DNA from: Euglena gracilis
Lineage: Eukaryota
Assembly: GCA_039621445.1 (NCBI GenBank)
Contig: CP154954.1
Coordinates: forward strand, 5,805,919 to 5,869,918
Direction of reading: 5' to 3'
DNA length: 64,000 nt
Part shown: positions 1-64,000 of the stretch, piece after piece
Layout of the letters: every line of letters begins with the position of its first letter
How positions within the stretch are numbered: position 1 is the first letter of the stretch
Position numbers and translations under genes: made by a program
Notes under the pieces: generated by a model
Database searches by the model: none
Told to the model about the DNA's origin: nothing
What the model saw: only the letters and a program-made list of their open reading frames with translations

Positions 1-3000
1 CCCTGACTTCTGCCATGGAATGGCTACAATGTACCCACTCAGCCTGCAGACGACAACAAAAACGTAATCGTAAATTCTGTCGTCCGTTCCTTTGCACGGT
101 TCTAATTCCAGAAAATCCATGCAGAGGGATGTAAAAATGTCAGGGGGTACGGGGAAAAAGTCCATCGTACCAGGGGGGGTACCTCTCCGGGGTTTTACCG
201 CTTGACAAATTTGACACCGTTGCGCTATTCGCAAACAGCGTGAGTAAAGCTCTTTCTCGCTCAGGGTTGTGCAATATCTGCGGCCCACCAACGAAAGAAG
301 TTTGGGGGCCCCAGGGTGACCATGGTTGTGATAACACAAAATCACATCATCAACCAGGTCCTGGGGAATACAATATTTGTAACCCGATTCATTGCGAAAA
401 ACCAACCGTAAAGGTGAAAGAGTGTAATTCTCCAGCACTTCGCCATTACGAAGTGTGATGACAATGGTGTCATACACCGGGTCACGACTATAATCCCATT
501 CGCGAAAGAACAGTGGGGAAGGGGACTCCGTGCGCGTAATACGCCGGGGTCCGGACGTGCTTCCACGTCGGCGCCTTCCGCGCACTGGTGCGATCAGGAA
601 TAGTTGTGAAACGGGAAAAGAATCCAAAAGATTATCCGCAGCGTCGTTTCGACGTGCGTATTCGTCAGCTTCCTGACTTCCATGAAAAGTCGCGTCTCCC
701 TCATCCGGGTTCCCAGGGTAATACCAAGCGGCCCGATTGAGCGGATCCGCTACTTTTTGTGGGTGACCAGGGGTATAAATAACCACAAGTTTGAATTGAC
801 TCAAGAACTCATGCCATCTGCATCGCCTTCCGACCGATGACATGGCCTTGTTCAAATCCTCGGTGTACCAGTGTTGGAGACTCTCATGGTCGGTCTCGAC
901 GAGGATCTGGACGAGGCTGCTGGCTACCCAGCTTCGGAATTTCTGGAGTATAAGCACGATTGCGTAGGTTTCCTTCTCGCGTATACTCCATTTGACTTGA
1001 CCTTTTCCATCGTCGCCCTGTAACTTTCTGCTGAAGAAAGCCACAGGTCGGAGCTCATTCGCCGCATTATGCTGGCTAAGAACTCCGCCAACAGCGTAAT
1101 CGCTGCTGTCGACTTCCAACACGTATGGTTTGTACGGGTCCGCGATTTCGAGGACAACATTCTCCAAAAGCAAAACCTTGATTTTCTCAAGGGCTTCACG
1201 CATTTGGTCATCCCAAATGACTTTGGTGTTGTCAACAGCCCGGTTTTTGAGCTGTTTGGTGAGGGGCACCGCAATTTTCGCGAAGTCCTTCATATAAATC
1301 GCGTAGTATTGGGCTAATCCCAAAAATCCTTTGAGGTGAGTAATCGTTTTGATTACCTCAGGGGTCCATTTCTTAATGGCTTCGAGTTTACTCGGAGCGG
1401 CTTTCCGCTGTCCATTGCTAAGGATATGACCGCAAAATTTTATAAGTATCCGAAACAAATGCAGTTTCGCGCCTTTCGCGAAAAGCACATGTTTTTGAAA
1501 AGCGGTTAATACCGCGCAAACATGGTGGAAGTGTGTGACGAGGATATCCTCGCTCGATTTTGCGGATGGTGGTGGTGTTCCCACCAGCACATCATCAATG
1601 TACACAATGGCAAACGGTAAATCGCGTAGAACCCATTGTATCACGCGCTGAAACATGGCTGGGCCATTCTTAACACCCATGGGGAGTACCGTCCATTGGT
1701 ACACACCCTTGGATGTCACGAATGCCGTGTATGGTTGGGAGTCAGGGTGTAAGTGCATTTGGTGAAAACCGTCCTCCAGATCGAAAATTGACCACAACCG
1801 GTTTTCCGATTGTTTGGTGATCAAATCCTCGATCAGGGGGAGCGGGAAGGGATCATCCCTTGTTTGGGAGTTCAGGTACCGGTAATCCAGCACCAGCCTC
1901 CATTTCTTCTGACCTGAGGGGTCTGGGGGTTTAGGAACAACGAATGCCTGGGATGTCCACTCGCTTTTCGAGGGTACAATCCACTTGCGCTGAATAAGCT
2001 TCTCAATCATTTCATTGAGAGCTTGTTCGCGTTCTCCCGAACAACGAAAAAATTTCCGGTGCATTGGCTTGGCTCCATCCTTAAGCTCGATCTTACAAAC
2101 ACCGAACGGACCGCGTATCGCGGGGTCGATGTCGCACGCGTATACTGGATTTTCCAGCACACCGTGAAATTCGCGGGTAATCCGCGAACAGAGTTCGGCT
2201 GACTTAGGATGCTGACCTGTACTCTCGATGACTGCGGAAACCGCCAGGGTATCCCTGGGGCTACCGAGCTTCCTCGGCACCGCGAATTCGGACATTCCGA
2301 ATGCATAGAAGAAACATACGCGAAAAATGATTTCTTGCAAGGGTGGTAATATTTTACCACAAAAATCCTCAAAAATCGGTACATTAGTGGGTAAATCCCA
2401 CCAATGAAAACATACATACGATAGTTGGGTGAACCATTCCGCTTCCGGAATTATGGGTATGAGAATAACTCCAAGGGCTTCATCCCGCAGAATTTTCTCA
2501 ACCGCACATTCGATAAGTTTTGGGGGATGGTGCATCCATAACACCGTGTCACCCCAAAATTTATCAAATGCGTTGGAGTGTTGTGACCAATGACGTGGCA
2601 AACGGGCATGTGCATTGGATGAAAACGCATCGATTTCCAATGTCAAATCAAAAGAATCAGCCAATGTCGCGATTTTGGAAAACCATCGTTCCAAAAGCGA
2701 TATTGACCAAAATTGAAAGCATTCCATACGCGTTTCGCGTATTCGTGCACCCGATTTCCGGGTTGGAGAGAAGAAACACAATGAATGGATCCACAAACAT
2801 GCGGGTTGTCTTCCACTACCTCAAGGGGTAATCCCAAGGGAGTTTGGACAGATTGGGGGTTTCCCCATTCTGCATGAAATTTATACCAAGTGTACTTGGG
2901 ATGGTGGTTAGGCATGACGCTTTTCGCGTTTCCGAACAACGAGGTTATTCCGCGTTGTTGGAGTACTCGGTGTATCTCCGCGCATTGCGGGTTACAACCA

Positions 3001-4130
3001 AGTGTATCCTGGGGTGTGGATTCCGTATTCGGAATTGCGATTAGTGTCGGATTTTCAACTAAACATCCACAATCGAAATTCGATTGGGTGGAAATTCTCC
3101 TGCAGTGCACACATTGGAAGGAAGTGTGTTGGTGTGACAGGTGTGCGTGTAAGTGGGTGTCGATGGCATTAGCCGGTGAGTCTTGTACAGGTGTGCCTGG
3201 ATTCGGCACAACTGGTAGGAAACGGAGTGGTGGTGTAGCTGGGCGACTACTCGACACCGATATATCTTCAGGCCTTTGGGCTTTCGTCTTGTAACCCAGT
3301 GAAACCGCTACTCGCTTGCCCTGCCTCGTGTGGAACGCATGTTGGTGTGTCATTGGGCAGGGGGGAGGCTTTCTCCGTACCCCGGGTGTGGAAAACGGTT
3401 GTTGGTGTGGTGGATAACGGTGTTGCCATTGTAGGTAACGGTGTTGGAAAAGTGGTGGTCATCATGGCGGATGCCAACGGTGATGGTGGTTTGGGTGTCA
3501 ATGAAGTGGTGGGTGCTGTGCGCAAACCGTGGGAGTGGCAATCCACAACCAATCGGTACTGGCGTAAAAATGGGTATCCCAAAATTACGTCAGACCCGTG
3601 AATTCCGGACTCGTAACCCAAATATTGGTGAAATGTTGTAATTGTGGGGGTTGTGAGTGATGCTTCGGAATGATGGGCAAGAGTATCTCGAGCACACATC
3701 CCAAATCACCACCACACATGGGGGTGTTATCCGCGGTTGTAATTTTGATCGGTTTCTTGGCGCTTACCAAGAGCGGGGTCGGTATCAACCCCATCCGAAA
3801 GAGCAGTGCAGTGCGACAACCAGTGTCAATGAGAATTTTAACTTTGGTGGAGAAATTTTGGGTGCGGATTTCCGCTTGGACGAGTAATTCCATTGGTGGT
3901 ACGCAAAGTGAAGGGTCTGGCGGAAATACGTTTGCATGCCAGCTCTCCCATGAACCCTTTCCTACTTTGCTCAGCATTCCGAGCGGAAATGTGGAGTGGG
4001 GGGTACGGGACCCGAAATAATTCCGGGTACTGACCGTGAAGGCGGATGGGCAGGGGGGGTAAGGTTGATCAGGTCTTACCTCCATCTGTTCATCAGCCCA
4101 GAGGTCCGTGCCCTCGGACCTCGGGCTCCC
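1..4130 (-). pseudogene. pol: pol of copy A: protease, Cys-rich module, Dam-like MTase domain, RT, RNase H, integrase N-part (frameshifts in the 5' part)
   Basis: ORF 3585-4085 ILIDTGC (aspartic protease); IDAF...LWMHHP region ~2290-2715; YIDD at ~1590-1601; HGHPG...CQIC integrase zinc finger at ~200-330. Confidence 0.88.
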
Positions 4131-6475
4131 CTACTCCAAGTCCGAACCGGCCGCATAGCCGGCAACGGACTTTTTGGTGGAATAGCTGGAATTAAATGAG
4201 CGCATCGCCATTCGGGCCTCATTAAATTCCCCGTCCGAGGTCTCATCCCCCTCCCTGCCCGAAGCCGGGGTGTCCTCCTCCAAACAAGATATCTTGAAAC
4301 CGACCATTTGCCGGTTGGAGGAGTAACCACGGTCATCGCGCGCTTACCGCGATTTCCGTAGCCGGGCCGGGGGGAACGAGATCTGGGACATTTGGATGCG
4401 TGGTGATCTTTGGAACCGCAAAGTGAACAACGGGATTTGTGGCGGGATTCCGCATAACGGGGGGAACGGTATTCCGTTCGACCGTCAAACCGTCGTTGTG
4501 TACGGGTTTCCCGTCGACCATGACCGGTGTACCGGGGTTTCCCCGGTGACTCCCGCGAAGAGGATGATCCACTTCGCGAACGAGATCGTGAAGAGTCGCG
4601 ATTGAAATCCCGTTTTCGGGTAGGGGGTCCAGGTGGCCGACCGCGAGAAGGACAGCTTTCCCGACCATCACGCGATGGTGACTTGGACCTGCTACCGCTA
4701 AAGCGTTTCTCCGAAGAACGTGAAACTCCTGATTGACTGAAAACGCCGAGGAACCCGATCCCCGTGAGGAGGTCGAGCCCCTTGGGCTTCCAATACGCTT
4801 TCGCGCATCGGGATTCGGACATTCCCGAGACATGTGACCAGATTTGTTGCACAAAAAGCACAGTTTATCCCTGCCCTGGTCCGAAGAACGCTGATTACGC
4901 GTTTTCGGTCCCGTGGTGGGTGATCTTGGTGACATGGGTGATTTTTGCAATGCATTAACCGCACCCGCAGAGATTCCCGCGGTGGGATGCGTTTGGAAAG
5001 CGGACTGTATTTGTCCCAAAACTTGTGTGAGTTTGAGTTGCTTTGACACATAATTCCAACGTTGGGCAAGAGTCATCTCATGCCCTGCCAACTCCTCGCG
5101 ATGGATATCCTTCACGAGGGATGGTGTAAAATGCAACAAAACCGCATCGAATTGTTCGCGCATTTGCTTCTCGCTAAGTTCATCAACTTCGGAAGCAAGT
5201 GCTAACCATTTGGCATACCAAAGGTCAATGTATTTCCATTTGCGATCCGATGGCGCGGATTGTCGCCACTTCTTCTCCACGGTAATCCTGGTGACCAAGC
5301 TTGAGTTGGTTGAAGCGTATTGCTCAACCAGGTCATCGAATGATACGCCATTACGTATCACCAAATTACGTGCGCGTTCTCGCTCTTCCCTCGGTAGGCA
5401 ATCGATGAATTCCATCTTGACTACCTCGGGATTCGGGTCTTGGGTGGGTCCCTTTAGTGCCCAGTGATACTCCCAGTCCCGAAAAAATTGTCTCCGTGTG
5501 GTTGGATCCCCGTCCCATTGGGGTTTCACCTTGTTCGCGATTGCGATGGTGCCCTTGAAGTCTCTCTGAGTAACCCGCTGACCCTCGGTGGTATTCCAGG
5601 GGTTTGGGTCAGGGTGATTCTTTACACCAAACGCGTTTCGCGGATTTTCCGCTCCATGTGTACCCCGTGCAGGATTTCCCGCACCAAGTGTAGGGGTGGC
5701 AGGATTTTCCTGCGGGAAGTGCGAAAAATGTGGTGAATTTCTCCCGGTGGGGCGGGTTTCCCGCCGAAAACCCGACGGGTGGTCTGGTAATCCAGAACCC
5801 GTTGGTGATTGGTATGATCACGAATGCGACACATGACCAATACCAGGTGTGGGGTGTTGGCTCATTCCTCGTACAAGGTTGGAATGCTGAATTTCTTGGT
5901 GGAGACTCGAATTTGCGTGCGGGGCGTCAATTTCCTCATCGGAAATGTTGAGCGAAAGGTGGGTTTGTGGTGTGGGCAAAAGCAAAGGTGGTACAATTCG
6001 CGTTTTCGCGGGTGGTTGTACCAAATTCGCGGTGGATGTAGGGATTCCTACTCCAGAAATGGTAATTTGAGAACGCGATTCTGGGACATTTGGAATACCA
6101 ACCGCAGCGCTTACCGCGGTGGATGGTGGCACAACCGGTGCCGGAGTGGACATTTTATCCAAACTCGCGGACAAGTCATGCTCCGTTTCTTCCAAATGTT
6201 CCACCAACTGGAGTTGGCCGCAAATACGGTCAACCTCAGTCTCCAAATGTCTAATGCGTTTGCGGTAACGGGAAAAATCGTCCAAGTGTGGTAACATTTC
6301 AGAAACCAAGTGTAGGTCTTGGACAAGTTGTCTCTGGGACTCCTCCACATTCCGGAGTTGACCCGCAAGCGCTTTTACTGCATTTGAGACAATTTGCAAT
6401 TGGTGGGGTGACTTGGTTGGGGTTTCCGCGGTGGTGCGCGAATTTTCCGCGGTTGACTTTTCCAACAGCGCAGAA
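4131..6475 (-). pseudogene. gag: gag of copy A (C-terminal part: capsid plus two CCHC zinc knuckles)
   Basis: KPQWDGDPTT-RQFFRDWEY capsid-like motif; CFLCNKSGHMSREC and CSLCGSKDHHASKC knuckles; ends at TAG 4131-4133. Confidence 0.88.
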
Positions 6476-9400
6476 TCAGGAGCCGATGGTGCCGGAGTAG
6501 ACGCTTGCCGTCTGGGCGAAGCGGGCATACTGACCGCTGGGTCACGCATGACGCTCCGAGGGGTCGGCACTCGTTCCCGGGGTTGTTCAGACGGCCGTCG
6601 CCGAGCAGGTTCATCCTGTCCGACGAGGCGTGGCACTGTGGTCGTCACCGGAATCGGTGCTTCCACAGGTGCTGGCACTCCCAGAAACTCTGCCATTGTC
6701 TTCGGGATGGCAGGGACCCTGCGCGGTGTCAGTGGTCGTGGGGGTATCTCCTCCACTTCCATTTCGACATCCGGTCAATGAGGTTGATCCTCCACAACCG
6801 CTGGCGCAGGTGCTACGAGAGGTTCATCCTCCGATGTAGCCGGTGCGACAGATGGCCCTGTCGGCTGGGGTTCATCCCCTGATGGTGGTTGCACTGCTGT
6901 CGGAGATGGGGGTGAGGGAACGCCGACATCCGGCGTCTCCACGACCTCAGCGGCGGAGCTTGATGCTACGCCTCCACCTCGTGGCGTTAGTGCAGCAGCC
7001 ACGGCAGTAATGCCGGTGACTACGGCCCCGAGCACACGGCCTCCTAACGAGGTGCGTGCTGTGGGACTGGCAGGTTCTTCGAGGATATCCTCGACGACCA
7101 TACCAGTCACCTCGGCTGGAGGCTCAGCCGTTGGAACAGGCGTAGCAGCCACAGGTATATCCCCTGCGGGTGCTCCGTCTGGTCTAGGCTGTGCCGGAGC
7201 AGGCAGAGCAGCGTAGAGGATATCCTCCACGTTCTCACCTTCCTCCTCAGGAAGTTCCTGGTCTCCACCTACCGGTGGACAGACGCAAGCCGCCGCGGGA
7301 GCCGGGGAAACCGATCGTTCCCCTTCCGCTCGCGGGGCAGAGACGAAGGATACAGCCGTTCCTGTCGGAGACGGCGGCGCTGCCTCTAGAATGGTGACGG
7401 AGGGGCTGCGGTCGCGTTCCTCCCGCCGCGGAATCGCGGTGGTGGAAGCGACTGACGCCTCACGTCTCCTTCGCGCCAGAGGTTCATCCTCCGGGGCGAT
7501 GAAGGCGCGCAGATCCTCGGGCGAACGAGGATCGTCGGGGTGCCATCGGCATCCCTGGGCATCCGCCAGCCTGTAAAAGGCCAGCGTACTGCTGCTGGCG
7601 CTGTTGGGCCAGGGTGGCGGCTATGATGGCTGCACCCAGGCGTTGGCAGGCCTGTTCGGGCCCATGAAGCCGCGGTAACCCGTGTCTTCCCAGACCTCGA
7701 AAAAGCCCTCCTCGAACTCCTGAACGCATGCCAGAATCGGCATACGCTGTTCGAGGATGGCCTGCGGGTGACACATCAGCGGAAGGAATACCTCCCGGTC
7801 GAGGGTACCGCCAAACTGTCGCCGCAAATGTTCCTCCATGCTGATATCAGCCAGGTGCCAGTTGGGGCGCAGGTGGCCGAGAATCCGACGACGAGGACCC
7901 TCGATGGCGTCACCGTAATTCGGTGGCAGGCTTTCCATACCAGGCCTATCGTCCTGGGGGTCACGGAGATGTATATACACCTCCATGACATAGGTGGTCC
8001 AGGCTCGCCACCAGAACTGCTGCAGCATAAAAATACGCTGCTTGTGGACGCGGCGACTTTTGCCCTGGACATCCGGGGCGTCGCGGCACACATGCATAGG
8101 CATGCGGCGTCCCTTCTCCAGGCCCGGGTTATCCCGAGGCGGTGGAGGACTTCCGCGCACGCCGAATCCCCAGAAGTCGACAGGAAATTCCTGCCGGCAG
8201 TACTTACAGCAGAGGTCATACTTCTGCGGGTAAGCCAGGGAAACGCGCTTAACGCGGAAGGTGGAGCCGTAATGGCTCACCAGCCACACCTGGAGGTTGT
8301 TGCACCACAACACCTCGATCAGGCGTTCGATGTCGGGGTGTAGTGGGTAGAATTCCCACTGCACGCCGAGGGGTCCGACTGTATGAATACAGTCGAAGAT
8401 TGCCTTCAGCCTTCGGGCCAACAAACGCTGGTCCCGAAATCTCAACTGGTGCAGGTAACTGCGACCAGTGGAATCGCCGAAGGGACCCCAGTTCTGGCAG
8501 GGGTATCCCAGCCAAAACCAGAGCTCCCAGAAACCTGGCTGGGTATCCAGCAAGGGTCTGCCACCTTCACCTTCGAAGGCGTACAGATCTATCCCGTAAT
8601 GGAATAGTCTGACTCTGTTCTCGGTGTGGCGTAATACCACATCGATGACTGCTTGTGGAGGGGTGACGGGGCGGTTTCCTGCAACATGGTAATCATGCTG
8701 CATTCGCCAGCCTTCGTCCTCCAGCTCCTCCTTGAACCTGAGCATATGCTCAAAGTCCGAGAGGACTTCTGCTGGTTCCTCTTCCTCCTCACGTGCTGTT
8801 CCCTTACCTTTACCCTCACCCTTCCCTTTGCCGGCCACGCCTTTGCCTTCTCCCTTGCCTTTGCCCTCGGCCTTGCCTGTGTCCTTTCCCGTCTGACGAA
8901 TACCAGAGGGTCGGGCGCTCAGTGCCGCCGGAGTCGGTTCGGTTCCTTCCCATTCCATCTCTGGGGAGGGACCTGGCCGACCCGCTGCACGTCGCGGTGA
9001 CGGCGTGGCTGGGCGTTGGCTAGAAGTCTGGCGTGGGCTTGGCTTCGACGCAGGGGGTCGCGGCTCCTTCCATACCGGAGGGATCGGCGGTGGTATTGTG
9101 GCAACAGGACGGCTCATCGCCGCCTGTGCCTCTGCCGGTGGTCGTCCAGCCGGGGTGTCCTGGCTGTCTTCCACCTGCATTGCCACACCGCCTTCCGCGT
9201 CCCGTGGGCTGGGTCGCCTGGGCTGTGGGGTAAGGTTCTCCGTAGTCCTGTCGTGCTTCAGGGTGGCAGGTAATACTGCCACACCTGCCGGGGGCTCACC
9301 GTGTAATACCGGGGTTGCCACCCGCAGCTGTGGCTGGTACGGATGGTATGGGGTGTATCCACGGCCCTGAAGGGCAGCCAGAGAGGAATAATACCTCGTC

Positions 9401-10436
9401 CGGTGCTCTTCAGACGCGAATACTGGCTCCTGCAGGAAGTGTCGAGCAAGCTCATCCTGCTCGGTTCCCGAAGGTGCCATGTGGTAGTAGGGAGTCTCCT
9501 GCCGACGGGGGATATCCCCAGTCTGGACAGGAGCTGCACTGGGCGGTCGGGCTGCCACACGGTGGGGAGGTTCATCCTCCACCACCATGGGCTCCGCCTG
9601 CCGCCGTGGCTCAACGCCAGGGACAGGGGCGACCGGTGATGCCTGTGGCATCCTGTGCATGAACATGTGTTGGACGTACGCCTCAGGGGGCACGTCCTAC
9701 TGTCCGGCTGGGGGCACGCGTGCGCCGCGCGGGTAATCCGCGTGCGTCGCGTACTGCGAGACAAAGTGCTCCGCTGGCGGCTCGCGCGGCGGCATTCGCT
9801 GCGGCGAGGGCGGGCGAGCAAAAATTTTCGTCATCCCAGGTGGGACATGCACAGCCTCACCTACCGGTGGGGGCGTGTGCTCACGCATATGCACGGTGTG
9901 GGATCCCACCGGCGTCTGCGTTTGCAGCATGGGCGGCACATACACGCCCAGGTCCATCATTGTTCCGCCAGGCTCGAATTCGGAATCGGATGCCGACGAG
10001 AAATACCGTCTCCCCGTCATCAGGGCTTGACCACAGGGACACCACTGAGCCACCGGCGTGTTGACTACCACCAACAACTGAGCACAGTATGCATCCCAAA
10101 GGGCTTGCATAAAGGGCTCTGTTGGGGGGTGTGCGCACATACGCATCGCCCGCTCCAACGTCTACGTAGTGCGGAAGATCATCTCTCCCGCATACGGGGG
10201 CAGGCGCGATCTGCGCTGCGCTGGTGGCTGAGGTGCCGGCTGCTGGACGGCAGATGGATCTGGTACCGCATATGCGGACCGGCTACTGGTAGCTGCGGCG
10301 AATACCTGGGTTGAAACCCTCTCAGCATGTGGGCACCTGGAATCGGGGCCTCAGCATACTGAGGGTACTTGGGGTATGGCGCGCCAGGAGGCTGCGGCCA
10401 TGATGGACCTGGTCCAGGTCCGCGCCCAGGCAGCAG
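6476..10436 (-). pseudogene. ORF3 (large accessory protein downstream of pol) of copy B, C-terminally truncated
   Basis: ORFs 9697-10158, 7621-9693 and 6775-7230 share blocks with C and E ORF3 (LPPY-G...ALWD..C; GFWELWFWLGYPCQN; YPQ-Y-L-C--C---F--DFWGFG). Confidence 0.85.
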
Positions 10437-10632
10437 GATGCTACCCGAACGACGACGACAACCAAGGGTAACCTTGTTGTCAGTCGCTGTGAGTGCTGGT
10501 GCACTGAAAAAGGTAGGCTTCTATCTTAATCAAAAACTCTGCGAGAAAGATAGAGAAATAAGGAAGTGCAGGGGGGGGTATAAACGCGAAACATTCACAT
10601 AAAACACACGCATTTTCCAAAACGAAATCGTT

Positions 10633-13600
10633 TCAGAAGGTGTTTATGTTTATGTCTATGTGATTGCGCTTGTTCCACAGCTTCCAATCCTGCTGGATAT
10701 ATCCAACAAAACTGGATGCTGGCTCCCAAGTGTCCTCCTCTGGCCCATACCCTTTCCAGCGAACTTTCCAGTAGTGCACACCCCTGTCGACCTTGTGGTC
10801 TATTATCGTATTGACCACAAAGTCGTCCGTTTCAGGTAATCTGGAACGGGGCTTGAAATACAGGCAGGGGATAGCTTTTCCGTCTGGAGGGCTTAGGTAC
10901 GGTTTGAAGTCGTCCATATGGACGTCCTCAATCCCGTTGGGCAAGGCAACTTTATATCGCCCGCTACCACCTAACCTCTCCAAAATTTCGCATGGGCCGA
11001 GCCAAAGAGGATCTAGCTTGGAATATTGCATGCGGGGGCGGTTATTCCGTACCCACACGCGGTCACCTGGACTATACACAGGTGTGTTGAAGTTCTGTAA
11101 AAACGATTTCCGTTTGTTGGAATGAATTTCTTTGATACGTGATTGGACTGCGGAGCGGAGTGATTCCACTGCTGCAAACCACGTTTCACAGCTGACGCTA
11201 CTTCGGGCGGGTCTCTCCGAGGGGATATCCCTTATGGCCGGAGGGTCTCGTCCGAAAACAATTTTATACGGTGAGTGTGGTAATACCAACCCTGGCAAGG
11301 TATTGATGTAAAATGAACACCAATGAAGAACGGATAACGAATTCTTACCCGAGTCAGCCAGTGAAAGGCGAAGCATATTGACAACGGATTTCACGGCTGC
11401 CCCGGCTCTACCATTGCCTTTCGGGCGGTATATGATGGAAAAATGCTGCTCAATGCAGAGTAAACCGCACAAAGTTGTGAAAAACCGCGAAGAGATCAAG
11501 TGATCTTGATCGCTCACGATTTCGTTCGGTAAACCCATTAAGCAGATACATTTCTCCAGGAATATGGATGCCAAAATCTAGGCCGTCAACCCTGCTTTCC
11601 GGCATGGAATGGCTACAATGTACCCACTCAGCCGACAGACGACAACAAAAACGTAATCGTAAATTTTGTCATCTGATCCTTTGCAAGGTTCAAGTTCGAG
11701 AAAGTCCATGCAGAGGGACGTAAAAGTGTCTGGTGGTACGGGGAAAAAGTCCATCGTACCAGGGGGGGTACGTCTGCGCGGTTTTACAGCCTGACAAATT
11801 TGGCACCGTTGCGAAATTCACAAACAGCGCGAATATAATTCTTTTTCACTCAGGGTTGTGCCATATCTGCGACCCACTAGTGAAAGAAGTTTGGGGGCCC
11901 CAGGGTGACCATGGTTGTGATAGCTCAAAATCACATCATCAACCAGGTCTTGGGGTATACAATATTTATAAACAGAATCATTCCGTAAAATAAGCCGCAA
12001 TGGTGATAGAGAGTAATTCTCTATGGATTCACCATTACGAAGTCTATTCACAATGGTACTATATATAGGGTCACGCGAATAATCCCATTCACGGAAAAAT
12101 AGGCGGGTAGGAGTTTCCGTACGCGTAATGCGACGGGGTCCGGCAGTGCGTCCACGCCGGCGCCTTCCACGCAATGGTGAAATGGCGATGCTGCGATATA
12201 CCCGGGAAACGGGTAGTGAATCGAGCATGTTGTCCGCAGCGTCGGATCGACATGCGAACTGGTCAGCCTCATGGCTGCCATGAAAAGTCGCATCACCCTC
12301 ATCCGGGTTCCCAGGATAATACCAGGGGGCTCGGCTGAGAGGATCCGCAACTTTTTGTGTGTGACCTCGGGTATAGATAACCAGCAGGTTAAACTGGCTC
12401 AAGAACTCATGCCATCGGCATCTTCTGCCAACTGATGACATGGCCTTGTTTAGGTCCTCGGTATACCAGTGTTGAAGGCTCTCATGATCCGTCAACACGA
12501 GTATCTGGACCAAGCTGCTGGCTATCCAGCTGCGGAATGTCTGGAGAAAAAGCACAATGGCATATGTCTCCTTTTCGCGAATGCTCCATTTAACCTGTCC
12601 TTTCCCGTTGTCGCCCTGCAGCTTCCTGCTGAAGAAAGCCACAGGTCGGAGTTCATTCGCCACATTATGCTGGCTAAGAACTCCGCCAACAGCGTAATCG
12701 CTGCTGTCGACCTCCAGGACATACGGTTTATATGGATCCGCGATATCGAGAACCACGTTCTCGAGCAGCAAGTCCTTGATTTTATTCAAGGCCTCGCGCA
12801 TTTGGTCATCCCAAATGACTTTTGCGTTATCGGGTGTCCGATTTTTGAGTTGTCGGGTTAGAGGTACCGCGATTTTTGCGAAATCTTTCTTGTAAATCGC
12901 GTAGTATTGGGCTAATCCCAAAAATCCCTTTAAATGCGTTAAGGTCTTAATTACCTCAGGAGTCCATTTCTTAATGGCCTCCATCTTACTGGGTGCGGCT
13001 TTACGCTGCCCGTTGCTCAGGATTTGCCCGCAAAACTTAATAATTTTGCAAAACAGCTGCATTTTGGAACCATTCACAAAAAGCAAATGCTTTTTGAACG
13101 CGGATAATACCGCCCGCACATCGCGATAATGCGGTTCGAGGATAGCCTCGCCCGATTTCGCGGATGGCGGTTGGGTTCCCACCAGTACATCATCGATGTA
13201 CACCAGAGCAAACGGTAAATCGCGCAAAAACCCACTGGATCATGCGTTGAAACATGGCTGGGCCATTCCTTACACCCATGGGGAGTACCGTCCATTGGTA
13301 CACACCCTTGGATGTCACGAATGCCGTGTACGGTTGCGAATCAGGATGCAAATGCATCTGATGGAAACCGTCTTCCAGATCAAAGATTGACCACAACCGG
13401 TTATCCGATTGTCTGGTGTTCAAATCCTCGATCAGCGGTAACAGGAAGGGGTCATCCTTCGTTTGGGAGTTCAGGTACCGGTAATCCAGCACTAGTCTCC
13501 ACTTCTTCTGACCAGACTGGTCAGCAGGTTTGGGCACCACAAAAGTCTGTGATGTCCATTCGCTCTTGGAAGGGATAATCCACTTCCGCTGGATGAGCTT

Positions 13601-15206
13601 CTCAATCATCTCTTTCATAGCTTGTTCGCGTTCACCCGAACAACGGAAGAATTTCCGGTGCATGGGTTTAGCGCCATCCTTGAGCTCGATTTTGCAAACA
13701 CCGAACGGACCGCGAATCGCGGGGTCGATGTCGCAGGCGTATACTGGGTTATCCAGTACACCATGAAATTCGCGAGTAATTCGTGAACAATAGTCAGCAG
13801 ACTTGGGGTGTTGGTCCGCACTCTCAATGATCGCAGAAATCTGCGTTGAGGGTGTGGCATCACCATCCGTACCAAGGTACCTTGGCACACACACATCGGA
13901 TATTCCGAATGCGTCAAAGAAACAAATGCGAAAAATTATTTCTTTAACAGGTGGTAATAATATACCACAAAAATCCTCGAATCGTGGTACATCAGCGGGT
14001 AAATCCCACCAATGAAAACACACATGAGATAGCTTGTGAAACCAATCCGCATTCGGATTGACGGGTATGAGGAGAGCTCCTCGCGCTTCATCGCAGAGGA
14101 TTTTCTCCACCAAATCCGGAAAAATTTCGGGGGAGGGTGCATCCAGAGCACCGTATCACCCCAAAATTTCAGAAATGCGTTGGAATGTCGCGACCAATAT
14201 CGCGACAAGCGCGCATGCGTTTTTGGTGAAAACGCATCAATTTCCAACGACAAATCGAAGGAATCAGCCACAACCGCTATTTTGGAGAACCATTCGTCCA
14301 AAATACGGTATTGACCAAAATTAAATGCGTTCCATACACGCATCGTGTAGGTGTCGAACTGGTTCGCGGGTTGAAGAGCGGTAACACAATTCAGGGATCC
14401 GCAAACATAGGTCAAGGGTGTGTCATCCACACTCCCTAGGGGCATTCCCAAGGGTTGATGGTTTGGATGAGTGCATACCCAGTCCATATCATGCCAGATG
14501 GAGGTGGGGGAGGTGTGTGACACGGATTTCGCATTCCCAAACAACAAGGCAATACCTCGTTGTTGGAGCACTTGATGTACGGTCGCTCATTGCGATCCGC
14601 AACCAAGTGTATGGTTACGCGAAATAGGGATTAGTGTTGCTGTTTGGACTAAACATCCACAATCGAAATCTGGCTGGGCGGAAATTCTCCTACAGTGCAC
14701 ACATTGGTAGGAAGTGTCGCAGTAGTGGTCCTGGTCGCGCATGTTGGTCTGGTGGGGGTGTGTGTAAAAGTTGCGATGCGCTTTTGATGCTGCTGGGGGG
14801 TGTACAGATGTATCTGAAAGCAATACATCTGGTGGAAAACGGGGTAATAGTGCAGCAGGGCGACTACTCGACACCGTTATAACTTCAGGCCTTTGGGCTT
14901 TCGTCTTGTTACCCAGTGGAACGAGTGGGGTACCGCTACTCGCTTGCCCTGCCTCATGGGGAACGGAAGTTGGTGTGCCAATGGGCAGGGGGTGAACTTT
15001 CTCGGTACACCCGGTGTGGAAAACGTTGGTTGGTGTGGTTGGTAACGGGGTAAAATTTTTTGAAAACGGTGTGAAAAATTTGGTGGTCGTCGTGGTTGAC
15101 GCCACAGGTGATGAAGGTTTGGGGGGCAATGAAGAGAATGGTGATGTGCGCAAACCGTGGGAGTGGCAATCCACTACCAGCCGGTGCTGACGTAAAAAGG
15201 GGTATC
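10633..15206 (-). pseudogene. pol: pol of copy B, 3' part: MTase-like domain, RT, RNase H, integrase with chromodomain
   Basis: LEIDAFSPKTHARL...[67 protein letters not shown]. Confidence 0.93.
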
Positions 15207-15641
15207 TGTGTACCAGGCACGTCCCAGCTCTGTAGGATATCTGCACAGTGGGTTCTGTGACGGTCGCACCACTGTGGAAGTCCAAAGCTGGTAAGATCGT
15301 GGCAGACCCTTCTGGGATCTGCCCCTGGACACGTCAGCACTTTTCTCTCCTTCCCCCACAGGTGGTATTCTTCACTGTCATTCTTCCAAAGTTTGACCAT
15401 TGGTTTTGTCAGAGGGAAAAACCCTCGGAACATTCGAACTTGATCTCAGAAGAAACTTCTGAGTCTTTGCTTTGTGCTTTGCTTCTTGGGGAATTGGGAA
15501 GAAAAGGGGAAAACAACTTTTCGTTACTCCAAAGACTTTTCCCTACCATAAGTAATAAGTAGGCTGCGCACCAAGGCGAAAGCGAAAGGCTTTTACAGAA
15601 AGTCCCAAAAAGGGGAAAAGGGAAAGCTTTGGACGTACACT
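15207..15641 (+). repeat. 5' LTR of C (TGTGTAC...GTACACT)
   Basis: Direct repeat of 31633-32067, about 8 substitutions counted by eye. Confidence 0.96.
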
Positions 15642-15726
15642 TGGTAGCAGAATAGGTCAACGATCCTACAGAAAGAAAGTCTACCAGGTAATACACTTGG
15701 TAGCAGATTTAGGCAACGATCCTATA
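15642..15726 (+). promoter_or_regulatory. Primer-binding site complementary to the tRNA-iMet 3' end, duplicated
   Basis: TGGTAGCAGA directly after the LTR (15642) and again after TACACT at ~15698; both followed by CGATCC. Confidence 0.85.
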
Positions 15727-15951
15727 CAGACGTTCCACACAGAGAAACTCTGTGGTTGACTGGTGGTGATGATCGTACTGAGCCGTGAAACACGGTGAAA
15801 GTACTGTTCCTGGCCCCTAGCCAACCTTTAAGCAAGGATACAGTTCTCAGAAGGCTCTGTTCGGTAATCGCCGATACAACCTTTCTGGTACCCGTTTCTC
15901 TGCTTATTTGTGTGAATTTTTGGGTTTTTGCCTTTTTACCCATCTCAAAAG

Positions 15952-18900
15952 ATGCAGAGCACAAGCCCCAACCCCAAATTTTATTATGACTTGTTGATGA
16001 GTTCATTGAGCAATTGTGATGAAGATTGCGGGGATTGGAACGGTTTGAATGAAACAAGTTCCAATTCCCGACCCCCCAAGCAAGAAGAAGGCAATTTGAC
16101 TCATTTGTCATTGTCAAAAGGCGAAACGCCTTTATTGTTGCATGGGGGTAATGAACCCTCTTCATCATCATTGTCATTGATTGTGCGGGATGTAGGTGGC
16201 AAAATGCCTTCCTCCATCCCGATTCACCCATCATTGATGCGGCGAGGGGATGAACCCCTTGCACCCTCACACTTGGTTACTCATGTTACCCATGAACAAA
16301 GTGAGGGGTATTTGCCCTTTGCTCTGTTCACACCCAAAAGATCCCCGGTGGAAGCACCGGTGGGCCTTTTGGAGTGCAACTCGGTGGAAACACCGTGTTT
16401 TTTCCAACCCCCCCCTCAATTACCACCCCCCACACCATTTCGCGCATTGCCGGGATTACCCGCGGAAGCTGCGGTTTTCCCTGCATTGCCATGGAACCCA
16501 GATATGCGTCTGGTGGTACCGGAAATCTCTGGTGCCGTTTCCATTGTGGAGGACTATGAGGAAGATTTGAGGGATAACCTCACCCCCGGTGATGTTTACC
16601 GAATTCTCGGTCAACTCCCAGCGGATCACCCGCTTAGCAAGCAAATTTTGCATGTCCACCAATGCGTTGCGGAATGCGCAACCATGCTCAACACAGTTTT
16701 GCAGTTCGATGAGGACAATCAAAGGGTTGTCAACGCCAAACTGGAATGTTGCTGGAATTATTTGCAGGAAATCGGCAAATATTGCCAACACAATTTTGAA
16801 AATGCGGGGAAAGACCTTCAGCATTTTCGAGAAAGTGTTGACAGTATTTTGCGCCTCCAACTTCCACAAAATTTCCAACAAATCAGCGAAATGCTGCATA
16901 AAGCGGAAACGCGGAATGATTCCAAGTTTCTGCATGTGCGAGATGGTATGAGCCATCTTTTTGCAAAAGTGGAATCCTGTTCAACCATGCTACTGCAATT
17001 GCAGCACCAGTTACAAGCGCAAATTGCCACCCCCAAAATACCGGAAATCGGTAACTTTGTTGCGGTTGAGCATTTTGCCACACTCACTACTTCTTTCCAA
17101 GAAGCCCAACAACGGATGTTGCATCTTGCCTCGGAAATCGAGCACTTGAAGCAATTTCAGGCGAAAGCACAAGAATATTTTGTTCCCCGTACGCAAATTC
17201 AGCTTTTGGAGGAACGAATTTATACACTTGGAGCAAAAATCCTGCCATTGTGCCGCAAATCAGGATGGATTAACCACCCTGCACGCGAAAATCGCGGATT
17301 GCGCACAACGGTTGGATTTCGCGCAACAACAATCGCAAACGGACATTGGCGGTATTAATGCCACCGTTGTCGGTTTGCAGGAGCATGTTTCCGCACTTTC
17401 CAAGCGAATCCCCGACATTAGTGGTATTCAAGCCGCTATTGGGGAATTGCAAACCTGTTGCACCTTGTTGTCCACCACAGTAGCGGAAATTCGTGCACTC
17501 CCCAATATCTCGCGCGCTCGGATATCCGAGTCACCGGAATTTCGCTCATTTTATAACAAAATGCTTGGTGACAACAAGGAAACCTTGCAAGCATTTTGCA
17601 CAAGTTTGATTCAACTTGAGGAATCTGTGAATCGGAATGCCCGATCAATGCAAGATGAGGTTTCACGGTTGGATGGACGAATTTCTGCGTTGTTGGAAAA
17701 GCCAACCGCGGAAAATTCGCGCACCACCGCGGAAACCCCCACCAAGTCACCCCACCAATTGCAAATTGTCTCAAATGCAGTAAAAGCGCTTGCGGGTCAA
17801 CTCCGGAGTGTGGAGGAGTCCCAAAGACAACTTGTCCAAGACCTACACTTGGTTTCTGAAAAGTTACCACCCTTGGACGACTTTTCCCGTTACCGCAAAC
17901 GCATTAGGCATTTGGAGACTGAGGTTGACCGTATTTGCGGCCAACTCCAGTTGGTGGAACATTTGGAAGAAACGGTGCATGACTTGTCCGCGAGTTTGGA
18001 TAAAATGTCCACTCCGGCACCGGTTGTGCCACCATCCACCGCGGTAAGCGCTGCGGTTGGTATTCCAAATGTCCCAGAATCGCGTTCTCAAATTACCATT
18101 TCTGGAGTAGGAATCCCTACATCCACCGCGAATTTGGTACAACCACCCGCGAAAACGCGAATTGTACCACCTTTGCATTTGCCCACACCACAAACTCACT
18201 TTTCGCAACACATTTCCGATGAGGAAATTGACCCCCCACTCGAAAATCCGAGTCTCCACCAAGAAATTCAACATTCCAACCTAGTACGAGGAATGAGCCA
18301 ACACCCCATACCTGGTATTGGTCATGTGCCGCTTTCGCGATCATACCAACCACCAACGGGTTCTGGATTACCAGACCACCCGTCGGGATTTCGGCGGGAA
18401 ACCCGCCCCACCGTGAGAATTTCACCTAATTTTTCGCAAATCCCGCAGGAAAATCCTGCCAACATTACACTTGGTGCGGGAAATCCTTCACGGGATACAC
18501 ATGGAGCGGAAAATCCGCAAAACGCGTTTGGTGTTAAGAATTACCCTGACCCAAACCCCTGGAATACCACCGAGGGTCAGCGGGTTACTCAGAGAGACTT
18601 CAAGGGCACCATCGCAATCGCGAACAAGTTGAAACCCCAATGGGACGGGGATCCAACCACATGGAGACAATTTTTTCGGGACTGGGAGTACTATTAGGCA
18701 CTAAAGGGACCCACCCAAGACCCGAATCCCGAGGTAGTCAAGATGGAATTCATCGATTTCCTACCGAGGGAGGAGCGAGAACGCGTACGCAATTTTGGTG
18801 ATACGTAATGGCGTATCATTCGATGACTTGGTTGAGCAATACGCTTCAACCAACTCAAGCTTGGTCACCAGGATTACCCTGGAGAAGAAATGGCGACAAT

Positions 18901-20031
18901 CCGCGGCATCGGATCGCGAATGGAAATCCATTGACTTTTGGTATGCCAAATGGTTAGCACTTGCTTCCGAAGTTGATGAACTTAGCGAGAAGCAAATGCG
19001 CGAACAATTCGATGCGGTTTTGTTGCATTTCACACCATCCCTCGTGAAGGATATCCATCGCGAGGAGTTGGCAGGGCATGAGATGAATCTTGCCCAATGT
19101 TGGAAGTTATGTGTCAAAGCAACTCAAGCTCACACAAGTTCTGGGACAAATACAGTCCGCTTTCCAAACGCATCCCACCGCGGGAATCCCTGCGGGTGCG
19201 GTTAATGCGTTGCAAAAATCATCCATGTCACCGAGATCACCCACCACGGGACCGAAAACGCGGAATCAGCGTTCTTCGGACCAGGGCACGGATAAACTGT
19301 GATTTTTGTGCAACAAATATGGTCACATGTCTCGGGAATGCCCGAATCCCGATGCGCGAAAGCGTATTGGATGCCCAAGGGGCTCGACCTCCTCACGGGG
19401 ATCGGGATCCTCAGCGTTTTTGCGTCAATCGGGAGTTTCACGTTCTTCGGAAAGCCGCTTTAGCGGTAGTAGGCCCAAGTCTCCATCGCGTGATGGTCGG
19501 GAAACCCGTCCCTCTCGCGGTCGGTGACCTGGACCCCCTACCCGAAAACGGGATTTCAATCGCGACTCTTCACGATCTCGTTCGCGAAGTGGATCATCCT
19601 CTTCGCGGGAGTCACCGGGGAAACCCCGGTACATCGGTCATGGTCGACCGTAAACCCGTTCGCCACGACGGTTTGACGGACGAACGGAATACCGTTCCCC
19701 CCGTTATGCGGAACCCCGCCACAAATCCCGTTGTTCACTTTGCGGTTCCAACGACCACCACGCATCCAAATGTCCCAGATCTCGTTCCCCCCGGCCCGGC
19801 TACGGAAATCGCGGTAAGCGCCACGATGACCGTGGTTACTCCTCCAACCGGTAAAAGGTCGGTTTCAAGATATCTTGTTTGGAGGAGGACACCCCGGCTT
19901 CGGGCAGGGAGGGGGATGAGACCTCGGACGGGGGATTTAATGAGGCCCGAATGGCGGTGCGCTCATTGAATTACATCTATTCCACCAAAAAGTCCGTTGC
20001 CGGCTATGCGGCCGGTTCGGACTTGGAGTAG
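15952..20031 (+). pseudogene. gag: Very long gag of C (~1360 codons): coiled-coil N-terminal region, capsid, two zinc knuckles with an RS-rich spacer
   Basis: ORFs 15928-17358 and 17180-18697 run into KPQWDGDPTTWRQFFRDWEYY; knuckles at ~19300 and ~19730; several stops and frameshifts. Confidence 0.85.
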
Positions 20032-20067
20032 GGGAGCCCGAGGTCCGAGGGCTCGGACCTCTGGGCT
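20029..20067 (+). promoter_or_regulatory. gag UAG stop followed by a strong hairpin; candidate read-through signal
   Basis: TAG GGG AGCCC-GAGGTCCGA-gggc-TCGGACCTC-t-GGGCT; pol ATG 20077 is in frame; conserved in A, B and D. Confidence 0.75.
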
Positions 20068-23000
20068 GATGAACAGATGGAGGTAAGACCTGATCAACCT
20101 TACCCCCCCTGCCCATCCGCCTTCACGGTCAGTACCCAGAATTATTTCAGGTCCCCCACCCCACACTCCACATTTCCGCTCGGAATGCTGAGCAAAGTAG
20201 GAAAGGGTTCATGGGAGAGCTGGCATGTAAACGTATTTCCACCAGACCCTTCACTTTGCGTACCACCAATGGAATTACTCGTCCAAGCGGAAATCCGCAT
20301 TCAAAATTTCTCCACCAAAGTTAAAATTCTCATTGACAGTGGTTGTCGCATTGCACTGCTTTTTCGGTTGGGGTTGATACCGACCCCGCTCTTGGTAAGT
20401 GCCAAGAAACCGATCAAAATTACAACCGCGGATAACACCCCCATGTGTGGTGGTGATTTGGGTTGTGTGCTCGAGATACTGTTGCCCATCATTCCGAAGC
20501 ATCACTCAAAACCCCCACAATTACAACATTTCACCAATATTTGGGTTACGAGTCCGGAATTCACGGGTCTGACGTAATTTTGGTATACCCATTTTTACGC
20601 CAGTACCGATTGGTTGTGGATTGCCACTCCCACGGTTTGCGCACAGCACCCAACACAACATTGACACCAAACCACCATCACCGCTGGCATCCGCCATGAT
20701 GACCACCACTTTACCAACACCGTTACCCACAATGGCAACACCGTTATCCACCACACCAACAACCGTTTTCCACACCCGGGGTACGGAGAAAGCCTCCCCC
20801 CTGCCCAATGACACACCAACATGCGTTCCACATGAGGCAGGGCAAGCGAGTAGTGGTACCCCCGCCGTTTCACTGGGTTACAAAACGAAAGCCCAAAGGC
20901 CTGAAGATATATCGGTGTCGAGTAGTCGCCCAGCTACACCACCACTCCGTTGCCCACCAGTTGTGCCGAATCCAGGCACACCTGTACAAGACTCACCGGC
21001 TAATGCCATCGACACCCACTTACACGCACACCCGTCACACCATCACACTGCCTACCAATGTGTGCACTGCAGGAGAATTTCCACCCAATCGGATTTCGAT
21101 TGTGGATGTTTAGTTGAAAATCCGACACTAATCACTATTCCGAATACGGAATCCACACCCCAGGATACACTTGGTTGTAGCCCGCAATGCGCGGAGATAC
21201 ACCGAGTACTCCAACAACGCGGATTAGCCTCGTTGTTCGGATACGCGAAAAGCGTTATGTCTAATCACCATCCCGAGTTCACTTGGTATGAATTTGATGC
21301 GGAATGGGGAAACCCCCAACCTGTCCAAGCTCCCTTGGGATTACCCCTTGAGGTAGTGGAAGACAACCCGCATGTTTGTGGATCCATTCATTGTGTTTCT
21401 TCACTCCAACCCGGAAATCGGGTGCTTGAATACGCGAAACGCGTATGGAATGCTTTCAATTTTGGTCAATATCGCATTTCGGAACGATGGTTTTACAAAA
21501 TCGCGACATTGGCTGATTCTTTTTATTTGGCATTGGAAATCGATGCCTTCTCATCCAATGAGCATGCCCGTTTGCCACGTCATTGGTCACGACACTCCAA
21601 CGCATTTGATAAATTTTGGGGTGATACGGTGTTATGGATGCACCCTCCCCCAAAACTTATCGAATGTGCGGTTGGGAAAATTCTGCGGGATGAAGCCCGT
21701 GGAGTTATTCTCATACCCATCATTCCGGAAGCGGAATGGTTCACCCAACTATCGTATGTGTGTTTTCATTGGTGGGATTTACCCACTAATGTACCGATTT
21801 TTGAGGATTTTTGTGGTAAAATATTACCACCCTTGCAAGAAATCATTTTTCGCGTATCTTCCTTCGATGCATTCGGAATGTCAAAATTTGCGGTGCCGAG
21901 GAAGCTCGGTAGCCCCAGGGATACCCTGGCGGTTTCCGCAGTCATCCAAAGTGCAGGTCAGCATCCTAATTCAGCCGAATTCTGTTCGCGGATCACCCGC
22001 GAATTTCACGGTGTGCTGGAAAATCCAGTATACGCGTGTGACATCGACCCCGCGATACACGGTCCGTTCGGTGTTTGTATGATCGAGCTTAAGGATGGAG
22101 CCAAGCCAATGCACCGTAAATTTTTTCGTTGTTCGGGAGAACGCGAACAAGCTCTCAATGAAATGATTGAGAAGCTTATTCAGCGCAAGTGGATCGTACC
22201 CTCGAAAAGCGAGTGGACATCCCAGGCATTTGTTGTTCCTAAACCCCTAGACCACTCAGGTCAGATGAAATGGAGACTGGTGCTGGATTACCGGTACCTG
22301 AACTCCCAAACAAGGGATGATCCCTTCCCGCTCCCCCTGATCGAGGATTTGATCACCAAACAATCGGAAAACCGGTTGTGGTCAATTTTCGATCTGGAGG
22401 ACGGTTTTCACCAAATGCACTTGCACCCTGACTCACAACCATACACGGCATTCGTGACATCCAAGGGTGTGTACCAATGGACGGTGCTCCCCATGGGTGT
22501 TAAGAATGGCCCAGCCATGTTTCAGCGCGTGATACAATGGGTTCTACGCGATTTACCGTTTGCCATTGTGTACATTGATGATGTGCTGGTGGGAACACCA
22601 CCACCATCCGCAAAATCGAGCGAGGATATCCTCGTCACACACTTCCACCATGTTTGCGCGGTATTAACCGCTTTTCAAAAACATGTCCTTTTCGCGAAAG
22701 GCGCGAAAATGCATTTGTTTCGGATACTTATAAAATTTTGCGGTCACATCCTCAGCAATGGAAAGCGGAAAGCCGCTCCGAGTAAACTTGAAGCCATTAA
22801 GAAATGGACCCCTGAGGTAATCAAAACGATTACTCACCTCAAAGGATTTTTGAGATTAGCCCAATATTACGCGATTTATATGAAGGACTTCGCGAAAATC
22901 GCGGTGCCCCTCACCAAACAGCTCAAAAACCGGGCTGTTAACAACACCAAAGTCATTTGGGATGACCAAATGCGCGAGGACCTTGAGAAAATCAAGGTTT

Positions 23001-25128
23001 TGCTTTTGGAGAATGTTGTCCTCGAAATCGCGGACCCATAAAAACCATATGTACTGGAAGTCGACAGCAGCGGTTACGCTGTTGGCGGAGTTCTTAGCCA
23101 GCATAATGCGGCGAATGAGCTCCGACCTGTGGCTTTCTTCAGCAGAAAGTTACAGGGCGACGATGGAAAAGATCAAGTCAAATGGAGTATACGCGAGAAG
23201 GAAACCTACGCAATCGTGCTTATACTCCAGAAATTCCGAAGCTGGGTACCCAGCAGCTTGTCCAGATCCTCGTCAAGACCGACCGTGAGAGTCTCCAACA
23301 CTGGTACACCGAGTATTTGAACAAGGTCATGTCATCGGTCGGAAGGCGATGCAGATGGCATGAGTTCTTGAGTCAATTCAACCTTGTGGTTATTTATACC
23401 CCTGGACACACACAAAAAGTAGCGGATCCGGTCAGTCGGGCCCCTTGGTATTACCCTGGGAATCCGGATGAGGGAGACGCGACTTTTCATGGAAGTCAGG
23501 AAGCTGACAACTACGCACGCCGAAACGACGCTGCGGATAATCTTTTGGATTCTTTTCCCGTTTCACGACTATTCCTGGTCGCACCAGTGCGCGGAAGGCG
23601 CCGACGTGGAAGCACGTCCGGACCCCGGCGTATTACGCGCACGGAGTCCCCTTCCCCACTGTTCTTTCGCGAATGGGATTATAGTGGTGACCCGGTGTAT
23701 GACACCATTGTCACCAGACTTCGTAATGGCGAAGTGCTGGACAATTACACTCTTTCACCTTTACGGTTGGTTTTTCGCAATAAATCGGGTTACAAATATT
23801 GTATTCCCCAGGACCTGGTTGATGATGTGATTTTGTGTTATCACAACCACGGTCACCCTGGGGCCCCCAAACTTCTTTCGTTGGTGGGACGCAGGTATTG
23901 CACAACCCTGTGCGAGAAAGAGCTTTACTCACGCTGTTTGCGAATAGCGCAACGGTGTCAAATTTGTCAAGCGGTAAAACCCCGCAGAGGTACCCCCCCT
24001 GGTACGATGGACTTTTTCCCTGTACCCCCTGACATTTTTACATCCCTCTGCATGGATTTTCTGGAATTAGAACCGTGCAAAGGAACGGACGACAAAATTT
24101 ACGATTACGCATTTGTTGTCGTCTGCAGCCTGAGTGGGTACATTGTAGCCATTCCATGGCAGAAGTCAGGGTTGACTGCCCAAAGTTTGGCAACTATATT
24201 TTTGGAGAAATGTGTTTGCTTAATGGGTTTACCGAATGAAATCGTGAGTGATCAAGACCATTTGATTTCTTCAAGGGTTTTCACCACTTTGTGCGGTTTA
24301 CTCGGAATCGAGCAACATTTTTCCATTATATACCGACCCAAAGGCAATGGTAGAGCCGAGGCAGCCGTGAAATCCGTCGTGAATGTGCTTCGCCTTTCAC
24401 TGGCTGACTCGCGCAGCAACTGGATATCAGTTCTACCATGGTCTTTGTTTTATATCAATACCCTACCAGGGTTGGTTTTACCTCACTCCCCCTATAAATT
24501 AGTTTTCGGACGGGACCCTCCGGCCATAGGGGATGTCCGTTCGGAGAGACCCGCCCGAACGAGTGTCAGTTGCGAGACCTGGTTTGCGGAAGTAGAAAAT
24601 CTACGTTCTGCAGTCCAGAAGTGCGTGACTGATATTCATGCAACCAAACGGAAATCGTTTTTGCAGAATTTCAAGTCACCTGTGTATAGTCCCGGTGACC
24701 GCGTGTGGGTGCAGAAAAACCGTACTCGCATGCAGTCTTCCAAGCTGGACCCCCTCTGGCTCGGCCCCTGTGAAATCCTAGAAAGACTAGGTACCAGCGG
24801 GCGTTACAAGGTTGCATTACCGATTGGTGTCGAGGACGTTCATATGGACGACTTCAAGCCATACCTGTCGCCACCGGATGGGAAACCCATCCCGTGTTTG
24901 CACTTCAAACCCCGTTCCAGATTACCTGAGACGGACGACTTTGTAGTCGAAAAAATTATCGATCACAAAATCGACAAAGGTATGCACCATTGGAAGGTCC
25001 GCTGGAGAGGGTATGGGCCCGAGGAGGACACTTGGGAACCAGCAACCAGTTTTGTTGGGTATGTCCAGCAAGATTGGAAGCTGTGGAACAAGAAGCATAA
25101 CATTGATGTTTCCATGACAAGTTTTTGA
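20032..25128 (+). pseudogene. pol: pol of C: PR - Cys module - Dam-like MTase - RT - RNase H - integrase - chromodomain
   Basis: ILIDSGC; IDAFSS...LWMHPPP; YIDD ~22571; HNHGHPG/CQIC; LCMDF, IVSDQD, GRAE; C-terminal chromodomain VEKIIDHK...[17 protein letters not shown]. Confidence 0.94.
21460..21875 (+). other. Dam-like (N6A/N4C-type) DNA methyltransferase domain between protease and RT
   Basis: QYRISERWFYKI...LEIDAFSSNEHARLPRHW...NAFDKFWG..VLWMHPPPKLIECAVGKILRDEARGVILIP...EWF resembles the DIRS-type MT pattern IDLFA..N...DAF..W..Y(A/N)PPF.LI..L.KI....LI.P.W..PWF. Confidence 0.72.
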
Positions 25129-25290
25129 GAACGCATGGGAAACCCATGTTGTTTTCTCTTCTTTTTATAATTGATTCTTATCATTCTTTCTTTCCGCAGA
25201 CTTTTTAGCAAATAATACTCAAGCGGTTACCCTTACACACCTTACAACCAACAACCCAAACATCCCACCGTACCGACCCCGGGCGGTATC

Positions 25291-28200
25291 ATGCTGCCCG
25301 GTGGAAGGGAGCCAGGCGGAGGACCGCCTTACCACCCCACCACTCACCCTCAAACTGACCAGTATGCGTACCGATACGGTACGCAGCCACCTACACGGAC
25401 TGCGACTCAGGGAAACCCTGAAGCCAGCAGCAGTAGCAGGATGACCCAGATGCCCGCGGAAGCGCGGCCATCTCAGCCATCAGGCTCTCGTCGCCTCCCA
25501 CCGTATGCGGGTGTGATGATCCACCGCACGGCGGAGACGATGAGCCGGGTTATGCGTATGAGCGCAAACCCGGCACCAGACCAACTCACCCAGGCATTGT
25601 GGGATGACCACTGCCGTAAAATGTTGACCATCGCGAATACCCCTCCGGCCCTGTGGTGTATGTGCGCCCAGGCGACGATGACCGGTCTTGTGTATTACAC
25701 CGACCCGGACGCGTCGGGATTCGCGGCGGACATTACCGTGCGTGACCTGGGCGTGGAAGTCCCGCCACAGGTAGCACGGCAGGTACCACCAGTTGGCACT
25801 TACACCGCACATTTTCGTGCTCACTCCCCCGGATTACCCGAGGAAGAGACAGTGGAAGCACCTGTCCGGAGTGAACACCCACGTGTGAAAGAAAGTATTT
25901 TTGGATCCCCTGAGCGCAAGCCCCGGCGGGATTATCCTGCACAGGAGCCTGTGTCTCAGTACACCGTCTCTGGGGATTACCCCCGGGAGGCGCCAATGCC
26001 ACGGGATCAGTACGTGTATCCACCTCAACCCCACCCAACCATACCTGACCCTATCCCACGACGTCCTGCGGAGGGAAACCCTCCCCCGACGTCTGAGGCG
26101 ACCCGAAGCGCTCGTCCGCGGGAAGCCGCGGCAGCACCTCGTGCGGCACCAGTTCCCCCGGCACGGGATGAACCCGTTAACCCGTGGACTTGCCGGCCGT
26201 TCGAGACAGAGGAGGAGCGTCAACGGTATGAATATGCTGTGACGATCCAACGACAAATCGCACGTCGCCCCCCTGTTTCCGCTGGCCAGGGATACCCTGC
26301 CCGGGCGGAAATGACACGGGAAGAGCGCCAGCAGTATGATGCTGCTGTGTCAGCTCTCACAGGCGTCCCAGCTCCATCACGATCAAGTCAACCAGCGCGA
26401 CAGCAGGACGTTGCTGTGGCGGAAGCGTACCAGCACGACCCACAAGCTCTGCCGCCGGCAAGCGTGACCGCGGCCCGGAAAATCTGACGCCGCAGCCACA
26501 GCGCCGCTCGCCGAGGTCGGAAAATCCGCCCGCGACGATGCACGTCGACGCTGAGGAGGAAGCTCCACCAGCGCCGGACGTGACGGCAGAACGGGCACGT
26601 CGGGAAACCCGACCATCCCTAGTCGCACCGGCTTACTCGAATCGTGGTGACGCTGAGCAGGAATTTGCTCGAACGCCAAGCACGGAATCCGTGACTTACC
26701 CAGTGTTTACGCCAGAAGACCCAGAATAGTGGGATTACTGGGCGACATTCGAATGGCTGTCTAACACAAAGGTTAAGGGTAAAGGCAAGGGCAAGGGTAA
26801 GGGGAAAGGAAAAGGCCAGGAGAAAGGTGGGAAAGCCCCACCTGGCAAAGGCGGAAAAGCCGCTTGGCCAACTCCAGGTAAAGGCGGAAAATCTGCCGGA
26901 CCCCTAGCAGGCAAGGGCGGAAAAGCCGCCGAACCTTCGAAAACGAAGGACGATGACTTTACTGTAGTTTTCACCTACCTGCAGGAGATTTGGCCGAAAA
27001 TCGACGAAGATCTCCGACAGTTTACACACGCAAGCAACGTGATCCACCGACCACCGGATGCGGTGCTCGAAGTGGTGCAGAATCGTATATACGATCACTG
27101 CAAACGTTTTTCCTACAGTTCAGAACTTTATGCGTTTGAGGGATACCCTCATTCGGATGAAATAGTCCTGGACCGGATGTCCGGTTTCTGGGAGCTGTGG
27201 TTCTGGTTGGGATACCCCTGCCAGAACTTCGGCATCTTTACCGACCAACACGGTCATACGTATGCCGACTGTTTGGGAACATGCCTGACGACGAAACGTT
27301 CGTAGCACAGTTGAAGGAAATCTTCAACCACATGTATTCCGTCGGAGCACTGGGAATCCAGTGGAAATATTACCCCCTGCCGGAGAAACTCCTTGCGCAG
27401 GCTGCGGTAATGTTCACACACAACCTCCAAGTATACTTGGACAGCATGTATGGCACGCTGTTCAAAATGCTGGACATCGACCTCGCGTACCCCCAGCGGT
27501 ACAAACTGGAATGCCAGTTTTGCAAGGAAGTTCACATTGCTGACTTCTGGGGTTTCGGAGAACGCGGAAAACCGCCTCCGACTGCCGAAAGTGCCGGCAG
27601 CCAGCCGACCAGGAGATTCCTCCTGCATCAGTGCCGGAATCCCCAGATTGGGACACAAGATCGAAAGGTGCTGAAACGGCACCGGCAGAAAATATTTCTG
27701 CTACAACAGTACCGGCACAGGGCGTGGATTACCTACGTCCTGGAAGTCTACATTTATTTCCTGGAACAGATGACCACTGATGTCGATATCCACAGGAAGT
27801 GGTTACCTCGGGGATACACCGAGGTGGACGCCAGACCTCATGACTCAGACCGACGCAGGATGAACCTGCGGCCGGAATGGGAGCAGGCAGAAAGTGGCCT
27901 GCGGGATCACCTGGACACCTAGTTCGGGGATATCCTCGACTGGAAGGAGTTCGAACCTTTCTTCGCAGCACGCGAGGTAAGTCACACTCGGTATGCGGTC
28001 CCATTGCCCGCTTTCCTGGAAGACACAGGAGAGCAGGGTATGGGATGGAACCTTCGATCGCAGTGGGAAGACCTCTGCCTGATCAACGAGGACGAGCCGC
28101 AACCTCCACTCGGAAGCTGGGTGAGGGCGTCGTGGCCGCCTCCTTACCCCAACTCTGACAGGAGTGAAAGTATAAGCTTTTACCGCCTGTCCGACGCACA

Positions 28201-30720
28201 AGGGTGCTACAGAAGCGGAAAGGACCCGCGCACTGCAACACAACTCCACACAGAGGACTACCCTCCGGAAGCGGAGGAGGAGGAAGAAACGGTCCCTATG
28301 GCCGAGGATGAACCTCAGCCAGTGGAACCCCCGGCACGGGAAACCCGTAGCCCATCGGTCGTGATGCTGGACACTGTGGCAGAAACTGCCCAGCGCCCAG
28401 GATCGCCGACAGGTGAAATGACGCCTGTCCCACTGTCGCCAGCCTCACTGGGTACGACGGGCAGACCGACCCCTCCGCGGGAAAACCCGCCGGAGACGGT
28501 GCCCCACACGCCTGAGGTATTACGCCTCAAGCTCCCTGTTCCCGGGGAAACCCCGTTAACAGAGGAGCCAACCGAGGAGCCCACTTCAGGTGAGGAACGA
28601 CGCACCTTGCTAGGCGGACGCGTACTCGGTGGTTTGCGGTCACTCATCGCAGTTGTCACCCCACGTGGCACAGCGGCCAGTTCTTCCACAGCTGCGGCGG
28701 AAGCTGCCCAGCCGACAGAAGACACACATGACACAACAGCCATGGTGGAGGATGAACCTCCCCCAGCGGCGGCGCCACCGCCGGTGTCGGAAGCGACACG
28801 GACGGAAGGCGAACAGACAACAATGGCAGTGGAGACAACAACAACCGTGTCGGTACAGGATGAACCTGTATCAGCACCGGTAGCGCCAGCCGAGGCACGG
28901 GATGAACCCGCACCTCAGCGCACAGCCATAGCCACTGCACCAAAGCGTCCGGGCACACTGACACCGGCGCCTGAAAAGCAGGCCAAGCGGACGTCCATGC
29001 CCCCACCACAGGCTCAACCAGTACGAAGCGTGCCGGCCGAGCCTACACCCACACCATCCCCCACGGCTGCCTCTGGGAAACCCACGGAAGCCGCGAGGGA
29101 ACGCGTAGGACGGCCCCCAGCCCGGGAAACCCCTGCTGAAGGTCAACGACGCTCGGTGTCGGGGAGAAGACCCCCGTCCCAAGCGTCACCACGCACCTGG
29201 GCAAGCAAGCGCGACGCCGATCGGCGGCCCTCGGATTCTCCGGAAACCGGAAGCCCGAAGGCCCCGGCAAAATCAAAGCCGGGCGCCGCACCTTGTAAGC
29301 CCGCACCGAGATCTGGTGATCAGCCCCCACCGAAAGGCGGTGGTGGTACTGGCGGCCAGAGTGCTGCATCCTCCTCTCGGGGATTAACCTCGGGACAAGG
29401 ATTCACGCACGTCACATCATCCGGCTATGGGAAAACCTCACAGCCGAAACCTTCGTCAAAGGGGCAGGGAAAATCCCGCGCCTCAACAGCCGAGACACCT
29501 TCGGAAGACGAAGTTATCATCGACTGGAACGCGGTCAATCAGGATGATCCTGAGATTCATGACCTGAAACCCAGGTACATGATGATCGACCACAAACTGA
29601 GGACACAGCAATGCCCCAACCGGTGGATTGAGCCACTGTTCTGTCAGGGCCGAAAATGGTCCTTTGATCAGAACGTGACCTGGAATTATTACAATTCCAG
29701 ATCTCCCCGTGTTTTGGCCCAATACTTCGGTGAGGAATTCCTCATCGAAAAGACAACGGAAAACCGTTTTGTGTGGCTTTGCACTGTATGCCACAAGATG
29801 TATAACAGTGCACCTGACCTGGGATTACCCCTCGTCCATGTGTGCAACCCTGTGGATCGGAAATCCTTCCATAAGGATGTATACATCCCTAACTGTGCCG
29901 CCTTGGTATGCGCCAAGTGCGTGGACAGTTGGACCCACAAGCACAATTTTAGCTACACCGAGCGAGACGGTACGAATGTACCGATACTCTGCGTCAACTG
30001 CCTTCGAGGTACCTTCTGGCACACTGCGGAAGGCGCAGTACCCGCAATCGTGCCAAGTGCCGAGAAGCCACTGGAGGAATACTCCACCTTGAACAAAAAG
30101 TTCAAGGACTTTTCAAGTATGCCAACCTCAAACTCGACGACTACCGCCACACCGGAATGGCCCGTGGGTGGCAGATCGACGGTGGGGCGATACGCCTCGC
30201 CGCTGAGGAGGCAGGGGTAAGATTACCTTACCTCTGGGAGACAGCAGACAGGGAAAAGATACTTTTCCGCCTGTTCCAAAACCAGGACCGAAACGGTCGC
30301 TGGTGTCTGCCACAATGGCCACCCGAAAACCACGGGATGACCTGGAAAGACTGGCTTGGGGCCGTATTACGACCCCATACAGTCCGCGCAGAATGTGCGT
30401 ATCACATGCCGATTGACTTCCACCCAGGGAATGCCCCGCAGGTGTCAGCCAATCACCCAAGGATGAACTACTTCATCTGGCCAGCAACTCTGCCCAGGAA
30501 ATTCTGGGAGTAGCTGCAGTGGTTCCTCGCGGAAAGAGCGAGTGTAACCAAGCACACAGTCCCCGAAGGATGGGTTCGGGACTGGGTGGCACCTGATTTC
30601 GAATACGAATCGCCAGAAACCTGGCTCGTAGATAGGCCACCACCACCACAATTCCGGATGGTCCTTGTGGAAGATCCCTTGGATTCCCGCCATGATTATT
30701 GGCGGCTGGAACGGATGTAG
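25291..30720 (+). pseudogene. ORF3 of C, ~1810 codons, unknown non-env accessory protein with three conserved folded regions
   Basis: ORFs 25291-26487, 27039-27305, 27197-27922, 28004-30220 and 30157-30513, plus continuation to ...LVEDPLDSRHDYWRLERM* (TAG 30718-30720); homologous to ORF3 of D, B and E. Confidence 0.85.
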
Positions 30721-31622
30721 TGCCGAAACGGCATTACCAGGCTCATGTAGGGTAAGTGCTTTCATGGAGCCTGGACATCCATATACTATATATATATACA
30801 CTGGTAGCGGAAATCGCTCAACAGCCCTGGGATGAACCCGGGTCTGTGTCATTCTGCGCTCTGGATGGAAGCATCCAAGAGCCCTCCCTCCCACCGCCAC
30901 CAGCCACCCCTCTGCCCGTGGCCATGCGGACGGAAACCGTCTGCAAGAGGTAATCGCCTCTTATTGCATCGTGAAGGAGCTACTGCTGTGAAGACCTTGG
31001 CAGCCGGGAAACCTGGCAAGCCGCTAAGTGACGCACAGCACACAGCGCGCACGCCGTAATAATAGGCCAACTTGTCACTTTTCGGCCCTAAGGCCTCTTA
31101 AGGCTGCCAGACAGAAAAAATTCTGTTCTGGCCTAAGCCAGCCCCCCTCTCCTCCCTACTTCCCCCCCCCCCCCCCGCAAAGCTGTCGCCGGCAGTCGGT
31201 TTTGTAAGTAGGCTTTTGTTTCCTAGTGCGGGTATGACCGCCTAGGAGCCCTATCCGGGTATGACCAGGATAGGAGCCTGCCCCCCCCCTTCCACACCTC
31301 TCCCCTCGGGTTTTCAGCGAATCGCTTGACCAACCCCGCGTGCCTTTGGCACACCCAAAGTGGGTGGATGGGACACTTTGTCAGGAAACCTGCCAAGCCC
31401 CGTTTCCCACAGTGGGCTTTTTCACACCCCACCTAAGCCGAAACGGCTAATAGGTAACCGCGAAACGCGGCTAACCTTTTGCGCGTTTTTGGGCTTTGGG
31501 TGGATGCCACTGTGCGGAAAGGAGAGACACCGAATGGAGAAGTGAACCCCACCTGGGGCAGCGTCAGATATCCTGACTGGACTGGGAAACCCTGGTCCAT
31601 GAAGGAAATCGGGCGTAGCCCT

Positions 31623-31632
31623 GGGAGAGGGA
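31623..31632 (+). promoter_or_regulatory. Polypurine tract of C
   Basis: GGGAGAGGGA immediately before the 3' LTR. Confidence 0.8.
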
Positions 31633-32067
31633 TGTGTACCAGGCACGGCCCAGCTCTGTAGGATATCTGCAGAGTGGGTTCTGTGACGGTCGCACCACTG
31701 TGGAAATCCACAGCTGGTAAGATCGTAGCAGACCCTTCTGGGATCTGCCCCTGGACACGTCAGCACTTTTCTCTCCTTCCCCCACAGGTGGTATTCTTCA
31801 CTGTCATTCTTCCAAAGTTTGACCATTGGTTTTGTCAGAGGGAAAAACCCTCGGAACATTCGAACTTGATCTCAGAAGAAACTTCTGAGTCTTTGCTTTG
31901 TGCTTTGCTTCTTGGGGAATTAGGAAGAAAAGGGGAAAACCACTTTTCGTTACTCCAAATACTTTTCCCTACCATAAGTAATAAGTAGGCTGCGCACCAA
32001 GGCGAAAGCGAAAGGCTTTTACAGAAAGTCCCAAAAAGGGGAAAAGGGAAAGCTTTGGACGTACACT
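31633..32067 (+). repeat. 3' LTR of C
   Basis: Direct repeat of 15207-15641, followed by TSD GTATC. Confidence 0.96.
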
Positions 32068-32624
32068 GTATCCCAGAATTACGTCAGAACCGTGGATTCC
32101 AGATTCGTATCCCCAGGTATCCGGAAAATTTTGCGGTTGGGGGTGGTGTGAGTGGTGCTTGGGGATGAGGGGTAGGACAATGTCCAAAAAGCATCCCAAG
32201 TCACCACCGCACATGGGGGTGTTGTCAGCCGTCGTAATTGTGGTCGGATTCTTGGCTTTCACCAAGAGAGGGGTTGGTATCAACCCGAACCGAAAAAGTA
32301 GTGCAATGCGACAACCAGTGTCAATGAGAATTTTGACTTTTGCACAAAAATTTTGGATTTTGATTTCCGCCTGGACTAAAAGTTCCATGGGGGGTAAGCA
32401 AAGTGAAGGGTCTGGCGAAAATACGTTTTCTTCCAGCTTTCCCATGATCCCTTTCCTACTTTGCACAACATTCCGAGCGGAAAGCTGGAGTGGGGGGTGG
32501 GGGACCCGAAAATTTTCCGGGTACCGACCAGAAAGGCAGATGGGCAGGAGGGGCAGGGTTGATCATGTCCTACCTCCATCTGTTCATCAGCCCAGAGGTC
32601 CGTGCTCTCGGACCTCGGGCTCCC
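32068..32624 (-). pseudogene. pol: pol of B, 5' part (protease)
   Basis: VKILIDTGCRIALL in ORF 31969-32466. Confidence 0.9.
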
Positions 32625-35600
32625 CTACTCCAGGTCCGAACCGGCCGAATAGCCGGCTATGGGCCTTTTAGAGGTATACACGGATTTCAACGTGCGCACC
32701 GCCATGCGGGCCTTGTCGAAATCGGTATCCTTGGTCTCATCCCCCTCCCTGCCCGAAGCCGGGGTGTCATCCTCCGAACAAGATATCTTGAAACCGACTT
32801 TATGGCGGTTGGAGGAGTGACCCTTGTCACTGCGGTTCATACCGCGGTGACGTTGGCCAGGGCAGGGAGAACGAGAACGCAGTCATTTGGATGAGTGGTG
32901 ATCACTCGATCCACAAAGCGAACACCGAGGTTTGTGTCGCGATTCTGGGTAACGGGGGGATCGGTTTCCCGATTTCCCGTCAAACCGTCGTGGTGACCGG
33001 ATATCCCGTCGACCATGACCGGTGTATCGGGGTTTTCCCGATGAGGATCGCGAAGAAGATGATCCGCTTCGCGAACGCGATCGCGATGTCTCGCGATGAG
33101 AATCACGCTTCTTGGCCGGGGCACCGGGTGACTTACCCCGAGGGGTACCATGTTTCCGCTCATCGCAGAACGGGATCCGGGGGCTAACACCACCGGAACA
33201 GGGACCCGATGACCGTGAATTGCCCGATTGGCGTGAAAATGCGGAGGAACCCGAACCTCGTGATGAGGTCGAGCCTCGCGGACTCTGAATACGCTTACGC
33301 GCATCAGGATTAGGACATTCCCGAGACATATGTCCCGATTTTTTGCACAAAAAGCACACTTTATCCGTGGCTTGGTCCGAAGAACGCGGGTATCGCGTTT
33401 TCGATCCCGTGTTTGGTGAAGTAGGTGAAACCGGCGATTTTTGCAATGCGTTCACCGAACCAGCCGGTAATCCACCGGTTGGGTGTGTTTTATACGCGGA
33501 TTGAATCTGACCAAGAAGCTGTGATAGCTTCAATTGCTTGGAAACGTAGTTCCAGCGTTGGTCAAGAGTCATTGGATGACTCGCCAACTCCTCACGGTGG
33601 ATATCCTTGATGAGGCTAGGCGTTAAATGCAGGAGAACAGCGTCAAACTGTTCGCGCATTTGCTTTTCACTGAGTTCATCCACTTCAGCGGCAAGTCCTA
33701 ACCATTTGGCATACCAAAGGTCAATGGACTTCCACTTGCGATCGGGTGGGGCGCATTGCCGCCACTTGGTCTCTAGGGTAATCCTAGCGACCAAACTTGA
33801 ACTGGTGGAAGCGTATTGCTCCACCACGTCATCAAAGGAAACGCGGTAGCGAATCACGAGTTGTCGTGCGCGCTCCTTCTAATCCCTAGGGAGGCAATCG
33901 ATGAATTCCATCTTGATCACCTCCAGGTTTGTGTCCTGGGTTGGCCCTTTTAATGCCCAGTAGTACTCCCAGTCCCGGAAAAACTGTCTCCATTTGGTTG
34001 GATCACCGTCCCATTGGGGTTTCACCTTATTCGCGATTGCGATGGTGCCCTTGAATTCTTTCTGAGAAACCCAATGACCCTCGGTGGTATTCCGTGGTTT
34101 TGGGCCTGGGTACGCTCGAGCACCAAGCGTATCCTTTCCGGATTCCTGTAGGAATCACGAGATTTCTGGTGAAGGTGAATCCTGGTACCGGAAATACGGT
34201 CGCAAACCCTGTTGGTCACCCGTAATACGGGGACTCTCCGGTGTAGGGGTATGTCGCGCATGCAACATGTGACCCACTCCCGGTGTACGGGTTTGGCTCA
34301 TTCCACGCACAAGCATGCAATGCTGTATTTCTTGGTGGAGACTTGGCGGAATCGCCGTTTTTTTTCTGAAAATTCGGTTCCCGTAATGGGAAATTCATCC
34401 GAAAACTGGGTTTGGGTTGTGGGCAAGGCCAATGGTGGCACAATTCGCGGACTCGCGGATTGTGACAATCGGGACACGGGTGGTAGTGGTGCATGTGCAC
34501 CCAGAGCCGGGTTATGGAAACGCGACTCTGGAACATTTGGCGCATCTTTGGCAATACATACTGCCGATTTGCGGTGTGAAACCCGCTGTTGGTTGGACAC
34601 ATTATCCAAAACCACAGACAAGTCATGCACACTTTGCTCCAAATGCTCAACGAGTTGGAGTTGGCCGCAAATACGGTCAACTTCATCCTCCAAAGCGCGA
34701 ATATGCTTGCGGTAACGGGAAAAGTCATCCAAGTGCGGAATCCTTTCGGAAATTACGGTAAGATCTTGGAAAAGGTTCCCGTGAGAATCATCCAATAATT
34801 GGAGTTGTCCCATTAGTGCTTTTACAGCATTTGACAGAGTCTGCAAAGGTGATGTTACCTTGGTTGGTGTGGTGGTGGGTGCAACCGGTGCAGGGTTATC
34901 CGACAACGCGGTTGTGGTACCCACGTGCAAATTTCCGGGTGGTGGCTTATCCAAAACGCGGAACCTCGCTCATCCAACCTGGTAATCTCACCTTGCGTGG
35001 ATCGGGCATTCCGATTCACCGATTGCTCAAGCCGTAATAGGCTGTTGCAGAAATCTTGCAATGTTTCCTGATTGTCAGTGAGCATGTTGTCATAAAATGC
35101 CTTGAAATCAGGGTTCTCGGTAATCAGGGTTCCCGGATTACCTGCATGCAAAGACTGCATTTCCGTCACTTTGGTAGACCCCGATGCATACCGGGTCTGG
35201 AGTTCGACAATGGCAGTCTGAATACCGCTAATGTCCGGAACTCGGTGGGAAAGTGCGGAATAGCTTTGTTGCAAACCCGCAATGGCCGATTTAATCCCGC
35301 CAATGTCGGATTGCAACTGCAACTGCAGGGAATCCTGCCGTTGTGCTACTTCTGCGACTTTCGCGCTCAGATTGGCTAATCCAACCCGATTTGCGTCACA
35401 ATAGCAGGTTTTCTTATCCAAGCGGGAAAGTCGCTCCTCCAACTGCCGCACATACGTGTGGGGAGCAAAATTCTCGTTGGCTTGTGACTGGAATTGCCGA
35501 AACTTTTCCGTTTCATCGCACAACTGCATAATGCGGTGTTGCGATTCATGGAAAGTTGCGGACAATGTGGTGAAATGGTCCATAGACACAAATCCACCAC

Positions 35601-36625
35601 TGCTGGGTGTTGCAGACGAGAAATCTCGTGCATGCAACTGTTGTTGCAAATGCAACAACGCAGATGAACAGGACTCCATTTGTCCCGATAACTGGTGTAG
35701 TGAGTCATGCAAGTGCAGAAACTTGGAGTCATTCCGCGTTTCCGCTTCATGCATGCATTCACTAATTAGCCGGAAGTTTTGCGGGAGTTGTTGGCGTATT
35801 TTGTCAAAGGTTTCCCGAAAGTTTGCAAGGTCAATACCCGCACTTTCGAAATTCCTCTGGCAATCTTTGCCAACTTCCTGCAAGTTATTCCAGCAGTATT
35901 CCAGCTTGGTGAAGACATGTTTTTGGATGTCCTCATCAAACCGGAGCACTTTGTTGAGTGCGGTTGCACAATCTGCAACGCATTGTTGCACATGGTTGAA
36001 CTGCCTCACAAGAGGGTGATCCCCTGGAAGCCGAGCAACGATATCCTGCATATCCTCAGCAGTGAGGAGCTCCCCAGTGCCCTTCCCATAGCCATCCATG
36101 GGTTGGAACGTACCAGAGAATTCTGGTACCACTAGGCGAGTATCCGGTTGCCAAGGTAGTGCGGGATAGCACCCAAGATCGGGTGGTGGTGGCAAAGCTC
36201 TGTAAGGGCTTGCCGGTGGACGAACGGGTGGTGTTTGAAAGAAACACCGGGTTTCCAGCCCACCATCACCAGACAAGCCCGGTGGCTGAATCACCACGGG
36301 TCTCTCCGGTGTGCGCAGCTGCACCATTGCCGCAGACAGAGGCGAATACCCCCGTTGTGGCAAGGTGAGTGCGGAACAGGCCGCATTAGCCTCTGAAGCC
36401 AATGGTGTGGAGGGCTCATTGCCGACCACTGTCAATGATGACAAATGTTGCAATCTGGACAATTGAACCAATTGTGCCTCATCGGCGTGGGAACTGGAAG
36501 AACTTTCACAATCTGGAAGAACTTTCACATAAAAGCTTCCAATCCCCATTTTCTTGGTCAATGTCTTGCAATGATGCCTGTAATAAGGTATAGTTGAATT
36601 GATGGTTGGGGCCTGTGCTTTGCAT
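32625..36625 (-). pseudogene. gag: Long gag of B
   Basis: ATG 36625 (MQST...), coiled-coil ORF 34855-36648, CFLCKKSGHMSREC and CSLCGSSDHHSSK; ends ...AGSDLE* at 32625-32627. Confidence 0.87.
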
Positions 36626-36816
36626 TTTTCTGATGACAAAAACAGCAAAAACCCACAAAACTATGCAGTTGTGCTGGCACCAGCGGGGCTGTAACGGGTA
36701 ATACCGTACAGAGTCTTCCGGAGCCTGCTCGTTTGCTTAGACGTTGACTAGAAGCCGGGAGCTGACGCTGCGACCTTGTAGTGACGGTGCAGGGGCCCTC
36801 CGCTGCCAGTCAGCGT

Positions 36817-36974
36817 AGGATCGAACTAATCTGCTACCAAGTGTAATACCTGGTAGCCTTTCTTTCTGTGAAGTATGTGTAGAATCGTAACCAATCTGCT
36901 ACCAAGTGTAATACTTGATAGCGTTTCTTTCTGTATGGGCTGTATGTGTAGGATCGTGACCTAATCTGCTACCA
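36817..36974 (-). promoter_or_regulatory. Three tandem tRNA-iMet PBS-like motifs of B
   Basis: Plus-strand TCTGCTACCAAGTGTA at ~36830, ~36895 and 36965. Confidence 0.82.
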
Positions 36975-37289
36975 AGTGTACGTCTGATTCCCAATTCTCC
37001 TTTCCCAATTCCCAAAAGCCTTCGCTTTCGCCTTGGCGCACCTACTTGGGAACTAAAAATCAGAGTAACGGAAAATCCCTTTTCCCACTTCCCAAGAAGC
37101 AAAGCACAGAGCAATGCAGGGAGGACGGACTGGGTGTCCAAGTCCGGTCCGGAGAAAAGGAAGGACAAAGGGAAAAATAAAATACCACCTGTGGAGAGAG
37201 AAGGGGCACCCATTAGGAAATCCTAACAGGATCTGCTTCCATCCTAACTTCCTCAACGGAAGGGGACAGAAGCATACGCCTGGTACGCA
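36975..37289 (-). repeat. 5' LTR of B (315 bp)
   Basis: Closely similar to the D LTRs 44636-44952 and 62522-62837; PBS abuts it. Confidence 0.93.
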
Positions 37290-38608
37290 GAAGCACCAAA
37301 CACCCGAAACGGAATACCAAAAGCCGAGAACGCTCTCCGGACGTCCACCATGGAGGTGCAGAAGTCACACACAATCGAAGGGGGGTTGAACCCCTGTGAG
37401 GGTCCTCAAGCCAAGTGCCAGCCAGGTCCACCATACAACCTCTTGAAGCGCACATACTGACCCGAGCCTGGTGCTGTAGGAAACGAAGGGCCCGTCCACC
37501 CAATCCAGATCTCAACGACCAATCAGAATTGTGGTGATCGAGAACAGGATTACAAATCGCCTGTGCACCAGCAGCATGTCGAGATCTTTTCGCCAAGCTC
37601 ACCCCTCTTACCTGTCCCCGCACCTCTCACGGACTCTTTCTTCTGTATTTAGCCTCACTCCCCTGAACTCGTCAAATCCAGTATGCTGTGCCACTGGTCA
37701 GTGGACTCGGTTCGCCCCACCACCGTTGTCAAAATGCTGCTGTCTCTTTTGCACACAATGTCCGTATTTTGGCATTGACAGCTTTACAGTTGCTCAAGTT
37801 TGACGATTGTGTATTACGCCTGTGGCTGTGAACTATCTGCGCCGTCGACTTGGTCTATCACGTCAGTCCATACTTTACAACCATTTCTGAGAGTTAGCCT
37901 ACCAGTGGGAGGAGTCGGGGGTATTCCCCGTCACACTTGGCTTCCGTTTGGCCTCGTCACTGCCTGCAACTCCGGTCTCCGGCAGTGCCAGCTGCCACAC
38001 CAGTTTTCACTGTGGAGTTATGTTTTCTCTACTGGTGCCAATGGCTGTGCTGTGGTTGGCCCTGGCCCCCCCATGGTCCACGACGGTCATACACCGGTGG
38101 CCTGGGGATGTGCGCCTGGACGGGCCTTTTACTGGACCACTACTCCTACATGGTCATCCACCACAGCTGTAGCAGTAAATGTCAGTGGCCTACGTATTTT
38201 TTGTTTTGTGCATTGTGCTGTGTTCTTTTTCCAGTGTTGTAAAACCCCGTTCATACATGGGGGGCCGTGGTCCTGCCACAAACCCTCCCCATTGGGCAGT
38301 GGGGAACCACAGGAACACTGGCTCTACTTTTTATCTTCTTCCCATCTGCCCCGCCCAATTTCTCCAGATTTGGGACCCTCCAACTCTGAGAGGGGTGTGG
38401 CCACAAACAAAGACCTGCATCTGTGGTAGATGCTCCCATTGTGGGACAAGGCTCTCAGAAAACTAAATGCCCCACTCCTGCCACCCATGCAGGGAAACGC
38501 GGTTTTGGAACCCCCCTGGCGACTTCCCACAGACTTCCGGACGGTTCGGTGGGGTGCGGACACTGTTGCTCGCAACCTGCTTTTCTCGGAAGAGACACCA
38601 AACCCTGG

Positions 38609-39041
38609 TGTGTACCAGGCAGCCATTCTGCCATGGCACTGTGTACCAGCTTCAATGGGCTACGGCCTACAATTTGGCTACGGCCGGGCTGTACACAGTG
38701 ACATGGTTAAACCATAAGACAAAGAGAGAATCTCAGAGCTAGCGAAAGCTTAGCGAAAGTAACTGGTTCCTAATTCAAAGGTTACAGGGTTTGGTGCTTT
38801 GCAATTCTTTTTTAGAATTCTGAGGGCGAAGTCCCATTTGAATAGAAGTTTTAGTTCTTTCTTTTACAAAGCTCGAAAGAGCAAATATCACTTTCATATA
38901 ATGGATTGCGGTCCCAACATTTTTATTTGCCTTTGTGCTTTGCAATCAAAAGGGGAAAGGGAAACAAATGTTACTGTTACTCCCCCCTCGCGCTTTTCAG
39001 GAAGAAACCTTAAGTCGAAAAGCCGGGGTGGGACGTACACT
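38609..39041 (+). repeat. 5' LTR of a further, diverged family member F
   Basis: Starts TGTGTACCAGGC, ends GGACGTACACT, followed by PBS TGGTAGCAGAG (39042); interior diverged from C and D LTRs. Confidence 0.8.
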
Positions 39042-39262
39042 TGGTAGCAGAGTAGGTTTAACGGTCGAACGACCAAACAAAAACTCAGAAAAAGGTTTCT
39101 AAGCACGGGCGAGGTGTCTCAGTGGCACAAGTGGCTACGGCTGCATCACAAAGCCTGTGAGCCCCCACCTTTGCTTACCTTTTTGGGTCTGTTCACACAA
39201 AGTTTTGTTATTTTTACAGTTTTTACGATTTTCACAAAAAATTTCCCAACTTTTCATCAAAA

Positions 39263-39430
39263 ATGCAAAGCGCAAATGCGAACAATGGAAACGCACCTAT
39301 TAACTGTGATTTGTTAATAGGTTCGCATCGTGGACTGCAGAATGCAGACGAAGTCGCTACGGCGACAGAAAAATTTTCCTTACAAGGGACGAATGCCCAA
39401 GTTGCTTTAGCGACACAAAATTTTTATTCA
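39263..39430 (+). pseudogene. gag: Start of gag of F (MQSANANN...), truncated
   Basis: Same leader context (T-rich, CATCAAAA ATG CAA AGC) and MQS start as B, C and D gag. Confidence 0.55.
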
Positions 39431-39760
39431 CAAGGGGGGGATGCCCAAGCCGCTTCTGCGGTGGGTTTTTTCCGTACAAGGGGCGGACGCCCTAGCCGCT
39501 TCGGCGGTACCCCCCCCCACAACTGGGTTTTCGAACCCAAACCGCATTAGGGGTGCCCCCCCCCTACAACAAGCCGCTTCGGCGGTGCCCCCCCCCCCTC
39601 CAAGGGTCTTTGGACCCAAGCCGCGTCGGCGGTGACCCCCCCCTCCAAGGGTCTTCGGACCCAAGCCGCTTTGGCAGTGCCCCCCCCCCCCCCCGCTCCA
39701 AGGGTCTTCGGACCCAAGCCGCTTCGGCGGTCCCCCCCCCAAGGGTCTTCGGACCCAGGC
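39431..39760. repeat. Minisatellite, about 8 units of ~40-50 bp (CAAGGGTCTTCGGACCCAAGCCGCTTCGGCGGT-polyC)
   Basis: Directly visible tandem units, degenerate on the left and homogeneous on the right. Confidence 0.9.
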
Positions 39761-42700
39761 TGTAGTTTAGCCTTAGGCTTTCTGCCTTTCTCTTTCCGCT
39801 GTGGCGGAGGGGGCGTTCTGCAGGCGATTTTGGAGCAGGTTTGGCAGTTGGTGCGGTGGTATGTGGTACGTCAGGAGCTGTTGGTACCACCCGTTCAGGT
39901 GTGTGTACCACTACGGGTGTTGTCACCACTTCGGGTGTTTGGACGTCAGAAGCAGAACCAGCAGCGTCTGCTGTCAGTGCTGTGGTGGAAGCCGTAGCTT
40001 CTTGTGTGGGTTCTTCGCCAAGTCCCGTGTCACGGGGACTTCGCGTTGAAGAGGAAGACCTCGATCGCCCCATTGCAACCATCGGGGCTACGCCACTCCG
40101 GACGCTTCCGAGGACACGTTCTGCAGCGCGTCCGACTTGTGGTGGTATGAGTATGAAGTCGTCTGGATCTGGATATCCACGGCTGTGAATACCGAGTGGG
40201 TATTCTCGACGTATTTGTTCACGCTCTGCACGTAGTGCTTCCATTTCTTCGTCAGTGATTGCTCGGTCACCTTCCGCACGTGCGGAGGTGAGTGGAAGCG
40301 TGTCTGACGAAGGCACTGCGGCCATTGTAGAGTCTACAGACACTTCGGCCATCGTAGGTGCTGTAGGCTCTTCGGCCACTGGAAGTTCTGTAAGTGCGTT
40401 GGGTTCCACGTCTGGTAATGGTGTTTGTGGTCTTGTCTGAGCAGGCATTGTAGCTGGCGTTTCGGCCCTTAGAGAATTTTGTACGTCGGCATCTCCGGGT
40501 TCAGACTCCACGGATGCGGAGGAGGCGGAGCGTGTACTGTGTTCATTGTCTGTACCTTCCTCCATTTCCTCATCGCTGGATGACGCAGAAGAGGAAACGG
40601 ACGAAGAGTCTTAAGAGTGTACGGGAGTGTGTTCCACAGACATTGTAGGTGTAGGTGGAGGTTGTGTCAAACGTTCTTCCGAACGTTTGGTTGCAGGATT
40701 CGCTGCTGCTTTGGCTGTTGTCGTTGTACATGATGCAGCCGTTGGAGGTTGTTCAACCGTAGACTGCGCTGCCTCGGACTCCGCCGGCTGTGGTTCAGGG
40801 AGTTTTATACGTGGTCGCACACGGAAGTTTTGCCATCCGACAAATTTGTTTCCTCCCGATCCGCGAGGAAGCCAGTCCAGTATTGGGATGGCCAACCTAT
40901 CCTTATTTGTACGTTTGCCCTTGAAAAATGGGGCAAAGTCCTCTCTTCGGAGGGTTTCGCCAAACAGGCGTTTGATATACTTCCGTTTTCCGTCTTCGTC
41001 CATGCAGGTCGAAGAGGGAGGTATTCTTGTGGGAGTGGTTGTTTCGGGTTGAATAAATTGTAGATTTCCAGAGCATAGCATACCCATGCTCTCCATTGGA
41101 ACGTCTGCATGTGCAGAAGCATTTGTCGGTGGTTTCGTCTGGCGTATCCGATTTCCCTGACTTAGAGGGGATTGTGGCAAATGTGTCCGAGTAGTCTTCG
41201 TTGTTGTTGGGCTTCCGCCAATTCTCGTTGGTGGGGCTGCACCCTTGGTGCGTTTGGGCGGTCGGTTGTCACACCGCGTACCCCAAAGCCCCAGAAGTCC
41301 ACGGGGAACTTGTGGAGGCAGTGGGTGCACCAAACGACGAATCTTTGTGGGTATGTCAGGTCGATTCCGACCACTTGGAAGTGGGGGCCATAGTGTTCGT
41401 TGAAGAAAATTTGTTAGTTGTAACAGAACATTTCGTGTGTCACCAGTTGTATTTCCTTTGCAAGTGGGAATACTTCCCATTGTATGCCGTGTGGTCCGAT
41501 TTCGCGGATGTTGTCGAACATTGTCTTCAGTGTGTCAAGGGATGACTCCCATCCGTATTGTAGTTTTGGATGTGGCAAGTAGTGTGCCTTGCTCGCGGGC
41601 ATTGGAAATGAAACGAAGTTCAAGCAATGGAATCCGAGACAGGAAAGTGGTTGCCAGAAACCCGGCAATTTGTCGATGCAATCCTGGCTTTCGTAACACG
41701 AAATTGTACCATCGAAGAAAAAGCCACGGGCTTTTTCCTTGTAGAGTTTGACCATGTGGTGATGTACTTCAGGAGCTACAAACCAAGGGTGTTGTTCCTC
41801 ATAGTACTGGTGCAAAATTTTATCACATCCGTCTGAGATGCAGAACAGATGGTCAACCATGAATTGTACGTCCAGGTCGTAACGCGGTTGTGAGCCTTCG
41901 CTCTTTCCTTTGCCTTTCTGGCCTTTCTGTCCTTTTGCGGCTTCGCGCTCTTGTTCATTCCAACGGTATGCACCATCTTTTCGGAATGCTCGTGTTTTTC
42001 TTCACATTGTAACGGTTACACCAGCGGTGTAATGTCCAGCAATGTCATGGGATGGTTTGTCTGGATGCATTTGGTGATATATTTCGTATAAAGATCGTTG
42101 TACGTTGGGCGGGATCGGCAGTCATCGCTTTCCTGACGATCACGTTGCACCTGCACGCTTTGTGGCTCGTCGTCCAAACGACGACGTTGTGTGTCTGGCG
42201 TTGGACGTGTTTGTGGTGGTGTTGCAAACTCCGGTCCACGCGGACGTTTGCGCGCGTCAACGTTGTATGGTTTTGCTGGGGCGGTCAAATGTTGTAGAGC
42301 TTCCTTGTAGGTGGCGCGTTGTGCTGGCGACTCAAACCTGGGTTGACCCGAGAAAGGTTGTCCCGGTTCAACAGGTGGTTGTGTCTGTCCAGCCGAAGCC
42401 GGTGGTGAAGGTGTCGTAACAGGAGGTGCTCGAACAGGAATTGTAGTTTTTGCGTGTGATTTTGTACGTGCCGACCGCGCGGCTTGAGCAGGGGGTCCTG
42501 TTCTTTGTATAGGTACAGGTTGGTTTGAACCTGCTGCTGATGCGGCAGGCTGAATAGATGTTGATTGTGCAGTCGAAACTGCTTGTACAGGCTTTGTTTG
42601 TGGTGCCGGAGTAGGTTGAGCTACCAGCGGCACAAGGTGCGACACCGAAGCGAGTTGTTCCATTGGACCAGGTTGATGTGGTGGTGCATTCACACGCAAA

Positions 42701-44018
42701 ACTTCGGGTAGTGCCCAGGTGGGTATACCGAAAATTTTGGAGTTTGGACCAATGCCATCCATTATCACTCCCTTTACGTTGATGGCTCCCAAATGGGATC
42801 CAAGTTCGTAAATTTTGTCACGGGGAAGGTATTGTTCGCCTTTGTTTGTGTAAGCGAAATCCAGAGATTGTGGCACTCGTTCATAGTGAATATTGTCCTC
42901 TCCGGGACGCAGGGGGTTTTCTTCGACAACCCGTATCGCTGTCGGTTCCAGCAGCGGTACGGCGGGGGTTGTCGGTGGTTGTGGTTGAGATTGTACAGAT
43001 GGTTGAGTTTGTACGGGTTGTGGTGGTTGGGGTGCTTGAGGTGGTTCGTCTGTTTCCATGGTATACTGCGGCTCAGGGTCTGCCGTTGAATACTCGTCGT
43101 AAGGCTCTTCGGCCATGTTGTCGGTATAATTTTCATCGTATGGCTCTTCGGCCTCCATAGCGTACTGTGATGGCATACTAGCCTCCCAGTTCCGTGCAGG
43201 CGGCATGCGTGGGGGAGAAGAAAAACGTTGTTGTGGTAAGTATACTGGTTCTTGCATTTGGACTTCACCCATCTCACTTTCTGTGAGTCCAGGAGTATAG
43301 CGGCGCACGTGTTCCACGTAAGCACCCACAGGATGCACTCCGCGGAGCACAGGTGGGACCAGGACTCCCAGATCCCGGAGAGTTACATTGTCTGGAAATA
43401 CGGATTCTCCGGGTTGGAATAAGATTCTACCTGCTATCGTCCTCTGGGACCACATGTCTCAGGTGGCGATAGGTTTGTTGGCGATTGCAAGCAGTTGTCG
43501 GCAGTACGAATCCCACATCACTCGGATGAAGGGATCCGGTCTGTCCTCTGTGCACATGCGCAGAGCGTTACGAATTGTATCTGTTGATGCCGTTGTCAGT
43601 TCGCCCATGTACTTGGGGAACCGAGGCATCACAAGACCGCCGCAAAAGCAGCGCGTTGGCTACTGCTACTTGCCAGATCGTATCTCCTTGGGGGCCGCGG
43701 TTGCGGCACCGCAAACTGTTCATAGGCAGATTCCGTTTGTTGTGGAACCATTGTTTGAGATTGTAAGCCACCAAGTGTAGTTTGTTCTGGAGCAACATGC
43801 AGAACCGCATGTTGAGTCACAGGGGAATTTGCCACTACGGGCCTTGCTGCCGAAGCAGCTTGTACATGCCGAACGGGGACTTGCCCTCCACGAGGGAGTG
43901 CAAGTCCTCGTCCTCCCGAAGGAGGTTGTGGGTGAGGGGGTCCTCCCGTACGAGGTTGTCCAGGGGGAACATACGGTTGGGAGGATGGGGGACCAGGTCC
44001 CTTTCCTCCAGTGTCCAT
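39761..44018 (-). pseudogene. ORF3 of E (divergent; C-terminal Cys domain missing)
   Basis: ATG 44018 MDTGGKGPGP; DKLPGFWQPLSCLGFHCLNF, GPHGIQWEVFPL and LTYPQRFVVWCTHCLHKFPVDFWGFGVRG match the B, C and D core. Confidence 0.82.
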
Positions 44019-44337
44019 CTTAAAAAAGAGCAGATAGTAGCAAGTGCTGAGCTGTGGGGAAACAGAGAAATAAGGCATTGTACGGTGACATTGGACGCAT
44101 GCGAGCATATGTGTGCACACACAAAATTTTTGTATGTTTGCACAAATTGTAAAATCAAAATGGTAGCACCAAGTGTAAAAATGTATCGCTCAAAACCATA
44201 GTCATTTGACGAAAAGTCCTTCGGTAGGGACAAAATGGTTTGGCATCCGCCCGTTGTTTATTTTGGCAGCCGCCCATTATACGTTTTGTCGAAAGTCCAC
44301 GCTATGACAACTCTTGGACATCTTTGTACATCCTCTC

Positions 44338-44635
44338 TTAGAAGGTATTCACAGAAATGTCTATGTTATTTCGTTTGTTCCATAATTACCAGTCCTGTTG
44401 GATATAACCAACAAAACTAGTTGCAGGTTCCCAATTGTCCTCTTCGGGACCATAGCCTTTCCACCTCACCTTCCAGTAATGTATACCCCTGTCTACTTTG
44501 TGGTTGAGGTATGTCAACGACAAAGTCATCTGTTTCAGGCAGTTTTGACCGTGGTTTGAAGTGAAAGGCAGGGTATTTGCTTTTCCGTTTGGTGGAGTCC
44601 GGTATGGTTTGAAGTCATCCGTGTGCACATCCTCG
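44338..44635 (-). pseudogene. pol: Integrase C-terminus and chromodomain of E
   Basis: [38 protein letters not shown]. Confidence 0.9.
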
Positions 44636-44952
44636 AGTGTACGTCTGATTCAAAATTCCCCTTTCCCAATTCCCAAAAAGCCTTCGCTTTCGCCTTGGCG
44701 CACCTACTTGGGAACTGAAAATCAGAGTAATAGAAAATCCCTTTTTCCCACTTCCCAAGAAGCAAAGCACAGAGCAATGCAGGGAGGACGGACTGGATAT
44801 CCAAGTCCGGTCCAGAGAAAAGGAAGGACAAAGGGAAAAACAGAATACCACCTGTGGAGAGAGAAGAAGCACCCATTAGGAGATCCTAATAGGATCTGCT
44901 TCCATCCTAACTTCCTCATAGGAAGGGGAGAGAAGCATACGCCTGGTACACA
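44636..44952 (-). repeat. 3' LTR of D; PPT (GGGAGGAAGA on - strand) at 44953-44962
   Basis: Direct repeat of 62522-62837, roughly 15 differences by eye. Confidence 0.95.
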
Positions 44953-47531
44953 TCTTCCTCCCAGGGCTTTGCCCGATTTCCCCTTTGGACCAGGCATTCT
45001 GGCCACAGGGATTTCGGACACAGACCTGGTCTGTGGGAGGTGCACCCTGGCGCATCCACGGGGGCCCTTTCCGTCGCACAGGGGTCCACTCAAAGGGAGG
45101 GGGGGGGGAAAGGAGGGGACCCAAAATGCCAAAAACGCGCAAAATGGTTTCACCTATTCTGCGGTGGCTTATGGGTATATAGTATATTATAGCCCACTGG
45201 GGAAAATGGGGCTGGCAGGTTTCCTTGCCAAGCAAACCCATCCACCCAGTTTGGGTGTGCCCAAGGCACTTGGGGTTGGGTCCATGGGCATTCCAGGAAA
45301 ACCTATGGGGAGGGTGTGGAAGGAGAGGGCCTCTGACCAGTCAAACCTGGGCAGGGCGCATGGCCAGTCAAACCTGACCACGCAAAAGGAAATCCTACTA
45401 TACGAAACCAACTGCCGGGGACAGCATTTGCCCCGGGGGGAGAGTAGAGAGGAGTGGGGGGTTGGCTTAGGCCAGAAAAGTTGTGCTGTCTGGCAGCCTT
45501 ATGGCCTCAAACGGCCGAGAAGAAAATAAAGGGAAAGGAAAGAGGCCGTCGGCCCTGTGCGCTGCGTGTAGCACGCCCGCGAGAGGGGAGGGGAGAGGGG
45601 TGTGCATGCATGCGCACGGAATCCTGCACATGGCAGCATCCCGGTGGGAACTTACTAGCGGCGAATACCGCAAAGGGTCTTCGAAGGGGTTGTTCGGGCG
45701 AATACCCAAAAAGGGTGTCAGGCGAATACCTGACGAGGGTTCTGAAAGCCGCCGCATTGGCGCTCACAGACACCTCACCTGCCTTTATCGGCTGGACGTT
45801 CGCGCACCTCACGCCAGTAGTCGTGTTGGGGGTCCCCTAATGGGTCCTCAACCAACTCCAGTTGGCGTGTGGAACGCGGCGTAGCTGATTCACTCCGAAT
45901 GGTGTTGAGCTCCGGATCGTTGGCACCAAAGGAAGGGGTCTCCCAGTCCTTGATCCAATTATCCGGCAGCTTCTCCCTGGTACGTTCAGCATGATGCTGA
46001 AGATACCGTTGGAGCTGCTCCCAGAAAATTGTGGGCAGCATCACCGGCCAGATGATGTAATTCATCTGGGGGTGATTCGCAGGCACCTGCGGGGGCATCC
46101 CCGGGGTCTGCTTGAAGTTGATGTCATGTATCCACCTCGCTGTCCGAGCTCTTGCGGTATGGCGCCGTAATACAGCCGCCAACCAACCTCTGAAGTCCAC
46201 CAAATCGTGTTCTTCAGGAGGCCACAGTGGCAAGGCGTATCCGCCATGCTGACGCTTGGAGAACAGGGGGTAAACCTGTGTCTCCCAGTCGCCATCGGTT
46301 CAGAGGTAAGGCATTCTTACCTTGGCGTGTTCCTCGACGGCGAGGCGCATTGCCCCAGCGTTGATCTGGAACTCACGGGCCATTCCCGTGTGGCGGTAGC
46401 TTTCTACCTTGCGGAAGTCGGAGTGCTTCAGGCGGCCTTCCACCTGTTCGTACTCCTTCTTCCACTTCTCCATTGTCTCCCAGTGGTGGGGGACAATGGT
46501 GGTGACTGCTGCATCAGCAGTCTGCACGAACTTGGCCCCTATACAGTTGATGCACAAGGCAGGGATATCCCTGTCGTGAGCATTCTCACTGTAGGAGTAG
46601 TTCAAGCTGTGCTTCGAGGCGCTCAGGCACTCGCCACATACGAGCGCCACACAGTTCGGCACATATGCCCTGTGATGGAACCACGAGGATTGCACCTGCC
46701 GCTTGCACACATGCACAAGCGGTTGGTTGTGCCGCACATGGTGGCACACGGTGCACGTCCAGGCAAAGGACGTGCCGTGCTGGAAATCCAACACGCAGTC
46801 CTCACAAAGTACTGTTCCAGTACTCTGGGTGAGCGCCTATTCCAGAATGTCCAGGTATGTTCCGGGACATAGTGGAAAGGTTCTCCTCGGACGAAGAGGG
46901 GCTGAATCCATCGATTCAGTGACCCTTTCTGGTGCCTAATAGCAGCCAGTTTCTTCGTCCTCTCTTCCACGGTGCCTAGTCTGGTCAGGATATCCTGAGT
47001 CCAGAGCTGGGCATCCGCAGACACAGGAGGTGAAGCAGGTTCGTCCTGCTCCTCATCCGTCGATCCGGCGGAAGACTGGGCCTGTCGACCACGAGCCTTA
47101 CCTTTCGGTTTGCTCTGGCCGTACCCGGACGATGCAACGGCCGAATAGTCGTGCATTGTCGTAGGGCCTTTCGGCTGTCATCCAGTCTGACCTCCAGCGC
47201 CACCTTTCGGTGGTGGTTTCCCATCACCGCCTTTGGCAGGGGTCTTACAGGGTGCAGCACCCGGTTTGCCTCCTTTCGGCTTCGCACTCCCGGAATCAGG
47301 AGGCGATGCCTGCGGCTTACTCCTGGTATCAGGAGCCGATGGTGACGGAGTAGACGCTTGCCGTCTGGGCGAAGCGGGCATGATGGCCGCTGCGTCACGC
47401 GTGACGCTCCGAGGAGTGGGCACTCGTTCCTGGGGTTGTTCAGTCTGCTGCCGCCGAGCAGGTTCATCCCGTCCGACGGGGCGTGGCACTGTGGTCGTTA
47501 CCGGAATCGGTGCTTCCACAGGTGCTGATAC

Positions 47532-49204
47532 TGTGTGCGGCGCCAGGTTTAAAATTTAAAAACCCAAAATTGAATTAGGAGGCGCCTATCCTAATTACAA
47601 AATCTCTATTTTTGCAGCTGCAACTGTCCTGAACTCTTTGACTCAAGGAAGGCCTGAACGCCAGATGAAGATTTCAAGTCTTGGTTTGTGCTATGCTGAA
47701 GGAAAGTGAGTGCTGCTGGAAAGGAAAAGTTTTCAAGTTTGACCCCCAGTGGGTACAAGGAGAAACTCAGAAAACACAAAGAGTTCAATTGTTGCTCAAG
47801 GCCTGGAGGCCAAAAGTCAGCCAGTTTGGCCAGAAGAAATGGACATTTCAGAAAGTGTCAAGTCAGGGATTGTCAATGATGAAAAAATCTGGGAAAATCA
47901 ATGCTGCAGAAAACTTGGCTGGAAATCTGAGCTGTATGCAGTAAAATTTCAGTATGTTGTTGAAATCATTGACAGATTGTAATTGAAGACCCCCAACATT
48001 GATGCATTCAGTTTGGAAGAAAGCAAGATATTCAAATGCTGGTGGGGACCTGGGTCACAATTTGTGGAAGATTCCTTCACAGTGAAGTGGACACATTCCA
48101 TTGTTGGATTGTTGTGGTCAAGTCCCCCCTTCAGCCTCATTGCAAATGTCATCCGCAAGCTGAAGAAGGATCATGGTCATGCGGTGTTGGTTGTCCCAAA
48201 GTGGGTTACTGCCCCCTGGTGGGAAGATCTTCAAGACATTGTTGTCAGAATGCTGGAGTATCCTTGTGCCACGCCGTTGTTTGAGTTGGTTGGGGCAGGG
48301 TTCACAGTCCCCCCCACAAAATGGCCAGTACAAGTGGCATTTGTCTGTGGAAGGATAAGTCAATGTTTCAAATTGGCAAAAGTTCTCAATCCAATTTCAA
48401 GTTCAGCAAAAAGGAGAATGAGGAGGCAAAAGATGAAAAGAGGGTCCTCCCCACAAGTGCACCTTAGGCTCCAGGTCGGCACAGGGGACAGCCCAAATTT
48501 CAGTGATTCAAGTGGTGAAGTCTCTTTGCAATGATTGTGTGTTCAATCTGAGCCCCCTCCTTGCGAAGTGGGCTTTGAGTTTGTGCTGGCCAGTGGCCCA
48601 GGCCCAGGGCCCAGGTGGGAGAACCGCTACAAGGGGGCCTACCCACAGGCCCTGGGACTCCCCCTGGCAGCCCCCCACTGGCCCTCTCATCCCAGGAGTG
48701 CCCTGGGGAAGGTTGGGAGGGGGACCAACCTTTCCCAGGGTGCCCCAAGGGCTCTGGGGTGGGCTGGTGGCCCTGTGGCCCCCCTACTTGTGCTGGACAT
48801 TGTTGGACTAAATCCCTGTCAGCTGTATTATATCCCTGACTCAGCGTTCAAAAATTTAAAAAAAACAAATTTCAGCCGCCCCCCCCCCCCAAAAAAAAGG
48901 CCAATTTTGGCGCCGCAAAAAATTGCCGAAGGCAGTGGGCACGAAGTGTCCAGAGAGGGGTGTGTGGGCGGCGCCAGGTTTAAAATTTAAAAACCCAAAA
49001 TTGAATTGGGAGGCGCCTATCCTAATTACAAAATTTCTGTTTTTGCAGCTGCAACTGTCCTGAACTCTTTGACTCAAGGAAGGCCTGAGCGCATGAAGAT
49101 TTCAAGTCTTGGTTTGTGCTATGCTGAAGGAAAGTGAGTGCTGCTGGAAAGGAAAAGTTTTCAAGTTTGACCACCAGTGGGTACAAGGAGACACTCAGAA
49201 AACA
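47532..49204 (+). mobile_element. Non-autonomous LTR-like mini-element G (TRIM-like, 1.67 kb) carrying a methyltransferase-like ORF
   Basis: ~245-bp direct repeats 47532-47776 and ~48963-49204 (TGTG...AACA); 4-bp TSD ATAC at 47528-47531 and 49205-49208; purine run AGAGAGGGG before the right repeat; empty site visible in B at ~6670. Confidence 0.88.
47749..48534 (+). pseudogene. Dam-like DNA amino-methyltransferase domain (one in-frame TAA at 47980-47982)
   Basis: ELYAVKFQYVVEII..PNIDAFS..WWGPGSQFVEDSFTVKW..LLWSSPPFSLIANVIRKLKKDHGHAVLVVPKWVTAPWW, with a motif IV-like SPPF. Confidence 0.78.
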
Positions 49205-52200
49205 ATACACCCGGAAACTCTCCCATTGTCCGTGGGACGGCAGGGATCCTGCGCGGTGTCGGTGGTCGTGGGGGTATTTCTTCCACTTCCATTTTGACAT
49301 CCGGTCGAGGAGGTTGATCCTCCACAACCGCTGGCGCAGGTGCTACGGGAGGTTGATCCTCCGTTGTAGCCGTTGCGACAGATGTCTCTGTCGGTTGGGG
49401 TTCATCCCCTGAAGATGGTTGCGCTGCTGCCGGAGGTGGGGGTGCCGGGACACCGATATCCGGCGTCTCCACAACCTCAGTGGCAGAGCTTGATGCTATG
49501 CCTCCACCTCGTGGCGTTAGTGCAGAAGCCACGGCAGTAATGCCAGTGACGACGGCGCCGAGCACACGGCCTCCTAATGAGGTGCGTGCTGTGGGGCTGG
49601 CAGGTTCTTCGAGGGTATCCTCGATGACCATACCAGTCACCTCAGCTTCAGGCTCAGCCGCCGGGAGAGGCGTTGCAGCCACAGGTATATCCCCTGTGGG
49701 TGCTTCGTCTGGCCGAGGCTGTGCTGGGGCAGGCAGATCAGCGTAGAGGATAGCCTCCACGTTCTCGCCTTCCTCCTGAGGGAGTTCCTCGTCTCCACCT
49801 GCCGGTGGACAGACGGGAGCCGCGGCCGCGGGGGCCGGGGAGACTGATCGTTCCCCTGCCGCCCGTGGGGCAGAGACGAAGGATACAGCCGTCCCTGTCG
49901 GAGACAGCGGCGCTGCCTCCAGGATAGTGACGGAGGGGCTGCGGTCGCGATCCTCTCGCCGCGGAATCGCGGTGGTGGAAGCGACTGACTCCTCACGTCT
50001 CCTTCGCGCCAGAGGTTCATCCTCCGGGGCGATGAAGGCGCGCAGATCCTCGGGCGAACGCGGATCGTCGGGGTGCCATCGGCATCCCTGAGCATCCGCC
50101 AGCCTGTAAAAGGCCAGCGTACTGCTGCGGGGCTGTTGGGCCAGGGTGGCGGCCATGATGGCTGCACCCAAGCGTTGGCAGGCCTTTTTGGGCCCAGAAC
50201 ACCGCCGTAGCGCGTGTTTTCCCAGACGTCGAAAACGCCCTCCTCGAACTCCTGAACGCATGCCAGAATCGGCATACGCTGTTCGAGGATGGCCTCCGGG
50301 TGACACATCAGCGGGAGGAGTACCTCCCGGTCGAGGGTACCGCCAAACTGTCGCCGCAAATGTTCCTCCATGTTGATATCAGCCAGGTGCCAGTTGGGGT
50401 GCAGGTGGCCGAGAATCCGACGACAAGGGCCCTCGATGGCGTCACCGTAATTCGGTGGCAGGCTTTCCATACCAGGCCTATCGTCCTGGGGGTCACGGAG
50501 ATGTATATACACCTCCATGACATAGGTGGTCCAGGCTCGCCACCAGAACTGCTGCAGCATAAAAATACGCTGCTTGTGGACGCGGCGACTTTTGCCCTGG
50601 ACATCCGGGGCGTCGCGGCACACATGCATAAGCATGCGGCGTCCCATCTCCAGGCCCGGGTTTTCCCGAGGCGGTGGAGGACTTCCGCGCACGCCTAATC
50701 CCCAGAAGTCGACAGGAAATTCCTGCCGGCAGTACTTACAACAGAGGTCATACCTCTGCAAGCCAGGGAAATGCGCTTAACGCGGAAGGTGGAGCCGTAA
50801 TGGCTCACCAGCCACACCTGGAGGTTGTTGCACCACAACACCTCGATCAGGCGTTCGATGTCGGGGTGTAGTGGGTAGAATTCCTACTGCACGCCGAGGG
50901 GTCTGACTCTATGAATACAGTCGTAGATTGCCTTCAGCCTTCGGGCCAACACACGCTGGTCCCGAAATCTCAACTGGTGCAGGTAACTGCGACCAGTGGA
51001 GTCGCTGAAGAGACCCCAGTTCAGGCAGGGGTATCCCAGCCAAAACAAGAGCTCCCAGAAACCCGGCTGGGCATCCAGCAAAGGTCTGCCACCTTCACCT
51101 TCGAAGGCTTACAGATCTCTTCCGTAATGGAATAGTCTGACTCTGTTCTCGGTGTGGCGTAATACCACATCGATGACTGCTTGTGGAGGGGTGACGGGGC
51201 GGTTTCCTGCAATATGGTAACCATGCTGCATTCGCCAGCCTTCGTCCTCCAGCTCCTCCTTGCACCTGAGCATACGCTCAAAGTCCGAGAGGACTTCTGC
51301 TGGTTCCTCTTCCTCCTCACGTGCTGTTCCCTTACCTTTACCCTCACCCTTCCCTTTGCCGGCCACGCCTTTGCCTTCTCCCTTGCCTTTGCCCTCAGCC
51401 CAGCCTGTGTCCTTTCCCGTCTGGGGAATACCAGAGGGTCGGGCGCTCGGTGCCGCCGGAGTCGGTTCGGTTCCTTCCTATTCCATCTCTGGGGAGGGAC
51501 CTGGCCGACCCGCTGCACGTCGCGGTGACGGCGTGGCTGGGGGTTGGCTAGGAGTCTGGCGTGGGCTTGGCTTCGGCGCAGGTGGTCGCGGCTCCTTCCA
51601 TACCGGAGGAATCGGCGGTGGTATTGTGGCAACAGGACGGCTCATCGCCACCTCTGCCTCTGCCGGTGGTTTTCCAGCCGGGGTTACCTGGCTGGCTTCC
51701 ACCTGCATCGCCACACCGCCTTCCGCGTCCCGTGGGCTGGGTCGCCTGGGCTGTGGGGTAAGGTTCTCCGTAGTCCTGTCGCGCTTCAGGGTGGCAGGTA
51801 ATACTGCCACACCTGCCGGGGGCTCGCCGGGTAATACCGGGGTTGCCACCCGCAGCTGCGGCTGGTACGGATGGCATGGGGTGTATCCACGGCCTGAAGG
51901 GCAGCCAGAGAGGAGTAATACCTCGACCGGTGCTCTTCAGACACGAATACTGGCTCCTGCAGGAAGTGCCGAGCAAGCTCATCCTGCTCGGTTTCCGGAG
52001 GTGCCATGTGATAGTAGGGAGTCTCCTGCCGACGGGGGATATCCCCAGTCTGGACCGGAGCTGCACTGGGCGGTCGGGCTGCCACACGGTGGGGAGGTTC
52101 ATCCTCCACCACTATGGGCTCCGCCTGCCGCCGTGGCTCAACGCCAGGGACAGGGGCGACCGGTGATGCCTGTGGCATCCAGTGCATGAACATGTGTTGA

Positions 52201-53161
52201 ACGTATGCCTCAGGGGGCACGTCCTACTGTCCGGCTGGGAGCACGCGTGCGCCGCGCGGGTAATCCGCGTGCGTCCCGTACTGCGAGACAAATTGCTCCG
52301 CTGGCGGCTCGCGCGGCGGCATTCGCTGCGGCGAGGGCGGGCGAGCAAAAATTTTCGTCATCCCAGGTGGGACATGCACAGCCTCACCTACCGGTGGGGG
52401 CGTGTGCTCACGCATATGCACGGTGTGGGATCCCACCGGCGTCTGCGTTTGCAGCATGGGCGGCACATACACGCCCAGGTCCATCATTGTCTCGCCAGGC
52501 TCGAATCTGGAATCGGATGCCGACGAGAAATACCGTCTCCCCGTCATCAGGGCTTGGCCACAGGGACACCACTGAGCCACAGGCGTGTTGGCTACCACCA
52601 ACAACTGAGCGCAGTATGCATCCCAAAGGGCTTGCATAAAGGGCTCCGTTGGGGGTGTGCGCACATACGCATCGCCCGCTCCAACGTCTCCATAGTGCGG
52701 AAGATCATCTCTCCCGTATACGGGGGCAGGCGCGATCTGCGCTGCGCTGGTGGCTGACGTGCCGGCTGCTGGACGGCAGATGGATATGGTAGCGCATATG
52801 CGGACCGGCTGCTGGTAGCCGCGGCGAATACCGGGGCTGAAACCCTCTCAGCATGTGGGGCACCCGGAATCGGGGCCTCAGCATACTGAGGGTACTGGGG
52901 GTATGGCTCGCCCGAAGGCTGCAGCCATGGTGAACCAGGTGGTCCAGGTCCGCGCCCAGGCAGCAGGATGCTACCCGAACGACGACGACAACTAAGGGTG
53001 ACCTTGTTGTCAGTCGCTTTGAGTGCTGGTGCACTGAAAAAGTAAGGCTTCTATCTTAATCAAAAACTCTGCGAGAAAGATAGAGAAAGAAGGAAGTGCA
53101 GGGGGGGTATAAACGCGAAACATTCACCTAAAGCACACGCATTCTCCAAAACGAAATCGTT

Positions 53162-56100
53162 TCAGAAAGTGTTTATGTTATTGCGCTTGTTCCACGGCTT
53201 CCAATCCTGCTGGATATATCCAACAAAACTGGATGCTGGCTCCCAAGTGTCCTCCTCTGGCCCATACCCTTTCCAGCGAACTTTCCAGTAGTGCACACCC
53301 CTGTCGACCTTGTGGTCTATTATCCTATCGAACACAAAGTCGTCCGTTTCAGGTAATCTGGAACGGGGCTTGAAATACAGGCAGGGGATAGCTTTTCCGT
53401 CTGGGGGGCTTAGGTACGGTTTGAAGTCGTCCATATGTGTTGAAGTTTTGTAAAAACGATTTCCGTTTGTTGGAATGAATTTCTGTGATACGTGATTGGA
53501 CTGCAGAGCGGAGTGATTCCACTTCTGCAAACCACGTTTCACAGCTGACGCTACTTCGGGCGGGTCTCTCCGACGGGATATCCCCTATGGCCGGAGGGTC
53601 TCGTCCGAAAACAATTTTGTACGGCGAGTGTGGTAATACCAACCCTGGCAAGGTATTGATGTAAAATAAACACCAATGAAGAACGGATAACCAATTCTTA
53701 CCCGAGTCGGCCAGTGAAAGGCGAAGCATATTGACAACGGATTTCACGGCTGCCTCGGCTCTACCATTGCCTTTCGGGCGGTATATAATGGAAAAATGCT
53801 GCTAAATGCCGAGTAAACCGCACAAAGTGGTGAAAAACCGCGAAGAGATCAAGTGATCTTGATCACTCACAATTTCGTTCGGTAAACCCATTAAGCAGAT
53901 ACATTTCTCCAAAAATATGGATGCCAGAATTTGGGCCGTCAACCCTGCTTTCCGGCATGGAATGGCTACAATGTACCCACTCAGCCGACAGACGACAACA
54001 AAAATTGTAAATTTTGTCATATTATCCTTTGCAAGGTTCAAGTTCGAGAAAGTCCATGCAGAGGGACGTAAAAGTGTCTGGTGGTACGGGGAAAAAGTCC
54101 ATCGTACCAGGGGGGGTACCTCAGCGCGGTTTAACAGCCTGGCAAAATTGGCACCGTTGGGAAATTCGCAAACAGCGCGAATATAAATCTTTTGCACTCA
54201 GGGTTGTGCCATATCTGCGACCCACTAGTGAAAGAAGTTTGGGGGCCCCAGGGTGACCATGGTTGTGATACCTCAAAATCACATCATCAACCAGGTCTTG
54301 GGGTATACAATATTTATAACCAGAAACATTCCGGAAAATAAGCCGCAATGGTGATAGAGAGTAATTCTCTATGGATTCACCATTACGAAGTCTATTCACA
54401 ATGGTACTATATATAGGGTCACGCGAATAGTCCCATTCGCGGAAAAATAGGGGGGTAGGAGTTTCCGTACGCGTAATGCGACGGGGTGCGGCAGTGCGTC
54501 CACGCCGGCGCCTTCCACGCAATGGTGAAATGGCGATGCTGCGATATACCCGGGAAACGGGTAGTGAACCGAGCATGTTGTCCGCAGCGTCGGATCGACG
54601 TGCGAACTGGTCAGCCTCATGGCTGCCATAAAAAGTCGCATCACCCTCATCCGGGTTCCCAGGATAATCCCAGGGGGCTCGGCTGAGAGGATCCGCAACT
54701 TTTTGTGTATGACCTGGGGTATAGATAACCACCAGGTTAAACTGGCTCAAGAACTCATGCCATCGGCATCTTCTGCCAACTGATGACATGGCCTTGTTTA
54801 GGTCCTCGGTATACCAGTGTTGAAGGCTCTCATGATCCCTCAACACGAGTATCTGGACAAAGCTGCTGGCTATCCAGCTGCGGAATGTCTGGAGAATAAG
54901 CACAATGGTATATGTCTCCTTTTCGCGAATGCTCCATTTAACCTGTCCTTTCCCGTTGTCGCCCTGTAGCTTCCTGCTGAAGAAAGCCACAGGTCGGAGT
55001 TCATTCGCCGCATTATGCAGGCTAAGAACCCCGCCAACAGCGTAATCGCTGCTGTCGACTTCCAGGACATATGGTTTATATGGATCCGCGATATCGAGAA
55101 CCACGTTCTCGAGCAGCAAGTCCTTGATTTTATTGAAGGCCTCGCGCATTTGGTCATCCAAAATGACTTTTGCGTTATCGGGTGTCCTATTTTTGAGTTG
55201 TCGGGTTAGTGGTAACTGCGATTTTTTGCGAAATCTTTCATGTAAATCGCGTAATATTGGGCTAATCCCAAAAATCCCTTTAAATGCGTTAAGGTCTTAA
55301 TGACCTCAGGAGTCCATTTCTTAATGGCCTCCATCTTACTGGGTGCCGCTTTACGCTGCCCGTTGCTCAGGATATGCCCGCAAAACTTAATAAATTTGCA
55401 AAACAGGTGCATTTTGGAACCCTTCACAAAAAGCGCATGCTTTTTGAACGCAGATAATACCACCCACACATCGCGATAGTGCGGTTCGAGGATAGCCTCG
55501 CCCGATTTCGCGGATGGCGGTTGGGTTCCCACCAGTACATCATCGATGTACACCAGAGCAAACGGTAAATCGCGCAAAACCCACTGGATCATGCGTTGAA
55601 ACATGGCTGGACCATTCCTTACACCCATGGGGAGTACCGTCCATTGGTACACACCCTTGGATGTCACGAATGCCGTGTACGGTTGCGAATCAGGATGCAA
55701 ACGCATCTGATGGAAACCGTCTTCCAGATCAAAGATTGAGCACAACCGGTTATCCGATTGTCTGGTGATCAAATCTTTGATCAGCGGTAACGGGAAGGGG
55801 TCATCCTTCGTTTGGGAGTTCAGGTACCGGTAATCCAGCACTAGTCTCTACTTCTTTTGACCAGACTGGTCAGCGGGTTTGGGCACCACAAAAACCTGTG
55901 ATGTCCATTCGCTCTTGGAAGGGATAATCCACTTCCGCTGGATGGGTTTCTCAATCATCTCGTTGAGAGCTTGTTCGCGTTCACCCGAACAACGGAAGAA
56001 TTTACGGTGCATGGGTTTAGCGCCATCCTTGAGCTCGATTTTGCAAACACCGAACGGGCCGCGAATCGCGGGGTCGATGTCGCTGGCGTATACTGGGTTA

Positions 56101-58268
56101 TCCAGTACACCATGAAATTCGCGAGTAATTCGCGAACAATAGTCAGCAGACTTTGTTGGTCCGCACTCTCAATGACCGCAGAAATCTGCGTTGAGGGTGT
56201 GGCATCCCCCTTGGTACCAAGGTATCTTGGCACACGCACATCGGATATTCCGAATGCGTCAAAGAAACAAACGCCAAAAATTATTTCTTTAACCGGTGGT
56301 AATAATATACTGGACGTCCTCAATCCCGTTGCGCAAGGTAACTTTATATCGCCCGCTACTACCTAACCTCTCCAAAATTTCGCATGGGCCGAGCCAAAGA
56401 GGATCTAGCTTGGAGGATTGCATGCGGGTGCGGTTATTCCGTACCCACACGTGGTCACCTGGACTATACACAGGCACAAAAATCCTCGAATAGTGGTACA
56501 TCAGCGGGTAAATCCCACCAGTGGAAACACACATGGGATAGTTGGTGAAACCAATCCGCATTCGGATTGACGGGTATGAGGAGAGCTCCTCGCGCTTCAT
56601 CGCGGAGGATTTTCTCCACCACATCCGGGAAAAAGTTCGGGAGAGGGTGCATCCAGAGCACCGTATCACCCCAAAATTTCAGAAATGCGTTGGAATGTCG
56701 CGACCAATATCGTGACAAGCGCGCATGCGCTTTTGATGAAAACACATCAATTTCTAATGACAAATCGAAGGAATCAGCCACAACCGCGATTTTGGAGAAC
56801 GATCCCTCCAAAATTCGGTATTGACCAAAATTTAATGCGTTCCATACGCGCATCGCGTATGTGTCGACCTGGTTCGCGGGGTGAAGAGCAGTAACGCAAT
56901 TCAGGGATCCGCAAACATAAGTCAAGGGTGTTTTATCCACTCTCCCTAGGGGCATTCCTCAATGTTGATGGGTTGGATGGGTGTATACCCAGTCCATATC
57001 ATGCGAGATGGAGGTGGGGGAGGTGTGTGACACGGATTTCGCTGTCCCAAACAACAAGGCAATACCTCGTTGTTGGAGCACTTGATGTACGGTCGCGCAT
57101 TGCGAACCGCAACCAAGTGTATGGTTGCGCGAAATCGGGATTATTGTTGGTGTTTGGACTAGGCATCCACAATCGAAATCTGGCTGGGCGGAAATTCTCC
57201 CTCAGTGCACACATTGGAAGGGAGTGTCGGAGTAGTGGTCCTGGTCGCGCACGTTGGTCTGGTGGGGGTGTGTGTAAAAGTCGGGATGCGCTGTTGTAGC
57301 TGCTGGGGGGTGTACAGATGTATCTGAAAGCGATACATCTGGTGGAAAACGGGGTATTGGTGCAGCTGGGCGACTACTCGACACCGTACGTACTTCAGGC
57401 CTTTGGGCTTTCGTCTTGTAACCCAGTGGAACGAGGGGGGTACCGCTACTCGCTTGCCCTGCCTCATGGGGAACGGAAGTTGGTGTGTCAATGGGCAGGG
57501 GGTGAACTTTCTCGGTACACCCGGTGTGGAAAACGTTGGTTGGTGTGGATGGTAACGGGGTAATATTTTTTGAAATCGGTGTGGAAATATTGGTGGTCGT
57601 CGCGGTTGACGCCACGGGTGCTGAAGGTTTGGGGGGCAATGAAGAGAATGGTGATGTGCGCCAACCGTGGGAGTGGCAATCCACTACCAGCCGGTGCTGA
57701 CGTAAAAAGGGGTATCCAAGAATTACGCCAGAACCATGGATTCCGGATTCGTATCCCCAGGTATCCGGAAAATTTTGCGTTTGGGGGGGGTGTGAGTGGT
57801 GCTTGGGGATGAGGGGTAGGACAATGTCCAAAAAGCATCCCAAGTCACCGCCGCACATGGGGGTGTTGTCAGCCGTCGTAATTTTGATCAGCTTCTTGGC
57901 TTTCACCAAGAGGGGGGTTGGTATCAACCCGAACCGAAAAAGTAGTGCAATGCGACAACCAGTATCAATGAGAATTTTGACTTTTGCACTACAATTTTGG
58001 AATTTGATTTCCGCTTGGACCAAAAGTTCAATGGGGGGTAAGCAAAGTGAAGGGTCTGGCGAAAATACGTTTTCTTCCAGCTTTCCCATGATCCCTTTCC
58101 TACTTTGCACAACATTCCGAGCGGAAAGCTGGAGTGGGGGGTGGGGGACCCGAAAATTTTCCGGGTACCGACCAGAAAGGCAGATGGGCAGGGGGGGCGG
58201 GGTTGATCAGGTCCTACCTCCATCTGTTCATCAGCCCAGAGGTCCGTTCCCTCGGACCTCGGGCTCCC
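53162..58268 (-). pseudogene. pol: pol of D (PR, MTase-like domain, RT, RH, IN, chromodomain), degraded
   Basis: ILIDTGC; LEIDVFSS..LWMHPLP; YIDD; EVDSSDYAVGG; chromodomain [17 protein letters not shown]. Confidence 0.93.
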
Positions 58269-61200
58269 CTACTCCAGGTCCGAACCGGCCGAATAGCCGC
58301 TATGGGCCTTTTAGAGGTGTAGAAGGATTTCAACGTGCGCACCGCCATGCGGGCATCGTCGAAATCGGTATCCGTGGTCTCATCCCCCTCCCTGCCCGAA
58401 GCCGGGGTGTCATCCTCCAAACAAGATATCTTGAAACCGACTTTATGGCGGTTGGAGGAGTGACCCTTGTCACCGCGATTCATACCGCGATGACGTTGGC
58501 CAGGGCGTGGAGAACGAGAACGCAGACATTTGGATGAGTGGTGATCACTCGATCCACAAAGCGAACACCGAGATTTGTGTCGCGATTCTGGGTAACGGGG
58601 GGATCGGTTTCCCGATTTCCCGTCAACCGTCGCGGTGACCGGATATCCCGTCGACGATGACCGGTGTATCGAGGTTTTCCCGACGAGGATCGCGAAGAAG
58701 ATGATCCGCTTCGCAAAACACGATCGCGATGTCTCGCGATGAGAATCACACTTCTTGGACAGGGCACCGGGTGACCTACCCCGAGGGGTACCGTGTTTCC
58801 GCTCATCGCGGAACGGGATCCGGGGGCTAATACCACCGGAACGGGGACCCGATGACCGTGAATTGCCCGATTGGCGTGAAAACGTGGAGGAACCCGAACC
58901 CCGTGATGAGGTCGAGCCTCGTGGACTCTGAATACGCTTACACACTTCAGGATTAGGACATTCCCGAGACATATGTCCCGCTTTGTTGCACAAAAAGCAC
59001 ACTTTATCCGTGGCTTGGTCCGAAGAACGCGGATATCGCGTTTTCGATCCCGTGTTTGGTGAGGTGGGTGAAACCGGTGATTTTTGCAATGCGTTCACCG
59101 AACCAGCCGGTAATCCAGCGGTTGGGTGTGCGTTATACGCGGATTGCATCTGACCAAGAAGCTGTGATAGCTTCAACTGCTTGGAAACGTAGTTCCAGCG
59201 TTGGTCAAGAGTCATTGGATGACTCGCCAACCCATCACGGTGGATATCCTTGATGAGGCTAGGCGTGAAATACATGAGAACAGCATCAAACTGTTCGCGC
59301 ACTTGCTTTTCACTGAGTTCATCCACTTCGGCGGCAAGTCCTAACCATTTGGCATACCAAAGGTCAATGGACTTCCACGTGCGATCGGGTGGGGCGCATT
59401 GCCGCCACTTGGTCTCTAGGGTAATCCTAGCGACCAAACTTGAACTGGTGGAAGCGTATTGCTCCACCAGGTCATCAAGGGAAACACGGTAGCGAATCAC
59501 GAGTTGTCGCGCGCGTTCCTTCTCATCCCTAGGGAGGCAATCGATTAATTCCATCTTGATCACCTCCGGGTTTGTGTCCTGGGTTGGCCCTTTTAATGCC
59601 CAGTAGTACTGCCAGTCCCGGAAAAACTGTCTCCATGCGGTTGGATCACCGTCGCATTGGGGTTTCACCTTATTCGCGATTGCGATGGTGCCCTTGAAGT
59701 CTTTCTGAGAAACCCAGTGACCGTCGGTGGTATTCCGTGGTTTTGGGCCTGGGTACGCTCGAGCACCAAGCGTATCCTTTCCGGAATCTTGGCGGAATTC
59801 GCGATTTCTGGTGAAGGTGAATCCTGGTACCGGAAATCCGGTCGCAAACCCTGTTGGGCACCCGTAATACGGGGACTCTCCGGTGTGGGGGTATGTCGCC
59901 CATGCAACATGTGACCCACTCCCGGTGTACGGGTTTGGCTCATTCCATGCACAAGCATGGAATGATGGATTTCTTGGCGGAGACTTGGCGGAATCGCCGT
60001 GTTTTCCGAAAATTCGGTTCCCGTAATGGGAAATTCATCCGAAAACTGGGTTTGGGTTGTGGGCAAGGCCAATGGTGGCACAATTCGCGGACTCGCGGAT
60101 TGTGACACTCGGGACACGGGTTGTGGTGGTGCATGTGCACCTAGAGTCGGGTTATGGAAACGCGACTCTGCAACATTTGGCGCGTCTTCGGCATTGCATA
60201 CTGCCGAATTGCGGTGTGAAACCCGCTGTTGGTTGGACACATTATCCAAACACACAGACAAGTCATGCACAGTTTGCTCCAAGTGCTCAACGAGTTGGAG
60301 TTGACCGCAAATAAGATCAACTCGATCCTCCAAAGCGCGAATACGCTTGCGGTAACGGGAAAAGTCATCCGAGTGCGGAAACCTTTCGGAAATTTCGGTA
60401 ACATCTTGGACAAGGTTCCCGTGAGAATTATCCAATAATTGGAGTTGTCCCATTAATGCTTTTACAGCATTTGAGAGAATCTGCAGTTACCTTGGTTGGT
60501 GTGGTGGTGGGTGGAACCGGTGCAGCGTTATCCGACAACGCGGTTGTGGTACCCACGGGAAAATTTGCGGATTGCAGCTTATCCAAAAACGCGGAAATTC
60601 GCTCATCCAACCTGGTAATTTCACTTTGCGTGGATCGGGCATTCCGATTCACCGATTCCTCAAGCCGTAATAGGCTGTTGCAGAAATCTTGCAATGTTTC
60701 CTGATTGTCAGTGAGCATTTTGTCATAAAATGCCTTGAAATCGGGGTTCTCGGTAATCCAGGAATTGGAACATGCAGGTAGAGACTGCATTTCTGTTTTT
60801 TTAGCAGACACCGATGCATACCGGGTCTGGAGTTCCCCAATAGCAGTTTGAATACCTCTAATGTCCGGAACTCGGTGGGAAAGTGCGGAATAGCTTTGTT
60901 GCAAACCCGCAATGGCCGAGTTAATCCCGCCAATGTCGGATTGCAACTGCAACTGCAGGGAATCCTGCCGTTGTGCTACTTCCGCGACTTTCGCGCTCAG
61001 ATTGGATAATCCAACCTGATTTGCGTCACAATAGCAGGTTTTCTGATCCAAGCGGGACAGTCGCTCCTCCAACTGCCGCACATACGTGTGGGGAGCAAAA
61101 TTCTCGTTGGCTTGTGACTGGAATTGCCGAAATTTTTCTGTTTCATCGCACAATTGCATAATGCGGTGTTGCGATTCATGGAAAGTTGCGGACAATGTGG

Positions 61201-62241
61201 TGAAATGGTCCATAGACACAAATCCACCACTGTTTGATGTTGCAGACAAGGAATGTCGTGCATGCAACTGTTGTTGCAAATGCACGAGATTGTTGCAAAT
61301 GAACAGGACTCCATTTTTCCCGATAACTGTTGTAGTGAGTCATGCAAGTGCAGAAACTTGGAATCATTCCGCGTTTCCGCTTCATGCATGCATTCACTAA
61401 TTAGCCGGAAGTTTTGCGGGAGTTGTTGGCATATTTTGTCAAAGGTTTCCCGAAAGCTTGCAAGGTCAATACCCGCACTTTCGAAATTCCTCTGGCAATA
61501 TTTGCCAACTTCTTGCAAATAATTCCAGCAGTATTCCAGCTTGGTGAAGACATGTTTTTGGTTGTCCTCATCAAACTGGAGCACTTTGTTGAGTGCGGTT
61601 GCACAATCTGCAACGCATTGTTGCACATGGTTGAACTGCCTCACAAGGGGGTGATCCCCTGGAAGCTGAGCAACGATATCCTGCACATCCTCAGCAGTGA
61701 GGAGCTCACCAGTGCCCTTCCCATAGCCATCCATGTGTTGGGACGTACCGGAGAATTCCGGTACCACTAGGCGAGTCTCCGGTTGCCAAGGTAGTGCGGG
61801 ATAGCACCCAAGATCGGGTGGTGGTGGCAAAGCTCTGTAAGGGCTTGCCGGTGGAAGAACGGGTGGTGGTTGAAAGAAACACGGGGTTTCTAGCTCACCA
61901 TCACCAGAGAAGCCCGGTGGCTGAATCACCACGGGTCTCTCCGGTGTGTGCAGCTGCACCATTGCCGCAGACAGAGGCGAATACCCCCGTTGTGACAAGG
62001 TGAGTGCGGAAGAGGCCGCATTAGCCTCTGAAGCCAGTGATGTGGAGGGCTCATTGCCGACCACTGTCAATGATGACAAATGTTGCAATCTTGACAATTG
62101 AACCAATTGTGCCTCATCGGCGTGGGAACTGGAAGCACTTTCACATAAAAGCTTCCAATCCCCATTTTCCTGGTCAATGTCTTGCAATGATGCCTGTAAT
62201 AAGGCATAGTTGAATTGATAGTTGGGGCCTGTGCTTTGCAT
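58269..62241 (-). pseudogene. gag: Long gag of D
   Basis: ATG 62241 MQSTGPNY; capsid KPQCDGDPTAWRQFF; CFLCNKAGHMSREC and CSLCGSSDHHSSKC; TAG 58269-58271. Confidence 0.88.
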
Positions 62242-62510
62242 CTTTCTGATGACAAAAACAGCAAAAACGCACAAAATTAAACAGTTGTGCTGGCACCAGA
62301 GGGACTGTAACGGGTAATACCACACAGAGGCTTCCGGAGCCTGCTCGTCTGCTTAGACTAGAAGCCGGGAGGTGACGCTGCGACCTTGTAATGACGGTGC
62401 AGGGGCCCTCCGCTGCCAGTCAGCGTAGGATCGAATCAAACTGCAACCAAGTGTAATACCTGGTAGCCTTTTTTTTTCTGTATGGGTTGTATGTGTAGGA
62501 TCGTGACCTC

Positions 62511-62521
62511 CTCTGCTACCA
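62511..62521 (-). promoter_or_regulatory. tRNA-iMet PBS of D
   Basis: TGGTAGCAGAG on the - strand abutting the 5' LTR; degenerate second copy at ~62430-62456. Confidence 0.85.
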
Positions 62522-62837
62522 CGTGTAAGTCTGATTCCCAATTCCCTTTTCCCAATTCCCAAAAGCCTTCGCTTTCGCCTTGGCGCACCTACTTGGGAAC
62601 TGAAAATCATAGTAACAGAAAATCCCTTTTTCCCACTTCCCAAGAAGCAAAGCACAGAGCAATGCAGGGAGGACGGACTGGATATCCAAGTCCGGTCCGG
62701 AGAAAAGGAAGGACAAAGGGAAAAACAGAATACCACCTGTGGAGAGAGAAGGGGCACCCATTAGGAGATCCTAATAGGATCTGCTTCCATCCTAACTTCC
62801 TCAACGGAAGGGGACAGAAGCATATGCCTGGTACACA
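62522..62837 (-). repeat. 5' LTR of D
   Basis: Starts TGTGTACCAGGC on the - strand next to TSD CCTCG. Confidence 0.95.
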
Positions 62838-64000
62838 CCTCGACACCGTTGGGTAAAGCGACTTTATAGCGCCGACTTGTACCCAACCGATCAAGGATCT
62901 CACATGGTCCCATCCAGAGGGGGTCCAACTTCGTGGATTGCATGCGAGTTCTACCGTTCCGAACCCACACGCGGTCACCTGGGTTGTATACCGGTGATTT
63001 GTAATCTTGTAAGAATTGTTTTTTTGTTTTTGTAAGTGTATAGCGACTACGTGCTTTTGCACATCCGTGCGCAATGATTCTACTTCAGAGAACAATGTTT
63101 CGCAGCTCACGCTAGAACGAGCGGGTCGTTCTGACTCGATGTCGCCCATGGCTGGGGGGTCTCGTCCGAAGACGATTTTGTACGGTGAGTATTGTAATAT
63201 CAGACGCGGTAAAGTGTTGATATAAACACCAGGGTAGTACTTGTAGCCAGGCATTGTACGATTCGGCCAGTGAAAGTCGTAGCATGTTGACTACAGCTTT
63301 CACTGCCGCTTCAGCGCGACCATTTCCTTTTGGACGATAAATAATAGAAAAATGCTGCTCAGTTCCTAGTAAATCACAAAGAATTGTAAAAAATCGAGCA
63401 GTAATCAAATGGTCTTGATCACTCACGATATCATTCGGTAAACCCAGGAGGCAAATGCATCTTTCTAGAAACGTTTGTGCCAAAACTTGTGCTGTCAACC
63501 ATGCTTTCTGGCATGGAATGGCTACAATGTACCCACTCAGCCGACAGACGACAACAAGAACGTAATCGCAAATTTTGTCATCTGTTCCTTTGCAAGGTTG
63601 AAGTTCCAGAAAATCCATGCAGAGGGAAGTAAAAATGTCATTTGGTACGGGGAAGAAATCCAACGTACCAGGGGGGGGTACCTCTGCCCGGTTTCACAGC
63701 TTGACAAATTTGGCACCGTTGCGAATTTTGTAAACAGCGCTTGTACAATTTTTTTTCGGTCAGGGTTGTACAGTATCTGCGACCCACCAAAGAAAGAAGT
63801 TTGGGGGCCCCAGGGTGACCTTGGTTGTGATAACATAAAAGTTCGTCATCAACCAAGTCACAGGGTATGCAGTATTTATATCCAGTATCATTTCGGAAAA
63901 TCAAACGTAAAGGTGATAAGGTATAATTCTCAACCAATTCACCATTACGTAATCTTTGTACGACATTATTGTATAAATCATCCTTGGAATAATCCCATTC
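62838..64000 (-). pseudogene. pol: Integrase (zinc finger and core) of E
   Basis: YHNQGHPG..RCQICQ; LCMDF; IVSDQD; GRAEAAV; KLDPLWMGPC. Confidence 0.92.

Follow-up and report, generated by a model that had tools for sequence, protein, structure and literature searches.

A candidate third gene with conserved islands and no recognised family downstream of pol in giant chromoviruses of Euglena gracilis

The window, by which we mean the whole 64-kb stretch of DNA analysed here, contains five giant Ty3/gypsy chromoviruses (elements A to E) nested within one another. Element C is complete; its LTRs (15207-15641 and 31633-32067) measure 435 bp each and are 98.2% identical, and a 5-bp target-site duplication, GTATC, bounds the element at both ends. 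The 5' LTR is followed by a PBS-like sequence, TGGTAGCAGA, and a purine tract, GGGAGAGGGA, lies just before the 3' LTR. The Pfam domains found in the element are RVT_1, Integrase_H2C2, rve, SH3_Tf2-1 and Chromo, and a Dam-like stretch in pol upstream of the reverse transcriptase matches PF05869 with E-values of 0.0019 and 0.00088, both short of the curated cut-off. The family most likely represents giant (17-18 kb) Ty3/gypsy chromoviruses of the chromodomain-bearing DAM-LTR group of Euglena gracilis. As far as the accessible part of the preprint describes them, the DAM-LTR/EpiLTR elements of this species (bioRxiv 10.64898/2026.05.21.726589) share the Ty3/gypsy order, the C-terminal chromodomain, the Dam-like stretch and the likely host; that text mentions no gene 3' of pol, and the figures or supplements may show the architecture. 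The 75 partly overlapping protein queries scanned from the window include no PF00145 DNMT, and the copies are thus not EpiLTRs by that criterion.

A giant sense-strand frame following the chromodomain, as claimed in the earlier note, does exist in element C as a coding region, here termed ORF3 (Table 1), and has copies elsewhere in the window, but it is continuous only if read through. Three frameshifts (frames 1->0->2->2->1) and in-frame TAGs at 27920 and 30511 divide it into the pieces 25216-26487, 26730-27305, 27161-27922, 27923-30220, 29953-30510 and 30514-30717. A tblastn search of the window with five stop-to-stop pieces of element C revealed the other copies, all on the minus strand (10206 to 6502 in B, 52732 to 46018 in E and 43623 to 40785 in D). 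Each of the four elements that have their 3' half inside the window thus carries ORF3, which begins some 35-170 nt past the pol stop. The order of its domains is identical across the three subfamilies (C, B/E and D). In this DNA of 57-60% GC, element C has the longest open stretch, of 765 codons (27923-30220), and element B follows with 691 codons (9696 to 7624), which include the sole unbroken central domain (8769 to 7624). The copy in E is approximately 97% identical to that in B at the nucleotide level where compared, and is enlarged at 47528-49206 by an additional ~1.7 kb. None of the four copies is intact, which counts against ORF3 being functional in this genome today; gag-pol is just as broken in the same copies, and the breakage therefore mirrors the age of the copies and not the ORF3 gene.

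Table 1. Positions of element C, of ORF3 and its parts, and of the ORF3 copies in the window
Feature	Position	Strand	Remarks
Element C, Ty3/gypsy chromovirus	15207-32067	+	Complete, 16,861 bp; inserted into element B
pol stop of element C (TGA)	25126-25128	+	3' of chromodomain
Pyrimidine-rich tract with terminal CAG; candidate 3' splice site or SL trans-splicing acceptor of an ORF3 mRNA	25171-25199	+	21/25 pyrimidines before NCAG
ORF3 of element C	25291-30720	+	ATG 25291, end TAG 30718-30720; 5.4 kb, ~1810 codons if read through
N-domain (RLPPYAG ... ALWD..C..L..ANTP.A.WC.C ... DLGV.VPP ... PVG...H.R)	25492-25836	+	39-47% identical to B, E, D
K/G-rich basic low-complexity tract	26769-26954	+	Directly 5' of central domain
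Central domain	26955-28156	+	~330-380 aa; frameshift near 27251-27257, TAG 27920
Small motif LLGGRVLG...TPRG	28607-28669	+	In acidic/Pro-rich linker; seen in C, B, E, D
C-terminal domain	29618-30717	+	~370 aa, Cys-rich core 29774-30001; 38-53% identical to E
ORF3 of element B	6475-10539	-	Acceptor-like CAG at 10539; 3' end cut off at ~6475 by element A
ORF3 of element D	39567-44073	-	Acceptor-like signal 44073-44052, ATG 44018; most divergent, most decayed copy
ORF3 of element E	45775-53069	-	Frameshifts, one in-frame TGA, extra DNA; Cys-rich core 46761 to 46543

Three islands of conservation had been claimed for three subfamilies, and this holds for the N-domain and the central domain, whereas the C-terminal Cys-rich island was recognised in two subfamilies only. 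The N-domain of C is identical to that of B at 80 of 170 positions (47%), to that of E at 64 of 145 (44%) and to that of D at 64 of 166 (39%); the pol identity between the same element pairs is 78-85%. Element D carries RFPKYMG at the LPPY.G site, and this motif is consequently not invariant. No homologue of the N-domain was found among proteins of 29-315 aa, and a PDB search returned no match below an E-value of 0.018.

The central domain displays the motifs GFWELWFWLGYPCQN, G.LG.QW..YPL, YPQ.Y..C..C......DFWGFG.RG, H.C, Q....RAW..Y..E.Y and LRP.W, which are visible in all three subfamilies; identity to B amounts to 40 and 42% for the pieces of C, and to 24, 44 and 42% for those of D. When 1.84 billion protein representatives were searched exhaustively with HMMER, 13 unnamed relatives of this domain emerged. 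Eight of these (P0002 to P0013), at 18-25% identity to the copy in B, retain the motifs FW..F.GY..N, GGI.W, YPQ.Y..C..CG.....DFWG..R and H.C. Equivalents of the K/G-rich tract of element C lie upstream of the domain in B (8889 to 8794), in D (41941 to 41894) and in three of the eight distant relatives (P0005, P0009 and P0010). The AF2 model of the intact central domain of B reaches a pLDDT of about 90 for residues 110-205, and is confident over these ~95 residues only.

The C-terminal domain contains the motifs NRWI.PLF...RSPRVL.QYFGE, YRHTGMAR...PYLW, ANHP.MNY.IWP..LP..FWE and LVEDPL..HDYW, and is recognised only in C and E. The copy in B is truncated by element A, and the tail of D (40600 to 37300) gave no match to the domain. 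Over ~75 residues, the core has eight Cys and two to three His that are conserved, with the spacing C-x2-C-x10-15-H-x-C-x16-17-C-x4-C-x2-C-x22-23-C-x2-C. This content is reminiscent of the RING and PHD cross-brace zinc fingers, and the neighbours of the core in the atlas include zf-RING_2, zf-C3HC4 and PHD (scores 0.76-0.79, leads only); the core has no Pfam zinc-finger match at E<=1, and its spacing departs from the usual RING and PHD consensus. AF2 yielded no usable model of the C-terminal domain (mean pLDDT 36.7). Zinc binding by the islands is putative, as suggested by the conserved Cys/His patterns of this core and of the central domain (C-x2-C ... H-x-C). The linkers between the islands are rich in P/A/E/T (P 12-17%) and do not align. 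Beyond the content of the earlier note, we observed the extra small islands GGRVLG and NRWI.PLF...RSPRVL.QYFGE, the K/G-rich tracts before the folded islands, the splice-acceptor-like signal and the broken state of the copies.

Selection was assessed by the Nei-Gojobori method in comparisons of C with B/E. In pol, dN is 0.07-0.13 and dS 0.7-1.1; in the ORF3 islands, dN is 0.37-0.57 and dS 1.05-1.7, a ratio of ~0.3 that is rough because dS is saturated. The ratio in gag is 0.29-0.50. The nonsynonymous divergence of ORF3 is four to five times faster than that of pol, and dN is lower than dS in every island HSP with an estimable dS. Between B and E (dS about 0.05), the ratios in the ORF3 frames are 0.36-0.83, no better than in their pol (0.15-0.91). 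The proposal of a selected gene is thus sustained by dN below dS and by the distant relatives that keep the motifs, but only roughly owing to saturation; purifying selection on the islands comparable to that on gag is likewise supported only roughly.

Sites with 21 of 25 pyrimidines before NCAG occur nine times on both strands of the 64-kb window (128 kb of strand), and three of these mark the boundary between pol and ORF3, at 25199 in C, 10539 in B and 53069 in E; the signal at the junction of D is slightly weaker, with 20 of 25. The position of such a rare signal exactly at the junction suggests that a subgenomic mRNA is made by splicing or trans-splicing. E. gracilis is reported to use trans-splicing as well as cis-splicing of both the conventional and the non-conventional kind (PMC6366073; bioRxiv 10.64898/2026.05.21.726589). 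The ATG used by C is absent from B and E, which have ATC CTG at that place. A 230-aa protein from the E. gracilis transcriptome (P0016, eukprot:EG_transcript_25142) is 95% identical, spans the first half of the C-terminal domain and runs in a single frame across a frameshift of copy E; transcripts had been called for by the earlier note, and this one implies that intact transcribed copies of ORF3 exist. Names of the EG_transcript form occur in 10 papers, and the 8 of these that were listed all deal with Euglena or euglenozoans; the likely host was deduced from this protein name and from the preprint. Contigs from one run recorded as RNA (X18) and from three runs guessed to be RNA cover the whole element at 90-99% likeness, with DNA carry-over being possible. 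No leader-to-acceptor joint was present among the contigs listed, which are assembled and unable to show transcript ends.

The absence of a recognised family was borne out, as searches of Pfam, PHROGs, NCBIfam and PDB profiles and two fold searches (Foldseek and VIA) assigned ORF3 to none. Our verdict is that ORF3 is a real accessory gene, belongs to a new family and is not env. We give a probability of roughly 0.6 to the reading that it is a genuine third gene of the giant E. gracilis chromoviruses, with its own subgenomic mRNA and three folded islands. It is improbable that ORF3 is decaying baggage, captured from the host or another element, whose likeness stems from common descent without selection. 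The broken state of all four copies, the B versus E ratios near 1 in places and the fast nonsynonymous divergence would agree with such an origin; against it, the islands align at 39-53% despite saturated synonymous sites and keep invariant Trp, Cys and aromatic residues while the linkers are unalignable, dN stays below dS, the motifs persist in relatives from other sources, the transcript-derived protein is in frame where E is shifted, and gag-pol is equally broken. It is less probable still that ORF3 encodes an envelope-like protein, or some other protein that is secreted or sits in a membrane, of the kind found in errantiviruses or in plant Athila/Tat elements. In such Ty3/gypsy elements, third ORFs of the env or env-like kind lie 3' of pol and are plausibly expressed from a spliced subgenomic RNA, which the place and the acceptor-like signal of ORF3 resemble. 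ORF3, by contrast, is three to four times longer, mostly disordered and dominated by K/G-rich and acidic tracts, matches no Pfam env or fusion family, and has a Pro/Gly-rich N-terminus that is not hydrophobic or signal peptide-like. Its most hydrophobic stretch, LLGGRVLG...TPRG, is not consistently TM-like: the best 19-residue Kyte-Doolittle window is borderline in B (1.60) and E (1.46; GGRVLGAVVTGITAV...), an Arg interrupts it in C (1.32) and it lacks hydrophobic character in D (0.79), so that no transmembrane segment is common to the copies. The denial of an env-like nature in the earlier note accordingly stands. Equally remote is the reading that ORF3 is no separate gene but prolongs the Pol polyprotein at its C-terminus, through readthrough of the pol stop or a shift of frame; ORF3 lies on the same strand and close to pol, but the spacer of about 100-350 nt between them is AT/pyrimidine-rich and non-coding, differs in length among subfamilies and carries the acceptor-like signal, and B and E have stops in all three frames just past the first CAG.

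A less remote, though still unlikely, alternative is that the central domain represents a highly diverged and probably inactive C5 cytosine DNA methyltransferase core. GYPCQ, an instance of the motif-IV-like G-[FY]-P-C-Q-x-[FW] of two subfamilies, would then be motif IV; after it would come a strand with Glu at its end and a hairpin that bears PQ, and a zinc ribbon would take the place of the target-recognition region. In a language-model feature search with the central domain of B, the four clusters listed, at ranks 1, 2, 3 and 5 of 30 hits (scores 0.89, 0.86, 0.85 and 0.85; recognition value 2407), all carry PF00145 DNA_methylase, in 97-100% of members for three clusters and in 14% for one; these scores below 0.9, with 140 of 256 features shared, fall in the tool's range of 'chance hits or distant relatives'. 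The succession of elements in the confident part of the AF2 model (helix, strand, long helix, hairpin) and the spacings of ~48 and 43 residues between the three motifs would fit the general layout of C5 methyltransferases. Aligned by hhalign to nine real C5 methyltransferases, the family core gave WFWLGYPCQNWGP against VLLAGFPCQPFSL as its best local alignment. An alignment restricted to Euglena scored 28.0 (P 0.005), higher than each of 100 column-shuffled nulls and than the unrelated real families compared with the methyltransferases (9-21); integrase and reverse transcriptase alignments score 21 against the same profile, and the whole family gave P 0.34 and a probability of 0.2%. Unlike the motif-IV match, the Euglena-only alignment places LWCNNLQ on the ENV region; the two use different segments, and the mappings therefore conflict. 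A DNMT is reported in a subset of Euglena chromodomain DAM-LTRs in the accessible text of the preprint (bioRxiv 10.64898/2026.05.21.726589), but PF00145 matched none of 18 family members at E<=5, the central domain retrieved 0 PDB chains at E<=10, and no methyltransferase was among the matches listed by Foldseek and VIA. The catalytic Cys is not family-wide, as PCQ occurs only in C and B/E, is replaced by HCL in D and has no counterpart with Cys in the eight distant relatives, and no SAM-binding glycine motif of the FxGxG type is visible. After testing, the lead is weak.

LTR retrotransposons enlarged by long post-pol regions with extra ORFs are reported from plants (Retand; PMC11963269), and bdelloid rotifer LTR elements are reported to have captured extra lineage-specific ORFs (PMC5408684); ORF3, by contrast, is conserved across subfamilies and has relatives outside its host. 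If ORF3 is a genuine third gene, its mRNA would arise at the polypyrimidine-CAG acceptor that is conserved immediately 3' of pol, by cis-splicing from the leader or by spliced-leader addition in a trans-splicing host. The predicted product would comprise ~1,800 residues, mostly disordered Pro/Ala/Glu/Thr linkers along which three folded islands would be strung (N-domain, central domain and C-terminal domain with the eight-Cys cluster), with Lys/Gly-rich basic tracts 5' of the central and C-terminal islands. Should the methyltransferase reading be true, ORF3 would add a third, cryptic epigenetic module to the element, and the DNMT of the EpiLTR elements of Euglena would be its relative. For the preferred reading of a genuine third gene of a new family, we tentatively infer, at well below even odds, that the product may serve as a scaffold in the nucleus, with affinity for nucleic acid or chromatin, and may assist the chromodomain and the Dam-like domain, the other chromatin modules of the element, in targeting or in evading silencing.

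Giant Ty3/gypsy chromoviruses, nested in one another as listed in the table below, make up nearly all of the 64-kb window. Elements C and A form one subfamily, B and E a second, and D alone a third; B and E share 87-97% nucleotide identity in repeat families and about 90-92% over another compared stretch. Element C carries LTRs with a target duplication; its 5' LTR is followed by a TGG-starting primer-binding-like site, and its 3' LTR is preceded by a purine tract. Its genes follow the order protease, reverse transcriptase, RNase H and integrase, with a chromodomain at the integrase C-terminus. Pfam matches to RVT_1 (1.7e-23), Integrase_H2C2, rve and Chromo (6.8e-11) were found in this order on one strand of C, and the RT_RNaseH match comes from the sister copy A. 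Across the elements, the families matched were RVT_1, RNase H, Integrase_H2C2, rve, SH3_Tf2-1, Chromo and zf-CCHC. Scans of the 64-kb window for tRNAs and Rfam families gave no matches.

Elements of the window and their ORF3 copies (copies in B, E and D located by tblastn with pieces of ORF3)
Element	Position	Strand	ORF3 copy	Features
A (fragment)	1-6474			cuts B off at ~6475; gag-pol 83-98% protein identity to C
B	5' half 32068 to ~37290; 3' half 6475-15206	-	10206 to 6502	split by C
C	15207-32067	+	25291-30720	435-bp LTRs, 98.2% identical; GTATC duplication at both ends; inserted into B
D	~37300-44636 and 62838-64000		43623 to 40785	interrupted by E
E	44637-62837		52732 to 46018	316-bp LTRs, 95.6% identical; inserted into integrase of D

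The leader that follows the 5' LTR (15642-15740; 62520 to 62400; 36990 to 36840) repeats the LTR end and the primer-binding-like site two to three times (…CTACCAGGTA(A/T)TACACTTGGTAGCAGA…). Within the repeated unit, CTACCA and TGGTAG could pair, and the unit also holds a GT that is a possible splice donor. The gag region (15916-18697) is very long, reaching the protease only after about 1,350 codons, which is unusual for a Ty3/gypsy gag, and displays coiled-coil-type Pfam matches (NPV_P10, 1.6e-08; Laminin_II; ATG17_like). For the gag-proximal frame 19082-19969, dN exceeds dS in the comparisons with 59181 to 58336 and 33538 to 32693 (0.43/0.30 and 0.34/0.23), which suggests a wrong frame, overlapping frames or a sequence that is non-coding in that frame. 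Each of the four aligned runs has contigs that lack one base at 18793 and at 19106; no fewer than two gag frameshifts are therefore private to the C copy, or are assembly errors.

The pol gene of element C ends at a TGA (25126-25128) that is followed by a pyrimidine-rich non-coding spacer, an ATG at 25291 and a third coding region, ORF3, which terminates with a TAG at 30718-30720. An earlier note had described it as a giant open frame of about 1800 codons. The coding region exists, but its length represents a read-through of broken copies: the C copy passes through frames 1, 0, 2, 2, 1 and 1 and contains in-frame TAGs at 27920 and 30511, with Gln at both aligned places in B/E. Conservation of the region after pol is nonetheless real and far beyond chance. 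Copies are found in B, E and D. The N-domain is 47%, 44% and 39% identical to that of C in B, E and D, respectively, and the central domain of the unbroken B copy is 40-42% identical to that of C and 24-44% to that of D. Alignment revealed all the central-domain motifs named in the earlier note. The Cys-rich C-terminal domain is present only in C and E (38-53% identical), with no match in the tail of D, and B ends before it. Of the three conserved islands previously assigned to three subfamilies, the N-terminal and central ones thus occur in all three and the C-terminal one in two. Pro, Ala, Glu and Thr abound in the linkers between them.

A PPxY/LPxY late domain (LPPY, PPPY) was considered as a family feature and rejected, as D has FPKY and the second site in B/E reads PPPW. 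Relative to B, the ORF3 of E is interrupted by approximately 1.7 kb of extra DNA (47528-49206). The insert probably represents a piece of some other Dam-carrying element, since its + strand at 47995-48285 encodes a stretch with 28% identity to the Dam-like segment of C pol.

Substitution rates were compared between C and B/E. The ORF3 islands display dN values of 0.37-0.57 and saturated dS values of 1.05-1.7, with a ratio of about 0.3, compared with a dN of 0.07-0.13 and a dS of 0.7-1.1 for pol and a ratio of 0.29-0.50 for gag. Compared with pol, ORF3 thus changes at four to five times the rate, under a constraint similar to that on gag, with the reservation of saturated synonymous sites. Between the closely related B and E (dS ~0.05), the ratios span 0.36-0.83 for ORF3 and 0.15-0.91 for pol and are uninformative. 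Selection on ORF3 is roughly supported by the islands. Independent support comes from relatives of the central domain: an exhaustive HMMER search of 1.84 billion cluster representatives with its profile returned 13 proteins at E<=0.001, two of them at E<=1e-10. Among the 13, eight distant members (18-25% identity) keep FW..F.GY..N, GGI.W, YPQ.Y..C..CG.....DFWG..R and H.C; Lys/Gly-rich tracts lie upstream in three of these eight. None of the ten relatives examined bears a name; each is a cluster with one or two members, from ENA or Logan assemblies. Pfam found no family above cut-off in nine relatives (MucBP_2 in the relative P0009, E 0.048, lies below it), and YPQ.Y...C..C......DFWG, used as a degenerate DNA pattern, matched no JGI metagenome contigs. 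Judged by sequence, the central domain defines a small unnamed protein family that also occurs outside the Euglena host.

The earlier statement that ORF3 resembles no recognised family held throughout the profile and fold searches. Pfam assigned no family to any of 15 ORF3 pieces, and PHROGs and NCBIfam gave no matches. Profile searches of the PDB with the protein alignments A3 and A5 were equally negative, and a third alignment, A7, retrieved only uL14 (E 0.018) and USP13 (E 1.3). A word-based homology search among near-length proteins found nothing for the central domain or the N-domain. AlphaFold2 modelled the central domain of the intact B copy from an 18-sequence alignment with a mean pLDDT of 57; in this model, residues 110-205 constitute a confident core (pLDDT ~90) predicted to comprise a helix, a hairpin, a long helix and a three-stranded sheet that carries the C-x2-C. 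Foldseek searches of PDB and BFVD with this model gave no match at E<=0.001, and a wide VIA-align search over 48,161 chains reached at best a Z of 7.0, through long-helix matches only, and indicated no family. For the C-terminal domain, the model is not folded and unusable, with a mean pLDDT of 36.7. The Cys/His patterns of ORF3 suggest zinc sites.

A possible affiliation of the central domain emerged from a language-model feature search, which places it next to C5 DNA methyltransferase clusters (0.85-0.89); on visual inspection, WFWLGYPCQNWG is similar to motif IV, the catalytic motif of these enzymes. The domain would then be a derivative of a C5-methyltransferase core. Alignment by hhalign to nine C5 methyltransferases (E. 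coli Dcm and eight phage enzymes) gave a P of 0.34 for the whole family, with the best local alignment on motif IV, and a score of 28.0 (P 0.005) for the Euglena-only alignment on a segment that differs from motif IV, so that the two mappings conflict. Column-shuffled nulls reached these scores in 2/100 and 0/100 cases, respectively, but integrase and reverse transcriptase alignments score 21, nearly as high, on the same methyltransferase profile. GYPCQ is present in C and B/E and absent from D, which has HCL, and from all eight distant relatives. None of 18 family members matches PF00145 at E<=5, and the best hmmsearch result with our own nine-sequence methyltransferase profile was E 0.019 (4.4 bits). 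No methyltransferase appears among the Foldseek and VIA matches listed, for a model that is confident over about 95 residues only. We consider this minority reading unlikely, at roughly one chance in five.

Other known systems were also compared. For the C-terminal part, atlas neighbours are of the RING/PHD type (0.76-0.79), a weaker lead than the methyltransferase; the ligand spacing differs from the canonical consensus, and ORF3 has no Pfam zinc-finger match at E<=1. Retroviral and errantiviral env proteins have a transmembrane anchor, whereas ORF3 displays no shared transmembrane segment: the best Kyte-Doolittle 19-mer at one of its motifs scores 1.60 and 1.46 in B and E, 1.32 in C and 0.79 in D. 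The N-termini, where a signal peptide would be expected in env, are Pro/Gly-rich, and no Pfam env family is matched. ORF3 is a real accessory gene in a family of giant protist chromoviruses; it is not env, as the earlier note had judged, and belongs to no described family. No description of the gene was found in the literature searched, supplements and figures excepted.

Evidence for transcription comes from P0016 (eukprot:EG_transcript_25142), a Euglena transcriptome protein of 230 aa that is 95% identical to the C-terminal domain and its sole match in the word-based search among near-length proteins. EG_transcript names occur in 10 papers, and the eight of them listed all deal with Euglena gracilis or euglenozoans, among them a transcriptome paper (PMC6366073). 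P0016 stays in one frame across the frameshift point of copy E, which indicates that an intact copy has been transcribed. The whole element is covered at 90-99% likeness by contigs from one run recorded as RNA and three runs guessed to be RNA, a coverage compatible with transcription but not proof of it. In the bin 26380-26938 only, word depths of 4599 and 2450 were observed in two guessed-RNA runs (X19 and X20), with loose ends at 26769-26816. This bin holds a (GGCAAAGGC)-type K/G repeat, and the peak probably reflects cross-matching of the simple repeat to other abundant transcripts and not expression.

A pyrimidine tract that ends in CAG lies in the post-pol spacer of all three subfamilies. 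With a strict definition (>=21/25 pyrimidines, one spacer base and CAG), only nine such sites occur on both strands of the 64-kb window, and three of them coincide exactly with pol/ORF3 junctions, at 25199 in C, 10539 in B and 53069 in E. The D junction has 20/25 pyrimidines (44073-44052), 34 nt before the ATG. Strong sites, also among the nine, lie inside both C LTRs (15333-15361 and 31759-31787). E. gracilis uses conventional and non-conventional cis-splicing as well as trans-splicing (PMC6366073). We infer that ORF3 is expressed separately, through its own subgenomic mRNA, which would be made at the post-pol CAG acceptor. Against this counts that B and E lack the ATG used by C. The leader contains a conserved CAG|GTA(A/T)TA, with a candidate donor in C (CAG|GTAATA, ~15690); it could act as a cis donor, which is uncertain since it is also part of the repeated primer-binding-like unit. 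Neither a joint from the leader to 25199 nor a loose end there is present among the contig matches listed, which represent assembled contigs and say nothing either way.

Chromodomain-bearing, Dam-carrying LTR elements with stacked epigenetic domains have been described in E. gracilis (bioRxiv 10.64898/2026.05.21.726589). In these DAM-LTR elements, a Dam-type adenine methyltransferase lies inside the element. Element C has a match to PF05869 at 21515-21745 (aa 315-391 of the 20573-23041 frame), between protease and reverse transcriptase, which recurs in the sister copies and would fit; with E 0.0019 (18.3 bits; best 0.00088 among 50 other ORFs) it is weak and below the curated cut-off of 28.1 bits, and the preprint used E 1e-5 for this domain. 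EpiLTR elements, the DNMT-bearing subset, combine a C5 DNMT (PF00145) with Dam and a chromodomain, whereas no PF00145 match was found in 75 partly overlapping protein queries from the window. The part of the preprint available to us makes no mention of a gene after pol.

Our preferred mechanism is that the ORF3 product would be a disordered scaffold with putative zinc-binding modules that acts on nucleic acid or chromatin, because of its composition, its Cys/His patterns and the neighbouring genes of the element. A bolder proposal treats ORF3 as part of a transposon epigenetic toolkit and not as a structural gene. Host spliced-leader trans-splicing at the post-pol polypyrimidine-CAG would yield the subgenomic mRNA, and the protein would add to the Dam-like domain and the chromodomain a third chromatin module, in which a relic C5-methyltransferase core would be fused to a zinc ribbon in the central domain and the C-terminal Cys cluster would form a new cross-brace-like finger. 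We regard this combination as improbable.

A third gene is rare in LTR retrotransposons and, where kept, as with env or silencing-related domains, usually shows how the element handles its host. If ORF3 uses host trans-splicing, this would represent a route to subgenomic retroelement mRNA, of which we know no earlier description. A conserved gene without a recognisable family takes up about one-third of a 17-kb element, in a host for which a genome of 2.37 Gb has been reported (PMC11252322). The preprint's picture of stacked epigenetic domains in these elements would be extended if ORF3 proved to be a factor acting on chromatin or silencing.

What the first reader, a model, noticed from the sequence alone, without database searches (positions are those of the whole stretch)
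47532..49204. Mini LTR-like element whose only cargo is a methyltransferase-like ORF with an SPPF motif
Seen: 1.67-kb insert with ~245-bp terminal direct repeats, TG...CA ends, a PPT-like run, a 4-bp TSD and an empty site in copy B. It has no gag, RT or IN, only the IDAF / DSF..W / LWSSPPF / LVVP.W..PWW ORF with one stop. It is not a deletion derivative of A-F (different LTRs, TSD length and protein sequence), yet it has the same domain type and a better catalytic motif. No TGG-starting PBS follows the left repeat. Inference: a separate non-autonomous family that kept an amino-MTase gene and could supply methylation in trans.
Basis: partly seen in the sequence, partly recalled or inferred. Interest (0 to 1): 0.82.

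Follow-up and report, generated by a model that had tools for sequence, protein, structure and literature searches.

The report
Mini LTR retrotransposon carrying only a methyltransferase
This is a dead copy of a small, multi-copy LTR retrotransposon that has no gag, reverse transcriptase or integrase and carries only an adenine-methyltransferase-like gene, which shows that some "orphan" transposon methyltransferases travel in their own stripped-down mobile unit.

Summary
Window 47532-49204 is a 1,673-bp insertion. Its direct terminal repeats are 245 and 242 bp, with 7 substitutions and one 3-nt indel between them. It has TG..CA ends, a purine run before the 3' repeat and a 4-bp ATAC target duplication. 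A paralogous empty site lies at 6675-6678, and empty-site joints appear in three other sequencing runs.

The only coding content is a 231-codon ORF (47839-48534). It belongs to the eukaryotic retrotransposon DAM family (PF05869-like). The predicted fold is a Rossmann methyltransferase closest to PCIF1/CAPAM.

The element is one member of a multi-copy family. In the other copies sampled the in-frame stop is a sense codon and SSPPF reads ANPPF. So the window copy is decayed, and its "SPPF" is a damaged NPPF.

Its DAM is not derived from the host chromoviruses. Those share 25-27% identity, form a separate clade, carry an HPPP motif, and differ in target-duplication length (5 bp) and primer site (tRNA type).

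Two additions are new. The missing TGG primer site is explained by an 11-nt self-priming complement of the Tf1 type. One probable RNA contig starts at an AG inside the LTR behind letters that match the Euglena spliced leader.

Methylation supplied in trans remains untested. I rate it a new variant of a known kind (DAM-LTRs, preprint of 2026).

The parts
47528..47531 (+). left copy of the 4-bp target-site duplication, ATAC
   Evidence: the empty paralogous site has GCAC here
47532..47776 (+). 5' LTR, 245 bp, starts TG and ends CA, 42% G+C
47616..47617 (+). AG preceded by a T-rich run; probable spliced-leader trans-splice acceptor inside the LTR
   Evidence: In one search an X15 contig of 827 nt starts at 47617 behind the loose letters TTTTTTTTC. 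PMC4778363 gives TATTTTTTTTCG as the conserved 3' end of the Euglena gracilis leader. This rests on a single contig.
47620..47640 (+). self-primer segment; the core 47630-47640, TGAACTCTTTG, is complementary to the letters that follow the LTR
   Evidence: 3 matches in the window (both LTRs, plus the reverse strand at 47777-87), against 0.07 expected.. The MFE and centroid folds pair 47620-40 with 47777-96.
47777..47796 (+). primer-binding site of the self-priming type (core 47777-47787, CAAAGAGTTCA), directly after the LTR
47839..48534 (+). DAM-only ORF, 231 codons plus stop, broken by TAA at 47980-47982
   Evidence: The stretch after the break (47983-48534) is 96% identical to the stop-free P0001.
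47917..48384 (+). DAM-like methyltransferase domain (P0001 residues 80-235); the TAA falls inside it, after the N-terminal helix
   Evidence: pLDDT above 90 over most of it. Z 11.0 to PCIF1; 34 of 37 relatives hit PF05869.
48118..48132 (+). motif IV; reads SSPPF here and ANPPF in the family
   Evidence: 48118 T>G and 48122 G>A in the contigs of X9, X13 and X15 and in 2 contigs of X1. N, P and P are each at least 90% conserved among 91 relatives.
48406..48441 (+). basic tail AKRRMRRQKMKR, conserved behind the domain in stand-alone relatives; it looks like a nuclear localisation signal (inference)
48535..48962 (+). non-coding 3' internal region, 59% G+C, with a hairpin near 48697-48744 and a C/A run at 48879-98
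48952..48960 (+). polypurine tract AGAGAGGGG
48963..49204 (+). 3' LTR, 242 bp
49205..49208 (+). right copy of the target-site duplication, ATAC
6675..6678 (+). empty target site (GCAC) in the paralogous host copy

Best explanation
A decayed copy of a non-autonomous LTR retrotransposon family whose only gene is a stand-alone DAM-like adenine methyltransferase.

Shown: the 1,673-bp unit entered as one piece, into the proline-rich 5' region of a Ty3/Gypsy chromovirus copy and in opposite orientation, making a 4-bp duplication. It keeps the cis signals an LTR element needs: LTRs with TG..CA ends, a polypurine tract, and a primer site directly behind the 5' LTR. It has no gag, protease, RT or integrase.

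Inferred: it is copied and integrated by the proteins of an autonomous partner that is not in this window and makes 4-bp duplications. Reverse transcription starts by self-priming as in Tf1/sushi elements. The RNA's own 5' part (47620-47640) folds back on 47777-47796 and is cut to give the primer.

Inferred from one contig: family members are expressed as an mRNA that receives the Euglena-type spliced leader at the AG at 47616-17, two letters before the self-primer stem.

Inferred: the protein is a Rossmann methyltransferase with an NPPF pocket and a basic tail. It modifies adenine in the element's nucleic acid, either cDNA or an RNA:DNA hybrid (the 6mA model of the 2026 preprint) or RNA (as its closest fold, PCIF1, does), to the element's own benefit.

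The window copy itself is dead. It has a stop inside the domain, the motif asparagine is lost, and the LTRs have diverged about 3%.
For: Single-event insertion: target duplication, the empty paralogue, and empty-site joints in 3 of 4 runs laid.

Family and structure: at 47980, 13 distinct contigs in X1, 10 in X9, 4 in X13 and 1 in X15 cover the ORF, and all read a sense codon. Contigs from other samples carry the same order of parts: 47617-48433, 48123-48734 and 48705-48988. P0001, from another source, is stop-free, reads ANPPF, is 96% identical to the stretch searched, and sits on a 1,460-nt contig.

Stand-alone architecture is old: the nearest relatives P0012, P0022 and P0072 (38-45% identical; clade SH-aLRT 94) are 193-242 aa proteins with their own Met, the domain and the same basic tail.

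DAM family: 5,836 representatives at E<=1e-3. 34 of 37 hit PF05869 at E<=0.01, and 3 of 10 scanned singly reach Pfam's cut-off.

Fold: the domain has pLDDT above 90 over most of its length. PCIF1 is the top match, with Foldseek E 1.3e-4 and VIA Z 11.0, rmsd 3.0 over 138 residues; the next match has Z 8.9 and T4 Dam Z 7.8.

Self-priming: a perfect 11-nt complement starts at the first base after the LTR, with 0.07 matches expected in 64 kb on both strands. Both predicted folds form the stem. Control element D shows no such complement of 8 nt or more and has a TGG primer site.

Expression: X15 covers only 47617-48786. There the element is deeper (14.1) than the host flanks (0-8), the reverse of the DNA runs. 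Its contig begins with TTTTTTTTC+G at an AG.
Against: No partner element was found: there is no other match to the LTR in the window, two metagenome scans were empty, and no long close relative turned up.

Selection on the ORF within the family was not measured. Intact copies could simply be young.

The window ORF and P0001 themselves get no Pfam hit, and no PDB sequence matches the profile. The methyltransferase assignment therefore rests on relatives and on a predicted fold.

Eukaryotic DAMs added no 6mA in E. coli (preprint Results). Iyer et al. judged the DIRS1 domains inactive (PMC4738411, passage).

The spliced-leader evidence is 9 letters of one contig in a run whose RNA label is a guess. 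That contig set does not reach the 3' LTR, so it may be an mRNA only and not the template for copying.

The whole-stretch fold is not better than shuffles (z -0.58). A 1,299-nt X9 contig shares only 48899-49066, so other internal sequences exist behind this LTR.
Confidence: 0.72

Rival explanations
1. A one-off or recent internal deletion derivative of an autonomous DAM-LTR with these LTRs. The DAM ORF would be what happened to survive, with no role for it in the short element.
For: Non-autonomous LTR elements usually arise this way. In autonomous relatives DAM lies inside pol: P0156 has DNMT-PR-DAM-RT-IN, and P0090 and P0125 have DAM plus RT. An X9 contig shares the PPT and the LTR start but not the internal part. 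Selection within the family was not measured.
Against: Contigs of three other runs show the same order of parts. The ORF has its own Met, stop and basic tail, as do stand-alone relatives at 38-45% identity. No trace of PR, RT or IN flanks the domain. No long protein closely related to P0001 was found (weak evidence).
Confidence: 0.15
2. The structure is as in the best explanation, but the protein is not a DNA 6mA writer. It acts on RNA, at a cap-adjacent or internal adenosine as PCIF1 does, or it only binds nucleic acid or host factors.
For: The closest fold is PCIF1/CAPAM, followed by the rRNA adenine methylases KsgA, DIMT1, Erm and METTL5, all ahead of T4 Dam and EcoDam. Iyer et al. derive the DIRS1 domain from PCIF1 and think it inactive. 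The E. coli 6mA assay was negative.
Against: N-P-P is kept in at least 90% of 91 relatives at 21-45% identity, which argues for catalysis of some kind. Sequence profiles link the family to phage-type Dam PF05869. The preprint reports more 6mA on DAM-LTR copies. Z values from 7.5 to 11 do not settle the substrate.
Confidence: 0.3
3. The family acts as a helper: it supplies an active DAM in trans to the window's chromoviruses, whose own DAM motif has decayed to HPPP.
For: Host copies read HPPP, HHPP or HPLP where the mini family reads NPPF. The host DAM clade sits on a very long branch of 2.6.
Against: Nothing ties the two together. They differ in LTRs, primer-site type and target-duplication length, so they do not share a replication machinery. 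No expression or methylation data were compared. This copy is dead.
Confidence: 0.08
4. A domesticated host gene family for a DAM-like protein that merely lies between two solo LTRs.
For: The mRNA looks spliced-leader trans-spliced like host genes. The ORF is short and complete in other copies.
Against: One target duplication brackets the whole unit and the paralogue is empty. The primer site and PPT abut the LTRs. The family is multi-copy with many variants.
Confidence: 0.03

Closest known systems
DAM-LTR retrotransposons, including the Euglena gracilis DAM-LTR/DIRS group and EpiLTRs (Fernandez-Moreno et al., bioRxiv 10.64898/2026.05.21.726589; Results and Discussion read, supplements not seen)
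   Same: The same DAM domain family with an NPP pocket, carried by LTR elements. The window's big chromoviruses are of this kind (DAM before RT, chromodomain). Relatives combine DAM with RT, protease and C5 DNMT.
   Different: Those elements are autonomous and hold DAM inside pol. This one has DAM alone between the LTRs. The preprint's text has no occurrence of 'non-autonomous' or 'self-prim', and it treats the 46% DAM-only sequences as degenerate remnants.
Non-autonomous LTR retrotransposons: TRIM, LARD, TR-GAG (definitions from passages of PMC13570524)
   Same: LTRs, target duplication, primer site and PPT are kept. RT and IN are missing, so the element depends on a partner. It is multi-copy.
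   Different: At 1.67 kb it falls between TRIM (under 1-1.5 kb) and LARD (over 4 kb). TRIMs and LARDs are non-coding and TR-GAGs keep gag. This element keeps an accessory enzyme gene instead.
Tf1/Tf2/Tj1 and the Tf1/sushi group: self-primed reverse transcription (passages of PMC4600332 and PMC6317226)
   Same: There is no tRNA primer site. The letters directly after the 5' LTR are complementary to an upstream stretch of the LTR transcript, with an 11-nt core plus a flanking stem.
   Different: No RT or IN is present to place it in that clade. The target duplication is 4 bp, against 5 bp for Tf1 (recalled, from no call). The complement starts 13 nt after the apparent 5' processing site, not at the first base. 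Not tested experimentally.
DIRS1-group methyltransferase domain and PCIF1/CAPAM (Iyer et al. 2016, PMC4738411, passage; PDB 6irx, 6irw)
   Same: The same domain lineage. The best structural match is the PCIF1 methyltransferase domain (Z 11.0).
   Different: The element is not a DIRS: it has a target duplication, TG..CA LTRs and no tyrosine recombinase. It has no sequence-level match to PCIF1.
Phage-type Dam, Pfam PF05869
   Same: Relatives match the model over positions about 4-125 of 169, including the NPP[FY] motif.
   Different: The matches are marginal: 3 of 10 reach the cut-off, and the window ORF does not match at all.

Membership tests
LTR retrotransposon (class I, integrase-inserted) | Two direct long terminal repeats ending TG...CA | tested here: met
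LTR retrotransposon (class I, integrase-inserted) | Short target-site duplication and an empty site elsewhere | tested here: met
   ATAC on both sides; empty paralogue and empty-site joints
LTR retrotransposon (class I, integrase-inserted) | Primer-binding site after the 5' LTR and polypurine tract before the 3' LTR | tested here: met
   PPT at 48952-60. The primer site is of the self-priming type, not the tRNA type. Its function is inferred.
Non-autonomous LTR element (TRIM/LARD/TR-GAG continuum) | No RT or IN of its own | tested here: met
Non-autonomous LTR element (TRIM/LARD/TR-GAG continuum) | Several copies with the same short structure | tested here: met
   many contig variants in other runs, in the same order. 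Full copies and copy number could not be counted (no genome held).
Non-autonomous LTR element (TRIM/LARD/TR-GAG continuum) | An autonomous partner with matching LTR ends or primer site | tested here: inconclusive
   None in the window, none in two scans or the longer-protein search. One X9 contig hints at another element with this LTR.
TRIM in the strict sense | Under 1-1.5 kb and non-coding | tested here: not met
   1,673 bp with a 231-codon ORF; definition from PMC13570524
Eukaryotic retrotransposon DAM family (PF05869-like) | Sequence homology to the family or to the Pfam model | tested here: met
   E 2.7e-18 to P0002, and 5,836 relatives by profile. 34 of 37 relatives hit PF05869. The window ORF itself does not hit it.
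Eukaryotic retrotransposon DAM family (PF05869-like) | Asn-Pro-Pro-aromatic catalytic motif | tested here: not met
   The window copy reads S-P-P-F. The family (P0001 and other contigs) reads N-P-P-F.
Eukaryotic retrotransposon DAM family (PF05869-like) | Rossmann-type methyltransferase fold | tested here: met
   AF2 model of P0001; PCIF1 Z 11.0; KsgA, Erm, METTL5 and T4 Dam Z 7.5-8.9. The fold is predicted, not solved.
Eukaryotic retrotransposon DAM family (PF05869-like) | Adenine N6-methyltransferase activity | not testable with these tools
   The published E. coli test of relatives was negative.
DIRS retrotransposons | Tyrosine recombinase, inverted or split repeats, no target duplication | tested here: not met
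   Direct LTRs plus a 4-bp duplication; no recombinase
Tf1/sushi self-priming group | Primer site complementary to the 5' part of the element's own transcript | tested here: met
Tf1/sushi self-priming group | RT/IN phylogeny within the group | not testable with these tools
   The element has no RT or IN.

The most novel reading that the evidence does not exclude
A long-lived class of 'TR-DAM' elements: LTR retrotransposons that discarded all replication genes but kept an adenine methyltransferase under selection. On this reading, marking its own nucleic acid matters more to a hitch-hiking element than any replication protein, and a good part of the 46% 'orphan' eukaryotic DAMs are such units. 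In a euglenid host the element would also use spliced-leader trans-splicing inside the LTR to set the 5' end that forms its self-primer, coupling host mRNA processing to the start of reverse transcription.
Probability: 0.15. Interest if true: 0.85.

Novelty: new variant of a known kind. Interest (0 to 1): 0.6.

Why it matters
DAM-carrying LTR elements were described only in 2026, and what the domain does is open. A non-autonomous element normally keeps only what it needs in cis. A family that keeps this one gene, with relatives of the same stand-alone build at 38-45% identity, argues that the DAM protein benefits the RNA or DNA that encodes it. It also offers a minimal 1.4-kb system to test that: one gene and one pair of LTRs. 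It changes how DAM-only sequences should be counted in surveys. The self-priming site and the leader acceptor give testable handles on how LTR elements replicate in a trans-splicing host.

Tried and rejected
The whole genome is not held, so there is no copy census, no dN/dS and no partner search in the source genome.

The search for related loci with P0001 and an exact 22-nt LTR word in metagenome contigs found nothing. The search for longer relatives of P0001 gave none (the tool calls this weak evidence). Earlier findings of this scan: none.

PDB sequence searches with two profiles gave no match at E<=10. Rfam gave only sub-threshold hairpin-like matches at 48590-48972. The 3' internal region folds no better than shuffles (z -1.26).

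Apparent homology of P0005 and P0015 upstream of the ATG was rejected after alignment: the N-terminal parts are not conserved.

I considered reading the 1,460-nt length of P0001's contig as one LTR-to-LTR period (1,431) plus an assembly overlap. I dropped this as unprovable.

No DNMT was found in the window's host ORFs, so the hosts are not EpiLTRs on this evidence.

X15 has no cover over 47536-47611 or 48828-49207. That fits a transcript but proves nothing on its own.

The ESM Atlas gave only unnamed eukaryotic clusters, one with PF05869 on 11% of its members.
Full report
**What is there**

Window 47532-49204 is bounded by direct repeats at 47532-47776 and 48963-49204. Aligned, they are 245 and 242 nt long, with 7 substitutions and one 3-nt indel. 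The unit starts TG and ends CA. ATAC stands on both sides, at 47528-31 and 49205-08.

The purine run AGAGAGGGG (48952-60) lies 2 nt before the 3' repeat. The element matches nothing else in the window.

Its flanks are 89-92% identical to 6475-7664, where the sequence runs straight through as GCTG-GCAC-TCCCAG. When contigs of four public runs were laid on the region, a joint 47527->49205 that skips 1,677 nt (1,673 + 4) appeared in X1 (2 contigs), X9 (1) and X13 (1). The insertion, its limits and its 4-bp target duplication are therefore real and not chance.

**Setting**

The window is a nest of large Ty3/Gypsy chromoviruses carrying RT, RNase H, integrase, a chromodomain and a CCHC gag. The mini element lies, in opposite orientation, in the proline-rich region that in the paralogous copy is in frame upstream of gag.

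One host element has both ends in the window. D spans 15207-32067 and has 435-bp LTRs 98% identical, a 5-bp duplication GTATC, the primer site TGGTAGCAGAA and the PPT GGGAGAGGGA.

**Coding content**

The only gene is an ORF from the ATG at 47839 to the stop at 48532-34. It has 231 codons and an in-frame TAA at 47980-82.

- Five other internal ORFs give no Pfam hit.
- tblastn with 8 host ORFs and 13 family proteins finds only the DAM part. The best matches outside the DAM frame have E 0.009-0.044, in low-complexity or antisense stretches.
- The ORF itself has no Pfam hit at E<=10.
- A database search found P0001 (284 aa, 96% identical to the stretch searched, no stop, ANPPF in place of SSPPF), and P0002 and P0003 at 33-38% identity.
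- A profile of these found 5,836 cluster representatives at E<=1e-3, 970 at E<=1e-10 and 105 at E<=1e-30.
- Of 37 of these scanned, 34 hit Pfam Dam PF05869 at E<=0.01 (best 2.8e-8), 3 hit the C5 DNA methylase model and 2 hit RVT_1.
- Of 10 scanned singly, 9 hit Dam and 3 reach its cut-off of 28.1 bits.

This is the eukaryotic retrotransposon DAM family described in a May 2026 preprint (10.64898/2026.05.21.726589; Results and Discussion read). That preprint reports DAM inside Ty3/Gypsy elements, including a Euglena gracilis group and 'EpiLTRs' with DAM, DNMT and a chromodomain.

**Fold**

An AlphaFold2 model of P0001, built with 90 relatives, has pLDDT above 90 over most of residues 80-235.

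- Foldseek's best PDB match is human PCIF1/CAPAM (E 1.3e-4), followed by KsgA and DOT1L.
- VIA-align against 48,161 chains puts zebrafish PCIF1 first (Z 11.0, rmsd 3.0, 138 residues).
- RNA adenine methylases follow at Z 8-8.9, with T4 Dam at 7.8 and EcoDam at 7.5.
- No PDB sequence matches the family profile.

So the domain has a Rossmann methyltransferase fold. This agrees with Iyer et al. (PMC4738411, passage), who group the DIRS1 domain with PCIF1. Among 91 relatives the N, P and P of the motif are each kept in at least 90%.

**This copy against its family**

- At 47980, all 13 X1 contigs, 10 X9 contigs, 4 X13 contigs and the X15 contig read G instead of T. At 47981, 13, 11, 3 and 1 contigs read G. 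So the stop is private to the window copy.
- At 48118 and 48122 the other contigs read G and A, which turns SS into AN (X1: 2 contigs holding 310.8 of 400.4 depth; X9, X13 and X15: 1 contig each, all of the depth).
- Of the window-private changes listed in the ORF, nearly all change the residue: K>S, K>E, N>D, stop, I>R, SS>AN, L>P and R>G, against one silent change. This is my reading. hides 94 further rows, so the count is incomplete.

The stop falls inside the conserved domain, after its N-terminal helix. The copy is dead, and its 'SPPF' is a damaged NPPF and not a better motif.

**A family with this short structure**

Contigs from other samples cover 47617-48433 (X15), 48123-48734 and 48705-48988 (X13) and 48477-48853 (X1) in the same order. 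P0001 lies on a 1,460-nt contig.

The nearest relatives in the tree are P0012, P0022 and P0072 (38-45% identical; clade SH-aLRT 94). They are 193-242 aa proteins with their own start, the domain and the same basic tail S.KRR.R.Q.

This argues against a one-off deletion. Copy number, the fraction of open copies and dN/dS could not be measured because no genome is held.

**Not derived from the host elements**

The host pol ORFs hold a homologous domain before RT: 21467-21838 on the plus strand, and 2335-2709, 56485-56823 and 14131-14313 on the minus strand. It is 25-27% identical to P0001 over the three longest matches.

In a tree of 153 domains the three host copies used form their own clade on a branch of 2.6 substitutions per site. 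The window copy and P0001 lie together (support 100) inside a separate 66-row clade (support 99) (quick method, SH-aLRT only; one hit under 120 residues and the truncated host copy C were left out). The host motif reads HPPP, HHPP or HPLP.

**The missing primer site**

The letters after the 5' LTR, CAAAGAGTTCA (47777-87), are the exact reverse complement of TGAACTCTTTG in the LTR (47630-40, and 49061-71 in the 3' LTR). That gives 3 matches in the window against 0.07 expected.

Both the MFE and the centroid folds of 47618-47800 pair 47620-40 with 47777-96, although the stretch as a whole folds no better than shuffles (z -0.58). The control element D has no complement of 8 nt or more at offsets 0-7.

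This is the layout of self-primed reverse transcription known from Tf1, Tf2 and Tj1 and predicted for the Tf1/sushi and Tcn1 groups (passages of PMC4600332 and PMC6317226). Function here is inferred.

**Expression and host**

Run X15 is labelled RNA only by a guess. It covers just 47617-48786. There the element's depth (14.1) exceeds that of the host flanks (0-8), the reverse of the three DNA runs.

Its 827-nt contig, which differs from the window at 23 letters and one gap, begins with TTTTTTTTC followed by the G of an AG at 47616-17 that is preceded by a T-rich run. PMC4778363 gives TATTTTTTTTCG as the conserved 3' end of the Euglena gracilis spliced leader (passage).

I take this as a probable leader-trans-spliced mRNA and as a pointer to a euglenid host, which fits the preprint's Euglena elements. 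It rests on one contig.

**Mechanism**

Shown: the element inserted as a unit, it lacks replication genes, it belongs to a family with an open NPPF ORF, and it has a methyltransferase fold.

Inferred: it is mobilised in trans by an unseen partner that makes 4-bp duplications, it self-primes, and its mRNA is trans-spliced.

The substrate remains open. It could be cDNA or an RNA:DNA hybrid, as in the preprint's 6mA model, or RNA, as for PCIF1. The preprint's E. coli assay of eukaryotic DAMs was negative.

**Novelty**

DAM-LTRs, non-autonomous LTR elements (TRIM, LARD, TR-GAG; PMC13570524) and self-priming are each known. What I did not find in print is an LTR element whose sole cargo is DAM.

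Five paper searches were run. The preprint's text has no occurrence of 'non-autonomous', 'self-prim' or 'PCIF1', and it interprets the 46% DAM-only sequences as remnants. Its supplements were not seen.

Noticed in passing
window 15207-32067: A 16.9-kb chromovirus (element D) nested in another copy. It has 435-bp LTRs 98% identical, a 5-bp duplication GTATC and the tRNA-type primer site TGGTAGCAGAA. Several long ORFs before gag and after the chromodomain have no Pfam hit, and one coiled-coil ORF (17150-18697) hits NPV_P10 at 1.6e-8.
   Followed up: partly
window 21467-21838 (+), 2335-2709 (-), 56485-56823 (-), 14131-14313 (-): The DAM-like domains of the host chromoviruses read HPPP, HHPP or HPLP where the family motif is NPP[FY]. 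They sit on a very long branch in the domain tree. They may be inactive or repurposed.
   Followed up: partly
window 4333-9696 (-): In the paralogous host copy, gag (CCHC) is in frame with about 1,300 residues of proline-rich sequence upstream, broken by three stops. The mini element sits in the matching stretch of its own host copy.
   Followed up: no
window 48535-48962: The 3' internal part of the mini element is 59% G+C, against 45% for the ORF. It holds a 19-bp hairpin near 48697-48744, a C11/A8 run at 48879-98 and a 21-mer like the LTR start at 48851-71. It is length-variable in X13.
   Followed up: partly
window 47738-47742: There is a run of 5 C here but 6 C in P0001 and in the X15 contig. 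That joins an LTR reading frame to the DAM frame. The ATG at 47693 is GTG in most other copies.
   Followed up: no
window 48899-49066 (run X9, 1,299-nt contig): A contig shares only the PPT and the start of the LTR and continues with unrelated sequence upstream. It may be another element with the same LTR, and so a candidate autonomous partner.
   Followed up: no
window 47570-47616 (joint 49000->47617 in X1, X9, X13): An LTR variant lacks 47 nt, and the deletion ends exactly at the AG taken as the leader acceptor.
   Followed up: no
protein P0133: A relative with Dam, an A3-type protease and a C5 DNMT is filed by NCBI under the carnivorous plant Genlisea aurea. It could be a contaminant from trapped protists or a plant-borne element.
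   Followed up: no
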